DNA of 64,000 nucleotides from assembly GCA_034669905.1 (NCBI GenBank), contig JAXMOL010000001.1, positions 160,001-224,000 of the forward strand, in the 5' to 3' direction. Below the pieces are notes generated by a model. It saw nothing but the letters and a program-made list of their open reading frames with translations. It made no database searches and was not told the DNA's origin. Below are positions 1-64,000 of the stretch, piece by piece; positions within the stretch are counted from its first letter, which is position 1, and each line of letters begins with the position of its first letter. Position numbers and translations under genes: made by a program. This DNA comes from Candidatus Hydrogenedentota bacterium. Its GTDB lineage: Bacteria > Hydrogenedentota > Hydrogenedentia > Hydrogenedentales > JAEUWI01.

Positions 1-538
1 CCCCTCCGATCCCGGCCTGGATGTGGCCCGGAAGAATATCCGTACCCTGGCCAAATTCCTGGGTAAGGAAGACGCGGGCGAAGCCTTGATTGCCACGTTG
101 AATAACGACGTGGCCAAGCTGGAAGCAAAGCAGGAGGCACAAAAGGACGTGGAGGCGCTGAAGCTTCTTGTGGTCTACCTCCGCCCCAACGCCACGCTCA
201 TCATGGGCGAAGACAGCAATGCCACGGCGCTGGCCCACCTGGCGGGTGCCAAGAGCGCGCTGCCGGGCATCACGGGCTATAAGCCCCTTAATGCCGAGGC
301 GGTGGTTCAGGCACAACCGGACGTTATCCTTTGCTACAAGAAGGGGCTGGAATCGGTGGGCGGACTGGAGGCCCTGTACAGTCAACCGGGCATTTCCGAA
401 ACCCCGGCGGCGCGCAACAAACGCGTCATCGCCATGGATGATCTCCTGCTCGGTGGCTTTGGCCCCCGTAGCGGAGAAGCCCTCCTCGAATTGCACCATG
501 CCCTCTACGACGTGGAAGGTCCCTATACAGGGAAATAG
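1..538 (+). CDS. hmuT: Hemin ABC transporter periplasmic binding protein (5' truncated by window edge)
   Basis: Frame is open from position 2. C-terminal motifs 'YKPLNAEAVVQAQPDVIL' and 'TPAARNKRVIAMDDLLLGGFGPR' are typical of HmuT. Lies upstream of hmuU/hmuV. Confidence 0.85.
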   Translation, partial: PSDPGLDVARKNIRTLAKFLGKEDAGEALIATLNNDVAKLEAKQEAQKDVEALKLLVVYLRPNATLIMGEDSNATALAHLAGAKSALPGITGYKPLNAEAVVQAQPDVILCYKKGLESVGGLEALYSQPGISETPAARNKRVIAMDDLLLGGFGPRSGEALLELHHALYDVEGPYTGK

Positions 539-547
539 GACCTGCTC

Positions 548-1558
548 ATGCTCCGTGGTAAATACAGATTCGCCCTGATTGCCCTGGGCATTTCCTTGCC
601 CATTATCCTGGCGTTGGCCGCCGGTCTGGGCGCGTACTACATACCCCCATGGAAGATTCCATGGATACTTTGGCACCGCGCGGAGGAAGACGGTTATCGT
701 GTCCTGGCTTACATCCGTTTTCCCCGCGTGGTGCTCGCAGCAATCGTCGGTGCATCGCTGGCCTGCTCGGGGGCCTGTCTGCAGGGGCTCTTTCGCAATC
801 CCCTGGCCGACCCCCAGTTGGTGGGTGTCACCGGTGGTGGGGCCCTCGGTGCGGCCTTGTGGCTCATGTTTGTGAGTTCCCCCGTGCTGGGCATGTGGGG
901 CCTGCCCCTGGCGGCCTTTGTCTCCAGCGCGGCAGTGGTTTTCCTGGTGTGGCTCATCGCCCAACGGACCCACGCCAATGGGATGGTGACCATCCTCATG
1001 GCGGGTATCGCGGTGAACAGCATTGCCTTCGCGATTATCGGACTCCTGACGACCCTGGCCGACAACGAAAAGTTGCGCAGTTTCACCTTCTGGCAACTGG
1101 GCAGCTGCGGCTATGCCACCTGGCCCCTTACCTTCTGGACCCTCGGCCTCTCGTGCATCGGGCTCGCGCTCCTGCTTCGGGCAGGCAACGCCCTGAATGC
1201 CTTGGCCCTGGGCACCACGGAAGCCTTCAACCTGGGCATCGCGCCCAACCGGGTAAAGCGCCAGATCATTCTGGGCTGTGCCCTGTCCGTTGGCGCGTCG
1301 GTGGCCGCATCCGGGGGCATCGGTTTTGTCGGACTGGTCGTACCCCACCTCATCCGCATTGCCGTGGGCGCCGATCACCGCTGGTTGCTTCCCGCCTCGG
1401 CATTGGGCGGCGCGTCGCTGCTCGTCCTCGCCGATCTGGGGGCCCGGACTATCGCCATGCCGGTGGAACTCCCGGTGGGTGTCATTACGGCGTTGGTCGG
1501 CGGTCCGTGGTTTGTATGGCTCTTGATTCGAACCCATAAGGAACACGCCTATGCTTGA
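548..1558 (+). CDS. hmuU: Hemin/iron-chelate ABC transporter permease (FecCD family)
   Basis: 'RFPRVVLAAIVGASLACSGACLQGLFRNPLADP', 'GGIGFVGLVVPHLIR', 'ELPVGVITALVGGP'. Confidence 0.92.
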   Translation: MLRGKYRFALIALGISLPIILALAAGLGAYYIPPWKIPWILWHRAEEDGYRVLAYIRFPRVVLAAIVGASLACSGACLQGLFRNPLADPQLVGVTGGGALGAALWLMFVSSPVLGMWGLPLAAFVSSAAVVFLVWLIAQRTHANGMVTILMAGIAVNSIAFAIIGLLTTLADNEKLRSFTFWQLGSCGYATWPLTFWTLGLSCIGLALLLRAGNALNALALGTTEAFNLGIAPNRVKRQIILGCALSVGASVAASGGIGFVGLVVPHLIRIAVGADHRWLLPASALGGASLLVLADLGARTIAMPVELPVGVITALVGGPWFVWLLIRTHKEHAYA

Positions 1559-2363
1559 GGCAAACGCATTGTCCTACCGCATTGGCACGAAGTTGCTCCT
1601 GGATGACTTTAATCTGACCGTCCATCCGGGGGACTTCGTGGCCCTCATCGGCCCCAATGGCGCGGGAAAATCCACGGCCCTCCGCTTACTGGGTGGCGAG
1701 CTACTTCCCGACAGTGGCACCGTCACGTTGGAGGGAGAAGGGCTTTCTGAACTGTCGCCCACCCAGTTGGCGCGAAAGCGGGCCTGCTTCCAGCAGAACC
1801 CTTCGGTGGACTACCCTTTCACGGTGCGCGAGATCGCCGACCTGGGGCGCCAACCCCATCGCCTCGGCCTGTTCGAAAGCCCCCATGACCGCCGTGTGGT
1901 GGACCAGTCCCTGGCGGCGGCGGGCATCACCCATCTGGAAGGCCGACTCCAAACGACCCTGTCCGGCGGAGAAGCCACCCGGGCCCATCTGGCGCGGGTG
2001 CTGGCCCAGGAACCCCGCCTGCTCCTGCTGGACGAGCCCACAAACCATCTGGACATCCACTACCAGCAGGAAATCCTCCAGGTTTGTCAGCAGCGTCGCC
2101 AGGAAGGCTGTGCCATTATCGCGGTGCTCCACGACCTCAACCTGGCCTCCCGCTTTGCCGACCAACTGGTGCTGCTCCACGAAGGGCGCACAGCGGCCCA
2201 GGGCACACCGGAAGAAGTCCTGACAGCGGCTTGTATCCACGACGTGTATGGCATTGAGAGCGTGGTCTGGAAACACCCCTGCGGGTGCCCCTGGGTCGTG
2301 CCCCTGTTGGACAGTCACCCCATTGAGACCCCAGAGGCCCTGCCCCTTGCAGCGGCCCATTAA
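1551..2363 (+). CDS. hmuV: Hemin ABC transporter ATP-binding protein
   Basis: Walker A GPNGAGKST, LSGGE, LLLLDEPTNHLD, VLHDLNLA. Overlaps the permease stop. Confidence 0.92.
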   Translation: MLEANALSYRIGTKLLLDDFNLTVHPGDFVALIGPNGAGKSTALRLLGGELLPDSGTVTLEGEGLSELSPTQLARKRACFQQNPSVDYPFTVREIADLGRQPHRLGLFESPHDRRVVDQSLAAAGITHLEGRLQTTLSGGEATRAHLARVLAQEPRLLLLDEPTNHLDIHYQQEILQVCQQRRQEGCAIIAVLHDLNLASRFADQLVLLHEGRTAAQGTPEEVLTAACIHDVYGIESVVWKHPCGCPWVVPLLDSHPIETPEALPLAAAH

Positions 2364-2489
2364 ACCCGTTCTAGCAGCGCCCCACCTAGTCGTCTGATTT
2401 AGACAGATGGGCTGGTATTTCCATGGTAGATCTTAGTTCATGACCGGAATTCCGTGTCGCCCTTATATTTCGGCGTCTCTGCGAAGGGC

Positions 2490-2707
2490 GATGGAACGGG
2501 CTTTCAGCCCTGTACGAATTTATTCGTCCCAAACATGGGGCGTTGCCCCATGCTGATATGCTTCCGGGCCGTTGGCCCTACAAAAGTCTTCCACCATGGA
2601 ACCAAGGCTGCTTCCATAGCGCCAAAGGCGTGCGACATACCAACCTGGGGCGAAGCCCCAGGAAACCAAGGTGTTAATTACGATAAGGGCTGAAAGTCCG
2701 ATCCAAG
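2490..2707. repeat. REPIN-like composite inverted repeat (two inverted arms, each with three short palindromes)
   Basis: Left arm: GGGCTTTCAGCCC (2498-2510), CATGGGGCGTTGCCCCATG (2534-2552), GGGCCGTTGGCCC (2566-2578). Right arm in inverse order: GCGCCAAAGGCGT (2619-2631), CCTGGGGCGAAGCCCCAGG (2644-2662), AGGGCTGAAAGTCCG (2686-2700). Confidence 0.75.
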
Positions 2708-2773
2708 ACGGTTAACAAAAACACCCACAACTTTCAATCAAATCATTTGGAAGCTATCGAAAGGAACACAAAT

Positions 2774-3820
2774 ATGAATACGGCAGAAGCTACCCAAAAC
2801 ACCCTGAGCACACGTTGGAACGCCTACCGGGCAGAACACCCGCGGGCCCGCATCTATGATGCCGCCATCGCACTCGAAGTCAGCGAAATGGAGTTACTCG
2901 CCACCGACTGCGGTGAAACGGCGACGCGCTTAAATGGCCCGTGCGGGGATATTCTGAAAGCCCTCGAAAAGGCGGGACCCATCATGGCCTTGACCCGTAA
3001 CCACTGGGCCGTCATCGAGAAGAAGGGGCAGTATAGCCCGGTCTCTTTCCACGGCCCGATGGGCCTCGTTTTGGATGAGGGCATCGACCTTCGCCTCTTC
3101 ATGACGACCTGGACGAATGCCTTCGCCGTCTACCACCCCAGCCACCCCCATTACAGCTACAGCATCCAATTCTTCGATGGCAGTGGCAGCGCCCTTCACA
3201 AGGTCTACCTGCCCCCGGAAGCATCGGGTGCCTGGCAGGACATTGTGGCCCAATTCAAGAGCGACGATCAGTCGAAAGAAGCGGAAGTCAGCCCGGCGTC
3301 CCCGGCGCCCGCCATCACCCCCGATGAGGATGTTGATCGGGAGGGCCTCCTGGAAGCCTGGGGCGCGCTGAAAGACACGCACGATTTCCACGGGATGTTG
3401 AAAAAGTTTGGCGTGGCCCGCACCCAGGCCATTCGCATGGCCGAGGGCACCTTCACCCGCCGCCTTCCCGTCTCGACGCACCGCACCATATTCGAGACGG
3501 CCGCGCAGGATGAACTCCCCATTATGGTTTTCGTCGGGAACAACGGCTGCATCGAAATCCACACCGGCCCCATCGAAAAAGTGCTGGAAGCCCGCGGTTG
3601 GTACAACATCATGGATCCCGACTTCAATCTTCATTTGCGCGAAGAGGGGATTCACGAAACCTGGCTGGTCCGGAAGCCCACCGAAGACGGCGTGGTCACC
3701 TCGGTAGAACTCTACGATGAGACCGGTAAGGAAATCGCCCAGATCTTTGGCAAACGTAAGCCGGGCATACCGGAATTGGACGCCTGGCGGACCCTGGCCG
3801 AGTCTCTCCCGGGACTCTAA
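2774..3820 (+). CDS. hemS: Hemin-degrading/trafficking protein HemS/HmuS/ChuS
   Basis: Two ChuS-like halves: 'MALTRNHWAVIEKKG', 'IDLRLF', 'SIQFFDGSGSALHKVYL', 'DTHDFHGMLKKFGVARTQA', 'PIMVFVGNNGCIEIHTG', 'FNLHL'. AAGGAA RBS precedes ATG 2774. Confidence 0.93.
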   Translation: MNTAEATQNTLSTRWNAYRAEHPRARIYDAAIALEVSEMELLATDCGETATRLNGPCGDILKALEKAGPIMALTRNHWAVIEKKGQYSPVSFHGPMGLVLDEGIDLRLFMTTWTNAFAVYHPSHPHYSYSIQFFDGSGSALHKVYLPPEASGAWQDIVAQFKSDDQSKEAEVSPASPAPAITPDEDVDREGLLEAWGALKDTHDFHGMLKKFGVARTQAIRMAEGTFTRRLPVSTHRTIFETAAQDELPIMVFVGNNGCIEIHTGPIEKVLEARGWYNIMDPDFNLHLREEGIHETWLVRKPTEDGVVTSVELYDETGKEIAQIFGKRKPGIPELDAWRTLAESLPGL

Positions 3821-3838
3821 GCCGAAACTGGCAGGGGT

Positions 3839-3886
3839 GGGAACGTGCAGCGGACCTGGTGCGAAGAGGCACCGTTGCACGTTCCC
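3839..3886. terminator. Strong hairpin downstream of hemS, between convergent genes
   Basis: GGGAACGTGCAGCGG / CCGTTGCACGTTCCC, 15-bp stem with one G-U pair. No U-tract. Confidence 0.45.
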
Positions 3887-4026
3887 GATGATGCGCCGGG
3901 CAATGCCCCCCGGTGAATCGAGGCGAGAAACAGAACCTCGGCGGGGAACGAGGCGCACCTTGGGAAAACAGCGCCCCTGCGCGCGGCAGGGGCGAAGAAC
4001 GGGTAAGAAATCCGTCGGGGCGTCGA

Positions 4027-4197
4027 CTAGATCAGGTTGTAGTTATCCAGCAGGACGTACGTCACGAAGAGCGCGCTGAGAAAGGAAAACCAGAACGCGG
4101 GCAGACGACTTGCGTGGGTGCCGCAGTGGATGCAGAGTTTGGCATTGGCACGCATCGATTCGTTACAGGATCGGCATTTAACGTAGTAGACTTTCAT
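4027..4197 (-). CDS. Small zinc-ribbon membrane protein (56 aa)
   Basis: AGGAGG RBS then MKVYYVKCRSCNESMRANAKLCIHCG (two CxxC) and a C-terminal hydrophobic helix. Confidence 0.7.
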   Translation of the reverse strand: MKVYYVKCRSCNESMRANAKLCIHCGTHASRLPAFWFSFLSALFVTYVLLDNYNLI

Positions 4198-4541
4198 GGG
4201 CTTAATCCTCCTCTTCTGGGCCTGCCCCGGGGCGCCCCCTCGGTAACGCAAGGCTTGTGCCAACCCCCCTGAAACGACGTAACCTATGCATTACGTTCTT
4301 CTTAGGGCACATTCCCGGCCGCAACCCGTTGGGAAAGATGACGAAAAACTGTCACGTTGACCAATTGAAGTGCCGAACATTGGTCAACGTGCTCCGTCGC
4401 GAAGGGATTGCACCCGACGCCTTCAGGCCCGTCCCCCCCCTGCGGGACCCCGTACACAAATTGACTCCCCTCCTGTGACATGCTACGCTGACAGATCGAA
4501 CTGAATACTGGCTGCGAATCGATACGTCTACGAGGAAACTC

Positions 4542-6956
4542 ATGTACCGAGCGTTCTATGGCTTGCGGGAAAAGCCGTTTAATCTGACCCCAGATCCCCG
4601 CTTTCTCTACTTGAGCGATAAGCACAAGGAAGCCTTTGCACACCTGCTCTACGGCATTCGCAGCCGAAGCGGCTTCGTCATGGTGACGGGTGAGATCGGC
4701 ACCGGCAAGACAACCATTTGCCGCAATCTCCTCAACCAATTGGATGAAGATACGGAACTCGCCTTCATCTTCAACCCCATGCTCAGCCCCTTGGAATTAC
4801 TGAAGAAGATCGCCTCGGAATTTGGCGTGGACACCAAGGGTTCAAACACGCTGGAATTGACCGAGGAGCTGAACCAATATCTCCTCGAAGCGGCGGCCAT
4901 GGGAAAGAATTGCGTCCTGCTCATTGACGAGGCGCAGAATCTTGACCCCCAGGTCTTGGAACAGATTCGGCTCCTTTCCAATCTGGAAACCGAGACCGAG
5001 AAACTGCTCCAGATTGTGTTGATTGGCCAGCCCGAGTTGGCTGAAAAACTGGCCCTTCACGAACTGCGCCAGTTAAACCAGCGCATCACGGCCCGCTACC
5101 ACCTGAAGCCCCTGAGCGAGAAGGAGGTCATGCAGTATGTGGCCTACCGCCTCCATGTGGCCGGTGGACGACGGAAAGTAAAATTTGCCCGCTCAGCGGT
5201 GCGGGCCATCTACAAGATATCGGGCGGTACCCCCCGGGTCATCAACGCTTTATGCGACCGGGCCTTACTCGTAGGCTTCACGAAAGAGGTCCACACCATT
5301 ACGGCCTCTATTGTGCATCGGGCCTACCGGGAAATACGGGGCGACGATATTTTCGGCCAGCGGGGCGCGCGGAATTCTCTGGGCCGTCTGCTCTGGAATC
5401 CGATCACGGCCATCTCGGTGGTCCTTCTGATTGCCATTGTGTTCGCCAACTCAACCGTATTGCGACAACGCACCCAGGGCTACCTCAATTGGCTCGCCGC
5501 CAAGCTACCCGAGGCGGCGCCCGTTCCGGTAGCCCCCCCCGCTCCCCCGACGTCCGTGGCCCCCACAGCGGCCGCGATCTCACCGTCCGTGGGAGCGACA
5601 CCGGCTCTCCCGACGGAAAACGCCACGGAAGCGGCACTGCCCACGGAGACAGCCACCCCACCTGCCCTGTCCCCCGCCGCGCCTGCCAGCGCCATTCCGG
5701 ATGCCCTGTTCAGTGCGTCGGAATCGGCCAGTAACGAAGCCGCCCTTCGGGCCATGCTGCAGGCCTGGAACAAGACAGTCACCGGGCCGGTACCCGAACA
5801 ACTGGAAGGTGACGCGCTGGCGCAGTTCGCAGCGACCCATGGCCTGGCCGTCGAGTTTCTGAATCCTGCGGTGGACCAATTGCTCGCCCTGGATCTGCCC
5901 GCGGTGGTACAACTGCAACACGGGGAGGCAACCCGCTCGGCGCTGCTGAACGGCGTGAACGAAGACGTCTTGACCCTCGTCGCCAAGGACACCACGTGGA
6001 CCATGGATCGGGGCCGCTTCCGGGCGGCCTACACCGGCGAAGCCATTGTCATGTGGGACGATCCGGCACCCACGGCATCGGCCTTACTGCCTGGTGCGCG
6101 CAATGCCAACGTCCGGACACTTCGAACCCAGTTGGCGGCCCTCGGCCGTATCCCGGCGCCCGACAATGGCGATACCTACGATGGCATGGTCTCCAAAGCC
6201 GTCGCCCGTATTCAGGCGGAGACCAGTCTCGATGTAGACGGTATCGCGGGCAAGCAGGTCCGTATGGTGCTCCAGAGCTGGTCGAATTCACCCGGAACGC
6301 CCAACCTGGGTAGTCCGATAACCCGAATTGCCTCGGCGCCGATTGTGACAACAGCCCCCGCCACCCCGACCGTGGAACCCACCGTGGCCCCGGCGAAAGA
6401 TGGGCCCCCAACCCCGCCGGCTGTGGAAGCCTCCGAAGAGCAGGCGGTGCGTAGGGCGACGCCCCCGGCACCCGCTGCGGAGTCGGTCCCCGAGAAGGTG
6501 GCTACGAAGACGCCTGAGCCTGCGGAATCGACCACCCCCGAAACGACCACCGAGGAGCCGGTGCCGGAAGTTCAGCCCGAAGAGGAGCAAGCGGAGCCCC
6601 TTCAGACCGCCGAAGCGCCGGAAGAAACCCCGGAGGCGGAGGACCGGCCAGCCCCGGTAACCCTGACCAATGTGGGTGTTCCCCCGGCTGCGGAAACGAC
6701 GGCGGACAGCACGTCGGAAGCGACCAAAGAGACGCCTGAATTGGCGCCGTCTCCCCCAGAAGCGCCCGAAGCGGATAGCGCAACGACCTCGGAGGCCCCA
6801 TCGGCACCGGCAGGCACGGAAACCGAAGGAGCCCCGAGCGAACCCGCACCTGCGGCGACTGGCCCTCAATTGACCGTCGTGGAACTGGGAGACCCCGGGA
6901 CCGAGTCACCGGAAGCACCTGCCGAAGTTCCCGCACCGGCCCCTTCCGCCGGCTGA
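4542..6956 (+). CDS. exeA: ExeA/GspA-family AAA ATPase with TM, peptidoglycan-binding domain and long P/A/E/T-rich tail
   Basis: 'MYRAFYGLREKPFNLTPDPRFLYLS', Walker A GEIGTGKT, 'LIDEAQNL', 'LRQLNQRITARYHL', 'GGTPRVINALCDRALL', PG-binding 'LDVDGIAGKQ'. Confidence 0.9.
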   Translation: MYRAFYGLREKPFNLTPDPRFLYLSDKHKEAFAHLLYGIRSRSGFVMVTGEIGTGKTTICRNLLNQLDEDTELAFIFNPMLSPLELLKKIASEFGVDTKGSNTLELTEELNQYLLEAAAMGKNCVLLIDEAQNLDPQVLEQIRLLSNLETETEKLLQIVLIGQPELAEKLALHELRQLNQRITARYHLKPLSEKEVMQYVAYRLHVAGGRRKVKFARSAVRAIYKISGGTPRVINALCDRALLVGFTKEVHTITASIVHRAYREIRGDDIFGQRGARNSLGRLLWNPITAISVVLLIAIVFANSTVLRQRTQGYLNWLAAKLPEAAPVPVAPPAPPTSVAPTAAAISPSVGATPALPTENATEAALPTETATPPALSPAAPASAIPDALFSASESASNEAALRAMLQAWNKTVTGPVPEQLEGDALAQFAATHGLAVEFLNPAVDQLLALDLPAVVQLQHGEATRSALLNGVNEDVLTLVAKDTTWTMDRGRFRAAYTGEAIVMWDDPAPTASALLPGARNANVRTLRTQLAALGRIPAPDNGDTYDGMVSKAVARIQAETSLDVDGIAGKQVRMVLQSWSNSPGTPNLGSPITRIASAPIVTTAPATPTVEPTVAPAKDGPPTPPAVEASEEQAVRRATPPAPAAESVPEKVATKTPEPAESTTPETTTEEPVPEVQPEEEQAEPLQTAEAPEETPEAEDRPAPVTLTNVGVPPAAETTADSTSEATKETPELAPSPPEAPEADSATTSEAPSAPAGTETEGAPSEPAPAATGPQLTVVELGDPGTESPEAPAEVPAPAPSAG

Positions 6957-7075
6957 TTCCCTGACGGATACCCGTAGGGAGAAAGCTGGCACACCGGGCT
7001 CTGAAACAGTACAATAGACCGCATGAAAATTCTTCCGCTCTTATCTATTAACGCCACCGCGAAAAGGGGCCGCGC

Positions 7076-7933
7076 ATGAGTTCTATCCTCGAGGCGCTGA
7101 AGAAGCTCGAAGCGGAGAAAAACGCCCCGCTGCCCCAGGATCCCCTGCCGCTGGACGACGTCCCCGACTATGGCGGCGGCTCCTTCCTGGCAGACAGCTC
7201 CGATACCTTCCCCAAACGGCGCCGCGCATCTATTGCGCCGCTCTTGTGGGTTCTTGGTGGGGGCATGTTTACCCTCATGGTCATTGGCGTGGCGGTGTTG
7301 CTGGTCATGCTCTTGTTGCAGAACCCATCCGGCACCTCCGGCTTGACGGCCGTGGCGCCCACCACCCCCCCGGCAACAGCCCTGACAAGCCCCGAGCCCG
7401 TGGCACCCCCCGCGGAAACCCCTGCGCCCGCGGAAGCGTCGGAAAACGCAGACACCACCGAACTGGCCAATTCGGAAGCCACGTTGAGTGAATCGGTGGA
7501 AGCGGTCCCCAGTGCCTCGGAAGCGCCCATGGTGGTCACGCGCGTTGCCCCGACGCAGCCCACACCACCGCCCCCGGCTCCCGTAGAAGCGCGCCCTGCG
7601 CCCGAACCTGAACCCGCACCCATCGTCGCAACAGCACCCCGAAAACCGGTCTTGCCTGTCACGATCAATACGGAGCCACTTCCGCTGGAGATCCGAAACC
7701 TCCCCATGCTGTCGCGCACCCAGCGCACCCAGTATCGATTGGATGGTGTCCAGCTCAACATGCTGAATCCAGCGGGCCCCACCCGCCCCCTTGGCAATGC
7801 CTTTATCAACCTGGAGAAAGTTTTCGTGGGCGAATTTCTCCCCGGGTCCAATGCAAAACTAGTCGACGTAACCAGCCATGGTATCGCGATTGAAATCCAG
7901 AGTACGGGACAACGCTACTACATTCCGCGCTAG
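7076..7933 (+). CDS. exeB: GspB/ExeB-like type II secretion accessory protein
   Basis: N-terminal 'MSSILEALKKLE', a single TM, Pro-rich linker and small C-terminal beta domain. Immediately follows exeA. Confidence 0.75.
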   Translation: MSSILEALKKLEAEKNAPLPQDPLPLDDVPDYGGGSFLADSSDTFPKRRRASIAPLLWVLGGGMFTLMVIGVAVLLVMLLLQNPSGTSGLTAVAPTTPPATALTSPEPVAPPAETPAPAEASENADTTELANSEATLSESVEAVPSASEAPMVVTRVAPTQPTPPPPAPVEARPAPEPEPAPIVATAPRKPVLPVTINTEPLPLEIRNLPMLSRTQRTQYRLDGVQLNMLNPAGPTRPLGNAFINLEKVFVGEFLPGSNAKLVDVTSHGIAIEIQSTGQRYYIPR

Positions 7934-7994
7934 GCCCTGAGAGCAGGCCGACGGAATGGACGTAACAGGCACAATGACGGAAGGACCTCCTATC

Positions 7995-9053
7995 ATGCGG
8001 GCAATCACGCAGCTTTTTTCCTCGAAACACACCCCCACCCTCCGACAGGGAATGACCAGCATCACCCTGGCCCTGGGCCTCGTCCTGATGGCCGGATGCA
8101 GCGGACCCGCTGAACCGGTACAGACGGATACAGAATCGAAGGAGGCCATGCCCGCCGCCGAGACCCCGGAGCAGGCGACCCTCCGCATTGCCGTCATCCC
8201 CAAGGGCCTGGCCCACCAGTTCTGGCTGACCATTAAGGCCGGTGCGGAAGCGGCGGCGGCGGAAGGAGGCGCGGAAATCCTCTGGCAGGGCCCCCACAAG
8301 GAAACGGAAGTCGAAAAGCAGATCAACATCGTCCAGGATATGCTCAACAGTGGCGTGGATGGCCTCGTGCTGGCAGCCTGTGATGAAAATGCCCTTATCC
8401 CCATGGTGCAAAAGGCCACCGACGCGGGCATCCCCGTGGTGACCATCGACTCCGGCGTGGCTTCGGACCTCCCCCTTTCTTTCGTGGCCACCGACAATGT
8501 GGCGGGTGCCGAAATGGCGGCCAAGACCCTGGCCGACCTGATTGGCGAGGAAGGCAACGTGGGGCTTATTCCCTTCATCAAGGGTGCCGCCACGTCCAAC
8601 ATGCGGGAAGAAGGCTTCCTGAAGGGCATCGCGGCCTATCCTGACATCAACGTAAGCGCCACCCTCTATTGCCAGAGCGACGTCGCCAAGGCCATGGAAG
8701 TCACGCAGGACATGCTGACGCGCAACGCCGATCTGAAGGGCATCTTCGCCACCAACGAACCGGCAGCCATTGGTGCGGCCCAGGCCCTGAAAGCGGCGGG
8801 AAAGCAGGATCAGGTCAAGCTCGTGGCCTTTGACGCAGCCGAAGAAGAGATCACCGCGTTGCAGGAAGGCTCGGTCCAGGCGCTCATCGTGCAGAACCCC
8901 TATCGCATGGGCTATGCCGGCGTGCAGGCCGCCCTCGATGCCATCGCCGGTAAGCCCGTCGAAAAACGCATCGATACGGGGGTGACCGTCGTTACGATGG
9001 AAAACTTCAATGAGCCGGAAATTCAGGAACTGCTGTACCCCCTCGGAAAGTAG
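7995..9053 (+). CDS. Sugar ABC transporter substrate-binding lipoprotein (RbsB-like); start uncertain
   Basis: Lipobox LMAGC; 'IAVIPKGLAHQFW', 'GIPVVTIDSG', 'FVATDN', 'VQNPYRMGY'. Confidence 0.88.
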   Translation: MRAITQLFSSKHTPTLRQGMTSITLALGLVLMAGCSGPAEPVQTDTESKEAMPAAETPEQATLRIAVIPKGLAHQFWLTIKAGAEAAAAEGGAEILWQGPHKETEVEKQINIVQDMLNSGVDGLVLAACDENALIPMVQKATDAGIPVVTIDSGVASDLPLSFVATDNVAGAEMAAKTLADLIGEEGNVGLIPFIKGAATSNMREEGFLKGIAAYPDINVSATLYCQSDVAKAMEVTQDMLTRNADLKGIFATNEPAAIGAAQALKAAGKQDQVKLVAFDAAEEEITALQEGSVQALIVQNPYRMGYAGVQAALDAIAGKPVEKRIDTGVTVVTMENFNEPEIQELLYPLGK

Positions 9054-9145
9054 CCATTTTCGGTGACCGCCCGTGACTGGCCTGGTCCCTGTTCAGAAGG
9101 AATACAGCCCATGATGATGCCCCACACGCCGTCGGCCTTTCGCCC

Positions 9146-10657
9146 ATGAGCACGGTAGCCGAGTTGCAGGAAGCCACGTTGCGGGAACGCGCGGAAGCCG
9201 AAAAACACTATGGGGACCTCCTCTACTTCTACGGTGTCCAGCGCAATCTGGAGGCCATGGACGCGCTCCTGCCGGATATCGATCCGAAAAACCAGTCGGA
9301 CCTGTTGGTCTTTGAACTCTTCCAGGGGACAGAGGCCACGGCCCTGGTGGCGATGCTCCAGGACGACGCGGCGGACTGGGTTCGCTACAGCCTGCTGAAG
9401 GGCCTGCTGAAAGCCGGTGCCTTCGATAGCGCGATGGACGTGTGGCGGAAAGCCATCCAATGGCAGAATCCGGATCTGCTCCTCGCCAACACCCTGCTGC
9501 AATATGCATTGAAGAACGGGCGCTTTGACGTTGCCGGTCAGCTACTGTCCGCATCGGAAACACTTGCACCAGCCCAGGCTGAATTGGATGCCTGGCGGCA
9601 ACAGATACAGTCCAAAACCACCAGCGGCACCCGGGTCCTTTGCCTGGAGCCCCTGCCATCACCGACTGCCGTGGCCTTTCTCTTGAGCACGCGGGATGCT
9701 GCCCCCTATCTGGCGGACACCCTCGGCGGCATTTGCGCCCAGAGTCACCCCATTGCCGACATCCTCGTGGTAGACGACGGTGCCATCAAAGAGCTGGCGG
9801 CGCTCCAATCGACCTATCCCTTTCGCATTCTCCGAGACGAAGGAGGCAGTATGCCCGCCGACGTGACGGCCACCCATTTCGCGTCGGTACCTGCGAATGC
9901 GGCACCCGCCGTCGACTTCGTACAACAGTTTGTACTGGCACTGGAAAACGGTCCCGAGCATATCCGTAGCGCTTCAGGCCGCATCGAAGACTTCTACCAG
10001 GATTCCCCGGGCGACCGCTGGCGGGTTATTCGCATGACCCACGCCATGCCGGAAAAGCGGGCGACCGGTACCGATGCGCCCCACAGCGAAGCCACCTTTC
10101 AACCCCGCACGGCCAATCCAGCGGGCACGCGACTCTATCTTCCCGAGGCCGTGGCCTGTGGCTTACAACAGGACACGGTCGATAGCGCCCTCACGGCGCG
10201 GTGGAAATCCCGCCTTCCGGAACGGAACGAAGCCGGTCACTTTAAGGACGGTGCGGCCCTGGTGGCTTCCTTCGACGAGCACCTGAAGCAGTGTATCGCC
10301 TTTATCAGTGACGACGTGGACGAGGGCCGTACGAGCCTGGTCTTCCCCGATTTTCTCTCGCTCTATCATGCCGTGGCGATGGATGCCCAGATTGCTATGG
10401 CGCGGGGCCTTTTTGATGAGGGGACGGCCGCCTATATCCAGCAACAGGTCATTCTATCCATCCAGGAACTGGATAAGGAATACCAGCGTAATTTGGTTAA
10501 GAAAGTGCGGGAGGCCCTCGGCGAGCGGCTGCTGAGCAGCACCCAGGCGCCCGACGTCTCCCCCGCGGTGTCGCAGGCCCTCGCGGCCTTCATACAGGAT
10601 CTGAACGCCCTCTACAACGGCGTTCCCCAGGACCTCTATCTCGCGATTTACGGCTGA
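9146..10657 (+). CDS. Hypothetical protein with helical N-terminus and degenerate GT2-like domain
   Basis: 503-aa ORF. 'AAPYLADTLGGICAQSHPIADILVVDDG' resembles a GT2 N-terminus, but no DxD is at the expected position. Confidence 0.6.
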   Translation: MSTVAELQEATLRERAEAEKHYGDLLYFYGVQRNLEAMDALLPDIDPKNQSDLLVFELFQGTEATALVAMLQDDAADWVRYSLLKGLLKAGAFDSAMDVWRKAIQWQNPDLLLANTLLQYALKNGRFDVAGQLLSASETLAPAQAELDAWRQQIQSKTTSGTRVLCLEPLPSPTAVAFLLSTRDAAPYLADTLGGICAQSHPIADILVVDDGAIKELAALQSTYPFRILRDEGGSMPADVTATHFASVPANAAPAVDFVQQFVLALENGPEHIRSASGRIEDFYQDSPGDRWRVIRMTHAMPEKRATGTDAPHSEATFQPRTANPAGTRLYLPEAVACGLQQDTVDSALTARWKSRLPERNEAGHFKDGAALVASFDEHLKQCIAFISDDVDEGRTSLVFPDFLSLYHAVAMDAQIAMARGLFDEGTAAYIQQQVILSIQELDKEYQRNLVKKVREALGERLLSSTQAPDVSPAVSQALAAFIQDLNALYNGVPQDLYLAIYG

Positions 10658-10812
10658 GGGATTTGGTCAGCACTACGTTTTCGACTTACAGGGCAAGACT
10701 ATGCCACGTTGATGTTGAATCTGGCTCGTTTTAACAAGGCGGCAATCACATTCCGCAAGATAGGACCGATATCCGATTGGAGAGTTCGCTTTTACCAACT
10801 ATCTAAAACCCC

Positions 10813-11008
10813 GTGCCACGCGATGCCGAGTATTACGAGGTTTCGTGTGCGTGGAGGAAAGGCGTACTTCGCTCCATAAGACCCAATGAGTGCGGGCGTC
10901 CGAAACCGCTCGGAGGGAAAGACGCCCGAATTGAATCATCAACTGTGGCCCACGACCACCAGGGCTCCATGCACACGAAATCTCGCAGGGCTCGCTATCG
11001 CGTGGCAC
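10813..11008 (+). ncRNA. Candidate structured ncRNA, 6S-like rod (alternatively a MITE-like element)
   Basis: 44-bp ungapped closing stem, 10813-10856 with 10965-11008 (36 WC, 5 G-U, 3 mismatches), a central bubble and an apical stem CGGGCGTC/GACGCCCG. 196 nt, intergenic. Confidence 0.5.
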
Positions 11009-11099
11009 CGGAACAACCAATACAACGCATTGGCATACCACCACCTGCTTGGAATGTTTACTTTGACCAATCGTACAGGCATTTTTAAGGAAGTACACC

Positions 11100-11723
11100 A
11101 TGGAATCATCGCCCCCGCCTCGCCGCTTTGCGTGGAAAACCTTGCTCATCGGGGCCCTCATCGGCATGGGTCTCGGCGGTGTCGGCCTGGCAGCCCTGCT
11201 TCTCGGCTCCTATGCCTTTTTCAACCAGCAATCCGTCAAGAAGATCGCCGATACCAAGGAGTTGAAGCCCCTCCTGCTCCGGGCCGATTTTGATTGGGCC
11301 GTAACCGACCTGCAGGGGCAGACCGTAGATCTGAAGCAGCAGGTTGGAAAAACGACCTTGCTCCACTTCTGGAATCCCACCTGCGTCTCCTGCATCGCCG
11401 AAATTCCGAGTCTGAATACCCTCTATGACACGTTCGCGCCGCAGGGGCTGGAAGTCGTGGCGGTGGCGCTCCATGGCGAAGGCGATTTGGCGGGCGATGT
11501 GGCCATGCACAACATCCGTTTTCCCGTTTACACGGTGGACCGGAGTGTCATCCCGCCGGTATTCAACACCCGCGCCCTGCCCACCACCTACCTCATCGAC
11601 ACCGAAGGCTTTGTGGCCCTCCATCACACGGGGGCCGTGGACTGGTCGGAGGGCGATGCCGCTGCCTTCCTGGAACGACTGCTGGCCCCCCCGGAACCCC
11701 GCGCTGACGTTGCGTCAAACTGA
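11100..11723 (+). CDS. TlpA/ResA-like thioredoxin-fold disulfide reductase, membrane anchored
   Basis: N-terminal TM; 'LLHFWNPTCVSCIAEIPSL' (CxxC); 'ALPTTYLIDTEG'. Confidence 0.85.
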   Translation: MESSPPPRRFAWKTLLIGALIGMGLGGVGLAALLLGSYAFFNQQSVKKIADTKELKPLLLRADFDWAVTDLQGQTVDLKQQVGKTTLLHFWNPTCVSCIAEIPSLNTLYDTFAPQGLEVVAVALHGEGDLAGDVAMHNIRFPVYTVDRSVIPPVFNTRALPTTYLIDTEGFVALHHTGAVDWSEGDAAAFLERLLAPPEPRADVASN

Positions 11724-11736
11724 GACAGGCAACCCC

Positions 11737-12102
11737 ATGAAAATCGAAGAACTACGCAGTGAAATACTTCGGGTAAGTACAGAAGATGGTCACCCCGCGA
11801 GCGTCTTTGACGCCTTGGTCTGTGACTGTGGCTCCGAAACCTTTACCCTCTTCTCTGATGAGAAGGTGGGTGGGGCGCTGGCCGTGTGCAGTGAATGCGA
11901 AGCCAACCACTCCATCTACGATACGGCGGACTTCCTGGAGGACATCGGACAAAACATCTGCGCCTGTGAACACGATGTCTTGCGCCTGATGGTGGGATTC
12001 ACCCTGGATGGAGAGGGGGAAAACGCCGACTGGGTCTATGTGGGCGCGGAATGCACCCACTGCGGCCTCGTCGGGGTCTTCGTGGACTGGGAAGAAGTCT
12101 AG
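11737..12102 (+). CDS. Acidic Cys-rich hypothetical protein (probable double zinc ribbon, 121 aa)
   Basis: ATG 14 nt after the TlpA stop; CDC, CSEC, CAC and CTHC motifs. Confidence 0.65.
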   Translation: MKIEELRSEILRVSTEDGHPASVFDALVCDCGSETFTLFSDEKVGGALAVCSECEANHSIYDTADFLEDIGQNICACEHDVLRLMVGFTLDGEGENADWVYVGAECTHCGLVGVFVDWEEV

Positions 12103-12117
12103 GCGGCGCAGCGGCCC

Positions 12118-12873
12118 TTACGCGGGCACGAAGGGCTGCCCGACGTTGTGTTCGATGAAGGCGTCCACGAGGTCGGCGTTGAAGCGTTCGCCCCGCTCTT
12201 CCTTCAGATGGGCCAGGGCATCCTCGTGGCGCGCATGTTTACTCCGATAGTGGCGGGGACTCGTCATGGCGCAATACACATCGAGAATTTTCATCATAAG
12301 GGCCAATTTCGGTACGGCCTCTTTCTCCAGGCCTTCCGGATACCCTTCGCCATTCCAGCACTCGTGGTGGTAACGCACAATCTCAACCACATCCGTATGG
12401 CATCCGTGGGCCACCAGCATGTCCGCACCCATGGTGGTGTGGGCCTGCAACAGCAGCCAGTCGTCGTAGCTGAGTACCGATTTCTTTAGCAGGACCTCGT
12501 TGCTGATGAGAATTTTCCCCACATCGATGAGCAGGGCGCCCCGTGCCAACGCGGAAAGTTCATCATCGTCCAAGCCCACGGCCTGTCCAAAACGAAGGGC
12601 ATGTTCCTGAAGTCGTTTTGCCGAACCCTGGACCCGCCCCTCGCGGCAGTCGACCGCTTCGGCCAGCAGGTGGAGCACCCCGTCATTGGCGGTGGCTACG
12701 GCCAGGGCAGCGGAAAGCGAATCAGCGTCTGCAGGCCCCAACACAGCACTGCTACCCGGGGGCACGACCCCGCCCGCGTCTGCAAATTTCAGCTGGGCCC
12801 CCTGGGCGTCGGCGGCTTTGATGAGGGCTTCATGTGCGCTGGCGTCACCAATCACTGCAATACGCTTCAACAT
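12118..12873 (-). CDS. HD-GYP domain protein with degenerate HD dyad
   Basis: 'HHECWNGEGYP' is present, but 'ALLIDVGK' replaces LHDIGK. AGGAG RBS precedes ATG 12873. Confidence 0.82.
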   Translation of the reverse strand: MLKRIAVIGDASAHEALIKAADAQGAQLKFADAGGVVPPGSSAVLGPADADSLSAALAVATANDGVLHLLAEAVDCREGRVQGSAKRLQEHALRFGQAVGLDDDELSALARGALLIDVGKILISNEVLLKKSVLSYDDWLLLQAHTTMGADMLVAHGCHTDVVEIVRYHHECWNGEGYPEGLEKEAVPKLALMMKILDVYCAMTSPRHYRSKHARHEDALAHLKEERGERFNADLVDAFIEHNVGQPFVPA

Positions 12874-13023
12874 CCCGTTCTCCTGTAGCAATCTGCGGGT
12901 ACGACGTGTCGGGCCATGGTAGCAAGCTGGAACGTAAACAGCAACTTGAATTCACCCCGTGGCTGCCGTAGGATCATAGCTTCGCCGCTCCCGGCACCCC
13001 CTCCATTGACCAGGTAGTACCCC

Positions 13024-15162
13024 ATGATTTCACTAAATCCAGAGCAACAGGCGGCCGTGACGGCACCCGATGGCCCCAATCTCGTGCTGGCCGGTGCCGG
13101 CAGCGGGAAAACCCGCGTCATCATTGAGCGTATGGCCTGGCTCGTGGAAGAGCAGGGCATCGACGCCCGCTTCATCCTGGCGCTCACCTTTACCAACAAG
13201 GCAGCCGCCGAAATGAAGGAGCGGCTCCAGCAGCGCCTCGACGTCGATCGGGTGGCTTCCTGGCTGGGCACCTTCCACAGTTTCGGGCTCTTCCTGCTCC
13301 GTCGCGAGATGGAAGTGCTCGGACGAAAGCGCCATTTCACGATTTTTGATAGTGCCGACCAGCTGAGCCTGATGAAACGGCTCGTAAAGGACCTCCCCGC
13401 TAATCTGGAGAAAGTATCCCCTCGGGATGCCCTCAACTGGATTAGTCGGCTCAAGCAGGATGTGGAAGGCCCCGATATGGCTTCGGAGCCGGAAGATGCT
13501 GCGGAGGAAAGCTATCGCCACCTCTGGACGGCCTACCACACCGCGTTGGAAGGGGCCTCGGCCGTCGATTTCGACGATTTGCTGGTGTTGACCGTGAAGG
13601 TACTCCGCGATCACCCGGAGGTGCGGGAAAAATACCAGCGCCGCTACCGCCATGTGCTCATCGATGAGTATCAGGACACCAACCGCGCGCAGTACCTAAT
13701 CGCCCGCTTCCTCTGCGAGGGACATGGCAATATTTTCGCCGTGGGTGATGAAGATCAGAGCATCTACTCCTGGCGCGGTGCCGATATCAACAATATCCTC
13801 GACTTTTCGGAAGACTTTCCGGAAGCTACTGTGGTGCGCCTGGAGCAAAATTACCGCAGCACGCGGGCCATCCTCGACGTGGCGAACAATGTGGTGAAGC
13901 ACAATGTGAATCGCCTCGGGAAGAAGTTGCGCACGGACAATGACACGGGAAGTCGGGTCGGGTTCTACCGCGCGGAAACGGGCGAGGATGAGGCCCGGTT
14001 CGTCTTGCAACATATCATCAAGAACGATTATCCCCCTGCGGACGTGGCCATTCTCTACCGGACCAATAACCAGGCAAAGCTGATGGAAGATGCCCTGCTG
14101 AGCAAGGGCCTCCACTACACCATCGTCGGCGGCATCAAATTCTACAGCCGCAAAGAAATTAAAGATGTCCTTGCCTATCTGCGGGTACTCGCCAACCCCG
14201 ACGATGACGAAGCGCTGCGCCGTATTATCAACGTGCCGGCCCGCGGCATCGGGGCGACCACCCAGCAACGGCTGGAGGAGTATGCCAAGGCCCGCAATTG
14301 CACGGTGCTGCAGGTCATGCGCGACATAGAGCTCGATGAAACACTGCCCGGGCGCGCCCGCAAGTCTTCGGCGGAACTGGTCCAGCTGATTGACGATTTG
14401 GCCATCGAAGCGAAGGGAGGCGACCTGGCCCCCCTGGTCGAAAAGCTGCTCGAAGAAACGGGCTACCGCGATTTTGTGCAGCAGAGCGACGAGAAAGACT
14501 ACCGCACCCGCCTGGATACGCTGGATGAGTTTGTGGTTTCCTGCAGCACCCACGACGCCAAAGGGGGCAAAGGGCTCCTGCCCTTTCTCCAGGATTTGTC
14601 GCTCCTGTCGGATGTGGATGGCTGGGATGAACAGGCCCCCGCCGTGACGTTGATGACCTGCCACAGTGCCAAAGGGCTGGAATTCGACTATGTCTACCTC
14701 ATCGGGCTGGAAGAGGGACTCCTTCCTTTCGGGGTGGATTTTGACGAAGAAGCGGATCTGGAAGAAGAACGGCGACTTTGCTATGTGGCCATGACCCGTG
14801 CGCGCAAGGGCCTGGTGCTGACGGCGGCCGAGTCGCGCATGATCTATGGCCGCACCCATAACAACCGGCAACTCTCCCGTTTCATTGGGGAGGCCGGCAC
14901 CGATCGGCTGGAGCCGCTGAATGAAAAGAAACGGTCCGCCCCCCGGAAAACGCCCCCCGCCCGCAGCACGGAACCGGCACCGGAAGGGGCCTACAAGGTA
15001 GGCACCCGGGTCCGACATGCAAAGTTCGGCCCCGGTACGGTAATGTACACGGCGGGATCGGGTGCCAAACTGAAAGTACGGGTTCGTTTCAGCACGGGAC
15101 GAACCGCCATGTTGCTGGCCAACATGGCCCCCCTGGAAATTGTGGAAGGAAAAGGCCGCTGA
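13024..15162 (+). CDS. pcrA: ATP-dependent DNA helicase PcrA/UvrD
   Basis: 'LAGAGSGKT', 'TFTNKAA', 'LIDEYQDTN', 'VGDEDQSIYSWRGA', 'EQNYRST', 'HSAKGLEF', 'EERRLCYVAMTRA', C-terminal Tudor-like 'RVRHAKFGPG'. Confidence 0.95.
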   Translation: MISLNPEQQAAVTAPDGPNLVLAGAGSGKTRVIIERMAWLVEEQGIDARFILALTFTNKAAAEMKERLQQRLDVDRVASWLGTFHSFGLFLLRREMEVLGRKRHFTIFDSADQLSLMKRLVKDLPANLEKVSPRDALNWISRLKQDVEGPDMASEPEDAAEESYRHLWTAYHTALEGASAVDFDDLLVLTVKVLRDHPEVREKYQRRYRHVLIDEYQDTNRAQYLIARFLCEGHGNIFAVGDEDQSIYSWRGADINNILDFSEDFPEATVVRLEQNYRSTRAILDVANNVVKHNVNRLGKKLRTDNDTGSRVGFYRAETGEDEARFVLQHIIKNDYPPADVAILYRTNNQAKLMEDALLSKGLHYTIVGGIKFYSRKEIKDVLAYLRVLANPDDDEALRRIINVPARGIGATTQQRLEEYAKARNCTVLQVMRDIELDETLPGRARKSSAELVQLIDDLAIEAKGGDLAPLVEKLLEETGYRDFVQQSDEKDYRTRLDTLDEFVVSCSTHDAKGGKGLLPFLQDLSLLSDVDGWDEQAPAVTLMTCHSAKGLEFDYVYLIGLEEGLLPFGVDFDEEADLEEERRLCYVAMTRARKGLVLTAAESRMIYGRTHNNRQLSRFIGEAGTDRLEPLNEKKRSAPRKTPPARSTEPAPEGAYKVGTRVRHAKFGPGTVMYTAGSGAKLKVRVRFSTGRTAMLLANMAPLEIVEGKGR

Positions 15163-16229
15163 TGTTAGAAGAGTGTCGCAACGAAATTGACCGCATCGAC
15201 GGAGAAATTGTACGTCTGCTGAATGAGCGGGCGGGATTCGCTCAGAAAATCGGCGATATTAAGAAAGAGGCCAATGCGCCCATCTATGTGCCGGAGCGCG
15301 AAAAGGCGGTGAAGGACAAGCTGGCGGCCCTCAACGGGGGCCCCCTGCCCGATACGGCGATGCAAGCCATCTACCGCGAGATCATCAGCGCCATGATCGC
15401 CCTGGAGCGCCCCATTAGTGTGGCCTTCCTGGGGCCTCGGGACACCTTCAGCCACATGGCGGCCACCAATGTCTTCGGCGGTTCGGCCGAATACCATCCC
15501 CTGCCCTCTTTTTCCGACATATTCACCGAAGTGGAGCGCGGGCGCATCGACTATGGCATTGTGCCCGTGGAAAGCTCCATGGGCGGCTCGGTGAGTGATA
15601 CGCAAGACCGTTTTATCACGTCGGATCTCAAAATCATCAACGAGATCATGCTCCACATCACGCAGAACCTCCTCTCCAACACGCCGTTGGGTGAGGTGAA
15701 ACGGGTCTACTCGAAAGACAATGCGCTGCTCCAGTGCCGCAACTGGCTGCGCGCCAACGTGCCCATGGCAGAGCTCATTGAGACGTCCAGCACGGCGGAA
15801 GCCGCTCGGCGCGCGTCCAATGAAGCGGGTGCGGCCGCGATAGCGAGCAAAATGGCCGCCGAAACCTACAATCTGGGACTTGTCGCCGAGCGCATTGAAG
15901 ATGCCCCCCACAATTTCACCCGATTCCTGGTCTTAGGCCGACAAATCGTAAAACCCACGGGCGACGACAAAACGTCGCTGATGGTATCTATCAAGGACAA
16001 GCCCGGGGCCCTTTTCAACTTGTTGACCCCCTTTTCCGATGCCGATATCTCGTTGACCCGCATTGAGTCACGCCCTTCTCAGAAAAAAGCCTGGGAATAT
16101 GTCTTTTTCATCGATTTGCTGGGCCATATCGACGACGAAAAGGTGCGGGCCGTCATCACCCATCTGGAAGAACAGGTGCACAGCCTGAAGGTCCTGGGCT
16201 CTTTCCCCCGGGCCACGACCATCTGCTGA
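15162..16229 (+). CDS. pheA: Chorismate mutase / prephenate dehydratase (P-protein)
   Basis: CM domain 'RNEIDRIDGEIVRLLNER'; PDT 'AFLGPRDTFS' and 'NFTRFLV'; ACT 'LTRIESRPS'. Confidence 0.95.
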   Translation: MLEECRNEIDRIDGEIVRLLNERAGFAQKIGDIKKEANAPIYVPEREKAVKDKLAALNGGPLPDTAMQAIYREIISAMIALERPISVAFLGPRDTFSHMAATNVFGGSAEYHPLPSFSDIFTEVERGRIDYGIVPVESSMGGSVSDTQDRFITSDLKIINEIMLHITQNLLSNTPLGEVKRVYSKDNALLQCRNWLRANVPMAELIETSSTAEAARRASNEAGAAAIASKMAAETYNLGLVAERIEDAPHNFTRFLVLGRQIVKPTGDDKTSLMVSIKDKPGALFNLLTPFSDADISLTRIESRPSQKKAWEYVFFIDLLGHIDDEKVRAVITHLEEQVHSLKVLGSFPRATTIC

Positions 16230-16430
16230 GACCACACCCATGCGATAGATGCCAGAGGCCCCCGTCAGAGCAAGGGGGCCTTGGCCGACTTTCCCTGCCC
16301 CCCACGCAGGCGTCCGGGCCGCTCCCCATACGCGTGTCTGCGGCCCCCGGTCTGCCGAACGTCTCCTGAGGCCCCCGCCACGCTGCTGTGACCGGGGCGG
16401 GTGCTCTCTCTCTCTCCCCCCTCCAGACAC

Positions 16431-16475
16431 AAAAAAACCGCCTGAGGCAGTCACAGGGACTGCACAGGCGGCTTT
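16431..16475 (-). terminator. Rho-independent terminator of the small ORF at 16491-16637
   Basis: Minus strand GCCGCCTG-TGCAGTC...GACTGC-CTCAGGCGG followed by a T run. Confidence 0.75.
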
Positions 16476-16490
16476 GTAATCGTATTGATC

Positions 16491-16637
16491 TTAGGCTTCG
16501 ATGGCGGGGAAGCCGATGCCCGTAAGGATCGGATTCAGGATGCCAAGGATGAGGCCCGTGATGAAAGCCGTAAGGCTAACCAGGAAACCGTCAGCAACTG
16601 CGCCAGCAATACCGTTCAGAATACCGTTTTCGTACAT
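16491..16637 (-). CDS. Small hydrophobic Gly-rich protein, 48 aa (not in ORF track)
   Basis: AAAGGAG RBS then MYENGILNGIAGAVADGFLVSLTAFITGLILGILNPILTGIGFPAIEA*, followed by a terminator. Confidence 0.75.
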   Translation of the reverse strand: MYENGILNGIAGAVADGFLVSLTAFITGLILGILNPILTGIGFPAIEA

Positions 16638-16822
16638 GTCGTTTCTCCTTTAGTAACTTGATTGTTCCGTACTTCTAGTGTCAACGCCTCCAGAGCGCTT
16701 TCACCATACCTTACCAACGTAGGGTGCAAACGTTACATCCGCTCCGTTAATAATGTTACTGCAAAGCAACGGTCGCATGATGTGGTGTACAGATACGCCA
16801 CAATCACTAGACCTTGCGGAGT

Positions 16823-16852
16823 AGCTTACACGAAAGTTGTCTAAAAAGTCAA
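16823..16852 (-). promoter_or_regulatory. Putative sigma70 promoter for the 48-aa ORF
   Basis: Minus strand TTGACT-N18-TAAGCT in an AT-rich stretch. Confidence 0.4.
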
Positions 16853-17142
16853 TAGTAATTGGAACTTTTTTTCAGATTACGTCATAGTGCCGCCCGCGCA
16901 GGGCGGCACAACTTGGCTTCCTGCCTATGGTTAACGAAACGACGCGGCGATTCTGCCCCAGTGCCCCCGGCTGAAAGCGGGCAGGCGCTCCCATTCAGGA
17001 GAACGGGGTGCCGCCCGGCCAGGGAACCGCCGTTGTATGGCGTTGTGCCCTCCGTTATAATCGCAGGGAGCGCTTGGCAACGAGTTTTTCGGGTCCGGCG
17101 AGACGAGAGAGCACAGAGTAACCAGATGGGGTCGAGGTGAGC

Positions 17143-18648
17143 ATGGGTGAGTTTATTCTTGAAATGAAGGGCATTACGAAGCGTTTTCCCGGCGTCCTCG
17201 CGCTGAACGACGCCCATTTATCGCTCCGTCCGGCGGAAGTGCACTGTTTGCTCGGAGAAAACGGAGCGGGCAAGTCGACCCTGATGAAGATTCTGGCAGG
17301 TGCCCAGCCGCTGGATGAGGGCGAAATCCTCATTGACGGCGAGCCCGTCACCATCCAATCGCCCAACCACGCCCAGGAATTGGGCATCAGCATGATCTAT
17401 CAGGAATTTAACCTGAGCCCCTACATGAGTGTGGCGGAGAATATCTTCCTGGGACGGGAGCCGGTAAAGGGCAAGTCACCCATTATCGACTGGGCCCGCC
17501 TCTATGCAGACGCAGAGGGCATCTTAAAGCGCATTGGCGTTACCCTGGATGTACGGCGTCCGGTTCATGAACTGAGCATTGCCCAGCAGCAGATGGTCGA
17601 AATTGCCAAGGCCCTTTCCATTGACGCCCGGATCATCGTGATGGACGAGCCTTCGGCCACCCTGACGGATCACGAGCTGGAAGCCCTGTTTACCCTGATT
17701 CGCACCCTGAAACACCAGGGTATTGCCCTGGTCTATATTTCCCACCGCATGGAGGAAATCTTTGAGATCGGGGGCCGGGCGACCATCATGCGGGATGGAG
17801 CCCACATCGTCACCAAGGACCTGTGCGACCTGAGCCGGGAGGAAATTATCCAGAAGATGGTCGGCCGGGAATTGAAGGATGAGTTCCCGAAGGAGGTCTT
17901 TCCTGTGGGCACGGAGCGGCTGCGGGTTGAAGGCCTGACCCGTACCGGCCATTTCGAGGATGTGAGCTTTTCACTGCATGAAGGCGAGATCGTTGGATTG
18001 ACCGGATTGGTCGGCGCGGGGCGCACGGAAGTGGCGCGGGCGATTTTCGGGGCCGATCCGGTGGACCGGGGCACGGTGTACCTCAACGGTGAGGCCGTGC
18101 ATATTGCCAGTCCCCGCGATGCGATTGCCCGGGGCATCGGACTCCTTACGGAAGACCGGAAGGGCCAGGGGCTGGTGCTGGGTATGTCGGTGGCAGAAAA
18201 CACCACCCTGGCCAACCTGAAGGCCCTGGTGGGCCGTTTCTTCATGGACCGGAAGCAGGAACGGGACGTAACGAAACAATATATTCAGGAGCTGGCCATC
18301 AAGACCCCCAGCGGTGCCCAGATGGTGCAGAATCTTTCGGGGGGCAACCAACAGAAGGTGGTGTTGGCCAAATGGCTGTATACGAAATCGCGCTTGCTGA
18401 TCTTCGATGAGCCCACGCGGGGCATTGACGTTGGCGCCAAGGTGGAAATCTACAAACTGATGAACGAGCTGGTACGGCAGGGCGTGGCCATCCTGGTGAT
18501 TTCCAGCGAGTTACCGGAGATTCTGGGCATGTGCGACCGTATCCTGGTCATGCACGAGGGACAATTGGCGGGCGAGCTACACCGTGATGGCGCGACGCAG
18601 GAAGACATTATGCGCCTCGCCACGGGGGCCGCGGCCCTATCCGCCTGA
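17143..18648 (+). CDS. Sugar ABC transporter ATP-binding protein (RbsA/MglA type, two NBDs)
   Basis: 'GENGAGKSTLMKIL', 'MDEPSATL', 'LSGGNQQKVVLAKWL', 'DEPTRGIDVGAK'. Confidence 0.93.
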   Translation: MGEFILEMKGITKRFPGVLALNDAHLSLRPAEVHCLLGENGAGKSTLMKILAGAQPLDEGEILIDGEPVTIQSPNHAQELGISMIYQEFNLSPYMSVAENIFLGREPVKGKSPIIDWARLYADAEGILKRIGVTLDVRRPVHELSIAQQQMVEIAKALSIDARIIVMDEPSATLTDHELEALFTLIRTLKHQGIALVYISHRMEEIFEIGGRATIMRDGAHIVTKDLCDLSREEIIQKMVGRELKDEFPKEVFPVGTERLRVEGLTRTGHFEDVSFSLHEGEIVGLTGLVGAGRTEVARAIFGADPVDRGTVYLNGEAVHIASPRDAIARGIGLLTEDRKGQGLVLGMSVAENTTLANLKALVGRFFMDRKQERDVTKQYIQELAIKTPSGAQMVQNLSGGNQQKVVLAKWLYTKSRLLIFDEPTRGIDVGAKVEIYKLMNELVRQGVAILVISSELPEILGMCDRILVMHEGQLAGELHRDGATQEDIMRLATGAAALSA

Positions 18649-18672
18649 GCAGGTCACTCCCCCCCATTCACC

Positions 18673-18708
18673 AAAAACGCCCCGACTCGAATGCTTCGAG
18701 TCGGGGCG
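18673..18708. terminator. Terminator hairpin between convergent genes
   Basis: CGCCCCGACTCGAA-TGC-TTCGAGTCGGGGCG, perfect 14-bp stem, with an A5 on the left side (U-tract for the minus strand). Confidence 0.8.
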
Positions 18709-18741
18709 ATGTCATTTCAAATCAGGGGGTAAGGCGGTACC

Positions 18742-20397
18742 TTACTCCCGGTCACGGCCACCTGCGCGGGCGGCGGGGGCGGCAGGGGCGGCTGCCCCAC
18801 CGGGACGACCGGCATTCTTCATGGCCTGTTCGTAGGCCGTCTTGGCGCTGCGAGCCTTCGCGATCTTGGCCTCGGCCAGGGCGATAGCGTCGAGCTTGCC
18901 CTGCTTGGCGCTGGCCGTATGGTCATCGGGAATGACGGTCACGATAACCGGTACACGCTCGTACTCCCGAATGGCTTCTTCGTACTTGTTGGTTTCTTCC
19001 AGCCGTTCGCCTTGCTCGATGGCGGCGCTGGCCTGCTCTTGCACGTCTCCAATGGTGGAAGAAATGCTCTGCGTAACGTTGCGTTTCATTTCTTCCGCCA
19101 GGTCGAACTGGTCGGTAAACTCATCGTCGACGCCCTGCAGCAGGTTCAAGACCTGTTGATAGCCTTTGATTGCCAGGCCGAAATTACCGCCGGTGCCATT
19201 GTTTTCCGCTTCTTCGCGGGCACTTTCGGCCTTGGCGATAATATTGACGATCATGCTACGATGTTCGTCCCGTTCCTTCTTACGCTTGTTGGTTTCCTGA
19301 ATCAGGTCCACAGCCACCTGGCTGGTGCGATCGAAACGAAGGGCCTGCTGGAAGGATGCCAGGGCATTGGGCAACTCCGTCTCTCCCTTACCCTTTATCT
19401 CGGCTTCGGCCAGGAAGTCCCGGCCTTCTTTGAGATAGTGTGCCGCCAGTTTACCGGCCACACGTTCCCGACCGGGTCCGCCGAGTTCATACGCGTTGCG
19501 CCACTCTTTGACGCTCCGCTCAATACTCTGACGGGTTCCGAAGGCGTAGTAGTGGTCGGCCACGGCCTCGAAGACTTCGGGGTCGGAGGGAGCCAGTTCA
19601 GAAAGGTTTTCGTAGACAATGCCTGCCTGATGAAAGTTTTCTTTTTCAGAAAGCAGGTAGGCAATTTCTTCCACGTAGTATTGCTCCATCAGGGAGCCCG
19701 TCACGGCGCTGCCCAAATCGCTGGGCTGGGGACGAATAATGGTGTACCACGCATCGGCCGTCGTCTCCACCGCCTTGGTAAAGTAGGTGGCGACACTTTC
19801 CTTCAGGAATCCGTCGTAGCCCCGACCACGGCGATAGTCATCGGCGATGAGCATCTCGTTATCACCATAAAAGGCCAACTGGGTGCGAAAATGCTGGTCC
19901 ACGTTGGTGATAGCCGTCCGGGTTGTGTTGGAGCTGATGTATTCGAAAAGTTTCAGATGATCGTTGATATCCGCCTCCACCTTCTTCTGCATGGCTTCTT
20001 CCTCAGGCGTCCAGGCGAGCCCGTAGGGAAGGAAGATATCCGAGATAAGCGCCGAAAGGGCACCCATGCGGAATGCGAAATAGGAACCTGCACCGCTCGG
20101 GCGGATGTCGCGCAGCAACTGAATCTGAATTCCCACCGCCTGAATTGCTTCTTCGTCCGAGTGAATCGGAAGGGTCTCGGCAATAATCGCCGCACCCGCT
20201 TCCGCACCCCGAAGCACATCCGCCTCATATTTCGCGTCACCAGGGCGAAAGGTGTCCGGATACTTGTGTTGAATTACCTGCATCGCCATTCCCGTAATGG
20301 TCCGCTGCGCCCGAGGTCCCCATGCAGTCGCATGGGTCGAGGCCAGCACCATAGTGAGAACGACACCGAATCGAATGATAAACGTTGTGCCAGTCAT
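18742..20397 (-). CDS. Exported hypothetical protein: possible degenerate PLC/P1-nuclease-like N-domain plus TPR-like helical region
   Basis: Signal peptide ending ATA-WGPRAQRTI, then long helical repeats ('ALASFQQALRFD', 'YEEAIREYERV'). Confidence 0.6.
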   Translation of the reverse strand: MTGTTFIIRFGVVLTMVLASTHATAWGPRAQRTITGMAMQVIQHKYPDTFRPGDAKYEADVLRGAEAGAAIIAETLPIHSDEEAIQAVGIQIQLLRDIRPSGAGSYFAFRMGALSALISDIFLPYGLAWTPEEEAMQKKVEADINDHLKLFEYISSNTTRTAITNVDQHFRTQLAFYGDNEMLIADDYRRGRGYDGFLKESVATYFTKAVETTADAWYTIIRPQPSDLGSAVTGSLMEQYYVEEIAYLLSEKENFHQAGIVYENLSELAPSDPEVFEAVADHYYAFGTRQSIERSVKEWRNAYELGGPGRERVAGKLAAHYLKEGRDFLAEAEIKGKGETELPNALASFQQALRFDRTSQVAVDLIQETNKRKKERDEHRSMIVNIIAKAESAREEAENNGTGGNFGLAIKGYQQVLNLLQGVDDEFTDQFDLAEEMKRNVTQSISSTIGDVQEQASAAIEQGERLEETNKYEEAIREYERVPVIVTVIPDDHTASAKQGKLDAIALAEAKIAKARSAKTAYEQAMKNAGRPGGAAAPAAPAARAGGRDRE

Positions 20398-20613
20398 GAC
20401 TTTCCTTATCCACCTTTCCCGGCCCCTGTTTGGACTCGGGTCCAACAACCTGCTGATGTAGCCGTACCCCGTAATGGAGTTATCCACGAAGCGGCCTTCG
20501 AAACTACGAAAACCTATCGGGCACCGATTGCCCACAATCGTGCTAAATCCAGTGATCACGGTAACATAAGGGGAAAGAAACTGTCAACGAATTCCCTTGA
20601 CGAGCTTTTCCCA

Positions 20614-22839
20614 TTATTCTTGCGACGTCCGCACACCTTCCTGCTCTGCAATTTGGACGATCCCGTGATGGGGGGCCCGTCCCAGAAAATGTTCTACATG
20701 TGAAAAGACATCCTCTCGCCCTTCCCCGTTCACAATACCATGCCGATCGCGTGCTAACACAATCAGTTCTTTCACCGTACTGCCCAATTTCTCGAAAATC
20801 AATTGACCACTGACGGGCGCTACGGTAGGGTCGTTGCCCGCCTGAATGATCAGCGTTGGCACGGTCACGTCCGGCAGAACACTCTCCGTCATGTTCATGG
20901 CGGCGACCAGTTCACGCACCCCCGTCAGGGGATTCTTCTTATAATTGATGTGGCTGTTTTCCGGCTCGTTGACCACGTAGTCCCAGGACTCCTTGCCCTG
21001 ACCCAGTGTTTTCAGCAGGGAGTTGAGCGTTACGATAGAGGGTACGAGCCGGATGGAATAATTGTTTACCTGGAGCGGTGCACAGATGCTGAACGCTGCC
21101 TGCACCTTGATGCCCTTTCGGGCTGCTGCGATGAGGGCGAGACATCCCCCGGTAGAGAAGCCGCCCACGATAATATTATCGGTCACACTCTTGATCACCG
21201 CATAACCGCGATTGTAAGCGTGGTACCAGTCCTCCCACTGGCAGTTCGCCAGGTCTTCGGGCGCGGTTCCGTGGCCCCGGAGCCGGACCCCATAGACGGC
21301 ATAGCCCCGCTGGAAGAAATATTCGGCCATGGCGCGCACTTCTTCGGGGGCCGCGAGGTAGCCGTGGGCCAACACGATGCCGGCCTTGGGGCGACGGGGA
21401 CACAAGAAGAAGGGCCGTCCGATCTCCGGGCCGTGACTTTCTTCAGGATCATAGTATTGGGCGTAATCTTCTTCGAAATAGCGTTGGTCTTCCTCCAGAA
21501 AGATCTCACGGATACGCTTGGAGAGTTGTGCCCGGGGCATCCTGGCCACTTTTTTAATCAGCTCGGTTGCTTCCGTCAACGGCTCCAGTTCGTTGGCAAT
21601 GACATTGGTCAATTCGCTGAACCGAGCCGTATGGAAATCCGCGCTTCCCTGTTCGATATCGGCGTTTTTTCGGTAGTTATTCCCTTCGCGAATAATGAGC
21701 CCCTCGTCCAGACACAGGGTAGCGAAGTCGTGAAACTTCTCGCTGGGGTCTTCGAAAACGATATCGCGGAAGGTCCGTTCCAACAAGCTGTGCAGGCGGT
21801 GCCTCCCCAGTTTTCGCAACTGGTAGGCGCAGAGAAAAATGCGGTTCCGGTAGGCCCGTTCCGTGGAGTAGACCCCCTGCTGATGGCGGATGAGGGTCGC
21901 AAAAATATGATCGTAGTTGATCGTGGTCAGTTGATAGATCTCACGCATATAGTGGAGCATCAACTCCCGGGCAGCCTTGTTGAACAGGGAACCGGAATCC
22001 ATCTCAAGGGATTCCATGTCGTTGAGGCCGCAGGCCATCACGGAGGCGAATTCGGGCGCATTCAGATAGTCGAGTACATCGATGGGTTCACCCAGTGTTA
22101 TATCAATATCCGTATCTTCGGAGAGTACGGTACCTTCCACCGACAGCTCTTCCAGCGCCCGTTTATTGAGATCTTTGGCGAAGCGCTTGGCCATGCGCAG
22201 GACGACATTGTCGCCGGCCCGCATGGGGAAGTAGGTAATATTCACCGGGATAATTACCGTGCGCTTATTCAACACATCGGCTTCGGGGGGCAGGTCAAAG
22301 AGGGCCAGGGCCTTGATCAGGCTTTCCTGGTTGTCCGGTCTATCGGCGAGACAGGCGAGCTTGTGGCGGTAGAATCCTGCGCGGAGTGCGAGGACCGCGG
22401 CGCCCGTGTGGGGCGGGCGGCGCACACCGCTGTTGTAGACACTGAATTCGCCTTCCGGATCAACGACCTTCTTGTCTTTGATCATGGCCCCTTCGGGAAA
22501 AATCATCCAGGGGTGCTCGCCCGTCAGAAGGGAGTGCACAATGATGCGGTCCCGGTCCGGGTCGGCCGTGGATACGGTGCCCGTGGACTGGAGGTACTTT
22601 CCGAGCCGTCCCTTGAAGAGGTCGGCCGCCGCGAGGCCCCAGATTTCCTTTCCCGTGTACTTGTGGATCACATAGGGGAGGAGCAGGGTTTCGAGGCGTG
22701 TGAAATGATTCACCACAAAGATGATGGCCATATCATCTTTGATGGTCTCGTAATTGTGTAATCGCACATCGGCGCGAATCAGTTGAGAGGCCAGATCCAA
22801 GGACCACTTGGTCATGGTCAAGGCAACTGTTGAGGCCAT
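20614..22839 (-). CDS. PlsC-like acyltransferase fused to alpha/beta-hydrolase (carboxylesterase/lysophospholipase)
   Basis: 'VVNHFTRLE' and 'MIFPEG'. C-terminal 'LAHGYLAAP', 'LRGHGT', GFSTGG nucleophile elbow, 'DPTV', 'RHGI'. Confidence 0.85.
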   Translation of the reverse strand: MASTVALTMTKWSLDLASQLIRADVRLHNYETIKDDMAIIFVVNHFTRLETLLLPYVIHKYTGKEIWGLAAADLFKGRLGKYLQSTGTVSTADPDRDRIIVHSLLTGEHPWMIFPEGAMIKDKKVVDPEGEFSVYNSGVRRPPHTGAAVLALRAGFYRHKLACLADRPDNQESLIKALALFDLPPEADVLNKRTVIIPVNITYFPMRAGDNVVLRMAKRFAKDLNKRALEELSVEGTVLSEDTDIDITLGEPIDVLDYLNAPEFASVMACGLNDMESLEMDSGSLFNKAARELMLHYMREIYQLTTINYDHIFATLIRHQQGVYSTERAYRNRIFLCAYQLRKLGRHRLHSLLERTFRDIVFEDPSEKFHDFATLCLDEGLIIREGNNYRKNADIEQGSADFHTARFSELTNVIANELEPLTEATELIKKVARMPRAQLSKRIREIFLEEDQRYFEEDYAQYYDPEESHGPEIGRPFFLCPRRPKAGIVLAHGYLAAPEEVRAMAEYFFQRGYAVYGVRLRGHGTAPEDLANCQWEDWYHAYNRGYAVIKSVTDNIIVGGFSTGGCLALIAAARKGIKVQAAFSICAPLQVNNYSIRLVPSIVTLNSLLKTLGQGKESWDYVVNEPENSHINYKKNPLTGVRELVAAMNMTESVLPDVTVPTLIIQAGNDPTVAPVSGQLIFEKLGSTVKELIVLARDRHGIVNGEGREDVFSHVEHFLGRAPHHGIVQIAEQEGVRTSQE

Positions 22840-22932
22840 AGAGACGTTCTCCCAATTACACTGCGCGTCGGTCAATCGACTATATCATGCCCGTTGGGAG
22901 TACCGCTAGAACGAACCCGCCCCGGGCGGCGC

Positions 22933-25900
22933 TTATTGACCGACGAGTCGTTGGGTACCGCGCAGGAGGCTGCGCGCACCGCTCTCAAGACTCTTCAGGG
23001 GCCCCAACTTCCCGGCCCGGAAGGTCGGGTCAGTGGCCGCCCCCCCGAGTCGCAATTCCACGCCAAATGCCTTGTTCATCATCTCGGCGGCATCGCCCAG
23101 GAGCGGTATGTTGCTGGCCACCCCCGTCACGCCCTCCAGGATCTGAAGGTCAATGTGCCCCTCCGCCGTATCCTTTGGAAAATCGAGTATGGCTTCGGCG
23201 TCGATCACGTAGGTGGAATCCTCCATGTGGTAGGGCGACAGGTGGAACACGCCCGACTCGATGCTCAGATCGCCTGCGAGGGCCGTGAAGGTCACCCCCT
23301 TATCTCGTAGAGAAGGAATACGCAGCCGCAGGATATCGGTCGTACGCAGGGCCGTCAGAAACTTCGAGGCCAGCCCCGCTTTTCCCAGGGTTCCGTTCCG
23401 GGCACTGAAGGAAACGGTGCCGTCCATGCCATTCAAGGAGGGCGTATCGTCTTCGTAAAGCGGGATGGACAAGACCGCCCGGCCATCGACTGCGCCACGC
23501 ATATCGCGGGTGCTTTCACTGAGCAGCGACTCGATCAGACCCAAATCAATGGACATAAGCACGAGGTCAAGATCGATGCGGTCGGTCTTTCCTGCGCCAT
23601 CCCCCCCTTGCCAAACGACCGTGCCGGTTCCGCGGCCATCGCCGCTCTTGAACTGGAGATTCGAAAAAGTCGTGTCGTCGCCCGCCTGTGTGAGTACCCC
23701 GCGCACATCGCTCACTACCGCGTCGCCCCATCCCAGCGTATCGAGGGCTACGTCGATGGTGCCGATGGTGAAGGACGGGGTGTCCTCCTTCGGTGCTACC
23801 CCTTCGTCGCCTGCCCACCAACTGTTCCAGGCGGCATAGTCGGCGGTGATCTGGTCCAGCTCGAGTGCCCCACCTGTGAGAGAGCCCGACCAGCCATCCG
23901 AACCGTTATCCAGTATCACGCGGGTAACATGGCCCCGGTAACTAAGGTCCAGCCCTTCGACCGCCCCGTGCCTACCGTTCCATTTCACCGGCCCATGGAG
24001 CCCCAATGGCGGCACGGATTCCCCGAGTTTCACGAGAACGTTCACCGCGTCGAGGGTAGCGCGTGCGCCATTGGCCTCGAAGCCTCCGTTCACCGTCCCA
24101 CCAAGCGCCGCCCCCGCCGGAAACAGCCCGGCCAATTCCACCAGATTGAGCGACACGGCATCACTCCCCACGCCCTCACTGCCCAGATAGAACGGGGTTC
24201 GGGTGCCGCCGAGTTGAAGCGTACCGGTGCTCAGGTCATTATTCCCGTCCGCCAGACTTCCAGAAATCTCGACGATTGCGGGAAAGCCGGAAGGCTTCGT
24301 AATCACCTCCCACGCAGCCGTAACGGGCGTAAAGTCCAACGCGATATCCATGGCATCGCGGGACGGTTCGTAGTGCAAATCCACCCCAACGTCACCGGTC
24401 GCCGTGACGCCTTCCGGAATCCATTCCGGGACCAGGCCCATCGGCACGGTGGCCACGGCACGCACCGCGGCAAGCTTCGTGGCTTCGGTCAACCCCACCG
24501 TGCCCGAGAAGGCGAGGGGCGTCTCGGAAGAAAAGCTGAGTTGACGGCTCTCCCGGGTGTATTGCGCCTGAAGGGTCACCCTATCGAGCCGCTTCAGGAT
24601 GTTATCCAACGACGGGTTTTCGGCGGTTTCCACCCCCAACGCCCTCGCGGCCTTCGCAACCTGGAGCACGACCTCCCCCTTCAGGAGGCCCTTGTCCGGG
24701 GCGTAATCACCCTTCGCCTGGAGGGGACCCAAGGTGTCACTCTGTCCCTTCAGGGCATAGGTGACCCGGTTCTCTGCCGCCGAAAGGGCCACAGAATCGA
24801 TGTGTACGGCGTCGACATAGTGGGCAAAGCTCAAGCCCAGGTCGAGCCCCGTGACCTGACCGTCTACGCGCAAATCATGGACCTCCCCGTCGCTCCGGGA
24901 AAAACGACCGGATACCTGGGGACAGTTCAAGGTGCCATTGGATACCGCCACATGGGTATCGGGATAGAAAGGTCGCCAGATAGGGCTGATAAGTTCACTA
25001 CGAAACGCGGCGGCAAAAGTCCAGTTGTCGAAGTGTTCGTCCCACTGCACCTCCGCCGTGACTTCACTCCCCAAGGCGACCAATCGATTGAGGCACAGGG
25101 CGCTGTCCTCCAATGAAATATAGCCACCAATATGATCGAGCGGCGTGAATTCCTGGCGATCCCGGTTCCACAGCGCGATGGCACCATCGCGCAGTTCGGT
25201 GTCCAGAAAGGTGGCCGAGAGCAGGGGCTGCCCATCGAGGAGCGTCGTGGTACAGCGAAGCACCTCGACCGTACCCCCTTCGAGCTTCAACCACTCCTGC
25301 CACGCGGGCAGCAGGGGCACCGTGGGCCCCAGATACAGTTGGCCCGTCAGATCCAACTGCATGGTACCCCCGTCCGATTCCACGAGCGTCCCCGACAGAT
25401 TCAGAAAGTCGCCGGACAGGTCCCGGATCTCGTAGCGCCCCGGGCTGATGGCCACGTGACTCCGCAACCCGGACACGGCAAAATCGGGCCCGTCGAGGAG
25501 GAGATCGACGCCGTCGGTGCGCACAACGCCCGAATCGAGAAAAAACTCCCCTCCCTCATCCACCCCAAGGCGCAGGGTCTCCAGGGCACCCCGTGCCATG
25601 CCATCGCTACCGGCGCGCAGGGGCAACTCCGGCACGAAGGCCAGCACCCAATCAACCCCCTCTCCCTCCAGAGAAGCCCTATCCACATGCAGGGCCCAGG
25701 CCGCATCGGAAGCGAGGGTCAGGGCTGCCTCTGCGACTACGGGCGGGGTATCGATTTCGAGGGTGGTGATGTCGAGGGTGCCCCCCTCGTAGGTAGAAGC
25801 CAAGGCAAAGGTTCCCAACGGCGCAGGCCGGGACGGCGCATAGATGTCGCCCGCTGCGGTCCAGGTAAGTCGGTCGTCCTGCGAAAAGGAGTACTCCAGG

Positions 25901-26649
25901 TCACCGTCGAGGCGAAAATCGGGGAGCCGGCGGTCGTCTGTGATTTCAGCGAGGGGCAATCCGGAAACCGATGCCACGCCCGCCAGAAGGGGCTCTTCGT
26001 TCACGGTCAGGGTGAGGGCACCCTCCAGTTCCGGCGTACCGGCAATCCCCACCACGGTAGCGGTGAAGACAAACTCCGGGGCCCCCTCCGTAACCTCCGA
26101 GACCGTCAGGGCCGCCTCCCCATAGCGCCAGTCTCCCCGGTAGATCGTAATTTCTGGCGCGGCTATCTCGGCCAGGGTCACCTTGAGCATGGGTTTTCCG
26201 GTCGTGGGGTCGGGCGTGTTGAGGTCCAGCATGTAGTCCGACCAGCGCTCACCAAAGTCGGCGGCCGACGCGGGAAGCTGGATACGGGCTTCCTCAATCA
26301 GGACCGTCCGCAGGTCAAGACGGCGCTGGAGCAACGCCCCGAGGTGGGCAGTTACCGACACCTGGGGCGCGGTGACCATGAAGCCGGGTTCTCCCAGCGT
26401 CACATCGTTGACCACGAGTCGGGGCGTCGGAAAGAGACGGAGGTCCATGGCACCAAATTCGAGGGGCAACTCAATGAGCAACTCAAGCTCTTTGTCGATG
26501 ATGGGTCGGTAGCGCTCGATATCGATGAATTGTTTGACCACCTGCCAGCCCCCCACCAGGAGGAGGAGGGGAAGGAGGAGCAACACGATGCGACGGCGGC
26601 GGCGTTTGCCCGGCGCCGCAGACTGGGTAGTGGGGGTAGAGGAAGCCAT
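22933..26649 (-). CDS. AsmA-family (AsmA-like/DUF3971) envelope protein
   Basis: N-terminal basic stretch plus TM; 'LRLFPTPRLVVNDVTL'; long beta-rich body; AsmA_2-like C-terminus 'GVELRLGGAATDPTF'. Confidence 0.75.
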   Translation of the reverse strand: MASSTPTTQSAAPGKRRRRRIVLLLLPLLLLVGGWQVVKQFIDIERYRPIIDKELELLIELPLEFGAMDLRLFPTPRLVVNDVTLGEPGFMVTAPQVSVTAHLGALLQRRLDLRTVLIEEARIQLPASAADFGERWSDYMLDLNTPDPTTGKPMLKVTLAEIAAPEITIYRGDWRYGEAALTVSEVTEGAPEFVFTATVVGIAGTPELEGALTLTVNEEPLLAGVASVSGLPLAEITDDRRLPDFRLDGDLEYSFSQDDRLTWTAAGDIYAPSRPAPLGTFALASTYEGGTLDITTLEIDTPPVVAEAALTLASDAAWALHVDRASLEGEGVDWVLAFVPELPLRAGSDGMARGALETLRLGVDEGGEFFLDSGVVRTDGVDLLLDGPDFAVSGLRSHVAISPGRYEIRDLSGDFLNLSGTLVESDGGTMQLDLTGQLYLGPTVPLLPAWQEWLKLEGGTVEVLRCTTTLLDGQPLLSATFLDTELRDGAIALWNRDRQEFTPLDHIGGYISLEDSALCLNRLVALGSEVTAEVQWDEHFDNWTFAAAFRSELISPIWRPFYPDTHVAVSNGTLNCPQVSGRFSRSDGEVHDLRVDGQVTGLDLGLSFAHYVDAVHIDSVALSAAENRVTYALKGQSDTLGPLQAKGDYAPDKGLLKGEVVLQVAKAARALGVETAENPSLDNILKRLDRVTLQAQYTRESRQLSFSSETPLAFSGTVGLTEATKLAAVRAVATVPMGLVPEWIPEGVTATGDVGVDLHYEPSRDAMDIALDFTPVTAAWEVITKPSGFPAIVEISGSLADGNNDLSTGTLQLGGTRTPFYLGSEGVGSDAVSLNLVELAGLFPAGAALGGTVNGGFEANGARATLDAVNVLVKLGESVPPLGLHGPVKWNGRHGAVEGLDLSYRGHVTRVILDNGSDGWSGSLTGGALELDQITADYAAWNSWWAGDEGVAPKEDTPSFTIGTIDVALDTLGWGDAVVSDVRGVLTQAGDDTTFSNLQFKSGDGRGTGTVVWQGGDGAGKTDRIDLDLVLMSIDLGLIESLLSESTRDMRGAVDGRAVLSIPLYEDDTPSLNGMDGTVSFSARNGTLGKAGLASKFLTALRTTDILRLRIPSLRDKGVTFTALAGDLSIESGVFHLSPYHMEDSTYVIDAEAILDFPKDTAEGHIDLQILEGVTGVASNIPLLGDAAEMMNKAFGVELRLGGAATDPTFRAGKLGPLKSLESGARSLLRGTQRLVGQ

Positions 26650-26702
26650 AGCCCCCAATTTTAGCAGGGTTGGTAGTGGCCATCACAGTACCACGACATC
26701 CC

Positions 26703-28562
26703 TCAGGGCGACGGCTTTACGCGGTAGACGGCCCCCCGCCCTTCGTGCCGCACGGCCTCCAGCCAGGGGGTGACATCCAAGGCAGTGCGCGTGTCTTCGG
26801 CTACCGGCCAGGTATGGGGGAGGTAGATCCAATCCACGCACCAGGTGTCGGCAATCTGCTTGCGTGTCGCCTCCGAACTCGTCGGGTCGAGGAAGGCCGC
26901 CACCGTTTCGGCAAGCATGGGATAGGCCTGGTCGGTCAGATTGAAGGAGCCAACCCCAAAAACGACGGGATTTCGACGCTGGCGGACGACCACATCGCTC
27001 GCCGGCGCAGGGGCCAGGACCGTGCCTGCACCGAGGTGTTCCAGGAGCCGTTGGTCGATCAGGGACATGGACTCAGCGTGCAGCGCCGGCCAGGGGCCTT
27101 CCGCGTTGTGGCGCCCGAGCGCAGTCTGAAAGGCGATCAGCGCCACTCCCATGGAGGTGAGCCCCATCCCCAGCACGATGCCTTGGGCGACCATGCGGCG
27201 TGACGGCGCCATCCAGATCAAGCCCTGGGCCGCGAGAATGGCCAGGGGCAACCAGAGAAATATCTGGAGACGTTGGGGGCCGAATCGGAGAAACCACCCC
27301 TGACCGAATCCCGATAGGGACAGGGCGGTAAAGCTGAGAAACCAGAGCAGGATCCAGTCGGGCACGGCCGGTACGGAGGCGGCGTCTCCCCGGTGTCGCC
27401 ATCCCCATAGCAGCCCAGGCAACGCGCCCAGCAGGGCCCCATCTGAAATCGCGGCCGCAACGGCACCGTCATTCCCCCTCAGCAGATTCCCATAGTAGCC
27501 CTGGTAAAGGAGGTAGCCTATCGCATAGGCCACGAGATAGCCCACCGTGGCCGAGAGCAGGATACGAAGGAGCCGCTGTGCGCCCTGGATACGCTGGTAG
27601 ATATAGGGAGCGCCAATGAGCAGGGGGCAGCCCGCCACCAGAATAAAGGGAGAGAACCACATGGCCATGTTGCCCACGACCACGTGATTTTCCACCACGG
27701 CTGGATTGCTCCGAAGCAGTAGGAAGGCCAGTCGAACGCCCAGGCCGCTGACCAGCGGAAAGTACCCCGCCGCCAGAACCCGCCGTTTTGGGGTGGCCGT
27801 GCCTTCCAACAGCAAGTACATGAGCATGAGTATGCTGGTAAAGGTCCCGTAGCGGGCATTCAGGAAGCTGGCGAGCAACAAGGCCACCAGCCCCCCCCAG
27901 GGCAGTCGACTCCCCGCTCCCCGGGTCCACCGTATCAGACTGGTCAGTGCGGCCAGGCAGCCCGCCAGCGAGAGCGTGTAGTAAAGCCGTGGCCCGTAGA
28001 GCACCGGATTAAAATGGGGACCTTCCATGAGGTCATAGACCGCAAAACGAAAGAACCCGGCCTCGAAGTCAGGTGCATCGTGCATGCCCAACAACCCCGT
28101 CAGCAGGTAGAGTATCCCCCCCGGTCCGCCCCCCAGGGCAAAGAGGACGAAGGCGGTGGTGGCCAGGCGGGGCACCACCACACCCAGAAAGCGGTAGGTT
28201 ACCCAGAGAAAGCAGGCCATACCCATCCCATTGGCGAGTCCGTAGAGTAAAAACGGAGGTATGGGAAGGAATCCCTTCAGGAGTCCCAGCAGCCCGTAGA
28301 GCCACAGATGGGGTACGCTATAGTAGACCCTGGCCTGGTCGCCTTGAGAGGCCTGACAGGTCGCATAGGGCGACGCAAAGCCACTGGGAAACATGTCCAT
28401 GCTCTCGATAAAGAGGGCACTGTCGGGGATGTGCAGCCCCGTGGGGACGGTGCCGGGTGGGGGCGCCCAGAGAATGAGGGCATGCACAAGGGGCTGCAGG
28501 GCCGCCAGGAGCACGATGAGCACCCCAATCGCCCGTGGCATCGGACGGCTGTCAGCGGTCAT
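26703..28562 (-). CDS. Polytopic membrane protein (possibly GT-C fold)
   Basis: 619 aa with many TM segments and a soluble C-terminal tail 'WCVDWIYL...GAVYRV'. Confidence 0.6.
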   Translation of the reverse strand: MTADSRPMPRAIGVLIVLLAALQPLVHALILWAPPPGTVPTGLHIPDSALFIESMDMFPSGFASPYATCQASQGDQARVYYSVPHLWLYGLLGLLKGFLPIPPFLLYGLANGMGMACFLWVTYRFLGVVVPRLATTAFVLFALGGGPGGILYLLTGLLGMHDAPDFEAGFFRFAVYDLMEGPHFNPVLYGPRLYYTLSLAGCLAALTSLIRWTRGAGSRLPWGGLVALLLASFLNARYGTFTSILMLMYLLLEGTATPKRRVLAAGYFPLVSGLGVRLAFLLLRSNPAVVENHVVVGNMAMWFSPFILVAGCPLLIGAPYIYQRIQGAQRLLRILLSATVGYLVAYAIGYLLYQGYYGNLLRGNDGAVAAAISDGALLGALPGLLWGWRHRGDAASVPAVPDWILLWFLSFTALSLSGFGQGWFLRFGPQRLQIFLWLPLAILAAQGLIWMAPSRRMVAQGIVLGMGLTSMGVALIAFQTALGRHNAEGPWPALHAESMSLIDQRLLEHLGAGTVLAPAPASDVVVRQRRNPVVFGVGSFNLTDQAYPMLAETVAAFLDPTSSEATRKQIADTWCVDWIYLPHTWPVAEDTRTALDVTPWLEAVRHEGRGAVYRVKPSP

Positions 28563-28947
28563 ACCCGACTCCGACCCCCAGCAGGGCTAAGGCCAGGGCC
28601 GTCGTCACCGCACCGGACACGTAAATAAACCATTGGGTCGGGCGGGACCAGGTGCTGTATAGGCCCCGGAGGGCATAGCGCCAGATAGTGGCCGCAGCCA
28701 GGCCGTTGCTGAACATTCCGATGACCACGATCCCAATGACATCCTCACCGCGATAGGCCCGGTGCAGTCCAAACACATAGACCATCGTCAGGGCCAGATA
28801 GGCCCCACCCAGGAGGCGAACAAACAAGATGGGCTCTGCGATAGGGAGTCGGTAGCGTACCATCAGGGCGTGGGGCAAGAAGAGCATGGGCACACTCCAC
28901 CCCAGGAAGGTAACCACGATCGTAATCCAGAGCAGGCTGATGAGCAT
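28552..28947 (-). CDS. Small four-TM membrane protein
   Basis: Four hydrophobic segments; overlaps the start of the next gene. Confidence 0.65.
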   Translation of the reverse strand: MLISLLWITIVVTFLGWSVPMLFLPHALMVRYRLPIAEPILFVRLLGGAYLALTMVYVFGLHRAYRGEDVIGIVVIGMFSNGLAAATIWRYALRGLYSTWSRPTQWFIYVSGAVTTALALALLGVGVGYDR

Positions 28948-29096
28948 GGGGTGATCCAACGTTGGTACGTGCCACTGTGGAGACCTTACCCCGTGGAAGC
29001 CGATGGGGTCAACCGCTCCCCTTTTCCGGCCTGTCCCAACTGGTGTATGCTCGGGGTCTTGGAATGAATGCAGCTAACCTGGCAGGATTAAGACCT

Positions 29097-30311
29097 ATGA
29101 AGACCTCACACCCCCTTTTCGTATCGACCCTGGCGCTCTTGTCTGGCATTGTAGGTGCCGCCCACGTCGGTGCCGCGCAACCCACTTTCGTGGATGTGGA
29201 CCCGGATTCGGGCCTCTCCGCGGCCGTCGTCGTGGAAGACAAGGCCCTGGCCCACACGACCCAACTCTACCCCCTGAATGCAGCGGGTGTGGTCGTGGGT
29301 GCTACCTTGGATGAACAATTGGGCACGGTCGTCGGCCACGTGGAAACCGCCCTGAGCGAAGTGGGATCCAAGCTGTCCCTTATCGCCCGGCTCAACGTCT
29401 ATGTAAGCAGCGACGCACTGGCCCGGGAAGTGGAGGGGCTCCTGGCGGGGAACCTGGGTCCCGACAGCCACCCGGCCTGTACGGTGGTGGTTACACCGCT
29501 GGCCGATCCCAAGGCCCTGGTGGCCCTGGATGCCGTTGCGGCCGTTGTAGATGACCGGGCACCCAAGATGGTGCTGCGGCACGCCAGCCCCAATCTTCCC
29601 CCCCGTCGCGGTGGGGCCCATGTCACGGTATTGCCCAAGGGACGTACGCTCTACATTTCCGGCATGGCCGAGTCGACCCCCGATCTGGTCAAAGCAACCG
29701 TGGGCACCATGAAGCAACTTCACCGCGTCCTGGCGCTGAACAAGACGACCGATGCCGAGGTGGTCCATCTGAAAACCTACATGAAGCCCATGTCGGAAGT
29801 GGACACCGTCGAGAAAATCATGGCCGCCTACTATCCGGACAGCCCCGCGCCGGGTATGAGCTATGTGGAATGGCGCAACGGTCTGCCCATTGAAATCGAA
29901 TTGATTGCCCACCTCCCCACCCCCGGCGATGGCACGGAAACCGTGGCACTGCGTTGGCAGCCCGAGGAAAAACGTTCTCCCGTGTATTGCCGCTTCGCCG
30001 TGGTGGACAGCCCGACCCGAATCTACACCAAGGGTTTTCTCGCGGAAGAAGCGAGCGATGCAAACAGCCAGATTCACAGCATCTACCGTCAGTTGACCGA
30101 CGTCATCACCCCGCTGGGCAGCGATCTGCGCCACCTGGTCAAGGCGACCTATTACCATTCGGCCGATGACACGAGCGTGGCGCTGAATGAAATCCGCCCC
30201 GAATACTACGACCCCGAGCGCCCGCCAGCCGCCTCCAAGGCGCTCATCACGGGCACCGGGGACGCGAAGCGCAGCATGCTTATCGACATGATTGCCGTAC
30301 CCAAACCCTGA
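29097..30311 (+). CDS. Exported protein with three tandem RidA/YjgF-like domains
   Basis: Signal peptide; three repeats with 'IARLNVYV', 'VVHLKTYM', 'LVKATYY' and ends 'VALDAVA', 'IEIELIA', 'MLIDMIA'. Confidence 0.75.
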   Translation: MKTSHPLFVSTLALLSGIVGAAHVGAAQPTFVDVDPDSGLSAAVVVEDKALAHTTQLYPLNAAGVVVGATLDEQLGTVVGHVETALSEVGSKLSLIARLNVYVSSDALAREVEGLLAGNLGPDSHPACTVVVTPLADPKALVALDAVAAVVDDRAPKMVLRHASPNLPPRRGGAHVTVLPKGRTLYISGMAESTPDLVKATVGTMKQLHRVLALNKTTDAEVVHLKTYMKPMSEVDTVEKIMAAYYPDSPAPGMSYVEWRNGLPIEIELIAHLPTPGDGTETVALRWQPEEKRSPVYCRFAVVDSPTRIYTKGFLAEEASDANSQIHSIYRQLTDVITPLGSDLRHLVKATYYHSADDTSVALNEIRPEYYDPERPPAASKALITGTGDAKRSMLIDMIAVPKP

Positions 30312-30347
30312 TTTCATGCCCGTCGTCGTGGGGGTGCGGACGGCTAT

Positions 30348-31514
30348 TCAGTCCGCACCCACCACACGCCGGTAAATCTCCAGATGTCCTTGGGCACTCT
30401 CCGCCCAGGAAGGGCCCGCGTGCTCTCCCCCACCCCCGACCACTTCCTCGGATTCGAGCAGGGCCACCAATGCCCGCGCCAACGCTGCGGGATCCTGGGG
30501 TGGCACACAGTAGCGCGCATCGTGATGCACCAGTTCGGGCAATCCCCCGGTTTCCGTCACGAGGAGTGGCCTCCCAAAACCCAGGGCCTGCGCACCGACC
30601 GCACTCTGGGCATCGAAATGGGTGTAGGGCAGCACGACCAATCGGGCCGCCGCGAAATAATGGGGCACCGCAGTTTCCGGGACGTAGTCCAGCACGCAAC
30701 GCACGTGGTCACCCAAACCCCGCTCCGTGATGATGGTTTCGTAGGGTGTCCAGGCCCCCCAAGGCTTCCCTGCGATGACCAGCAGCACATCGGGGTGGGT
30801 GCGGCGCACCGTATCGAGGGCCTCCAAGAGCACGGCCACCCCTTTGTAGGGTCGGATTATCCCAAAAAACAAGAGGATAGGACGCACCGCAGATAATCCA
30901 AGCGTCCTGCAGGCTTCCTCCCGACCTGGCAACGCGGTCGTGCTTTTCGTAATACCCATGGGCACGTGGGAACTCCGATCCGATGGGATGGCGTAGTCCG
31001 TTTGTAGTTGCCGTAGGTTGGCGTCACTGTGCACCACGATATGACCTGCCAGGGCATAAATCATCCGGCTTGCCCACCGGAAGGGCCAACTCGGTTCGTG
31101 GGGCCGCACATTGTGGGCCGTCACCACGACCGGGATTCCGCGAAGGCGGGCAACGAGGGCAAAGACCACACACACCGGCGTGAGTGCCAGACTCCACCAT
31201 TGGATATGGAGCACCTCGCTACGCAGTCGAAAGGCCTCGATAAGCCACCCGACCGGGTTGTACCAGACGAGCGCATGCCGCAGCACCAACCCGTCCGCTG
31301 CCGGTGCCGCAACGGTGGGATCCATGACCTGGGAGACGCCGGGAAAGAGCCAGGAAGGATACATCGCGCGAAACCCCAATGCGTCCACAGGGGTGCGCGC
31401 CGCCAAGGCCTCGGCCAGGGCACCGCAGTATCCGGAAACACCCTGGGTCTGGGGCGGGAAGGAGCCAAGCAGGGTGACGGAAGGGGGTGGTATTTTGCGG
31501 GTCGTGTTCGGCAC
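30348..31514 (-). CDS. Glycosyltransferase family 4
   Basis: 'LFFGIIRPYKG', 'VVLPYTHFDAQSAV', 'TETGGLPELV'. Confidence 0.88.
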   Translation of the reverse strand: MPNTTRKIPPPSVTLLGSFPPQTQGVSGYCGALAEALAARTPVDALGFRAMYPSWLFPGVSQVMDPTVAAPAADGLVLRHALVWYNPVGWLIEAFRLRSEVLHIQWWSLALTPVCVVFALVARLRGIPVVVTAHNVRPHEPSWPFRWASRMIYALAGHIVVHSDANLRQLQTDYAIPSDRSSHVPMGITKSTTALPGREEACRTLGLSAVRPILLFFGIIRPYKGVAVLLEALDTVRRTHPDVLLVIAGKPWGAWTPYETIITERGLGDHVRCVLDYVPETAVPHYFAAARLVVLPYTHFDAQSAVGAQALGFGRPLLVTETGGLPELVHHDARYCVPPQDPAALARALVALLESEEVVGGGGEHAGPSWAESAQGHLEIYRRVVGAD

Positions 31515-31526
31515 GGAAAGGGGCGC

Positions 31527-32321
31527 CTACCCGAGGACGGCCTGCATCTCCGCCCATTGGGCCCGTCCCACCTCTTTGATACGTTCGTCGGGCCACGTCT
31601 CGAGCTTGGAATAGCAGGGGTGTTCATGTTCTTTGTAGGGGTTGTTCCGCGCCGCGTTGTAACAGCAAATGAGGGACCAGCGGGGGTTGTCGCTCAGGTT
31701 GGCGTCAGAACGATGGAGCACGTTGCTGTGGAACCAGAAGGCGTCGCCCGGCTCCAACTCGCAATACACCACTTCCATACGCTCCAGAATCTTTTCCATG
31801 CGCTCCAGGTCGGCACCGGTCTGGTTGCCGACGACCCCGTGATTGATGCGGCCCAGGTGATGGGAACCCGGAATCGCCTGGAGACAGCCATTGGCCTTCG
31901 TCGCGGCGTCAATACCGATGAGACAGCTGGCCATGAGGGGGTAAAGGCAGCCGTTGTTGTACCAGTAGCCATAATCCTGGTGCCATTCCCAGGCCCCGCC
32001 GACCTTCGGCTCTTTCAGCATCATCTTATGGTGATAGTGATAGACCTCGCCCCCCAGCAGTTGCTCCATGGGGATAACCATTTTCTCTGAACGGACGATG
32101 GCACTGTACATGTCGTCTTCGAGGGTGTTGCAGACCGTCAGCCGGGTGGTAAACCCATCGGCATCCACCCGATCGATGGCGCCACTGGCGATGGCCTGAT
32201 CGGTTTTGGCGATGTTATAGAGCAGCCCTACTTCTTCGGAATCGAAATAGCCCTTCTTGAGCAAACATCCGGTTTCCTCGAACTCCGCCACCTCTTCGGC
32301 ACTCAACCTCGCGTCACGCAT
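31527..32321 (-). CDS. Phytanoyl-CoA dioxygenase family Fe/2OG hydroxylase (proline 4-hydroxylase/ectoine hydroxylase-like)
   Basis: 'HHKMMLKEPKVGGAWEWHQDYGYW' (HxD), 'NGCLQAIPGSH', 'FHSNVLHRS'. Confidence 0.88.
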   Translation of the reverse strand: MRDARLSAEEVAEFEETGCLLKKGYFDSEEVGLLYNIAKTDQAIASGAIDRVDADGFTTRLTVCNTLEDDMYSAIVRSEKMVIPMEQLLGGEVYHYHHKMMLKEPKVGGAWEWHQDYGYWYNNGCLYPLMASCLIGIDAATKANGCLQAIPGSHHLGRINHGVVGNQTGADLERMEKILERMEVVYCELEPGDAFWFHSNVLHRSDANLSDNPRWSLICCYNAARNNPYKEHEHPCYSKLETWPDERIKEVGRAQWAEMQAVLG

Positions 32322-32497
32322 ACTGTCACCTCACTGTTAGCTTCGGGGGATTTTCCATAGTATTGACGAATCGGCTGGAGAACTTCCAGCAGTAGTCTTA
32401 GTTTACTTCATTGGCTCAGTTTCGTATCATAACCCGCTGTGGGAGTAACGGGGTGGAATGTAGTGGTGCTCCCTGGACCTCTTTGCAGGGGAGTGCA

Positions 32498-35293
32498 ATG
32501 CGATCGGTACGAGTTCTTTTGCCCATAGCCCTCATGGCCTTGATAACGGGGGCCCTGGGCACGGTATGGATCCTCTCAGACTACTACAATCGAAAGAATA
32601 CCGAGCAGCTCGCAACACGCATTCAGCAGGAGCTCGCCCACCGCATCCATGCGCGGGTCAGCGCGGTCATGGCCACTCCCCATCGGCTGAACGCGACCAT
32701 GGCCCAAATCCTTCGCCCGGAATCCATCGACGCCTCACGGGCCGACACCCTCAACCATTACTTTCGCGCTGTGCTCAGTTCCTACCCCTACCAGAACGCC
32801 GTCTTCCTGGGGGCGCCCGATGGGGCCATGTATGGCGCCCGCTGGTCCACGGATCACCAGCATTGCGAAGTGATGATCGGCAATGCAGATACAGATGGAA
32901 CGCTGTCGTACTACCAGGTCGATCGTGACGGCAAACCGACCACCCTGGTGGAGCGTGCCGAAAACTACGACCCCCGGAAACGGACGTGGTATCAGGAGGC
33001 CCTCGCGGCGGATAAACCCGTGTGGAGCCCCATTTACCTCGATTTCGTCACGGAAAACCTGGTGATGACGGCGGCCCAACCCCTCTACACGTCGGACGGG
33101 GTCTGTTTGGGGGTGCTGGGCACGGGCATCCAGTTTCAGCAAATCGATCAGTTTCTCCATGCGCTGGAAGTGGGCACAACGGGCATCGCGTACCTCATGG
33201 AACGGGATGGCACCCTGATCAGCGCCTCGACGCCCGACCCATCGGTGCGCCTTGCGGGAACGCCCCCCCAACGATTGGCCGCCCACGAAAGTCCCAATGC
33301 CCTGATTCGGCAGAGTGCAACGCAACTCGCCGAGCGTTTTGGCGCCATCGGGAATATTACCCGCACCGAAGCGGTGCCCATCTCCTTGGCAGATGGTATG
33401 GCCCTGGGCAGTGTCTTTCTCATTGGGGACGGCGCCGGCCTGGACTGGCTCGGGGTTATTGTCGTTCCCGAGTCGGACTACATGGCGGGCGTGGCGGAAA
33501 AGAATAAGGCCGCCCTTCTTGCGGTGTTGATGGTCGCATTGAGTGCCCTGCTGGCAGGTCTGGTATCCGCGCGCTTCCTGACGGGTCCCCTTACCCAACT
33601 GGCCCGAGCCACGGAGGGGATTGCCCGCGGGTCCTGGGACGCCCCCCTGGATGTACACCGCCGGGATGAATTTGGTGCCCTGGCCCGGGCTTTCGACGCG
33701 ATGCGGAACCAGCTCCGGCGGCGTATCGACGAACTCCAATCAACTCGCAACGCCCTCATAGAGAGCGAGGCCCGCTATGCCCGGGCCCAGGAAGCGGCAC
33801 GGGTGGTCACGTGGTACTGGAGTCTGGAACAAGAAACAATCCGCTGGACCGAGCAGGTGAACCCCATCCTGGTGGAGAATCCCGGGGAACACTGCATGTC
33901 CCCCCAGGAATACCTGGAAATTATCCATCCGGAAGATCGGGATTATGTGGCGACCTGTGCGGAAGAGGCCATCGCCGGGGCCTCTGAGTTCGATGTCGAG
34001 TATCGGCTGAACCGTGACGACGGTGCCACCCGCTGGGTCACCTCGAAGGGCGACGTGCTTCGCTCGGAAGACAACATTCCCATTGCGTTTACCGGGGTCT
34101 TGCTCGACATTTCCGAACGAAAGCGGCTGGAAGCCCAGTTGCGGGAAGCGCAAAAAATGGATGCGGTCGGCCGGCTGGCGGGCGGTGTCGCCCATGACTT
34201 TAACAATCTGCTGCAGGCCATCCTTGGATTCGCGGAGCTCGCTCGGGATGCCACGCCAGAATCCGATCCCGTCCATCAGGACCTGTCGGAAATCATCCAG
34301 GCGGGCAATCGGGCAACGGAACTCGTGGGCCAGTTGCTCGCCTTCAGCCGACGGCAGATGCTGAAGTTGGGCAACATCGAGCTGCGGGACGTGGTGCGGG
34401 ACATGGGCAAACTGCTCGGACGTCTCATTGACGAGACGATTGTACTTCGGGTGGAATTTGAGGCCCAGGACGCCGTGATTCGTGCCGACCGAAGTCAGGT
34501 CGAACAGGTGCTCATTAATTTGTGTATCAATGCGCGGGATGCCATGCCCGATGGGGGCACCCTGACGATTGCCATCAGCTCCCGGGCCCTGAGTGTCGAC
34601 GATTGCGCCACCCGGCCCTGGGCGCAGCCGGGAGACTACCACATTCTACGAGTCACCGATTCGGGCTGCGGGATGAGCCCCGAGATTCAGGCCGTCGTGT
34701 TTGAGCCCTTTTTCACCACCAAAGACGTGGGCAAGGGCACGGGACTTGGGCTGGCCACCGTGTACGGCATCGTGGAGCAGCACAAAGGGCTTCTCCACGT
34801 CACGAGCGCGCCGGGTGAAGGCACCACCTTTGAAATCTATTTTCCCGCCGCGGAAGGGCTGCCCACTACGAGCGTTGACGAAGCCCCCATCGCTGTTCCC
34901 CGCGGCGGAGAGACCATCCTCATCGCGGAAGACGACAGCGCGGTGCGCCAGCTGGCCAGCCGTATTCTTACCCAGGCCGGCTACACCGTGATGGCGGCAC
35001 GAGACGGACTCGACGCCGTCACGCTATTCGACGCGCACCGCGACGAAATCGGAGCGGCCTTTCTCGACGTCGTCATGCCCGGAAAAAGTGGCCGGGCCGT
35101 ATTCGAGCACATCCGCAAGGTCGCGCCGGAACTCCCCATCATGTTCGCCAGCGGCTATGCCGAAGGCCCGGTACACACGGACTTCATCCTCGAGAACGAC
35201 CTGAAGCTCATCAAGAAGCCCTACACGCCGCAGATTGTGCTCGCATCGCTCTATGAGATTCTGCATATCAACGACGACGGACCGCGGCGCTAA
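32498..35293 (+). CDS. Hybrid sensor histidine kinase (Cache-HAMP-PAS-HisKA-HATPase-REC)
   Basis: 'YDPRKRTWY' (Cache), 'RRDEFGALARAFDAM' (HAMP), 'IHPEDR' (PAS), 'AGGVAHDFNNLL', 'FEPFFTTK..GKGTGLGL', 'ILIAEDD', 'DVVMP'. Confidence 0.93.
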   Translation: MRSVRVLLPIALMALITGALGTVWILSDYYNRKNTEQLATRIQQELAHRIHARVSAVMATPHRLNATMAQILRPESIDASRADTLNHYFRAVLSSYPYQNAVFLGAPDGAMYGARWSTDHQHCEVMIGNADTDGTLSYYQVDRDGKPTTLVERAENYDPRKRTWYQEALAADKPVWSPIYLDFVTENLVMTAAQPLYTSDGVCLGVLGTGIQFQQIDQFLHALEVGTTGIAYLMERDGTLISASTPDPSVRLAGTPPQRLAAHESPNALIRQSATQLAERFGAIGNITRTEAVPISLADGMALGSVFLIGDGAGLDWLGVIVVPESDYMAGVAEKNKAALLAVLMVALSALLAGLVSARFLTGPLTQLARATEGIARGSWDAPLDVHRRDEFGALARAFDAMRNQLRRRIDELQSTRNALIESEARYARAQEAARVVTWYWSLEQETIRWTEQVNPILVENPGEHCMSPQEYLEIIHPEDRDYVATCAEEAIAGASEFDVEYRLNRDDGATRWVTSKGDVLRSEDNIPIAFTGVLLDISERKRLEAQLREAQKMDAVGRLAGGVAHDFNNLLQAILGFAELARDATPESDPVHQDLSEIIQAGNRATELVGQLLAFSRRQMLKLGNIELRDVVRDMGKLLGRLIDETIVLRVEFEAQDAVIRADRSQVEQVLINLCINARDAMPDGGTLTIAISSRALSVDDCATRPWAQPGDYHILRVTDSGCGMSPEIQAVVFEPFFTTKDVGKGTGLGLATVYGIVEQHKGLLHVTSAPGEGTTFEIYFPAAEGLPTTSVDEAPIAVPRGGETILIAEDDSAVRQLASRILTQAGYTVMAARDGLDAVTLFDAHRDEIGAAFLDVVMPGKSGRAVFEHIRKVAPELPIMFASGYAEGPVHTDFILENDLKLIKKPYTPQIVLASLYEILHINDDGPRR

Positions 35294-35296
35294 CAA

Positions 35297-35340
35297 GAAA
35301 AGCCCCGCATCTTGCTCAGGTGCAACATACGGGGCTTTTC
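35297..35340. terminator. Bidirectional terminator
   Basis: GAAAAGCCCCG...CGGGGCTTTTC between convergent genes. Confidence 0.75.
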
Positions 35341-35354
35341 GGTGACTCAGCATA

Positions 35355-36311
35355 TCAGTTACATTCGGGCTCCAGCGGACCGGCAAGATCCTCCAGGTAG
35401 AACAGACGTCCCGGCAGCGTCGGCATATAGGTACTCGGGATCCAGGAGGTGGGCTTGTGGTGGAGGCTCATCCAGAGCGACATGCCCTGCCACATCATTC
35501 CCCGGCCCAGCGTGCCGTCGCAGCCGCCAATAATGCGGTTGGACATGAGGAAGAGTCCCGGCCCCACGGTGTTCGCGCGGGTGGGCACGAGGGTCGTCCG
35601 GCTCTTGAAGCTGGTGATGGCATTTTGCTCCACCGTCAAGGCACATAATTGGGCACCCAGGCGGTAGTCGGCTTTCTTCCATGCCGCCTCCGTCTTGTAT
35701 TCGGCGGCAAAGTGGGGTTCCCAGAAAGCGATGTGGCAGGCGCGCCCAATGCCAAACACGGTAACGAGATCGGCTCCCTTCTTTTTCAGGGCGCGGATTT
35801 TCTCACCGTACTTCGGGAGGTTCTGCTTCGTCGCGAAGTTCCGTTGCTTTTTCGGCACCGTCAACTTGCCAAGGGGACCATAGAAGGCCGCTTCCATCGC
35901 GTTTTGGAAGGCACCCGGATCGTTGGAGGGTAAGGTCTTCCCTTTTTCGTCGCTCCACTCGTCCATATTGAATCCGTGGACGTGTTTACAATCGACTTTC
36001 CATTCTTTCAGAAAGTAGACCGCCCAGCGATACATTCCCATGGGCCCGACCGGAAGAATAAAGGCGATTTGTTTCTTCTTCATCTTCGCTTCGAGAATCG
36101 CCAAGGCGATTTCGTGGCCCATCATGGTGTCGAAGTCTTCGAGCGTTGCACAAGGCACAGGCTCAAACTTCTTGTTCCACCACTTTTCCGGTTTGGTCAA
36201 CGTCTCCGGTTTTCTGCCACACAATTTGTCGATAGCGGCAAGATCCCACCCTTCCGGGAAAAATCCTTCCAGCAGCGACCCTTTAATGGTGCTCATAAGA
36301 TTGATAGCCAT
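35355..36311 (-). CDS. Glucosamine-6-phosphate isomerase/deaminase-like (NagB superfamily) protein
   Basis: '[11 protein letters not shown]', 'HGFNMDEW', '[14 protein letters not shown]'. Confidence 0.75.
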
Positions 36312-36447
36312 ACGCGTCAAGTCCTTCCGCATTCTGCACTCTGCTTCGATTCCTTCGAAGGCGCACGCATCGTCGAGCGCGCCCGAATACCTCCATCATA
36401 ATGAATGCAATGCCCTGTTTAAAACTTGTGTTGCAGGGACGAAACGA

Positions 36448-36474
36448 AGGCCCGCTGGAGAATCCAACGGGCCT
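36448..36474 (-). terminator. Hairpin downstream of the histone-like gene
   Basis: AGGCCCGCTGGA-GAA-TCCAACGGGCCT, followed by TCGTTT on the minus strand. Confidence 0.55.
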
Positions 36475-36554
36475 CGCTCAAAAACGCGCAAACGATCCGA
36501 TGGCTGATACACCAACCACCTGAATCGATTACGGTACAGGACCTATATAACGGG

Positions 36555-37124
36555 CTACTTTTTCTTAGAAGCGGCCTTCTTCTTGGCAGCCTTCTTTTTA
36601 GCAGCAGGCTTCTTCGTAGCGGCCTTCTTCTTGGCAGCAGGCTTCTTCGCGGCCGCCTTCTTCTTGGCAGCAGGTTTCTTCGCAGCGGCCTTCTTCTTGG
36701 CAGCAGGCTTCTTCGCGGCCGCCTTCTTCTTGGCAGCAGGTTTCTTCGCGGCGGCCTTCTTCTTAGCAGCAGGCTTCTTCGCGGCGGCCTTCTTCTTAGC
36801 AGCAGGTTTCTTCGCAGCGGCCTTCTTCTTGGCAGCAGGCTTCTTCGCGGCGGCCTTCTTCTTAGCAGCGGGCTTCTTCGCGGCCGCCTTCTTCTTGGCA
36901 GCAGGCTTCTTCGCGGCGGCCTTCTTCTTAGCAGCGGGCTTCTTCGCGGCCGCCTTCTTCTTGGCAGCAGGCTTCTTCGCGGCCGCCTTCTTCTTCGCGG
37001 CGGGCTTCTTCGCAGCCGCCTTCTTCTTCGCGGCGGGCTTCTTCGCCGCTACCTTCTTCTTGGCAGCAGGCTTCTTCTTCGCTGCTGCCTTCTTCTTGGC
37101 AGCAGGCTTCTTCGCAGCGACCAT
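36555..37124 (-). CDS. Histone H1-like Lys/Ala/Pro-rich repeat protein (Hc2/AlgP-like)
   Basis: AAGGAG RBS; about 16 tandem [11 protein letters not shown] units (33-bp period with synonymous variation). Confidence 0.85.
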
Positions 37125-38643
37125 GTCATTTCTCCTTTTCTTACTTCACCGTAGTACCACTTAATCGATGGCAAATACCGTTCGGCAACGGGCCGAATCG
37201 TGCCAGCCTTCCGGTTTCCGCGAAGCGGAAGGACATTTGAGCAGGCGCACGTCCTGCGGTAGTGACTGTTGGTGGGCAGCACGAATTCAAGGGGAAGAAT
37301 TCTGTCTGCCGATTAGATGAAAAGAATGTGCTAGCGAACTGCTTGAATCGCTTTGGCACCGGGCTCTCCCAGCCCTTTCGAAACATGGTCCGTAGTTCTG
37401 CTCCGTTGTAAGTTCATCGCCGATCGGCGCGGTAACGATGACCGGTTGCGATGGAGTAACACGAAACGAACCATGTTCTAACGTTGCGAATTCAAATTTC
37501 CTCTTACGATTGTGTAACAGACAACGGGCGAAAAGGCAAGTGTTTTTTCAAAAGAGATCGAAAATTTTCATTCGAAACACGCCGTAACATGCCCGCAATA
37601 CCGTTACCTACGTGCTGCCTTGCTATCCCATTTGTATACTGTGGCACGCCACGATCCGCCCACAGAAACGTCGCGCTACTCCGGTGCGATGACGCCGTCG
37701 CGGGCACCCGGCAAGGACGCTCCTGGTACGGGGCCGCCCCCCGTTTCCAGCGACTATTCCCTGCTTCTTCTCCGTGTTTGCTGGAAGACTCCACGCCTTC
37801 AAGAAAGGTTTAGCCGCCCAACGCATGCGCCGCTTTTGGTCAATCCAATCTCGCCAACACCCTTTATTTACAGGCCTTTTGCAACAATCCATCGCAACAA
37901 TTTAATCTCACCTTCGTGCAGGGCCACTGCATGTCCGCGTGCCACGGTCGCCTTTTCACTGGTTGTTTTCTTGCGATGCAAAGCGCGGGTCCATTCGGTG
38001 CGAAACGCCCTCAAGCGCGATGGGCAGTGCTGAAAAACAGGTCGTGCACGACACCAACGTGCAAGGCTGGTTCTTACCTTTTCGATGCGTTGCCGAAGCA
38101 CGTCACAGGACGCGCCGCGCAACAATAAAAACTTCCTGAAAAATATTTTTTCGCCGAAGCTGTGCGATGACGCAAATCGGACCCGAGAACGCAGAAGCGA
38201 TACGAAGGAAACGAAGCATTCGAAACCGTGGAGAGACAGACCACACGCAGATTGATGCGGCACCTGTGTCCCCCCTTCGACCGCGATGATGAAGCCCCGT
38301 CAGTCGTCCGAGAAAAAGAAGATACACGTCTTCCATCGTCCTGATTGGCACCGTGAACGGTCACTCCGCGGACCAGGTGTTTTCTCGCTGGTCACGGTCA
38401 CGTGCAACGCGGAAGTGCGGTCGGCAGAAATGACACCCCTGGCCACACTGCCCGCCGATCAGCATTCGAAAATCCGTGGCGTCCTGGTAAAGGCGGGACT
38501 GCCAGCCCGGCGGGCAATTTTGCAGCCCGGGAAGGGTTTGGAGGCCGCCCCGCATGAAGAACGCGACGTGGTGCACTACCACGCCGCGTTCGATGGACAT
38601 CAGGGCTATTGGTCGGGCGATACTACCCGTTGGATGGGCCAAT

Positions 38644-40839
38644 TCAGGCCGTGGAAAGGACCTCCTGCTCCCGCAGCAAGCCGTAGTGTTCCAGGCCCTC
38701 CATGATTCCTGCGGCATATTCCGCCTTCGCAAAGTAGACCCGGGTACCGTTCTTACGGAGGGTATCGAGTTCTTTCGCGTAGTTACCCACCGCGATGCCG
38801 CAGGTACGCCCTTTCAGCATATCGAGGTCATTTCCGGAATCACCTGCGGTGGCGATGTTTTCCAGGGGGATATTCCACTTATTGGAGAGAAAGCGCACCG
38901 CTTTTCCCTTGGAAGCACGAAGGGGAAGCACATCGACAAAGACGTCGTGGGAAAAAATTACCGTATGGGGCACACCACTCCGTCCCAGCGCGTCATAGAT
39001 TTTCGGCAAGGCCACCTCTGAGGGGGTACCTTTGTCGAGATCGTAGCTGATTTTAAATTCACGTTGGGTCTCGGCGTCTTCCTGCATGGTCAAGAACGGC
39101 AGGGATTCCAGGGCCGCGCGCACCCGTTCCGGTTTCCACTTGTTGCGCAGGTGGCTGGCCCATCCCTTATCCCGCGTCAGGTTTTTGCCATAGTAAATCT
39201 CGGCACCAACGGACGCGATGACCACATCGAGCCCTTCTATCTGGTGCTCCTCCACCACCTCCGTAATCATATCGAGGTGACGGCCCGATGCCACCCCAAA
39301 GCCAATGCGGTGGCGATGCTCCTTCATGAAGGCCAACAGGCGTGCCATGGCGTCATCATCACCCAACAGGGTATTGTCGATGTCGGTAATCAACAGGGCC
39401 TCCAGCTCGGCGAGGCGGCGGCCCGGTGCGTTCCGGCTGTGCTTCTTGGGAAAGCTGGTCTCGGGGGTGGCTTCTACCAGTTTCCCCACGGCAGCAAGGT
39501 AGTCTTCGCAGTGTTTCTGCCAGGAATAGTGCTCGCGCACGCGATTCACCCCGTTGTCACTGAATTGCTGCCACTTTTCCCGGTCCGTGAGAATCGTTTT
39601 GATGGCCTGCCCGATTTCCTCGGGTTTGTGCACATCAACGAGGAGACCACACTCGCAGTTTTCGATAATATCCTGGGGACCACCGTTTTCCGTCCCGACA
39701 ATCGGAAGCCCACAGGCGGCCGCTTCGATGTAGGTCAGGCCAAAGGGCTCCACGAAGGCACTGTTCACAAAAACTCCGTGCTTGGAGGCCGCCAGGCGGT
39801 AGAGTTCGGGCACATCCACCTCCGACTCATGGTTCTTCGGCACGGCCATCTTTCCGTAGAGGTCGTAACGATCCATCATGAGCAACATGTCGGTCAGTAC
39901 CTGTTGCTCCGCTTCGGGCATGTCGGTGATGGACTTTCGAATACCGGCGAAAATCGCGAGGTTGGCCAGGGCCTGCAGTTCTTTGTCCTGTCCGTAGGCC
40001 TCCACCAGGGCGTTGATATTCTTTCGCTTATCCGGACGGCAAAGCGCGAGGATAATCGGACGGTCGGCATTGAAATGGAAGCGCTCCAACTCGCCCTGCA
40101 TCCGCATGCGGGCCTGTTTCCAGTATTCGCCCACGTTGTCGGGTGCCACTTCGTATTCGTAGTAGGGAAAGAAGCGCTCCAACTCCGTTCCCGGGGGTAT
40201 GACGGCGAATTCCGGGGCCTCGCCGTTGTAGTAATGCTTGTACTGGGTGTCTCGCTCGTGCCGCGTGCTGGTAACGACCAGATCGGCGCTGGCGAGGGAC
40301 TTTTCCTCGGCATCGATCCGGCGGTCGATATTGAATTCCTTATTCATCTGCTCACTGCTCCAGCCCTGAGAGACAAGATAGTTTTTCTTGTCCCTTCCCA
40401 GGCTGTGCCCCGTGAAGACAAAGGGCACGCCAAAGGCAGATGACACTTCCGTGGCGATGTAGCCGGCGTCGGCATAGTGACCGTGAACCAGGTCGGGCAC
40501 CCGGCCTTCTTTCCGAATGAAGGTAATCATGGCGTCGGCAAAGTCGTCGAGAAAAGGCCAGAGCCGTTCCTTGCGCATGTAGCGCCCCCCGCCACAGGGC
40601 AGGCGAACGATGCGGCAATTGGGACCAATCTCCTCAATGTCTTCACCGTATTCGGGCTCTACCCGCTTGTCACGAATGCGGCGGGTAAAGAGGTCGACTT
40701 TGGTCACCCCGTCCATCTTACCGAGGGTTCGGGCCAGTTCGAGCACATAGCGGACCTGCCCACCGGTGTCGGAGTCCCGCCCCATCTCGATCTTTTCACC
40801 GCGGATGAGGCCATGGATGCTGATTAACTGAATATACAT
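38644..40839 (-). CDS. spsA: Sucrose-phosphate synthase with C-terminal HAD (SPP-like) domain
   Basis: 'ISIHGLIRG..EMGRDSDTGGQVRYVLELAR', 'HGHYADAG', 'FTGHSLG', 'EPFGLTYIEAAACG'; HAD motifs 'TDIDNTL' and 'AGDSGND'. Confidence 0.92.
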   Translation of the reverse strand: MYIQLISIHGLIRGEKIEMGRDSDTGGQVRYVLELARTLGKMDGVTKVDLFTRRIRDKRVEPEYGEDIEEIGPNCRIVRLPCGGGRYMRKERLWPFLDDFADAMITFIRKEGRVPDLVHGHYADAGYIATEVSSAFGVPFVFTGHSLGRDKKNYLVSQGWSSEQMNKEFNIDRRIDAEEKSLASADLVVTSTRHERDTQYKHYYNGEAPEFAVIPPGTELERFFPYYEYEVAPDNVGEYWKQARMRMQGELERFHFNADRPIILALCRPDKRKNINALVEAYGQDKELQALANLAIFAGIRKSITDMPEAEQQVLTDMLLMMDRYDLYGKMAVPKNHESEVDVPELYRLAASKHGVFVNSAFVEPFGLTYIEAAACGLPIVGTENGGPQDIIENCECGLLVDVHKPEEIGQAIKTILTDREKWQQFSDNGVNRVREHYSWQKHCEDYLAAVGKLVEATPETSFPKKHSRNAPGRRLAELEALLITDIDNTLLGDDDAMARLLAFMKEHRHRIGFGVASGRHLDMITEVVEEHQIEGLDVVIASVGAEIYYGKNLTRDKGWASHLRNKWKPERVRAALESLPFLTMQEDAETQREFKISYDLDKGTPSEVALPKIYDALGRSGVPHTVIFSHDVFVDVLPLRASKGKAVRFLSNKWNIPLENIATAGDSGNDLDMLKGRTCGIAVGNYAKELDTLRKNGTRVYFAKAEYAAGIMEGLEHYGLLREQEVLSTA

Positions 40840-40851
40840 TGAGGGTTCCCT

Positions 40852-43326
40852 TTACTTCTTCAACGCTTCGATTGCACGGGGCCGAAATACGGTGTGGTAG
40901 AGCGTGTGGATATATTGGTCCAGGGCCCCACGATTCATAACGTCCAGATGGTCCCAGAAAGAATAGGTATTGGCCAGTCGAAGGACCTTGGCCGCGTGGG
41001 AACTCCAGAGGAAGGCGGCGCGCACCCGCGCGATACCTTCCCGACTGTAGTGCTCCCACCGGTCCCCGTTGGTCAGGACGCCGTAAAGCGCCTCGGCCAT
41101 ACGTTCATGATCATTGGGATTAACCACTTCGCCCGACTTCTTGTCTTCCACGATTTCTGCCGGGCCACCGAAACAGGTGACCACCACGGGCACGCTGCAG
41201 GCCATGGCTTCGATGACCGTGAGGCCGAAGGTCTCCATGAAGGCCGGCTGAGAGAAGACCCCGCGGCGGTCCGCGACCAGCCGGTAAATTTCGCCCGTCT
41301 CCACCTTGTCGAGTCGGGCGGCGCACCAGCGCAGGGAGCCTTCCAACTGATAGTGATCAATCAAGTCATACATACGTTGCAACTGATCGATTTCCTCCTG
41401 GTCACTGGAATCTTCAATGCGGGTGATAGAGGACATAATAACAAGATTGGCCACCTTTCGCAGCGCGTCGGATTTTCCGAACGCTTCGATGATACCCGGG
41501 AGGTTCTTTACCTTGTCCACCCGTGACATGGCGAAGATGGGGGGCAAGTCGGGATTCGTCAGGTGGCCGATGCAGTTTTCGGCCGGTTGGGGCGCAAAGA
41601 GAAGCTTCTCCAGGCGTTCGCAGACACCAGTAAGACGCCGCGTCGTCTCCGATGCAGGGAAAAAGTGCTCTTCACTGACCCCGGGCGGCACAATGTTGTA
41701 TCGGGCCAGGGTCAGGTCCATGCCCGACGTCACGCGGTACAACCCGGGCATGGAAAAGGTTTCGTAGCTTTCGAACATACCCATCTCATTGTCCGTGCCG
41801 CCTATCTCGCGGTAGGAACTGCTGATAATAAAGTCGGCGGCGTTGTAGGCAATCATATCCGCTGTGAACTGGCAGGAGAAATGATACTCTGCTTCCATAT
41901 CGGCCCAGTAAAGATCGCTCAAGAGGTATTTTGTCTTTTCCAGGGCATGGACTGCCGCGCAGTGGGTCGTTCCCAGATCTTCGGCGAGGCGATGGGCCAC
42001 CAGATTGCCATCGCTGTAGTGGCCGATGATGAGATCGGGCACCGACATGAACTCCCCCACCACCGTTTCCCGCGCCTGCAGGGCGAAGTCCTCCAGGTAG
42101 GGCCAGATGTGGAACCGGGAAATCCAGGACGGATGAATGCTTTCATCGGGGTTTCGAAAGGGGACCCGTACGATCCAGCAGTGATCACTCCCGATTACTT
42201 TCTCCCGCGCCTGGTTGCAGGTCGTGCCTTCGGCATCGGGGATCAGGCGGGTCAGAATGGCGATGTGGGGGATCATTTCTTCCAGGCCACTCTCGTAGAA
42301 GCGCGCCTTCAGCTCCCGCTCAATGGCACGGGCCTGATCGAGCACATAGGTCACCTGGCCACCCGTGTCTGGCTTGCCGAGGACATCGTGTTGGGCGAAC
42401 CAGCCATGGGGGCTTACCATCACCACTGTACGGGTCAAGGGCAACGCCGCCAGCAGGCGCTCCAGGCGATCGGGGTCGGCGGATTCCAGGACCTGGGACA
42501 GGGTGCTCAGCCGTTCACGGACGCCTTCCAGGCTTCGCCCCCATCCCGGCTCAAAACCATGAATGCGCAGCAGGTGGGTCACGCCATCGTCGATGATTCC
42601 GTCGCCCCGGTCGGCCAAATCCTGTAATACGGCCTCGATCTGTTCCACCAACACTTCGTGGGAGGTAATATAGTCGTTGAGGAAGAGGTTGTGATTCTCG
42701 AGTCGAAACTTTCGCAGGAAATCGGTGAGTGCCGCGCGAAAATGATCGGGCTGCTGATATGTGGTGCCCGCGAGGTGGCGGTTGAGCACCGAAATACCCG
42801 CGCCCATGGCCCGGGCTTCCTGCGTCTTGGGATAGTTGAGAAAGAACGGTCGGAAATCGATGGTGAGTCCGGTGCGGCTGGCTTCCGATTGCCCCTGGAT
42901 AAAGGCGTCTTTCACCCGCAGGTATTCGCCCCGTTCCACCGCTTCGAAGCGCCCCAACTCCGGATGAGAACGGACGATCCGTTTCTGGCCGATCCTGGGT
43001 CGCAGCAAGAGGTAATCATAGATGTCGCCAAAGAATATCTCCTGACAACCTCGAAGCAATTTACGCAGGCCGCGCTCCGTCGCTTCTTCCAGGGCGGCAT
43101 CCGTTTCGATAAAACTGTCCAACGCTTCCTGTACCCGGTCGCGCAGGACGATGGTATCGCCCACTTCGCGGAGTTGGGACAGAAAACGCAGGGCCGCCAC
43201 CGCCGCCAGGTCTACCTCTGGCTGGAGCGCGCGGGAAAAGCCCAACGCGGCCGCGCCTGCGGGGCGAGCTGGATTCCCGCCATCGGGGTCCAAAATGGGC
43301 TGTATGGTATCTCGTCTAACAGACAC
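40852..43326 (-). CDS. susA: Sucrose synthase
   Basis: 'SPHGWFAQHDVLGKPDTGGQVTYVLDQARA', 'IGHYSDGNLVA', 'HALEKTKY', 'FSCQFTAD', 'ETFGLTVIEAM'. AAGGAGG precedes GTG 43326. Confidence 0.92.
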   Translation of the reverse strand: MSVRRDTIQPILDPDGGNPARPAGAAALGFSRALQPEVDLAAVAALRFLSQLREVGDTIVLRDRVQEALDSFIETDAALEEATERGLRKLLRGCQEIFFGDIYDYLLLRPRIGQKRIVRSHPELGRFEAVERGEYLRVKDAFIQGQSEASRTGLTIDFRPFFLNYPKTQEARAMGAGISVLNRHLAGTTYQQPDHFRAALTDFLRKFRLENHNLFLNDYITSHEVLVEQIEAVLQDLADRGDGIIDDGVTHLLRIHGFEPGWGRSLEGVRERLSTLSQVLESADPDRLERLLAALPLTRTVVMVSPHGWFAQHDVLGKPDTGGQVTYVLDQARAIERELKARFYESGLEEMIPHIAILTRLIPDAEGTTCNQAREKVIGSDHCWIVRVPFRNPDESIHPSWISRFHIWPYLEDFALQARETVVGEFMSVPDLIIGHYSDGNLVAHRLAEDLGTTHCAAVHALEKTKYLLSDLYWADMEAEYHFSCQFTADMIAYNAADFIISSSYREIGGTDNEMGMFESYETFSMPGLYRVTSGMDLTLARYNIVPPGVSEEHFFPASETTRRLTGVCERLEKLLFAPQPAENCIGHLTNPDLPPIFAMSRVDKVKNLPGIIEAFGKSDALRKVANLVIMSSITRIEDSSDQEEIDQLQRMYDLIDHYQLEGSLRWCAARLDKVETGEIYRLVADRRGVFSQPAFMETFGLTVIEAMACSVPVVVTCFGGPAEIVEDKKSGEVVNPNDHERMAEALYGVLTNGDRWEHYSREGIARVRAAFLWSSHAAKVLRLANTYSFWDHLDVMNRGALDQYIHTLYHTVFRPRAIEALKK

Positions 43327-43465
43327 TTCAACCTCCTTCGTTTGGCATCTCGTTTCTGTATCGTTCGATGAGGCCCCGGCCCTGGGACCAGAACCGGTAG
43401 TCCCCCGCACCCACGGGCTGCGGACTCCCCGAAAGTACGGTGAGGGCCCGGGTAAGGTTATCCGT

Positions 43466-44449
43466 TTATTCCGCGTCGTAGCGCAGGCCCCACTGACTGC
43501 GGACACGATCCAAGGTCTGGATAACACGCTGGCTCATGGACCAGGGCACGGTCGCGCAATGGGTGTGACCTGCCAGGATACCTTCCGTTACCGCCTGCGC
43601 CTCCAGATGGTAACCATACCCCTGGCGCTCGTAACGGCGGGTCACCGGACGACCTTCCCGGGTAACGATATAGTAATCCGGTTGGGAAAATTGTTCAGGG
43701 ATTTCGATGACCCCCTCGTCCCCGATGATAGTCGCCCCCTGGGAGGGCGCTTCATCCAGCGAAAAGTGCACGCTGGCATGTTGGCCTTCGCCGTAATCCA
43801 GGGCGAGCGAAGCGGTCATATCGACCCCCGTAGGTGCCGGTCGCCATTCCGACTGGATAGCACGGGGTTCCCGGCCGAAAATCATATCGGCAAAGGCCAC
43901 GGTGTAAATCCCGATATCCAGAAGCGCACCGCCCCCCAGGGCCGGGTCAAAAATCCGGCTGGCGGGATCCGGGGTCGCCGGGTAGGAAAAACCCGCGCGC
44001 ACTTCACGAGGCACACCGATTTCGCCCCGTGCGATGTGATTCCTCAACGACCGAATGGCGGGAAAAAAGGCAGTCCAGAAGGCCTCCATGAGAAACTGGC
44101 CTGTCTCCTCGGCCGTGGCCACCATGCGATCCACCTGTTGACGGTTCATCGCGAGGGGCTTCTCACACAGGACCCCTTTGCCCGCTTCCAGGCACAGCAA
44201 GGTATCCTCACAGTGTCGGATGTTGGGCGTGGCCACATAGACCACATCGATCGCGGGGTCATTGGCCAGGGATTGGTAGTCCCCATAGCGGACGGGAATA
44301 CCATGATGGTCGCCGAAGGATTCGGCACGAAGGGCGGTACGGGAGGCGACGGCACGCAATTCGGCACGGGGAACAAGACGTAGGTCTTCGGCCATCTGGC
44401 GGGCGATATCACCCGTACCCAGGATTCCCCATGTCACCGTGCGGTCCAT
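43466..44449 (-). CDS. Gfo/Idh/MocA family oxidoreductase
   Basis: 'WGILGTGDIA', 'DVVYVATP', 'VLCEKP', 'GGGALLDIGIY'. Confidence 0.9.
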   Translation of the reverse strand: MDRTVTWGILGTGDIARQMAEDLRLVPRAELRAVASRTALRAESFGDHHGIPVRYGDYQSLANDPAIDVVYVATPNIRHCEDTLLCLEAGKGVLCEKPLAMNRQQVDRMVATAEETGQFLMEAFWTAFFPAIRSLRNHIARGEIGVPREVRAGFSYPATPDPASRIFDPALGGGALLDIGIYTVAFADMIFGREPRAIQSEWRPAPTGVDMTASLALDYGEGQHASVHFSLDEAPSQGATIIGDEGVIEIPEQFSQPDYYIVTREGRPVTRRYERQGYGYHLEAQAVTEGILAGHTHCATVPWSMSQRVIQTLDRVRSQWGLRYDAE

Positions 44450-44920
44450 ATCACAGCAGCGGCTTCAACCCGAAGGCTGAAAACGTCGCGATGCCTCCTT
44501 TCCGTTGACTCAATCTGCGGCGCATTCGCGTCGAACAGAAATCATTCTTGTAGAAACTATCTTAGCATGCGAAGATAGTATTGTTCAAATTTGTACGCGA
44601 CAATGTAAAGAATGAATTGCCTCGCCGGCTCGGGATGAACGGTTTTTCCCGTCACTTACATCTTCCTTTTCAGACGTGCATTTCTGCCAAGCCCACGCAT
44701 CAACAAATGGGCCGACGACTTCACGAATTCCGTGTACCGAGTCATAACCCTATCGCTTCTCGTCCGCCCCTGGGTCTGCAGACGCACGGTCTCAAGATGT
44801 TCTTCAAGTATGTCCCCCATGAAATCATAGACCCACCTCAATTATCTACTTGTTCACCCGCTCAATTATCTACTAGACTCCTACGCAGCGTTGGTTGCCC
44901 ACAGCGGGAGGGAAATTTCT

Positions 44921-46105
44921 GTGAAGCGAGGACATGTACCGCGTCGTGCGGCTCAGTTGGCCAATCTGGGTCTTTTCCTGGTGATTGTGGGGGTGTGCGG
45001 ATTCGTGGCGTGGCGGGCGAGTCAACTGCAGGTATTCGTCGTCCCGGAAAACTATATAGCGGGCTACGTCGAAGAAAGCGGGTTTCTGTGGAAGAAAAAA
45101 CAGGTGCGTGTCTTTTCGGCCGGGTCCCACCCAGTACTCGAAAATGAAACTGCGGCCGCTTCGCCTGCCTACCGGGTGGGCGATCAGGCCTTCGTCTTCG
45201 ACGCAACCGCGCCCATCAACGTCGCGTTGTGGAAGGATGCGAAGAATCTGCTGACCCGTAAGAAAGCGCCCATTATTCGCGTCTGCGGCGTAATCGAAGC
45301 TTCCGTAACAGCCCAAACCGTGGAAGCCCATTTGTTGTCCGACACGCCCATGTACCGCACCCTGCAAGGTGCTGTGGAGACGGTGCTCGCACACGCTGCC
45401 AAAGAGAATACCTCCGACAAAGATTCACTGGAGGGAGCCCTCCTCAATGGCCTCGAAGGGGAACTTCGGGGAGCGACGCACCTCGCAATCACCCGCGTTC
45501 GAATTGACACCATCGCCGAAGTCGATGCCATGACACCGACCCGCATCATCCATCCCCCTGATTTCGTGGTCGAGACGAATATCGTGAAGGAGACGCCGCC
45601 GTCTGCCTACACATCGGTCGGTCTGGCCCTGCTGGTGGGCGCGTCCATCTTTGTGGTCGTGCGGGCCCTGTTTGCCGATGTTATCGCCCTGATTCTGCTC
45701 ACGCCCTTTCAGTGGGTGGGTATGGTGGATAGCGTTCACTGGCGCGTGCCGGAAGACGCAGAGCGGACCAAAGAAAAAGGGGGATTTGTTCTGGATGGGA
45801 TAGGCGCACCCTCCCCTTCTTCCAGGGGACCCGAAAATGCTGCGCCCACCGCCGAGTCCGACCCCGTCGTGGGCCCCATAATGGACGCGGTGCCGTCCCC
45901 CGATGTTTCCGGTGGCGCCGTCGAGGGCCTGGGGGTTGGTGCGGAAGCCGCCGGAGAGCTCGCAGGCGGGGCGGCCGATGTCGCCACGGAAAGCGCCGCC
46001 GCGGCCGTGGAGGGAGTCTCTGAACTGGCGGGCGGCCTGGCAGAAGGCCTCGCCGGGGGATTAGCAGAAGGCCTCGGTGGTTGTCTTGGCGGAATTTTTG
46101 GTTGA
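44921..46105 (+). CDS. Hypothetical membrane protein with acidic Gly/Ala-rich C-terminal tail
   Basis: Long ORF with GGGAGG RBS before GTG, 2-3 TM segments and the tail 'AGGLAEGLAGGLAEGLGGCLGGIFG'. Confidence 0.6.
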   Translation: MKRGHVPRRAAQLANLGLFLVIVGVCGFVAWRASQLQVFVVPENYIAGYVEESGFLWKKKQVRVFSAGSHPVLENETAAASPAYRVGDQAFVFDATAPINVALWKDAKNLLTRKKAPIIRVCGVIEASVTAQTVEAHLLSDTPMYRTLQGAVETVLAHAAKENTSDKDSLEGALLNGLEGELRGATHLAITRVRIDTIAEVDAMTPTRIIHPPDFVVETNIVKETPPSAYTSVGLALLVGASIFVVVRALFADVIALILLTPFQWVGMVDSVHWRVPEDAERTKEKGGFVLDGIGAPSPSSRGPENAAPTAESDPVVGPIMDAVPSPDVSGGAVEGLGVGAEAAGELAGGAADVATESAAAAVEGVSELAGGLAEGLAGGLAEGLGGCLGGIFG

Positions 46106-46217
46106 ATCGCTACGGCACGGGTGGCGTGAATACGATCGTGCCCTTGGTTTCGACCTGACCGCAGCGGGTCCGTGGAGGGAGTGGTCCATCTCCTTGGTTC
46201 TTTTGTGCAGTGACACG

Positions 46218-46252
46218 AAAAAGCCCGCGTCAAAACAAGGTTCGACGCGGGC
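46218..46252 (-). terminator. Terminator downstream of tRNA-Lys
   Basis: GCCCGCGTC...GACGCGGGC with a T5 tail on the minus strand. Confidence 0.7.
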
Positions 46253-46264
46253 CGGAATGTAGAA

Positions 46265-46340
46265 TGGTGAACGGGGTGGGGCTCGAACCCACGACCACCG
46301 GATTAAAAGTCCGATGCTCTACCAACTGAGCTACCCGTTC
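46265..46340 (-). tRNA. tRNA-Lys (anticodon UUU)
   Basis: GAACGGGTAGCTCAGTTGGTAGAGCATCGGACTTTTAATCCGGTGGTCGTGGGTTCGAGCCCCACCCCGTTCACCA: 76-nt cloverleaf with encoded CCA. Confidence 0.97.
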
Positions 46341-46392
46341 AAGAGATAGGAATCGACGTAGGGGCAGATTACCCCGTCGACTTGGGAGCGCT

Positions 46393-46422
46393 ATTGTACG
46401 TGAAGCAGGGGGAAAGAATCAA
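46393..46422 (-). promoter_or_regulatory. Putative sigma70 promoter of tRNA-Lys
   Basis: Minus strand TTGATT-N18-TACAAT, about 50 nt upstream of the tRNA. Confidence 0.5.
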
Positions 46423-46856
46423 ATTGGGGCGCAAACTTTTTCGGAGGGTGCGTCGCTGAGGGCCTTCGTGTACCCGCTGAGAGCAGGGACCCCGGGGCCG
46501 GGCGGGGCCACGCGCCCCCTGGTTAGATGGGGCAATCGTTCAACATGTTGTCACCGCTGAACATTTTAGACCGAAATCGGGAGGGGGCTTCCGTGTCGGG
46601 TGCCGGGTTGCAGATTTCGGTCTCCGAAGTCCCCTGAGATGAATCCCCACTCTAACACCCTACTCTAGAGAGAGTTACAGACACCACCACCCCAATCCGG
46701 TAGATTCTTCGGGTGCCCTCATAGCCTGCGGCAAAATTTGGCGCGCTTCCTGCTCTATACCAGTCAGATGTTTCGCTGGCATCTTGGGAAAACATGCGGA
46801 ATCAGGGCGAAACAATCTTGTGTGTGAATGATGCGTTGTGCTGCGTCGTGTGCGAA

Positions 46857-46891
46857 TTGGGACCTTTCCCCTTACGGGGGAAAGGTCCCAA
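46857..46891. terminator. Perfect 15-bp hairpin downstream of the HDOD gene
   Basis: TTGGGACCTTTCCCC-TTACG-GGGGAAAGGTCCCAA. Confidence 0.6.
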
Positions 46892-46948
46892 CTTATTTTC
46901 GGGGTATCGGGGCCAAGCCCTGACGGGGCGTTGGGAGTGGGGGTGCGC

Positions 46949-47977
46949 CTAACCGGCGACTTCGAAGAGGCCCTCAAGGGTATCGCTGAGATCGACCCGC
47001 AGGGTGGCGAGCTTGATGTCGGAGAGGGAAAGGTAGACCGACGAGGGGTGGGAGGCCAGATAGACGTCTTCGGTTACTTCATACACCCCATACCCTTCCA
47101 TGTTTGCGAGGGTGTTGGCGAGGCAAACGGTGTGGACGGCGCCGAGCCAATCTTTCACGGGGCACAGGGCGGGATTGTGGTGGAAGTAGACGGCGGCACG
47201 AAAGAGCGGGGGCATCTCCCAGGCCTGGCAGATAAGGAGCCCGATATGGGCGTGCAATCCGGCAATGATTTCCCGCATCAAGTCGGGATTACGTTGCAAA
47301 TCCTGGATGATCTTTTCCCGGGGGCTGGCAATCATTTCCAGGAGCAACACCTTACCAATATCGTGGACCAGCCCTGCGAGGAAGATGGCTTCCGAATCGG
47401 GGGCGAGGGTACTTCGGGCGATTTCATTGGCGCAGTGGGCGGTGGCAATGGAGTGACGCCATAACCGGGACATACTATTTTTGAGTCCCGTGTTGCCGGT
47501 GATAAAGAGGCTTCGGTTGGCCACCAGTTGTACCGTGTTGGCAATCGTCCGCATACCGAGGCGCGAACAGGCGGAATTGAGGTCGGTGATTTCCTGGAGC
47601 CCGCCGAAGGCCGCGCTGTTGGCCTGTTTCATGATAGCCAGTGCGACCACCGGATCTTCCCGGATCATCTCGGTGAGCTGGCTCATTTCGAAATCGGGGT
47701 CGCGGAGCAACTTCAGAATCCGCTGTGATACTTCGGGAAGTATGGGCAGCTCCTTCACGCCTTCGACGACCTGGGTAAGAAAGGCGGAGGCAATCGACCC
47801 CGGAGGGGCCACGCGGCGCATATCCGCGGCACCGGGCACCAGTTTGGCCTGCTCGGCCCCTTCGCGCCACTCGGTGAGCAAGGGATTGAAGCACGCGGAA
47901 CAAACGGATAGACCTGTGGTGTCGCCACCGGAAAAGGCTTCGCCTAGCGCGGCCTTACAAATCGGGCATTCGGGCAT
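46949..47977 (-). CDS. HDOD domain protein with N-terminal zinc ribbon
   Basis: 'CPIC...CSAC'; 'ELPILPEV', 'DPVVALAIMKQANSAAF', 'LWRHSIATA', 'AGLVHDIGK'. Confidence 0.88.
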   Translation of the reverse strand: MPECPICKAALGEAFSGGDTTGLSVCSACFNPLLTEWREGAEQAKLVPGAADMRRVAPPGSIASAFLTQVVEGVKELPILPEVSQRILKLLRDPDFEMSQLTEMIREDPVVALAIMKQANSAAFGGLQEITDLNSACSRLGMRTIANTVQLVANRSLFITGNTGLKNSMSRLWRHSIATAHCANEIARSTLAPDSEAIFLAGLVHDIGKVLLLEMIASPREKIIQDLQRNPDLMREIIAGLHAHIGLLICQAWEMPPLFRAAVYFHHNPALCPVKDWLGAVHTVCLANTLANMEGYGVYEVTEDVYLASHPSSVYLSLSDIKLATLRVDLSDTLEGLFEVAG

Positions 47978-48013
47978 GATAAACTCCTGTGCCGTATGCG
48001 GGTGCACGGGTAA

Positions 48014-49900
48014 TTATTCGGACAATGCGAGGACTTGTCGCAGGGGCCGCATTTCAAAGGTTCGGGGAGTATGTCGGAACACTTCATCAAATGTGGTGAG
48101 GCCGCGCACCACCTTGGCGCAGGCGTCTTCCCGCATACTGATGAGTCCCGTTGTCTCCACACTGAGTTGTCGTATCACGTGCGCCGACTTTTTCGCGAGG
48201 ATGGCCTCTTTTACCGGCTCGTTGAGCACCAGCAATTCGTAGGCACCCACGCGGCCCCGGTAGCCGGTATAGGCACAGTGATTGCACCCCCGTCCACGCT
48301 GGTACTCATATTGCCGCAGTTCATCGAGGGAAAGGCCGATGGTCTGGGCTTCCTTTCCGGTAGGCACATAGGGCGAGGTGCAGTGGGTGCAGATTCTTCT
48401 CAACAGACGCTGGGCCACCACGGAAACCACGGTGGACGAAATGAGGAAGGTCTCAATATCCATATCGATGAGCCGCAGCAGGCCACCGATGGTATCTTCG
48501 GTGTGAAAGGTGGAATAGACCTTGTGTCCGGTGAGGGCCGCTTGAATGGCCACCTGGGCGGACTCTTTATCCCGGATCTCGCCCATCACAATAATATCGG
48601 GGTCCTGACGCACAATCTCTCGTAAGGTCGAGTGAAAGGTACGCCCGATTTTCTCGTGAATGGAGCACTGGATAATACCCTCGATGGTAAACTCGACGGG
48701 GTCTTCTGCCGTGATAATCTTGGTGTTAATATCGTTGCAATAGGCAATGCTGCTGTAGAGGGTGGTCGTTTTACCGGAACCCGTGGGCCCGGTGTAGAGC
48801 ACGACCCCCGTGGGCGTATGCAACACATCTTCGCGGTAACGGGCAAGCATATTGGGCGCCATGCCCAGGTGATCCAGGGTCACCAGTGCCATCTCACGAT
48901 TGAGAATTCGCATGACCGCCGATTCACCGTAGACGGTGACATAGATGGAAATCCGCAAATCAACTTCGCGTTCGTCAAAGGAAAACTGGAATCGTCCGCC
49001 CTGGTGCCGCTGGTGCTCCGCAATATTCAGCTCAGACAAAATCTTCAGGCGTGAAATCAGCTTTACGAGCAGCTCTTTGGGCAAGTCGGTCTTGTACACC
49101 AACACGCCGTCAATCCGATAGCGGATGCGAACCACTTCCTCCATAGGCTCGATATGGATGTCGCTGGCCCCCTCTTGAATCGCTTCCTGAATAATATGGT
49201 TCAGGATGGGGACGATCGTATCTTCGGCTTCGCTGCCCCCTTGCCCCCCCCGGGCACCGCTGGGCACCCGTGTATTGTAGAAATCGCGAAGGCTCTGGTT
49301 GATGGTTTCTTTGGGGCCCAGAGCCAGTTTGAACTTGTCGCGATAGAGCTCCCGAATGGCCTGAAGGACACTGCGGTTATCCAATTCCGAAACGACGACC
49401 ATGACGGTACCCTCTTCGTTACGCGAAAAGGGCAAGAATCCATTCGTCATCAGAAATTCGGGAGAGGCACCACCCAGCACGTCTTTGTCGAGCATACTGG
49501 CGCTGGGCTCGATATAAGGAACTCCGGACTGGTGCGCCACGTTACGGAGGAGCGTGCGTTCATTGATGGCACCGAGACTGAGCAGGGCCTCGCCAAGGCG
49601 GATTCCTTGCTCTTGCTGGGTCTTGAGGGCGATGGAGAGCGTGTCGGCCGTAATGATGCCCTGCTCCACCAGCAGGTCACCCAATCGGAGGTTCCCCCCC
49701 TGGCTCGCGATGGCTTCCGTAAGGGCCTTGCGTTCGCCATAACCCAGATCGACCAGCACCTCCACGAGTTGCTTGGGATCTTCCAGCATGGATTGGACGC
49801 GGAGGGCCCGGGTTAATTGCTCTTTCGTTATGGCACCGGCCGCAACGAGGGCATCCCCTATGGCGGAATGAAGGGAATCATTGGGGGTACTGGATGCCAT
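48014..49900 (-). CDS. GspE/PilB-family assembly ATPase with N-terminal MshEN c-di-GMP-binding motifs
   Basis: 'ASDIHIEP', 'RYRIDG', GPTGSGKTTTLY, 'TAEDPVE', 'RQDPDIIVMGEIRD', 'TGHKVYSTFHT', tetra-Cys. N-terminal RLGDLLVEQGII...RLGEALLSLGAI. Confidence 0.92.
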   Translation of the reverse strand: MASSTPNDSLHSAIGDALVAAGAITKEQLTRALRVQSMLEDPKQLVEVLVDLGYGERKALTEAIASQGGNLRLGDLLVEQGIITADTLSIALKTQQEQGIRLGEALLSLGAINERTLLRNVAHQSGVPYIEPSASMLDKDVLGGASPEFLMTNGFLPFSRNEEGTVMVVVSELDNRSVLQAIRELYRDKFKLALGPKETINQSLRDFYNTRVPSGARGGQGGSEAEDTIVPILNHIIQEAIQEGASDIHIEPMEEVVRIRYRIDGVLVYKTDLPKELLVKLISRLKILSELNIAEHQRHQGGRFQFSFDEREVDLRISIYVTVYGESAVMRILNREMALVTLDHLGMAPNMLARYREDVLHTPTGVVLYTGPTGSGKTTTLYSSIAYCNDINTKIITAEDPVEFTIEGIIQCSIHEKIGRTFHSTLREIVRQDPDIIVMGEIRDKESAQVAIQAALTGHKVYSTFHTEDTIGGLLRLIDMDIETFLISSTVVSVVAQRLLRRICTHCTSPYVPTGKEAQTIGLSLDELRQYEYQRGRGCNHCAYTGYRGRVGAYELLVLNEPVKEAILAKKSAHVIRQLSVETTGLISMREDACAKVVRGLTTFDEVFRHTPRTFEMRPLRQVLALSE

Positions 49901-49981
49901 AGTTAGAACCTCTTTCCATGAGACAAGCGATGAATTCCGCACGAAATCCTGCCCGTGCCGTAGCCCCCGTCACGGGTCACG

Positions 49982-50872
49982 TCATATGCGGCGTCGAGCG
50001 GCTTCCACCGTATTTTTCATGAGCATGGCAATGGTCATCGGACCTACACCACCGGGTACGGGCGTAATCGCGCGGGCCTTCTTACTCACATTCTTAAAAT
50101 CAACATCGCCCACGAGGCGACTACCGGACTTGCGGGTCTTGTCGGCAATACGATTAATGCCCACATCGATGACCACCACGCCCTCCTTCACCATGCGGCT
50201 CTTCACAAACTCGGGAATCCCAATGGCGGCCACGAGGATATCGGCCTGCTTGGTGATGGACGCGAGATTTTTTGTACGCGAGTGGCACACCGTCACGGTC
50301 GCGTTGCCACCGAGGGCCTTTTGCATCAAGAGGGCCGCTACGGGTTTGCCGACAATATTCGAGCGGCCCAGGACGACCACATGCTTGCCGGCCGGGTCAT
50401 AGCCGCTGCGCAGGAGCATCTCAATACAGCCTGCGGGTGTACAGGGCACAAAGCCCTTCTCACCGTTGAGCAATTTCCCGACATTGACCGGATGAAAGCC
50501 ATCCACATCCTTTGCAGGGTCAACCGCATTAAGCACCTTTTGTTCGTCGATATGCTTGGGCAGGGGCATCTGAACCAGGATCCCGTGGACCTTCGGGTCG
50601 CTGTTCAACTTGGCAATAATACCCAGCAGACGGCGTTCCGTGCAGGAAGCAGGCAAATCGTGGGCGTAGGAATTGATGCCCAGCTCTTCGCAGGTCCGAC
50701 GCTTACTGGCCACGTAAACCTGGCTGGCGGGGTCTTCGCCTACCAGGACGACGGCGAGCCCCGGCGTCCGTTTGGCCTTGGCAATTGCGGCGACATCGAC
50801 CTTCAATTCTGCCCGAATTTCCGCCGAGAGTGCTGTACCGGAGATAATCTTGGGTTTCCGAACTGAAGCCAT
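49982..50872 (-). CDS. folD: Bifunctional methylenetetrahydrofolate dehydrogenase/cyclohydrolase
   Basis: 'PGLAVVLVGEDPASQVYV', 'GILVQMPLP', 'KDVDGFHP', 'PCTPAG', 'GRSNIVGKP', 'TPVPGGVGPMT'. Confidence 0.96.
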   Translation of the reverse strand: MASVRKPKIISGTALSAEIRAELKVDVAAIAKAKRTPGLAVVLVGEDPASQVYVASKRRTCEELGINSYAHDLPASCTERRLLGIIAKLNSDPKVHGILVQMPLPKHIDEQKVLNAVDPAKDVDGFHPVNVGKLLNGEKGFVPCTPAGCIEMLLRSGYDPAGKHVVVLGRSNIVGKPVAALLMQKALGGNATVTVCHSRTKNLASITKQADILVAAIGIPEFVKSRMVKEGVVVIDVGINRIADKTRKSGSRLVGDVDFKNVSKKARAITPVPGGVGPMTIAMLMKNTVEAARRRI

Positions 50873-51142
50873 GTGAACCGTGTCCTTCCAAGGGGTGCGG
50901 GGGTGACAAATCATCGTAAACGCTACTATGAAAAGGAGATGGAGCACCTGGTCACCACTCCTGCCTGCGGCTATTCTAGCGTGTAGGTACGTACAGTGCA
51001 AAAAAACGGCTGTGATTACCCCGCACCTGCCCGCCGGAATACTTCCGACCAATCTGGCTCACCCGTGCAGGGGCTTTCCCTTTCCTGACCGATGCCGTAG
51101 TATAGACAAGATTCTAAGACCCGACCAAAAGGAAGCTCTCCG

Positions 51143-53512
51143 ATGCGCGCTGCGAAGGCCCTGTTGTTTTCGACCCTCACTGTGCTTTGTTCCCTGGCCC
51201 ACAGCGCCGATGCATCGAAGGGCATTGTCCTGTGTCGAGATGGCCAACCCACGGCCACCCTCGTGCTGGGTGCCGACGCCACCCCGCAGGCACAGGAAGC
51301 GGCCCGGTCCCTCCAGACCTATCTCGCCCGCATCAGCGGGGCCACCCTGCCCATTGCGGCGGAAGGAGATGCCCTCACAGGCACCCGTGTCTTCATCGGA
51401 CCGAGCGCGACGGTGAGTGCCTTGGGCGTAAACATTCCCGCAGGGGTCACCTACCAGATGAAGGAAGAGGGATTTGTCATCAAGACGGTAGGCCAGGACC
51501 TGATCCTGGCGGGCAATGAAGACTGGAATTACCAGGGCACAACCTACGCCGTGTTCCATCTCCTGGAGCAACTGGGCTGTCGCTGGTTCTTTCCGGGGGA
51601 GTTCGGGGAGGTCATCCCTTCGAAGCCGTCCCTTACCGTGCCGCCTATGGACCTGGTCTCCCGCCCCGACTTTCGCTTTCGCAATCTCTGGTATGCCGGG
51701 TGGATGCCCGCCGAAGCGCCGGATCAGGAGCGGCTTCGCGTCTGGTATGCGCGCAACAAGTTGATGGGCCTGTCGATGAGCCTGCCGGGGGATGGCAGTA
51801 TCTCCCAGTTAGCCCCGGCGGCCACTTATTTCGAGTCTCACCCCCACCTCTATGCCCTGGGAAAGGATGGGGAACGTCACCAGGAAATGCTCTGCATGAC
51901 GGAGCCGGAGGCAGTGCGTATCGGGGTGGAAACCATTCTCACCTATTTCCGGGAACATCCCGATGCCTTTACCTTTGGCTTTGCCCCTCCGGATGGGTAC
52001 CCCCTCTGCTATTGTGAGCGCTGCACGGCGGCCCTGCCTGGCTTCATGGGGAAGGGCTATGGAGATCCCAGCCTGAGCGACCTGTGGTTCCGTTTCGCCA
52101 ACGCCGTGGCCACCGAAGTCTATAAAGAATTTCCCGAACGCTGGATCCTGACCAATGGCTATTCCAACCGGGTGCGCCTGCCCGAGAGCATCCGGGAATT
52201 CAGCCCCAACCTGGGCATTCAGTCGGCGGTCATCCAGGCGTGCAGCATCCACCGCATCGGCGACCCCAAATGCTGGCAGCGCCAGACCTACCAGCAAATC
52301 CTCAATCGCTGGACCGACGCCCTCGACTTCGTCTTTGTCTATGACTACGACCCGGGTAAGGCGGTGGACAATCTGCCCTTCCCCGCGCTTCACAACCTGC
52401 GCCATGACATGCCCTATTTCAAGGAGCGGGGCCTGGCGGGATTCTGGACGGAGGGCAGTAATTCGTGGATGGTCACCCACCTGAATTACTACGTGCGCGC
52501 CAAACTCATGTGGGATGTGGAAGCGGATGTGGACGCCCTCGTCCGGGATTATTGCGAGCACTTCTATGGACTGGCGGCCAAGCCCATGGAGCAGTATATC
52601 TGGACCCTGGAAGACGCCGTGGAATCCACGTCCATACACACGACCTGGGGGCGTCTCGTACCCTGGAAGACCATCCTCGCTCCCGTGCAGGATCGGCTGG
52701 AACGCCTGCTCCTAAAAGCCGAGTCCCGTGCAGAATCCCCGGTCTACGCGGCGCGGATTGCCATCATGCGGCAGGTTCACGATCACATGATGGCCTACGT
52801 GGCCATGGAATCCGCGCTGGAGGAAGCGGACTGGCAGGGCGCCATCGCCGCCATAGATCAGATGCTCGCCCTGCGCGATGCCGTGACGGCGGTGGAACCC
52901 GGACTCCTGCCCAACACCCCGGACTGGGCGAAAGATTTCCGCAGTACGATGGAGTGGCACCGCAATCTCTATGCGGGATTGGCTGCCAAGGCCGACGGTG
53001 CGGAGGGTGAATTGATTGGGGTATTGCCCCGGGAATGGTCCTTTAAGAAAGACCCAAAGGACCTGGGGGTGATTTACCAATGGTACCTGCCGGAAAACAC
53101 CATGGGTTGGGAACCCATCGACACCACCCGTTACTGGGAAGCCCAGGGACACGCCGATGAAACGGGCTGGGGCTATTGGGGTAAGGCCTGGTACCGCACC
53201 GCCTTTGACGTCCCGAAGGACCGTGCCGATGACACCGTCATGCTGACCATCGGGCCCGCCTACAATGGCGCCGACCACGACCGGGGTATCTGGGTGTGGG
53301 TCAATGGCCGCCTGGTCGATTGGGAGATGGACCGCCACCATCGCCTCGGTTACCACGATGTGCGCACACCCATCCATGTGGATATCACGGCGGACATGAA
53401 GCCGGGCGAAGAAAACACGGTGGCGGTGTTGGTACACACCAACACGCCCGGCCGAAACCCTCGGGGCGGTCTGCACGGGCGCTCGTTTCTCTGGACGCCA
53501 AAGGCGAATTAG
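51143..53512 (+). CDS. Exported DUF4838-like protein (glycoside-hydrolase-like) with C-terminal sugar-binding domain
   Basis: Signal peptide; 'EEGFVIKT', 'YAVFHLLEQLGCRWFFPG', 'YVRAKLMWD', 'YGLAAKPM'; C-terminal 'GKAWYRTAF...VWVNG'. Confidence 0.72.
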   Translation: MRAAKALLFSTLTVLCSLAHSADASKGIVLCRDGQPTATLVLGADATPQAQEAARSLQTYLARISGATLPIAAEGDALTGTRVFIGPSATVSALGVNIPAGVTYQMKEEGFVIKTVGQDLILAGNEDWNYQGTTYAVFHLLEQLGCRWFFPGEFGEVIPSKPSLTVPPMDLVSRPDFRFRNLWYAGWMPAEAPDQERLRVWYARNKLMGLSMSLPGDGSISQLAPAATYFESHPHLYALGKDGERHQEMLCMTEPEAVRIGVETILTYFREHPDAFTFGFAPPDGYPLCYCERCTAALPGFMGKGYGDPSLSDLWFRFANAVATEVYKEFPERWILTNGYSNRVRLPESIREFSPNLGIQSAVIQACSIHRIGDPKCWQRQTYQQILNRWTDALDFVFVYDYDPGKAVDNLPFPALHNLRHDMPYFKERGLAGFWTEGSNSWMVTHLNYYVRAKLMWDVEADVDALVRDYCEHFYGLAAKPMEQYIWTLEDAVESTSIHTTWGRLVPWKTILAPVQDRLERLLLKAESRAESPVYAARIAIMRQVHDHMMAYVAMESALEEADWQGAIAAIDQMLALRDAVTAVEPGLLPNTPDWAKDFRSTMEWHRNLYAGLAAKADGAEGELIGVLPREWSFKKDPKDLGVIYQWYLPENTMGWEPIDTTRYWEAQGHADETGWGYWGKAWYRTAFDVPKDRADDTVMLTIGPAYNGADHDRGIWVWVNGRLVDWEMDRHHRLGYHDVRTPIHVDITADMKPGEENTVAVLVHTNTPGRNPRGGLHGRSFLWTPKAN

Positions 53513-53570
53513 GGACGGTATCGCGCCGATGAACGGGACCTACCCGAAGAGACGAGAACCTTACCGCACA

Positions 53571-53801
53571 TGAGATGGATTCCTGAGGGACGACGCGCGT
53601 TTCTGTCCCGGAGGTGTTTGTGAAGGGCTCATCATCTCCAGATGAATTGGCTTCCACCCCGTGTGTGCGGAAGAGCCCACCGGGACATGTTGCCGCGTTG
53701 GGGTGCCCTTCGCTAATCCGACGCGGCTAAGGGTGGCACCAAGCTTCCACCCCTAAACAGCGTGTGTCGGCGGCAATACGTCCCTGAATAAAATCCCCTC
53801 A
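53571..53801 (+). ncRNA. Candidate structured cis-regulatory RNA (three-way junction) upstream of the pilC operon
   Basis: Helices 53586-92/53779-85, 53604-11/53680-87 and 53688-96/53770-78 abut with no spacers. Inner helix GGGCTC/GAGCCC. Confidence 0.35.
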
Positions 53802-53928
53802 CTACTGTATTTATCACTGCGGCCCACTGGCCCCACGCCAATTTGAATACCTCAACCCACCACAGGTAGGGTTGCAGCGTTCCGGGCGGGTCCGGGAACA
53901 ACCGCCTCATCCAACAGGGGAGCACACT

Positions 53929-55149
53929 ATGCCGGTATATTCCTACCGTGCCGTCAATGGGGACGGAGAAGCCTTTGAAGACACTGTCGAAGCCATATCG
54001 GCCTACGACCTGACCCAGTCGCTGGAGGCCCAGGGACTTCGGGTCACGTCTATCGACTTTGCCGGCCAGGCACCGGGCACCATGGTCAATGCGAAACAAC
54101 TCAGCTGGGAGGAACTACGCCTCTTCACGGAGCAACTGGGGTCTATCGCACGCAGCGGCTATCCCCTCGTGCCCTCCCTGGCGGCCCTGTCGGACGAGTT
54201 GGAACAGCCCCGCCTCCGTGCCGCCACGGAACAACTCCAGAGCGATTTGGCACGGGGCACCTCGTTGGGGGAGGCCTTTCGCCATCAGGAGTCCCGTTTC
54301 CCACCCCTCTTTGGCGCACTGGTCCGTGCAGGCGAATTAACCGGTGACCTGCCCACCGTGCTCGACATGATGAACGATCATGCGACCCGCATGGCGTCGG
54401 TAAAACACCGCGTGAAGATGGCCCTGGCCTATCCCCTTTTACTCGCCATTTGTGCCGTTTCGGTCATCCTCTATCAACTACTCTATATCGTGCCGGTGTT
54501 TTCCGATATCTTTCTCGAAATGGGAGGCCCGCTACCGGTCCCCACCCAGTTTCTCCTCGTGGTATCGGATGTACTGCGCCATCATTGGTCCGTCGTATTG
54601 ATCGGTGCCGCCCTTGTCGCGCTGGGCCTTGTCGCTGTCTATGTGCTGCTGAAACGTCAACCGGAGGGCCGCCGCTTTCTGGACCGCTGCACGCTCTATT
54701 TCCCCGGCATTGGCATGGCCTATCAGGGCGTGGTACAGGCACGCTTCTGCCGTACCTTTGCGCTGCTCCTGGGGGCGCGCGTGCCCCTTATTGATGCCTT
54801 GCTTCTTTCCGGGACGGCTTCGGGAAGTGCGGTGCTGGAGAAGGCCGTGTCCCATGCCAGCGATGTGGTGGCCCAGGGCGGTCGGCTCGTGGACGGCCTG
54901 CGGGTATCCCGCTTTTTCGGGCCGAGCTTTTACTGGCTACTGGGTACGGCGGAAGAGCGGGGCCAGGTGGAATATGCGTTGAACAACCTCGCGGAAAGTG
55001 CAGAGCGGACGGTCCGCACCCGGGAACAATTGCTCGGTTCGGTCATTACGCCCGCCCTGACAATTTTTCTCGGGCTTATCATAGGTTTCATGGTCGTCGC
55101 CCTCTATATGCCCATCTTCACCTTGGGTGATCAGTTGGGGGTGAACTGA
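53929..55149 (+). CDS. PilC/GspF inner-membrane platform protein (canonical, copy A1)
   Basis: 'MPVYSYRAV', 'FTEQLGSIARSGYPL', 'FPPLFGALVRAGELTGDL', 'ALAYP', 'LYMPIFTLG'. Confidence 0.9.
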   Translation: MPVYSYRAVNGDGEAFEDTVEAISAYDLTQSLEAQGLRVTSIDFAGQAPGTMVNAKQLSWEELRLFTEQLGSIARSGYPLVPSLAALSDELEQPRLRAATEQLQSDLARGTSLGEAFRHQESRFPPLFGALVRAGELTGDLPTVLDMMNDHATRMASVKHRVKMALAYPLLLAICAVSVILYQLLYIVPVFSDIFLEMGGPLPVPTQFLLVVSDVLRHHWSVVLIGAALVALGLVAVYVLLKRQPEGRRFLDRCTLYFPGIGMAYQGVVQARFCRTFALLLGARVPLIDALLLSGTASGSAVLEKAVSHASDVVAQGGRLVDGLRVSRFFGPSFYWLLGTAEERGQVEYALNNLAESAERTVRTREQLLGSVITPALTIFLGLIIGFMVVALYMPIFTLGDQLGVN

Positions 55150-56582
55150 TGGCAACCTTACCTTCCTGGCGCTCCCTCTTTATTTTCGGCGAATGGCTTC
55201 GGCGCATGAATCGGGAGGGCAAGGGCGACTCCAACTATCCCCGGGCCGTCCTCAAGAAGGCGCGCAATCCCAAGTGGGAAGGCCCCTATTATTTCAATAC
55301 CAACCGCTGGCGACATGATCTCCTCCTCGTGCTGGAACAGGTGCGCCTCCATGTGAAGTCGAACGTGGCACTGGGACCCGCCTTTGCCATGGCCGCCCGG
55401 GACCACCTCGATACAGGACGGGGCCTGACGCCCCAGCATGTTTCCTATATGGCCAAGCTTGCGGGACTCGGCATCCTCCTCCTCATCAGTCTGGTGGGTG
55501 CCCTCGCGGCCCTGGCGGAAGGGGGGAGTGAAGCGCTGCCCGAACTACTGGAGCCGGGCATCATCGGCATCTGGCTTATCGCAGTGGCGCGCCATAGTGG
55601 CACAAAGCCCGTGGCGGTATTTGCGGCCCTGGAGGCCCACGCGGAACGGGGCCTTTCTCTCTCGGAATCCATGGCACGGCTGCCTCGCTTCTTCCCCAAA
55701 GACCTGGTGACCCTGGTGGCCACGGCCGAACGGACGGGAAAGCTCGATCCCGTTTTGGACAGCTTCAGCCAGGAAACCATCGTGCAGTGGACGGCCCAGC
55801 GGGCGCTTACGCGGGTCTACCGCTATCTGTACTTCGGGTTTATTGTACAGGCCAGTATCTTCGCCTTTATGGCGGTGAAGGTTTTGCCCGTCTACGAAGA
55901 GACGCTCCAGGAAACGGGGACAGCGATTGACCATCCCACGACCATCCCCGGCATTCCGCTGCCCCTCCCTTCCCTGACGGATCTCTATGGGGTGGCCAAC
56001 TTCGCCAGCGTGTACCGCTATCACATCGCCGGATTCTGCTGGCTGATTGCCTTCTGGTTCTGGATTCGCCCCCTGCGCACCCGACGCCATTGGGCCAGCC
56101 GCGTGGAGTCCACACTCCTCCTCGCTGTCCCCGGCATCCGGGGTATGGTGGCGCGGCAAAACCTCGGCACCATCGCCTTTCTGCTCCACCAACTCCTGCG
56201 CGCCGGAGTACCCCTCGAACGGGCGCTGGGTACAGTGGCCGAGGGGGATCTCCATCCCGTCTATCGCCGGTGGGTGGCCCATGTGCGCCAGGGCATCCTC
56301 AATGGCAAGAGTTTCCGGGACGCGTGCACCGGGTTTCGTATGGCCGCCCCCCTGCCCCGCTCCTTTCGGGCCATGGTCAGCATGGGCGAGTTACACGGCC
56401 ACATGGAAAAGGCCCTGGCCTATCTTGCCGAGCAATACCACGGTCAAGTGATACGACGTCAGCAATTGCTCCGGGCCAGCCTCCTTCCGCTGGGCGTTTT
56501 CCTGATGGGCTATTTTGTATTGGCCATCGAGGCGGCGGTCTTTCAGGCCCTGGTCGATTTGGCCGATGCCATGCTCGTGTGA
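55149..56582 (+). CDS. Atypical PilC/GspF paralogue with TM-hairpin insertion (copy B1)
   Basis: 'FFPKDLVTLVATAERTGKLD', 'LLRAGVPLERAL', 'MVSMGELHGHM'; extra N-terminal motif and insertion. Confidence 0.82.
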   Translation: MATLPSWRSLFIFGEWLRRMNREGKGDSNYPRAVLKKARNPKWEGPYYFNTNRWRHDLLLVLEQVRLHVKSNVALGPAFAMAARDHLDTGRGLTPQHVSYMAKLAGLGILLLISLVGALAALAEGGSEALPELLEPGIIGIWLIAVARHSGTKPVAVFAALEAHAERGLSLSESMARLPRFFPKDLVTLVATAERTGKLDPVLDSFSQETIVQWTAQRALTRVYRYLYFGFIVQASIFAFMAVKVLPVYEETLQETGTAIDHPTTIPGIPLPLPSLTDLYGVANFASVYRYHIAGFCWLIAFWFWIRPLRTRRHWASRVESTLLLAVPGIRGMVARQNLGTIAFLLHQLLRAGVPLERALGTVAEGDLHPVYRRWVAHVRQGILNGKSFRDACTGFRMAAPLPRSFRAMVSMGELHGHMEKALAYLAEQYHGQVIRRQQLLRASLLPLGVFLMGYFVLAIEAAVFQALVDLADAMLV

Positions 56583-56643
56583 TCGTTTTGCACCGCCCAG
56601 GCCATTATCCCGACAGGTGTCGAATGGACCAAGGGAACAGACT

Positions 56644-57861
56644 ATGACCAAATTTGTATATCGGGCGTTGGACCCCCACGGTAACGCCGTCGAAGATACG
56701 ATGGATGCGCCGTCGGCCCATGCCGCCACGCGAAAGCTGCAGGAACGGGGCCTCACGGTGAATTCCGTCGAAGAGGCCTTCCCCGAGAAAGGGCTGCTCC
56801 GGGTTTCCGGACGGCTCCATTGGGAAGATCTCCAGCTCCTCTCCGAGCAGTTGGCTTCCATCATTCGCAGCGGGCTACCTTTGGTGCCGTCCCTGCAGGC
56901 CCTCGCCAAGGATCTCCGCCACCCCCGGCTCAAGCCCGTGCTCGAAGGATTGCACCAGGACCTCGACCGGGGCATCGCGCTGGAGGATGCCATCGCCCGT
57001 CAGCATGACCACTTCCCCCCCATGTACCCGGTCCTGATTCGTGCCGGGGAGGCCTCGGGCGATCTGCCGGGCGTGCTGGGGCTCATCAGTGAGCATGCGA
57101 CCCGGATTGTGGACCTGAAACACCGGGTGCAGGCGGCCATGGTCTATCCCCTGATACTGGCCGTCATCTCGCTGACTATCCTGACCTTCCTTCTGGTAAA
57201 GGTCGTGCCCGTCTTTGAGAGCATATTCGCGGAACTGGGAGGCTCTCTTCCGGCACCCACGCGGTTGCTGGTGACCTTGAGCCACGGGGTGCAGAGCGCC
57301 GGCCCCACCATCGCCATCGCCGTCCTGATTGCCCTCATCGGAGGGGTGGTGCTGTGGAGCCGACTCCTGCGCTCCCAACGGGGCCGTTGCCAACTGGAAC
57401 TCTTCCGACTCTACGCACCGTGGGTTGGTCCGGCGTATCACGTGGCCGTGCAGGCCCGTTTCTTCCGTATGATGTCCCTCCTGCTGGCTTCCCGCGTCCC
57501 CGTATTGGATGCCATCGAGCTGTCCGCCGCCGGCTCCGGCAGTGCTGTGTTGGAGCGGGCCAGCGAAGAATCCGTTCTCAGCGTGGCCGCAGGCGAAAAT
57601 CTCTCCGATGCCCTGAAGGGCACCGGATTCTTTGGCCACGATGCCCTGTGGCTCATGGCAACCAGTGAAGCCCGGGGGCGCATCGACGAGGCCTTCGAAA
57701 GTCTGGCCAACCGCTATGAGCGGGAGGTGGCGACCCAGGATCAGATGGCGGGCGCGGTGCTGGGACCGGCTTTTGTCATCGGACTGGGCTGCATGGTGGC
57801 CTTCATCGCCATATCGCTTTACTTACCCATCTTCACGCTGGGCGACCAGATTAATGGATAG
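56644..57861 (+). CDS. PilC/GspF inner-membrane platform protein (canonical, copy A2)
   Basis: 'MTKFVYRAL', 'EQLASIIRSGLPL', 'FPPMYPVLIRAGEASGDL', 'AMVYP', 'LYLPIFTLG'. Confidence 0.9.
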   Translation: MTKFVYRALDPHGNAVEDTMDAPSAHAATRKLQERGLTVNSVEEAFPEKGLLRVSGRLHWEDLQLLSEQLASIIRSGLPLVPSLQALAKDLRHPRLKPVLEGLHQDLDRGIALEDAIARQHDHFPPMYPVLIRAGEASGDLPGVLGLISEHATRIVDLKHRVQAAMVYPLILAVISLTILTFLLVKVVPVFESIFAELGGSLPAPTRLLVTLSHGVQSAGPTIAIAVLIALIGGVVLWSRLLRSQRGRCQLELFRLYAPWVGPAYHVAVQARFFRMMSLLLASRVPVLDAIELSAAGSGSAVLERASEESVLSVAAGENLSDALKGTGFFGHDALWLMATSEARGRIDEAFESLANRYEREVATQDQMAGAVLGPAFVIGLGCMVAFIAISLYLPIFTLGDQING

Positions 57862-57864
57862 GCC

Positions 57865-59370
57865 ATGAACTGGAAAAAACTCCTGACATCCAACCTGGGC
57901 CAGCTCTTCTCCCGCAAAAGCGAAGAGGATGTGTTGCCCTCGACCCCGCGCTATTTCTGGAGCGTCTTGCTCGACTTCGTGCTGCGACGTACGCCCCGAG
58001 ACGTGGCCGATGCGTTGGACACGATTCCCTACCCCACCTCGCTCGTCCGGAAAGTTGGGAACCCCCGTTGGCGGGGTCCCGTCTATCGCAGTGGGCGCGC
58101 GTGGCGGCACGACGTGCTGTCGGTGGCGGAGTATATCCGCAGCCTCATAGCCAGCAATGTGCCACTGGCGGAGGGGATGGCGGCGGCCGCCCAGGAGGAA
58201 TACCGCAAGCGCACCCGTTGGACACCCCAGCAAATGACCCGTCTCAGCACCGTGCTTATGCTGCTCGTGGCGGGGGTCTTTTTCGCCGTCAACATCGCGC
58301 AGAACATCAACGGGCTCGCCAGCCTTTCCACCGTGTTGCAGGCCGTCATTCTGGTGGGGCTCGTCCTCCTGTTGGTTCGGCACTTGTTCCTTTCCAAAAA
58401 TCGCCGACTCGCGGTATTTCTTGCCCTCCAGACCCGTCTCGATGCCGGTGCGGGTATTGCCGAGGCCATGGAAAGCCTCCCCCGTTTTTTCCCCCGGCAT
58501 TTAGCCGACCTGGTGCGGGTGGGTGAAGAGACGGGCGAGCTCGATGACGCCTTTGCACAGTTCAACGGCACGACCCTCCGCGCTATGGAGCGCCACCGCC
58601 AATTGCACTGGGTCCTCCGTTACCTGGGTGCCGTGGTGATGTTGCAAGGCCTGATTCTGGTCTTCCTGGGCATCAAGGTCTTGCCCGTCTTCATCGAGAT
58701 CACCGAAGAAATTTACGAAGACCATAGCACCGCCGTGGAGACACCCACCTACCTGAATACGGCGTATGGAGCCGCTTCCCTGGTCGATCATGCCATCTAT
58801 CACTGGCCTCAATGGGCCATGGGCGGGGCCGTCTTCCTCCTCTGTTTTGCCGCGCTGCGCTTTCGGAGTCGCCGGGGCTGGGCCAGTGGTCCGGCCGCCT
58901 TCCCCCTCCTCTTTGTGCCGTGGATTCGGGGGCTCATCGTGCGACAGAATCTTTCACAGATCGCCCTCATGCTCCATGGGCTCCTCCGCTGTGGGGTCCC
59001 CCTGGACCGTGCCCTGGGCATGTGTAGCAGTACGGACGTCCATCCGGCCTACCGGGATTGGTTATCGGCGCTCCGCGAATCCCTCCGGGGTGGGGCGTCC
59101 TTACGGGAAGGCCTGGCGCATACACGGCGGAAGGGCCTGATCCCCGACACCTTTGTGGGGCAAGTGGAAGCCGGTGAATACTCGGGGCAACTTCCCACCA
59201 TGCTGGAACGGATTTCCACCATTTATGCCATGGAGGCGGAGAAACGAATGCAGATACTGGTGGCCATTGTGTTGCCGGTGGGTATCCTGTGCCTGGGTTA
59301 TATCACGGCTTCGGCTCAGATACTGGCCTTTCAATTACTCATCGGGCTTGCCGAATCGCTCTTGGTTTAG
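57865..59370 (+). CDS. Atypical PilC/GspF paralogue with TM-hairpin insertion (copy B2)
   Basis: 'FFPRHLADLVRVGEETGELD', 'LLRCGVPLDRAL', 'VEAGEYSGQL'; shares the N-terminal motif of B1. Confidence 0.82.
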   Translation: MNWKKLLTSNLGQLFSRKSEEDVLPSTPRYFWSVLLDFVLRRTPRDVADALDTIPYPTSLVRKVGNPRWRGPVYRSGRAWRHDVLSVAEYIRSLIASNVPLAEGMAAAAQEEYRKRTRWTPQQMTRLSTVLMLLVAGVFFAVNIAQNINGLASLSTVLQAVILVGLVLLLVRHLFLSKNRRLAVFLALQTRLDAGAGIAEAMESLPRFFPRHLADLVRVGEETGELDDAFAQFNGTTLRAMERHRQLHWVLRYLGAVVMLQGLILVFLGIKVLPVFIEITEEIYEDHSTAVETPTYLNTAYGAASLVDHAIYHWPQWAMGGAVFLLCFAALRFRSRRGWASGPAAFPLLFVPWIRGLIVRQNLSQIALMLHGLLRCGVPLDRALGMCSSTDVHPAYRDWLSALRESLRGGASLREGLAHTRRKGLIPDTFVGQVEAGEYSGQLPTMLERISTIYAMEAEKRMQILVAIVLPVGILCLGYITASAQILAFQLLIGLAESLLV

Positions 59371-59419
59371 CGGCCCCGAGGCACTTGAATGCCGGAAGCC
59401 TATTGAAGGATTACAACGC

Positions 59420-59821
59420 GTGCAACAGAAGCAAAACAAGAATCGGGGATTCACCCTGCTGGAATTGACCTGCGCCCTCTTCATCATTACGGTGGCGGGT
59501 TTTGGGACGATCCAGCTCTACAACGTGGGAGTCAATAAAATCCTGGTCATGCAGGAGCTCGACGTGGCATCGGAATTGCTCCGCAATGAGATGGAAGCCC
59601 TTCGCGCCCGGCCCTTCGACACCGTCACGTCGGGAGACACCTTGGCCAATCCATCGGCGGCCCTCACCGCCCTGCACCGTCCGGAGGCGACGGTAGAGGT
59701 GGTCGAGCTGGCGCCCGGCCTGAAGGAAGTCTCCGTCACCCTGAAATGGCAGTCCCGCCATGGTCGGTGGATTGAGCGGGCCCTGGTGACACGGGTCGCC
59801 CGGAAGGGAGAAGGCGCATGA
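59420..59821 (+). CDS. Minor (pseudo)pilin, GspI/PilV-like
   Basis: Class III signal NRG|FTLLE; GAAGGA RBS before GTG. Confidence 0.8.
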   Translation: MQQKQNKNRGFTLLELTCALFIITVAGFGTIQLYNVGVNKILVMQELDVASELLRNEMEALRARPFDTVTSGDTLANPSAALTALHRPEATVEVVELAPGLKEVSVTLKWQSRHGRWIERALVTRVARKGEGA

Positions 59822-60375
59822 AACGACGCATGGGAGCTTGCCCGGGCTATTCACTGCTGGAACTGCTGGTCTACTTGACAGTGCTCGCCATCGGCATCAA
59901 TCTCTTTATCTCGGCTATGGGCACGGGCTCACGGCTTTCGGCCACGACCACCCTCCAGATGGGCCGCCTGGAAGGTATCCGCGAGGTACAACAGACGTTT
60001 GTGCACTACGTGCGCCGGGCAGCGACCGTAGTCCCTTCTATCGGGCGCTACCGCACCGGCGATTCGGTGGTCGTGCTGAAAATGCCCGCCCTGCAACCCG
60101 AAGGCTTTGACTATCTGGTAGTCGGTGCCGTGCAACGACCCGACGCCTTCACGGTGTTGGGATTGACACAGATCGACGGCCAATGGCAGGAGACCTATAT
60201 GAAAACCCTGCGACAAGCCCTGGGACAGCAGACCTTCACGGTACGTGAGGACGGCCCGCGTCCCCTGATCCAGATGACGGTGCAGGTCAAGCAGGAGACC
60301 GGCGAACGGGAGCGGCCCTTTCTCGTACACAGCTGCCATGCCACGCCCCGGGGCTACGGGAGCGCCACCCCATGA
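59818..60375 (+). CDS. Minor (pseudo)pilin, GspJ/PilW-like
   Basis: PG|YSLLELLV; ATGA overlap with the previous gene. Confidence 0.78.
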   Translation: MKRRMGACPGYSLLELLVYLTVLAIGINLFISAMGTGSRLSATTTLQMGRLEGIREVQQTFVHYVRRAATVVPSIGRYRTGDSVVVLKMPALQPEGFDYLVVGAVQRPDAFTVLGLTQIDGQWQETYMKTLRQALGQQTFTVREDGPRPLIQMTVQVKQETGERERPFLVHSCHATPRGYGSATP

Positions 60376-60803
60376 AGCAGCGAACGCGAAACGAGGGAAC
60401 AGCACTCATCTTTGCGATTATGGTCCTCGCCATTCTGAGCATCGGCACATCGGTGTTGTGGAAGCAACTGCATCAAAACCTGGAACAACACCGCATGGCC
60501 TGGCATCAGGAACAGGTATTCCTGGTCGCGGAAGCAGGATTGGATACGGCCATCGCCCGCTTACGACAACCCAACGCGAACTACGCCGGGGAAGAGGACG
60601 TGGTGGTCGGGCCGGGTCGCTTCACGGTGGTGGTGACGCCCGATGGCGCAGCGAGGAGTTATCGCCTGCGTTCAACGGCACGGCTGGACCACGTGACGTC
60701 TCGCTATAGCGCGGTCACCCTCGCGGCTACCCTGCGACTTTCCCCCACGGGAGAGGTTATCGCCTACGCCTGGCACATTGATCGAGAAGGAGGGGCCTCA
60801 TGA
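60372..60803 (+). CDS. Minor (pseudo)pilin, GspK/PilX-like (no Glu5)
   Basis: [12 protein letters not shown]; '[16 protein letters not shown]' PilX-type motif; ATGA overlap. Confidence 0.78.
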
Positions 60804-61591
60804 AGAGCGCCACCAGTAAACGGGGATTTACCCTCTTTGAATTGCTCACCGTCATCGCCACCATCGGCATCCTGGCCGCCATCTTGTTACCCGCACTCGC
60901 ACGGTCGCGAGAAGCGGCCCGTCGGGCAAGCTGTCTGAGTAACCTGGCCCAGTTGGGGCTGGCCTTGCGCATGTATGCCGAAGAGCATGAACGTCAACTT
61001 CCCTGGAGCGGCGGCGGCGGCAATGCCGATTGCCTCCTGCCCCTGCGGGGGGACTACTTACCAAAATCGGGCAATCTCTTCTGCCCGTCGGATGCCCAGA
61101 ATAGTTACCGCGACGTAGAGGAGCTCGACGGGGGCGATGTCGTCTGGACCACAGACATTGATTTTATCAGTTCCGGCAGGAACCAGAATACGGCTCCCAG
61201 CATGCGGGCGAGCTACGACTATTTCGGAGCCTACACCAAGGCCCCCCTGGCCTACCCCCACCCCTCACGACCGGTCCCGCGCACCCAGCTCATGTGGGAT
61301 ATCACCATCAAAAGTGTCGACAACAATCTGGGCTATTCACCCGGGGCCTCGAGCAATCATGTGCCATCGGGCGGTAACGTGTTATACCTCGACGGCTCGG
61401 TGGCCTTTCTCAAAACCCTGGATTGGTTCGCCAACGACCTGCCCCATGAGACACCGAGAATCGTCTATGACACACCCGACGCCATTGTCGCGACCCAGCA
61501 GGCGGAGGAAGAGGAAGCCCAGCCCGCAGCACGATCGGGATTGGGTGGTTTCTCGTCGGACCCCATATTCCCCCGCCGCGGAAATCGCTAG
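60800..61591 (+). CDS. DUF1559-type prepilin with H-X9-DG motif
   Basis: [42 protein letters not shown]; 'FCPSD'; '[16 protein letters not shown]'. Confidence 0.88.
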
Positions 61592-61815
61592 GCGGCGCGA
61601 AAGGACATAACGGACGAAAAAGACTTAAGGGACGTTACGAAGCCTGGCGCCGGGGAGGCAAAGCCTGCGCTCCGATTTGGCGGCGGATCGGGGGGAACTA
61701 CCGTAATCCTCGGCATTTGCTGGCCCGCCGGGGAAATGCCGTTGCATTCGCCCCCTTTGTGCGATATTATAAGGGCTTGTTGGAGGCGTTATCGCACTAC
61801 GGAGAGGCAATTACT

Positions 61816-62181
61816 ATGCGCATCGAGGGAGATGAACGACGGCGTTACCCACGGAGCCGCCGTGGCCTGCCCATGGCCGTGGACGAAGCGGGTCCGGGCG
61901 TATTGAATCATGTGGACAACATCAGCGCCAACGGCGTGCTGTGCCATACCATCAAACCGGTCCCCCTCATGACCAAAATGCGTATTGCCCTCGATCTGCC
62001 TGCTCCCTATGGTCGGCGTGTGGATGCGGAAGGCATTGTGGTGCGCTGTGATGCCGATGACCGGGGTGACGACCACTTCAAGGTGGCCATCCTTTTCACC
62101 AAGATCGACGCCGATGAACACGAAGCCGTCCGCCAGTTTGTCGAAGAAGACATTGCGGTACAGGATGGTGTAAGCGACTAG
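61816..62181 (+). CDS. Stand-alone PilZ domain protein
   Basis: RxxxR in 'ERRRYPR' and (D/N)xSxxG in 'NISANG'; 'AEGIVVRC', 'VAILF'. Confidence 0.85.
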   Translation: MRIEGDERRRYPRSRRGLPMAVDEAGPGVLNHVDNISANGVLCHTIKPVPLMTKMRIALDLPAPYGRRVDAEGIVVRCDADDRGDDHFKVAILFTKIDADEHEAVRQFVEEDIAVQDGVSD

Positions 62182-62183
62182 TT

Positions 62184-63803
62184 TTGTCCGCTGAATCTTC
62201 CCATGCCCCCCGCATTTCCTTTGACCGCTGGCTCCTCCTTGCCTGCGCAGCGGTGCTGGGTCTCACGGTGTTATACCCGACCCTCCGTCTTCTGGGGGAA
62301 GCCTATCTCGCGTGGGATTCGACCGCCCTCCAAGGGAGCCACGCCTGGCTCACCATCCGCAACACGCTGATTATCGGATTCGGTTCGGTGGCGGGTGCGG
62401 GCGTGTGTGGCACGGCCCTTTCGATTGTGCTCACCCGCTTTACCTTCCCCGGCTCCCGGGTTCTGGCGGCCCTGGCGTATCTGCCCTTTACCCTGCCGCC
62501 CCTGGTCGGTGTGCTCAGTTTTTACTACCTCATCGGAAAAAGTGGGTTCATCGCCCGCTTCGCTGAACAGGTGCTGGGCGTTGAGGATGCGGTCCTCCCG
62601 GGGGTCTGGGCCATCCTACTCATCCACACTTATTCCTTCTACGTCTTCTTCTACGCCATGGTGGCCCCCGCCCTGGCCAACCTGGACCGCTACCAACTGG
62701 AGGCGGCCCGCACCCTGGGGGCCAGTCGTGCCCGGGTCTTTTTCCGCGTCACCCTGCCCCTGCTGCGCCCGTCCCTGACCGGAGCGTCGCTGCTGACCTT
62801 CATGTCTTCCTGCGCCTCCTTCAGTGCACCCTATTTCTTTGCCGACAAATTCCCCGTGTTGAGTGTCGCCGTCTATACGGAGCGCAGCCAGGACAATCAC
62901 GGGGCGGCGGTTACGCTCACGGTTATCCTCGCCATCGTATCGTTGTTGGGCATCCTGCTTTTTCGTTCCAACCTGAGTAGTGGGAAGTCGGGTTCCAAGG
63001 GCACGCCCCGGCCCATTGGCAGCACTTCGGGACGGCTCCTCGCAGGGATGGGCGCCTGGTCCGTGATTGCCCTGCTTTTGCTGCCCCATGCCACGATCCT
63101 CTGGCTTTCCTTTGCGGATTACCGGGCCTGGAACACGGAACTCATTCCCACCGTCATGACGGTGCAGAATTACACGGAACTTTTCACCAACCGCAATGCC
63201 TTCGGGCCCATCCGGAACAGCCTTTGGATGAGTGGCGTGGCCACGGCGGCGACTCTCTTGATTGCTTTGCCAGCGGCCTATCTGATTGCACGGCGCCGAC
63301 CCGGCGGGGCGTGGCTCAACGTGTTGGTCATGATTCCCTGGGCCCTGCCGGGCACGGTGATTGCCATCAACCTCATTGTGGCCTTCAACGACCGCTGGTT
63401 GCCCCTCTATGGCACGGTGTGGCTCTTGCCCCTGGCCTATTTCGTCCGCAACATCCCCATGCTCACCCGCATGGTGGGCGCCTCCTTCGAAACCTTCGAC
63501 GCGACCCTGATTGAAGCGGGCCGCACTCTGGGCGCATCGCCCCGCCATTGTTTCTGGCGCATCATCCTCCCGCTGGTAGCCCCGGCGGTGGTGGCGGGCG
63601 CGGCGCTGGTCTTTGCCACCTGCCTCGGCGAGTTTGTAGCCTCCATTCTGCTCTATCAGACCGGTAACATCCCCATCGCCGTCAAAATTAATATGGAGTG
63701 GCGGGCCTCGGTGGGTGCCGCCTTCGCCTATAGCGTGTTGCTCATGCTCATGGTGGCGGCCACCTTCCTCCTCTCCCGAAAATTCGCAGCACGAATCCTT
63801 TAG
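62184..63803 (+). CDS. Fe3+/thiamine-type ABC transporter permease (FbpB-like, two BPD_transp_1 domains)
   Basis: Two EAA loops, 'LEAARTLGAS' and 'IEAGRTLGAS'; 'LPPLVG', 'LPGTVIA'. Confidence 0.88.
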   Translation: MSAESSHAPRISFDRWLLLACAAVLGLTVLYPTLRLLGEAYLAWDSTALQGSHAWLTIRNTLIIGFGSVAGAGVCGTALSIVLTRFTFPGSRVLAALAYLPFTLPPLVGVLSFYYLIGKSGFIARFAEQVLGVEDAVLPGVWAILLIHTYSFYVFFYAMVAPALANLDRYQLEAARTLGASRARVFFRVTLPLLRPSLTGASLLTFMSSCASFSAPYFFADKFPVLSVAVYTERSQDNHGAAVTLTVILAIVSLLGILLFRSNLSSGKSGSKGTPRPIGSTSGRLLAGMGAWSVIALLLLPHATILWLSFADYRAWNTELIPTVMTVQNYTELFTNRNAFGPIRNSLWMSGVATAATLLIALPAAYLIARRRPGGAWLNVLVMIPWALPGTVIAINLIVAFNDRWLPLYGTVWLLPLAYFVRNIPMLTRMVGASFETFDATLIEAGRTLGASPRHCFWRIILPLVAPAVVAGAALVFATCLGEFVASILLYQTGNIPIAVKINMEWRASVGAAFAYSVLLMLMVAATFLLSRKFAARIL

Positions 63804-64000
63804 TTTCATGCTATACTCACCCTGATGGTCGCGCGGTGTGACGCCCGTCTTCCGATTTTTACGGTAATGGCCGCCTTGCGGTCTCTAATCTTGCCACGGC
63901 AACAGCAGCTTTCCCGGAAAGCGTTGGAATTACGTTCATGGGTATACCTACGCAGGCCCGCAGCATCAATCAGCCCGCTCGACTTCTCCTATTCGGCTCT

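Follow-up and report, generated by a model that had tools for sequence, protein, structure and literature searches.

The operon described here, from an uncultured Hydrogenedentota bacterium, encodes four intact GspF/PilC-family platform proteins in the order A1-B1-A2-B2, but its real conserved unit is one A-B pair, the four copies being a genus-level extra. A-B is an old gene pair, and the ABAB and ABABAB arrangements are within-genus duplications of it. To our knowledge, the bacterial machines studied so far use one kind of platform subunit. Based on the linkage and co-duplication of the two genes, we think on balance that A and B assemble into one mixed platform. Coordinates refer to the window, the whole 64,000-nucleotide stretch of DNA that was analyzed.

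Gene content of the operon

The initial annotation described four consecutive T2SSF genes in ABAB order, and this is confirmed by the intact ORFs and by matches to the Pfam T2SSF profile, which recognizes two stretches in each of A1, B1, A2, and B2 (E 1e-26 to 1e-44); the first stretch is split in the B proteins (model positions 19-125 and 35-125). Global identity is 44% for A1/A2 and 37% for B1/B2 versus 22-28% for the four A/B pairings, as expected from the earlier remark that copies 1 and 3 resemble each other, as do copies 2 and 4, and the motifs quoted for copies 1 and 3 are present in the proteins. The A1/B1 overlap of 1 nt and the A2/B2 gap of 3 nt were also read correctly; B1 and A2 are separated by 61 nt. 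Four pilin genes follow (Table 1). An Rfam scan of the window matched only a tRNA, and a promoter scan returned 0 sites versus 2.4 expected. A PilZ gene (61816-62181) was considered as a core part and rejected, as in one fetched set of loci just two, those of G007 and G004, have it behind the cassette.

Table 1. Features of the paired-platform operon, in window coordinates.
Feature	Position	Strand	Description
Platform A1, 406 aa	53929..55149	+	Ordinary layout: two T2SSF domains, three predicted membrane helices
Platform B1, 477 aa	55149..56582	+	Two T2SSF domains, WxGPxY motif before Cyto1
B1 Cyto1 insertion, ~residues 88-150	55410..55598	+	Pair of hydrophobic segments, predicted to form a membrane hairpin; approximate limits
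Platform A2, 405 aa	56644..57861	+	A1 paralogue (44%)
Platform B2, 501 aa	57865..59370	+	B1 paralogue (37%)
B2 Cyto1 insertion, ~residues 115-178	58207..58398	+	Modelled helices 121-146 and 154-175; limits approximate
Minor pilin, PilV/GspI-like	59420..59821	+	GTG start, class III signal G/FTLLE
Minor pilin, PilW/GspJ-like	59818..60375	+	Assigned by position and signal G/YSLLE; N_methyl match weak, below cut-off
Minor pilin, PilX/GspK-like	60372..60803	+	No Glu5; PilX_N and GspK matches weak, below cut-off
DUF1559 / H-X9-DG pilin, cassette-specific, 263 aa	60800..61591	+	N_methyl, DUF1559 and H-X9-DG

The DUF1559 pilin is likely the bulk filament subunit. A Foldseek search with its model gave no match at E <= 0.001; the top two hits, both weaker than this, are type IV pilins. 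The idea that the cassette is a machine for expanded DUF1559 pilins was rejected on PF07596 counts, which are 15-66 in five genomes without the cassette and 9-49 in five with it.

The A-B pair across the phylum

An A-first search of 135 genomes of the phylum Hydrogenedentota found 95 A-type matches in 73 genomes, and in 92 of the 95 a second platform gene lies immediately 3' of A; of the remaining three, two are at a contig edge and one is an ordinary PilC. In 62 of the 135 genomes the cassette is absent or escaped detection, so it is dispensable. The 42 related loci that were fetched share the gene order A-B-[ATPase]-V-W-[X-P] between unrelated flanks, and A and B sit close together in them, mostly at -4 to +5 nt. 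An ECF sigma/anti-sigma pair heads 14 of 41 related loci, which suggests an envelope signal as the inducer.

Five further genomes from the genus show the A1-B1-A2-B2 order as well, so it is not due to chance. Two or three pairs occur in six of the eight other genus members and three pairs (ABABAB) only once, within the genus; all other genera examined have one pair. The initial annotation made conservation of ABAB a check; the conserved trait is the single pair, and the four-copy arrangement is limited to the genus. Each cassette has one ATPase and one pilin set, whatever its number of A-B pairs. Of 10 distant B-like proteins, a cluster look-up named 2, one of them as Hydrogenedentes, and among the best 40 of 543 matches a plasmid search yielded only ordinary GspF-like proteins.

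A and B could instead form separate homomeric platforms alternating on one ATPase, for instance for start versus extension or for different pilins. Both are full-length, two-domain proteins, and extra single copies do exist (A'-A-B in L063, A-x-B in L064, B-B in L078); however, the tight A-B junctions and the duplication of the pair on two occasions are not explained by this alone, and we regard separate platforms as decidedly unlikely.

Phylogeny and selection

In the careful tree, the B and A clades (each 100/100) and ordinary PilC/GspF (99/95) are well supported, and neither the A nor the B clade includes the PilC-like genes of this genome or E. coli HofC. A grouping of B with ordinary PilC/GspF, a possibility raised in the initial annotation, was checked in this way, and B falls outside. 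The A and B trees mirror each other, both having the topology (copy 2,(copy 0, copy 1)) within the genus, in agreement with the proposed duplication of a two-gene module. B diverges faster than A. Matching between A and B is not strict, since the A1 of G006 is close to that of G008 (dS 0.37) and its B1 is far more distant (dS 1.78).

Purifying selection acts on A1, B1, A2, and B2: dN/dS is 0.04-0.28 in all 20 platform comparisons and 0.09-0.14 for the window copies versus their closest relative, and relaxed selection on the extra copies, which the initial annotation had named as a refuting sign, was thus checked and not borne out. These data bear on the reading that an ordinary pilC was recently duplicated in tandem and that the surplus copies are now redundant or decaying. 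The restriction of multiple pairs to this genus would fit such an origin, as would the long branches of the third pair in G008, and since all other genera examined have one pair, the second is dispensable elsewhere. However, the copies are intact and only 37-44% identical, the low dN/dS argues against decay, and B is a separate clade phylum-wide. Selection and tree data largely refute redundancy or decay, which we consider very improbable.

Altered anatomy of B

A1 carries a YxY motif at its N-terminus and the pair Tyr168-Pro169; B1 lacks the YxY motif, and its first-helix Tyr is not followed by Pro. The same holds across the clades, in which Pro after the first-helix Tyr is found in 47 of 47 A and 10 of 10 ordinary proteins versus 0 of 50 B rows, and the usual N-domain, with its YxY motif (0/50), is absent from B. 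B does retain the first-helix Tyr (50/50), the third-helix Pro (47/50), and both cytoplasmic domains. The third-helix Glu before Pro is missing from both types (0/47 A, 0/50 B) versus 7 Glu and 2 Gln in 10 ordinary proteins; the position is mostly Gly, Ala, or Thr in A and mostly Leu in B.

A1 and A2 have the usual three predicted membrane helices, and hydropathy and modelling predict two extra hydrophobic helices in B1 and B2. More broadly, 31 of 50 B rows have 2 or 4 added hydrophobic helices and 19 have the plain three-helix layout. The hydrophobic insertion, 56-133 residues long, occurs at one exact Cyto1 loop, and B's tolerance of it there indicates that the loop faces away from the ATPase, which tests current models. 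In the B2 model (pLDDT 89.5), the second domain overlays OutF, EpsF, and PilC (Z ~15, rmsd 1.6-1.8).

These changes are also consistent with B being a PilC-derived accessory, such as a membrane anchor or alignment part, a pilin chaperone, or a regulator, beside a homomeric A platform and replacing the missing PilMNOP/GspLM. The available text of PMC10790770 calls the first-helix Pro of Tyr-Pro invariable, so its loss from B fits a non-rotor role equally well, and the loss of the YxY motif, the faster divergence, the added helices, and the absence of alignment-complex genes from the cassette point the same way. In contrast, B has kept both cytoplasmic domains, the Tyr, and the third-helix Pro, more than a third of B rows (19/50) are unchanged in layout, and the N-domain is dispensable in PulF according to the accessible part of the same source. 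We view an accessory role for B as unlikely, though it deserves serious attention.

ATPases and other machine genes

Of 42 related loci, 16 encode a short PilB/GspE-family ATPase within the cassette; the relative of this ATPase in the present genome is intact and encoded apart from the operon, on contig C22. The short ATPases retain Walker A/B, the His box, and four Cys, lack an N-terminal regulatory domain, and form one clade (support 100). The short ATPase scores 469 of 630 against GspE, 401 against PilB, and 37 against a TadA-family model. A stand-alone short ATPase is also found in genomes without an A-B pair, for example the single-contig G025, and may therefore serve other platforms.

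The initial annotation proposed comparing the platform models with the ATPase at 48014-49900. This PilB-like protein, encoded 4 kb upstream of the operon, might be the partner that completes the system. Against this, its orthologue is ~2.1 Mb from the cassette in the single-contig G008 and on a different contig in G003, G007, and G010, and the protein falls outside the cassette-ATPase clade and has a c-di-GMP-binding N-terminus absent from cassette ATPases. We rejected this candidate on linkage and phylogeny, and its partnership is hardly credible.

The type IV filament core set (pilins, prepilin peptidase, extension ATPase, and platform) is all present, spread over contigs, with one A24 prepilin peptidase in the genome (on C69). 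Secretin and PilM/N/O/P-like genes were found in none of the cassettes, neither the window operon nor the related loci, and GspD and GspC/L/M are likewise absent from the window operon and the 42 related loci, as far as these extend. PilQ and PilT are also absent from the cassette. PilM-like, PilT-like, and secretin genes elsewhere in the genome could be shared, and a separate T2SS-like locus lies on C38.

Comparison with known systems

Like GspF/PulF and PilC of T2SS and type IVa pili (PF00482), A and B have two T2SSF domains per protein, and A shares the usual three-helix layout and Tyr-Pro; the PilB/GspE-family ATPase and the V/W/X-like minor pilin trio are further likenesses. Unlike those systems, the cassette has a fixed pair of distinct, full-length platform genes; the N-terminus of B is altered, its Pro is gone, and a hairpin sits within its Cyto1, and neither A nor B has the third-helix Glu. 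The ATPase of the cassette lacks the N-terminal domain, and secretin and alignment genes are missing from it. NCBIfam equivalog scores are all below cut-off for T2SS (GspE 469 of 630 for the short ATPase, GspF 84-279 of 424, GspG 33 of 89), as they are for PilC of the type IVa pilus (50-218 of 700).

Two adjacent platform genes that are needed together also occur in the Tad/Flp pilus (T4cP; TadB and TadC) and in the archaeal Epd pilus. However, the accessible portions of PMC6668835 and PMC10191384 describe TadB and TadC as fission products with a single T2SSF domain apiece, whereas A1, B1, A2, and B2 have two each; the ATPase here is PilB/GspE-like rather than TadA-like, and there is no Flp pilin, the pilins being of N_methyl type (133-263 aa). 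The Com pilus (ComGA-GG), a compact set of short ATPase, platform, and few pilins with its peptidase elsewhere (PMC10191384, in the part available), resembles the cassette as a core set, but it has one platform, ComGA (229.5 of 300) and ComGB (52-91 of 240) are both below cut-off, and the host genome here encodes secretins. Archaeal T4F subsystems 4A and 4B, as given in the available text of PMC13705601, combine one ATPase with two platform genes, as the A-B cassette does, but with archaeal pilins and adhesins and a different gene order. No description of an A-B paired-platform system was found in the literature searched, and the suggestion of an undescribed type IV filament subtype stands within the reach of that search.

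A proposed mixed platform and its significance

In the reading that we favor, the operon encodes the pilins and membrane components of a type IV filament machine, with a fixed A-B pair, here doubled, as its platform genes, and A and B likely build one mixed platform. All four pilins would be processed by the genome's single prepilin peptidase; the PilV/W/X-like trio may prime the tip and the DUF1559 pilin make the shaft, with assembly driven by the short PilB/GspE-family ATPase (here on C22). If the platform is trimeric, as reported for PulF in the accessible part of PMC10790770, two subunit types would make the ring asymmetric (A2B or AB2), and the extra hairpin of B may face the lipid, where it could be an anchor or bind a partner. 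Prediction of a complex between A2 and residues 55-501 of B2 returned a score of 0.26 and a mark of 0.32; these uncontrolled values count neither for nor against a mixed platform. Two pairs could provide two (or mixed) platform versions serving one pilin set, and the filament may either be kept in the periplasm or exported via one of the genome's secretins.

Among the core components of type IV filament machines, the platform is called the least well characterized (PMC10191384, in the portion available). The available text of PMC10790770 treats as open both whether it is a dimer or a trimer and the proposed ion channel. We offer only as a speculation, which may well prove wrong, that these loci represent a widespread undescribed class of filament motor: an asymmetric mixed A/B trimer rotor with no acidic channel residue, an ATPase without an N-terminal domain, no PilMNOP/GspLM ring, the B hairpin as an anchor or specificity part, and, in the multi-pair genus, several rotor versions per filament. 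The proposed channel-constriction glutamate is missing from both A and B. If two full-length subunits can be told apart within one natural system, tagging or cryo-EM would allow platform stoichiometry and subunit order to be read directly.

Organization and history of the four-platform operon

As the initial annotation had proposed, four consecutive T2SSF-family genes (A1, B1, A2, and B2; window 53929–59370) are present, all intact and each with two T2SSF stretches; identity is 44% for A1/A2, 37% for B1/B2, and 22–28% for A/B pairs. They are followed 3' of B2 by PilV-, PilW-, and PilX-like genes (V, W, X), named from weak matches, signal motifs, and gene order, and then by a DUF1559/H-X9-DG pilin (P). 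Junctions from A1 to the last pilin are −1, +61, +3, +58, −4, −4, and −4 nt (the fourth, behind B2, is +49 nt if a GTG start at 59420 is taken), and with such short or overlapping junctions the genes are arranged as in one operon. No operon protein reaches the NCBIfam equivalog cut-off for GspF, PilC, HofC, or ComGB. In the cassette pilin family (window 60800–61591), Cys45, Cys95, and His187 are invariant in 31 sequences, possibly as a disulfide or metal site, and the predicted model of the pilin contains the long N-terminal pilin helix.

In a 109-row tree, which left out four rows under 300 aa, all 50 B rows form one clade (support 99), with 49 A-side rows and 10 ordinary platforms lying outside it. 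A careful 32-row tree separates B (100/100) from A (100/100) and from ordinary PilC/GspF (99/95); B is a clade separate from ordinary PilC/GspF. The outgroup was limited to ten ordinary platforms, of which two are E. coli K-12 proteins, and ten metagenome sequences. Within the genus, the A and B subtrees of the 32-row tree have the same shape, copy 2 against the third copy of genome G008 joined with copy 1. This implies two duplications, each of the whole pair, and bears out the suggested duplication of a two-gene module. Nei-Gojobori dN/dS against the relative G007 is 0.09 for A1, 0.09 for B1, 0.11 for A2, and 0.14 for B2, and 0.04–0.28 over all 20 platform comparisons, with dS saturated in several; the relaxed selection on extra copies that had been considered was not found.

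Sharp dS contrasts between neighboring genes of the same genome pair suggest that pair alleles have been exchanged between species: A1/B1 1.7–2.0 versus A2/B2 0.4–0.5 between G001 and G006 (L046, L047), and A1/B1 0.2 versus B2 1.5 between G008 and G002 (L042, L045). One locus, L082, is 92% identical to B2.

Anatomy of the B platform

The N-terminal YxY motif occurs in 45/47 A rows versus 0/50 B rows, and WxG[PAH] precedes the first cytoplasmic domain (Cyto1) in 39 of the 50 B rows. PulF is described as a trimer in which, where the channel is constricted, Tyr168 and Glu370 sit next to invariable prolines (PMC10790770). The first-helix Tyr at the PulF Tyr168 position is retained in all rows; the Pro after it is present in 47/47 A, 10/10 ordinary, and 0/50 B rows, B membership being tree-based. 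The residue before the third-helix Pro is Glu or Gln in 9/10 ordinary rows, and no A row and no B row has Glu there.

The anchor-to-anchor distance of Cyto1 is exactly 34 residues in 59/59 non-B rows and 19 B rows, and 90–167 residues in the other 31 B rows (97 in B1, 98 in B2), these long B forms carrying an insert with two or four hydrophobic segments. In two variants (L075:1857-3512 and L076:6344-8113), the insert has four hydrophobic helices rather than two. A structure model of B2 (144 sequences, pLDDT 89.5, pTM 0.82) shows the insert as helices 121–146 and 154–175, which follow the second helix of Cyto1 and precede the third, and its Cyto2 overlays OutF, EpsF, and PilC (Z ~15, rmsd 1.6–1.8 over 103–115 residues). 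The hairpin of long B is predicted to insert in the membrane. Long and short forms are both among the best 150 matches of a B profile to 1.8 billion representatives.

Distribution of the paired cassette

Across 42 fetched loci the gene order is A-B-[ATPase]-V-W-[X-P] with unrelated flanks. As these loci were mostly picked by B or ATPase matches, we ran the reverse test from the A profile, which found 95 places in 73 of all 135 genomes of the phylum (E <= 1e-108), with A-type places in 47 of 86 good-quality genomes. A second platform gene lies directly downstream on the same strand at 92 of the 95 (from coordinates plus ten open cases fetched), about 35 of these genes being identified through position and profile match only, not by tree; of the remainder, two are at contig edges and one is an ordinary PilC. 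The operon is real, conserved, and under selection.

Two pairs are found in G000 (the host genome), G001, G002, G003, G006, and G007, and three in G008, all of one genus; also within it, the cassette of G004 is interrupted by a contig end and the cassette search in G005 gave no match. Every other genus that was examined has just one pair, except for single extra copies at L063, L064, and L078. Of the proposed ABAB arrangement, the A-B pair proved conserved phylum-wide, and among the genera examined two or more pairs are confined to one. G000 (see table) has another A-B cassette, more distant and with the pilins in front, which is also present at L066, L079, L235, and L237; at L066 a short ATPase adjoins it on the opposite strand.

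Features in the window and elsewhere in the host genome G000
Feature	Location	Strand	Remarks
Sucrose synthase, then fused sucrose-phosphate synthase/phosphatase	window 38644-43527	-	both over NCBIfam cut-offs
tRNA gene	window 46268-46340	-	
PilB/GspE-like ATPase, then HDOD-domain gene	window 46949-49900	-	two c-di-GMP-binding (MshE-type) motifs in ATPase
Second A-B cassette	L001:2565-6315 (C71)		three pilin-like genes in front; short B
Stand-alone short ATPase	L011:6473-7720 (C22)		alone; relative of cassette ATPase

ATPases and regulators

A PilB/GspE-family ATPase of 407–472 aa lies between B and the pilins in 16/42 loci, and in 0/22 long-B loci. Although it is without the N-terminal domain, Walker A, Walker B, four cysteines, and the His box are all retained; its signature is of the YxxDxPQDG type, versus [ED]xRxPQDG in the genome's ordinary ATPases. 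Of the 26 genomes with no ATPase gene in the cassette, 24 have a stand-alone short ATPase, and the other two are 84% and 60% complete. Fifteen cassette and 16 stand-alone short ATPases form one clade (100; FastTree). Stand-alone copies also occur where the A-B pair was not found, as in the single-contig genome G025, which speaks against a strict link.

The window ATPase (48014–49900), earlier put forward for comparison with the platforms, was rejected as the cassette partner: it falls outside the short-ATPase clade, and in G008 its orthologue and the cassette are ~2.1 Mb apart. The window ATPase has neither a platform nor a pilin gene beside it; its orthologues are 65–92% identical in four relatives, and none was found in G023. 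At 14/41 loci the cassette is headed by an ECF sigma factor gene, which an anti-sigma-like gene usually accompanies; the window cassette is not among these.

Other short-ATPase relatives include P0249 and P0275 (581–599 aa; annotated N_methyl pilin motif plus T2SSE), possibly ATPase-pilin fusions or gene-calling artefacts. Further short PilB-like ATPases, with the related signature TYQxGxPQ[DE]G, have no adjoining platform gene (L152:6935-8152, L184:3835-4926). In G025, a 63-aa ORF resembling, by eye, a lone platform N-domain (L129:7795-7986) is divergent from the stand-alone short ATPase.

Other filament genes and relatives outside the phylum

G000, in which the window spans C1:160001-224000, encodes 13 platform-family ORFs, 68 DUF1559-like pilins, several PilB/GspE-like ATPases, seven secretin matches over cut-off, PilM-like genes, and one prepilin peptidase. 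In an orphan cassette (L006:8179-12023, C11), one platform, with a long N-terminus rich in Lys and Ala, accompanies three pilin-like genes; the counterpart of this cassette in G015 is directly behind the A-B cassette. Two lone short platform genes of 322–341 aa (L007:7846-8871, L008:7682-8650) have no N-domain and no pilins or ATPase nearby.

Among 80 metagenome loci, one (L177, 46% GC) combines a pair of platform genes with V/W/X-like genes and a 377 aa ATPase that has the signature of the short cassette ATPase. The PilX-like protein of L177 gives 5e-20 against the cassette profile; the L177 platforms fall outside the clade of ordinary platforms, though both retain Tyr-Pro. For one short B, the highest-ranking Atlas look-alike is a cluster made up mostly of Planctomycetota; as ordinary clusters reach equal scores, this is no more than a lead. 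DUF1559 pilins are described as expanded in planctomycetes, with no function given (PMC8567305, PMC2754498).

A possible mixed platform

TadB/TadC and Epd are named as the cases with two platform genes, their proteins having one domain each (PMC6668835, PMC10191384), whereas A and B have two T2SSF stretches each. Archaeal subsystems 4A and 4B are also reported to have two platform genes (PMC13705601). In the literature listings and papers covered, we found no account of Hydrogenedentota pili or of a system in bacteria that uses two types of full-length platform; such loci may be listed elsewhere as 'generic' systems.

Gene content, order, pairing, selection, and B anatomy are observed directly. 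A mixed A/B platform is the simplest reading, and the one toward which we lean, given that each cassette has one ATPase and one pilin set, that A and B are tightly joined, and that they were duplicated together. That B is an accessory to the platform seems doubtful, and that A and B form two alternating homomers, unlikely. From general type IV filament biology (PMC10191384), the peptidase would process the pilins, the ATPase would drive assembly at the platform, the cassette pilin would form the shaft, and the minor pilins the filament tip. The paired-platform cassette is phylum-wide, and the operon with four copies elaborates on it locally.
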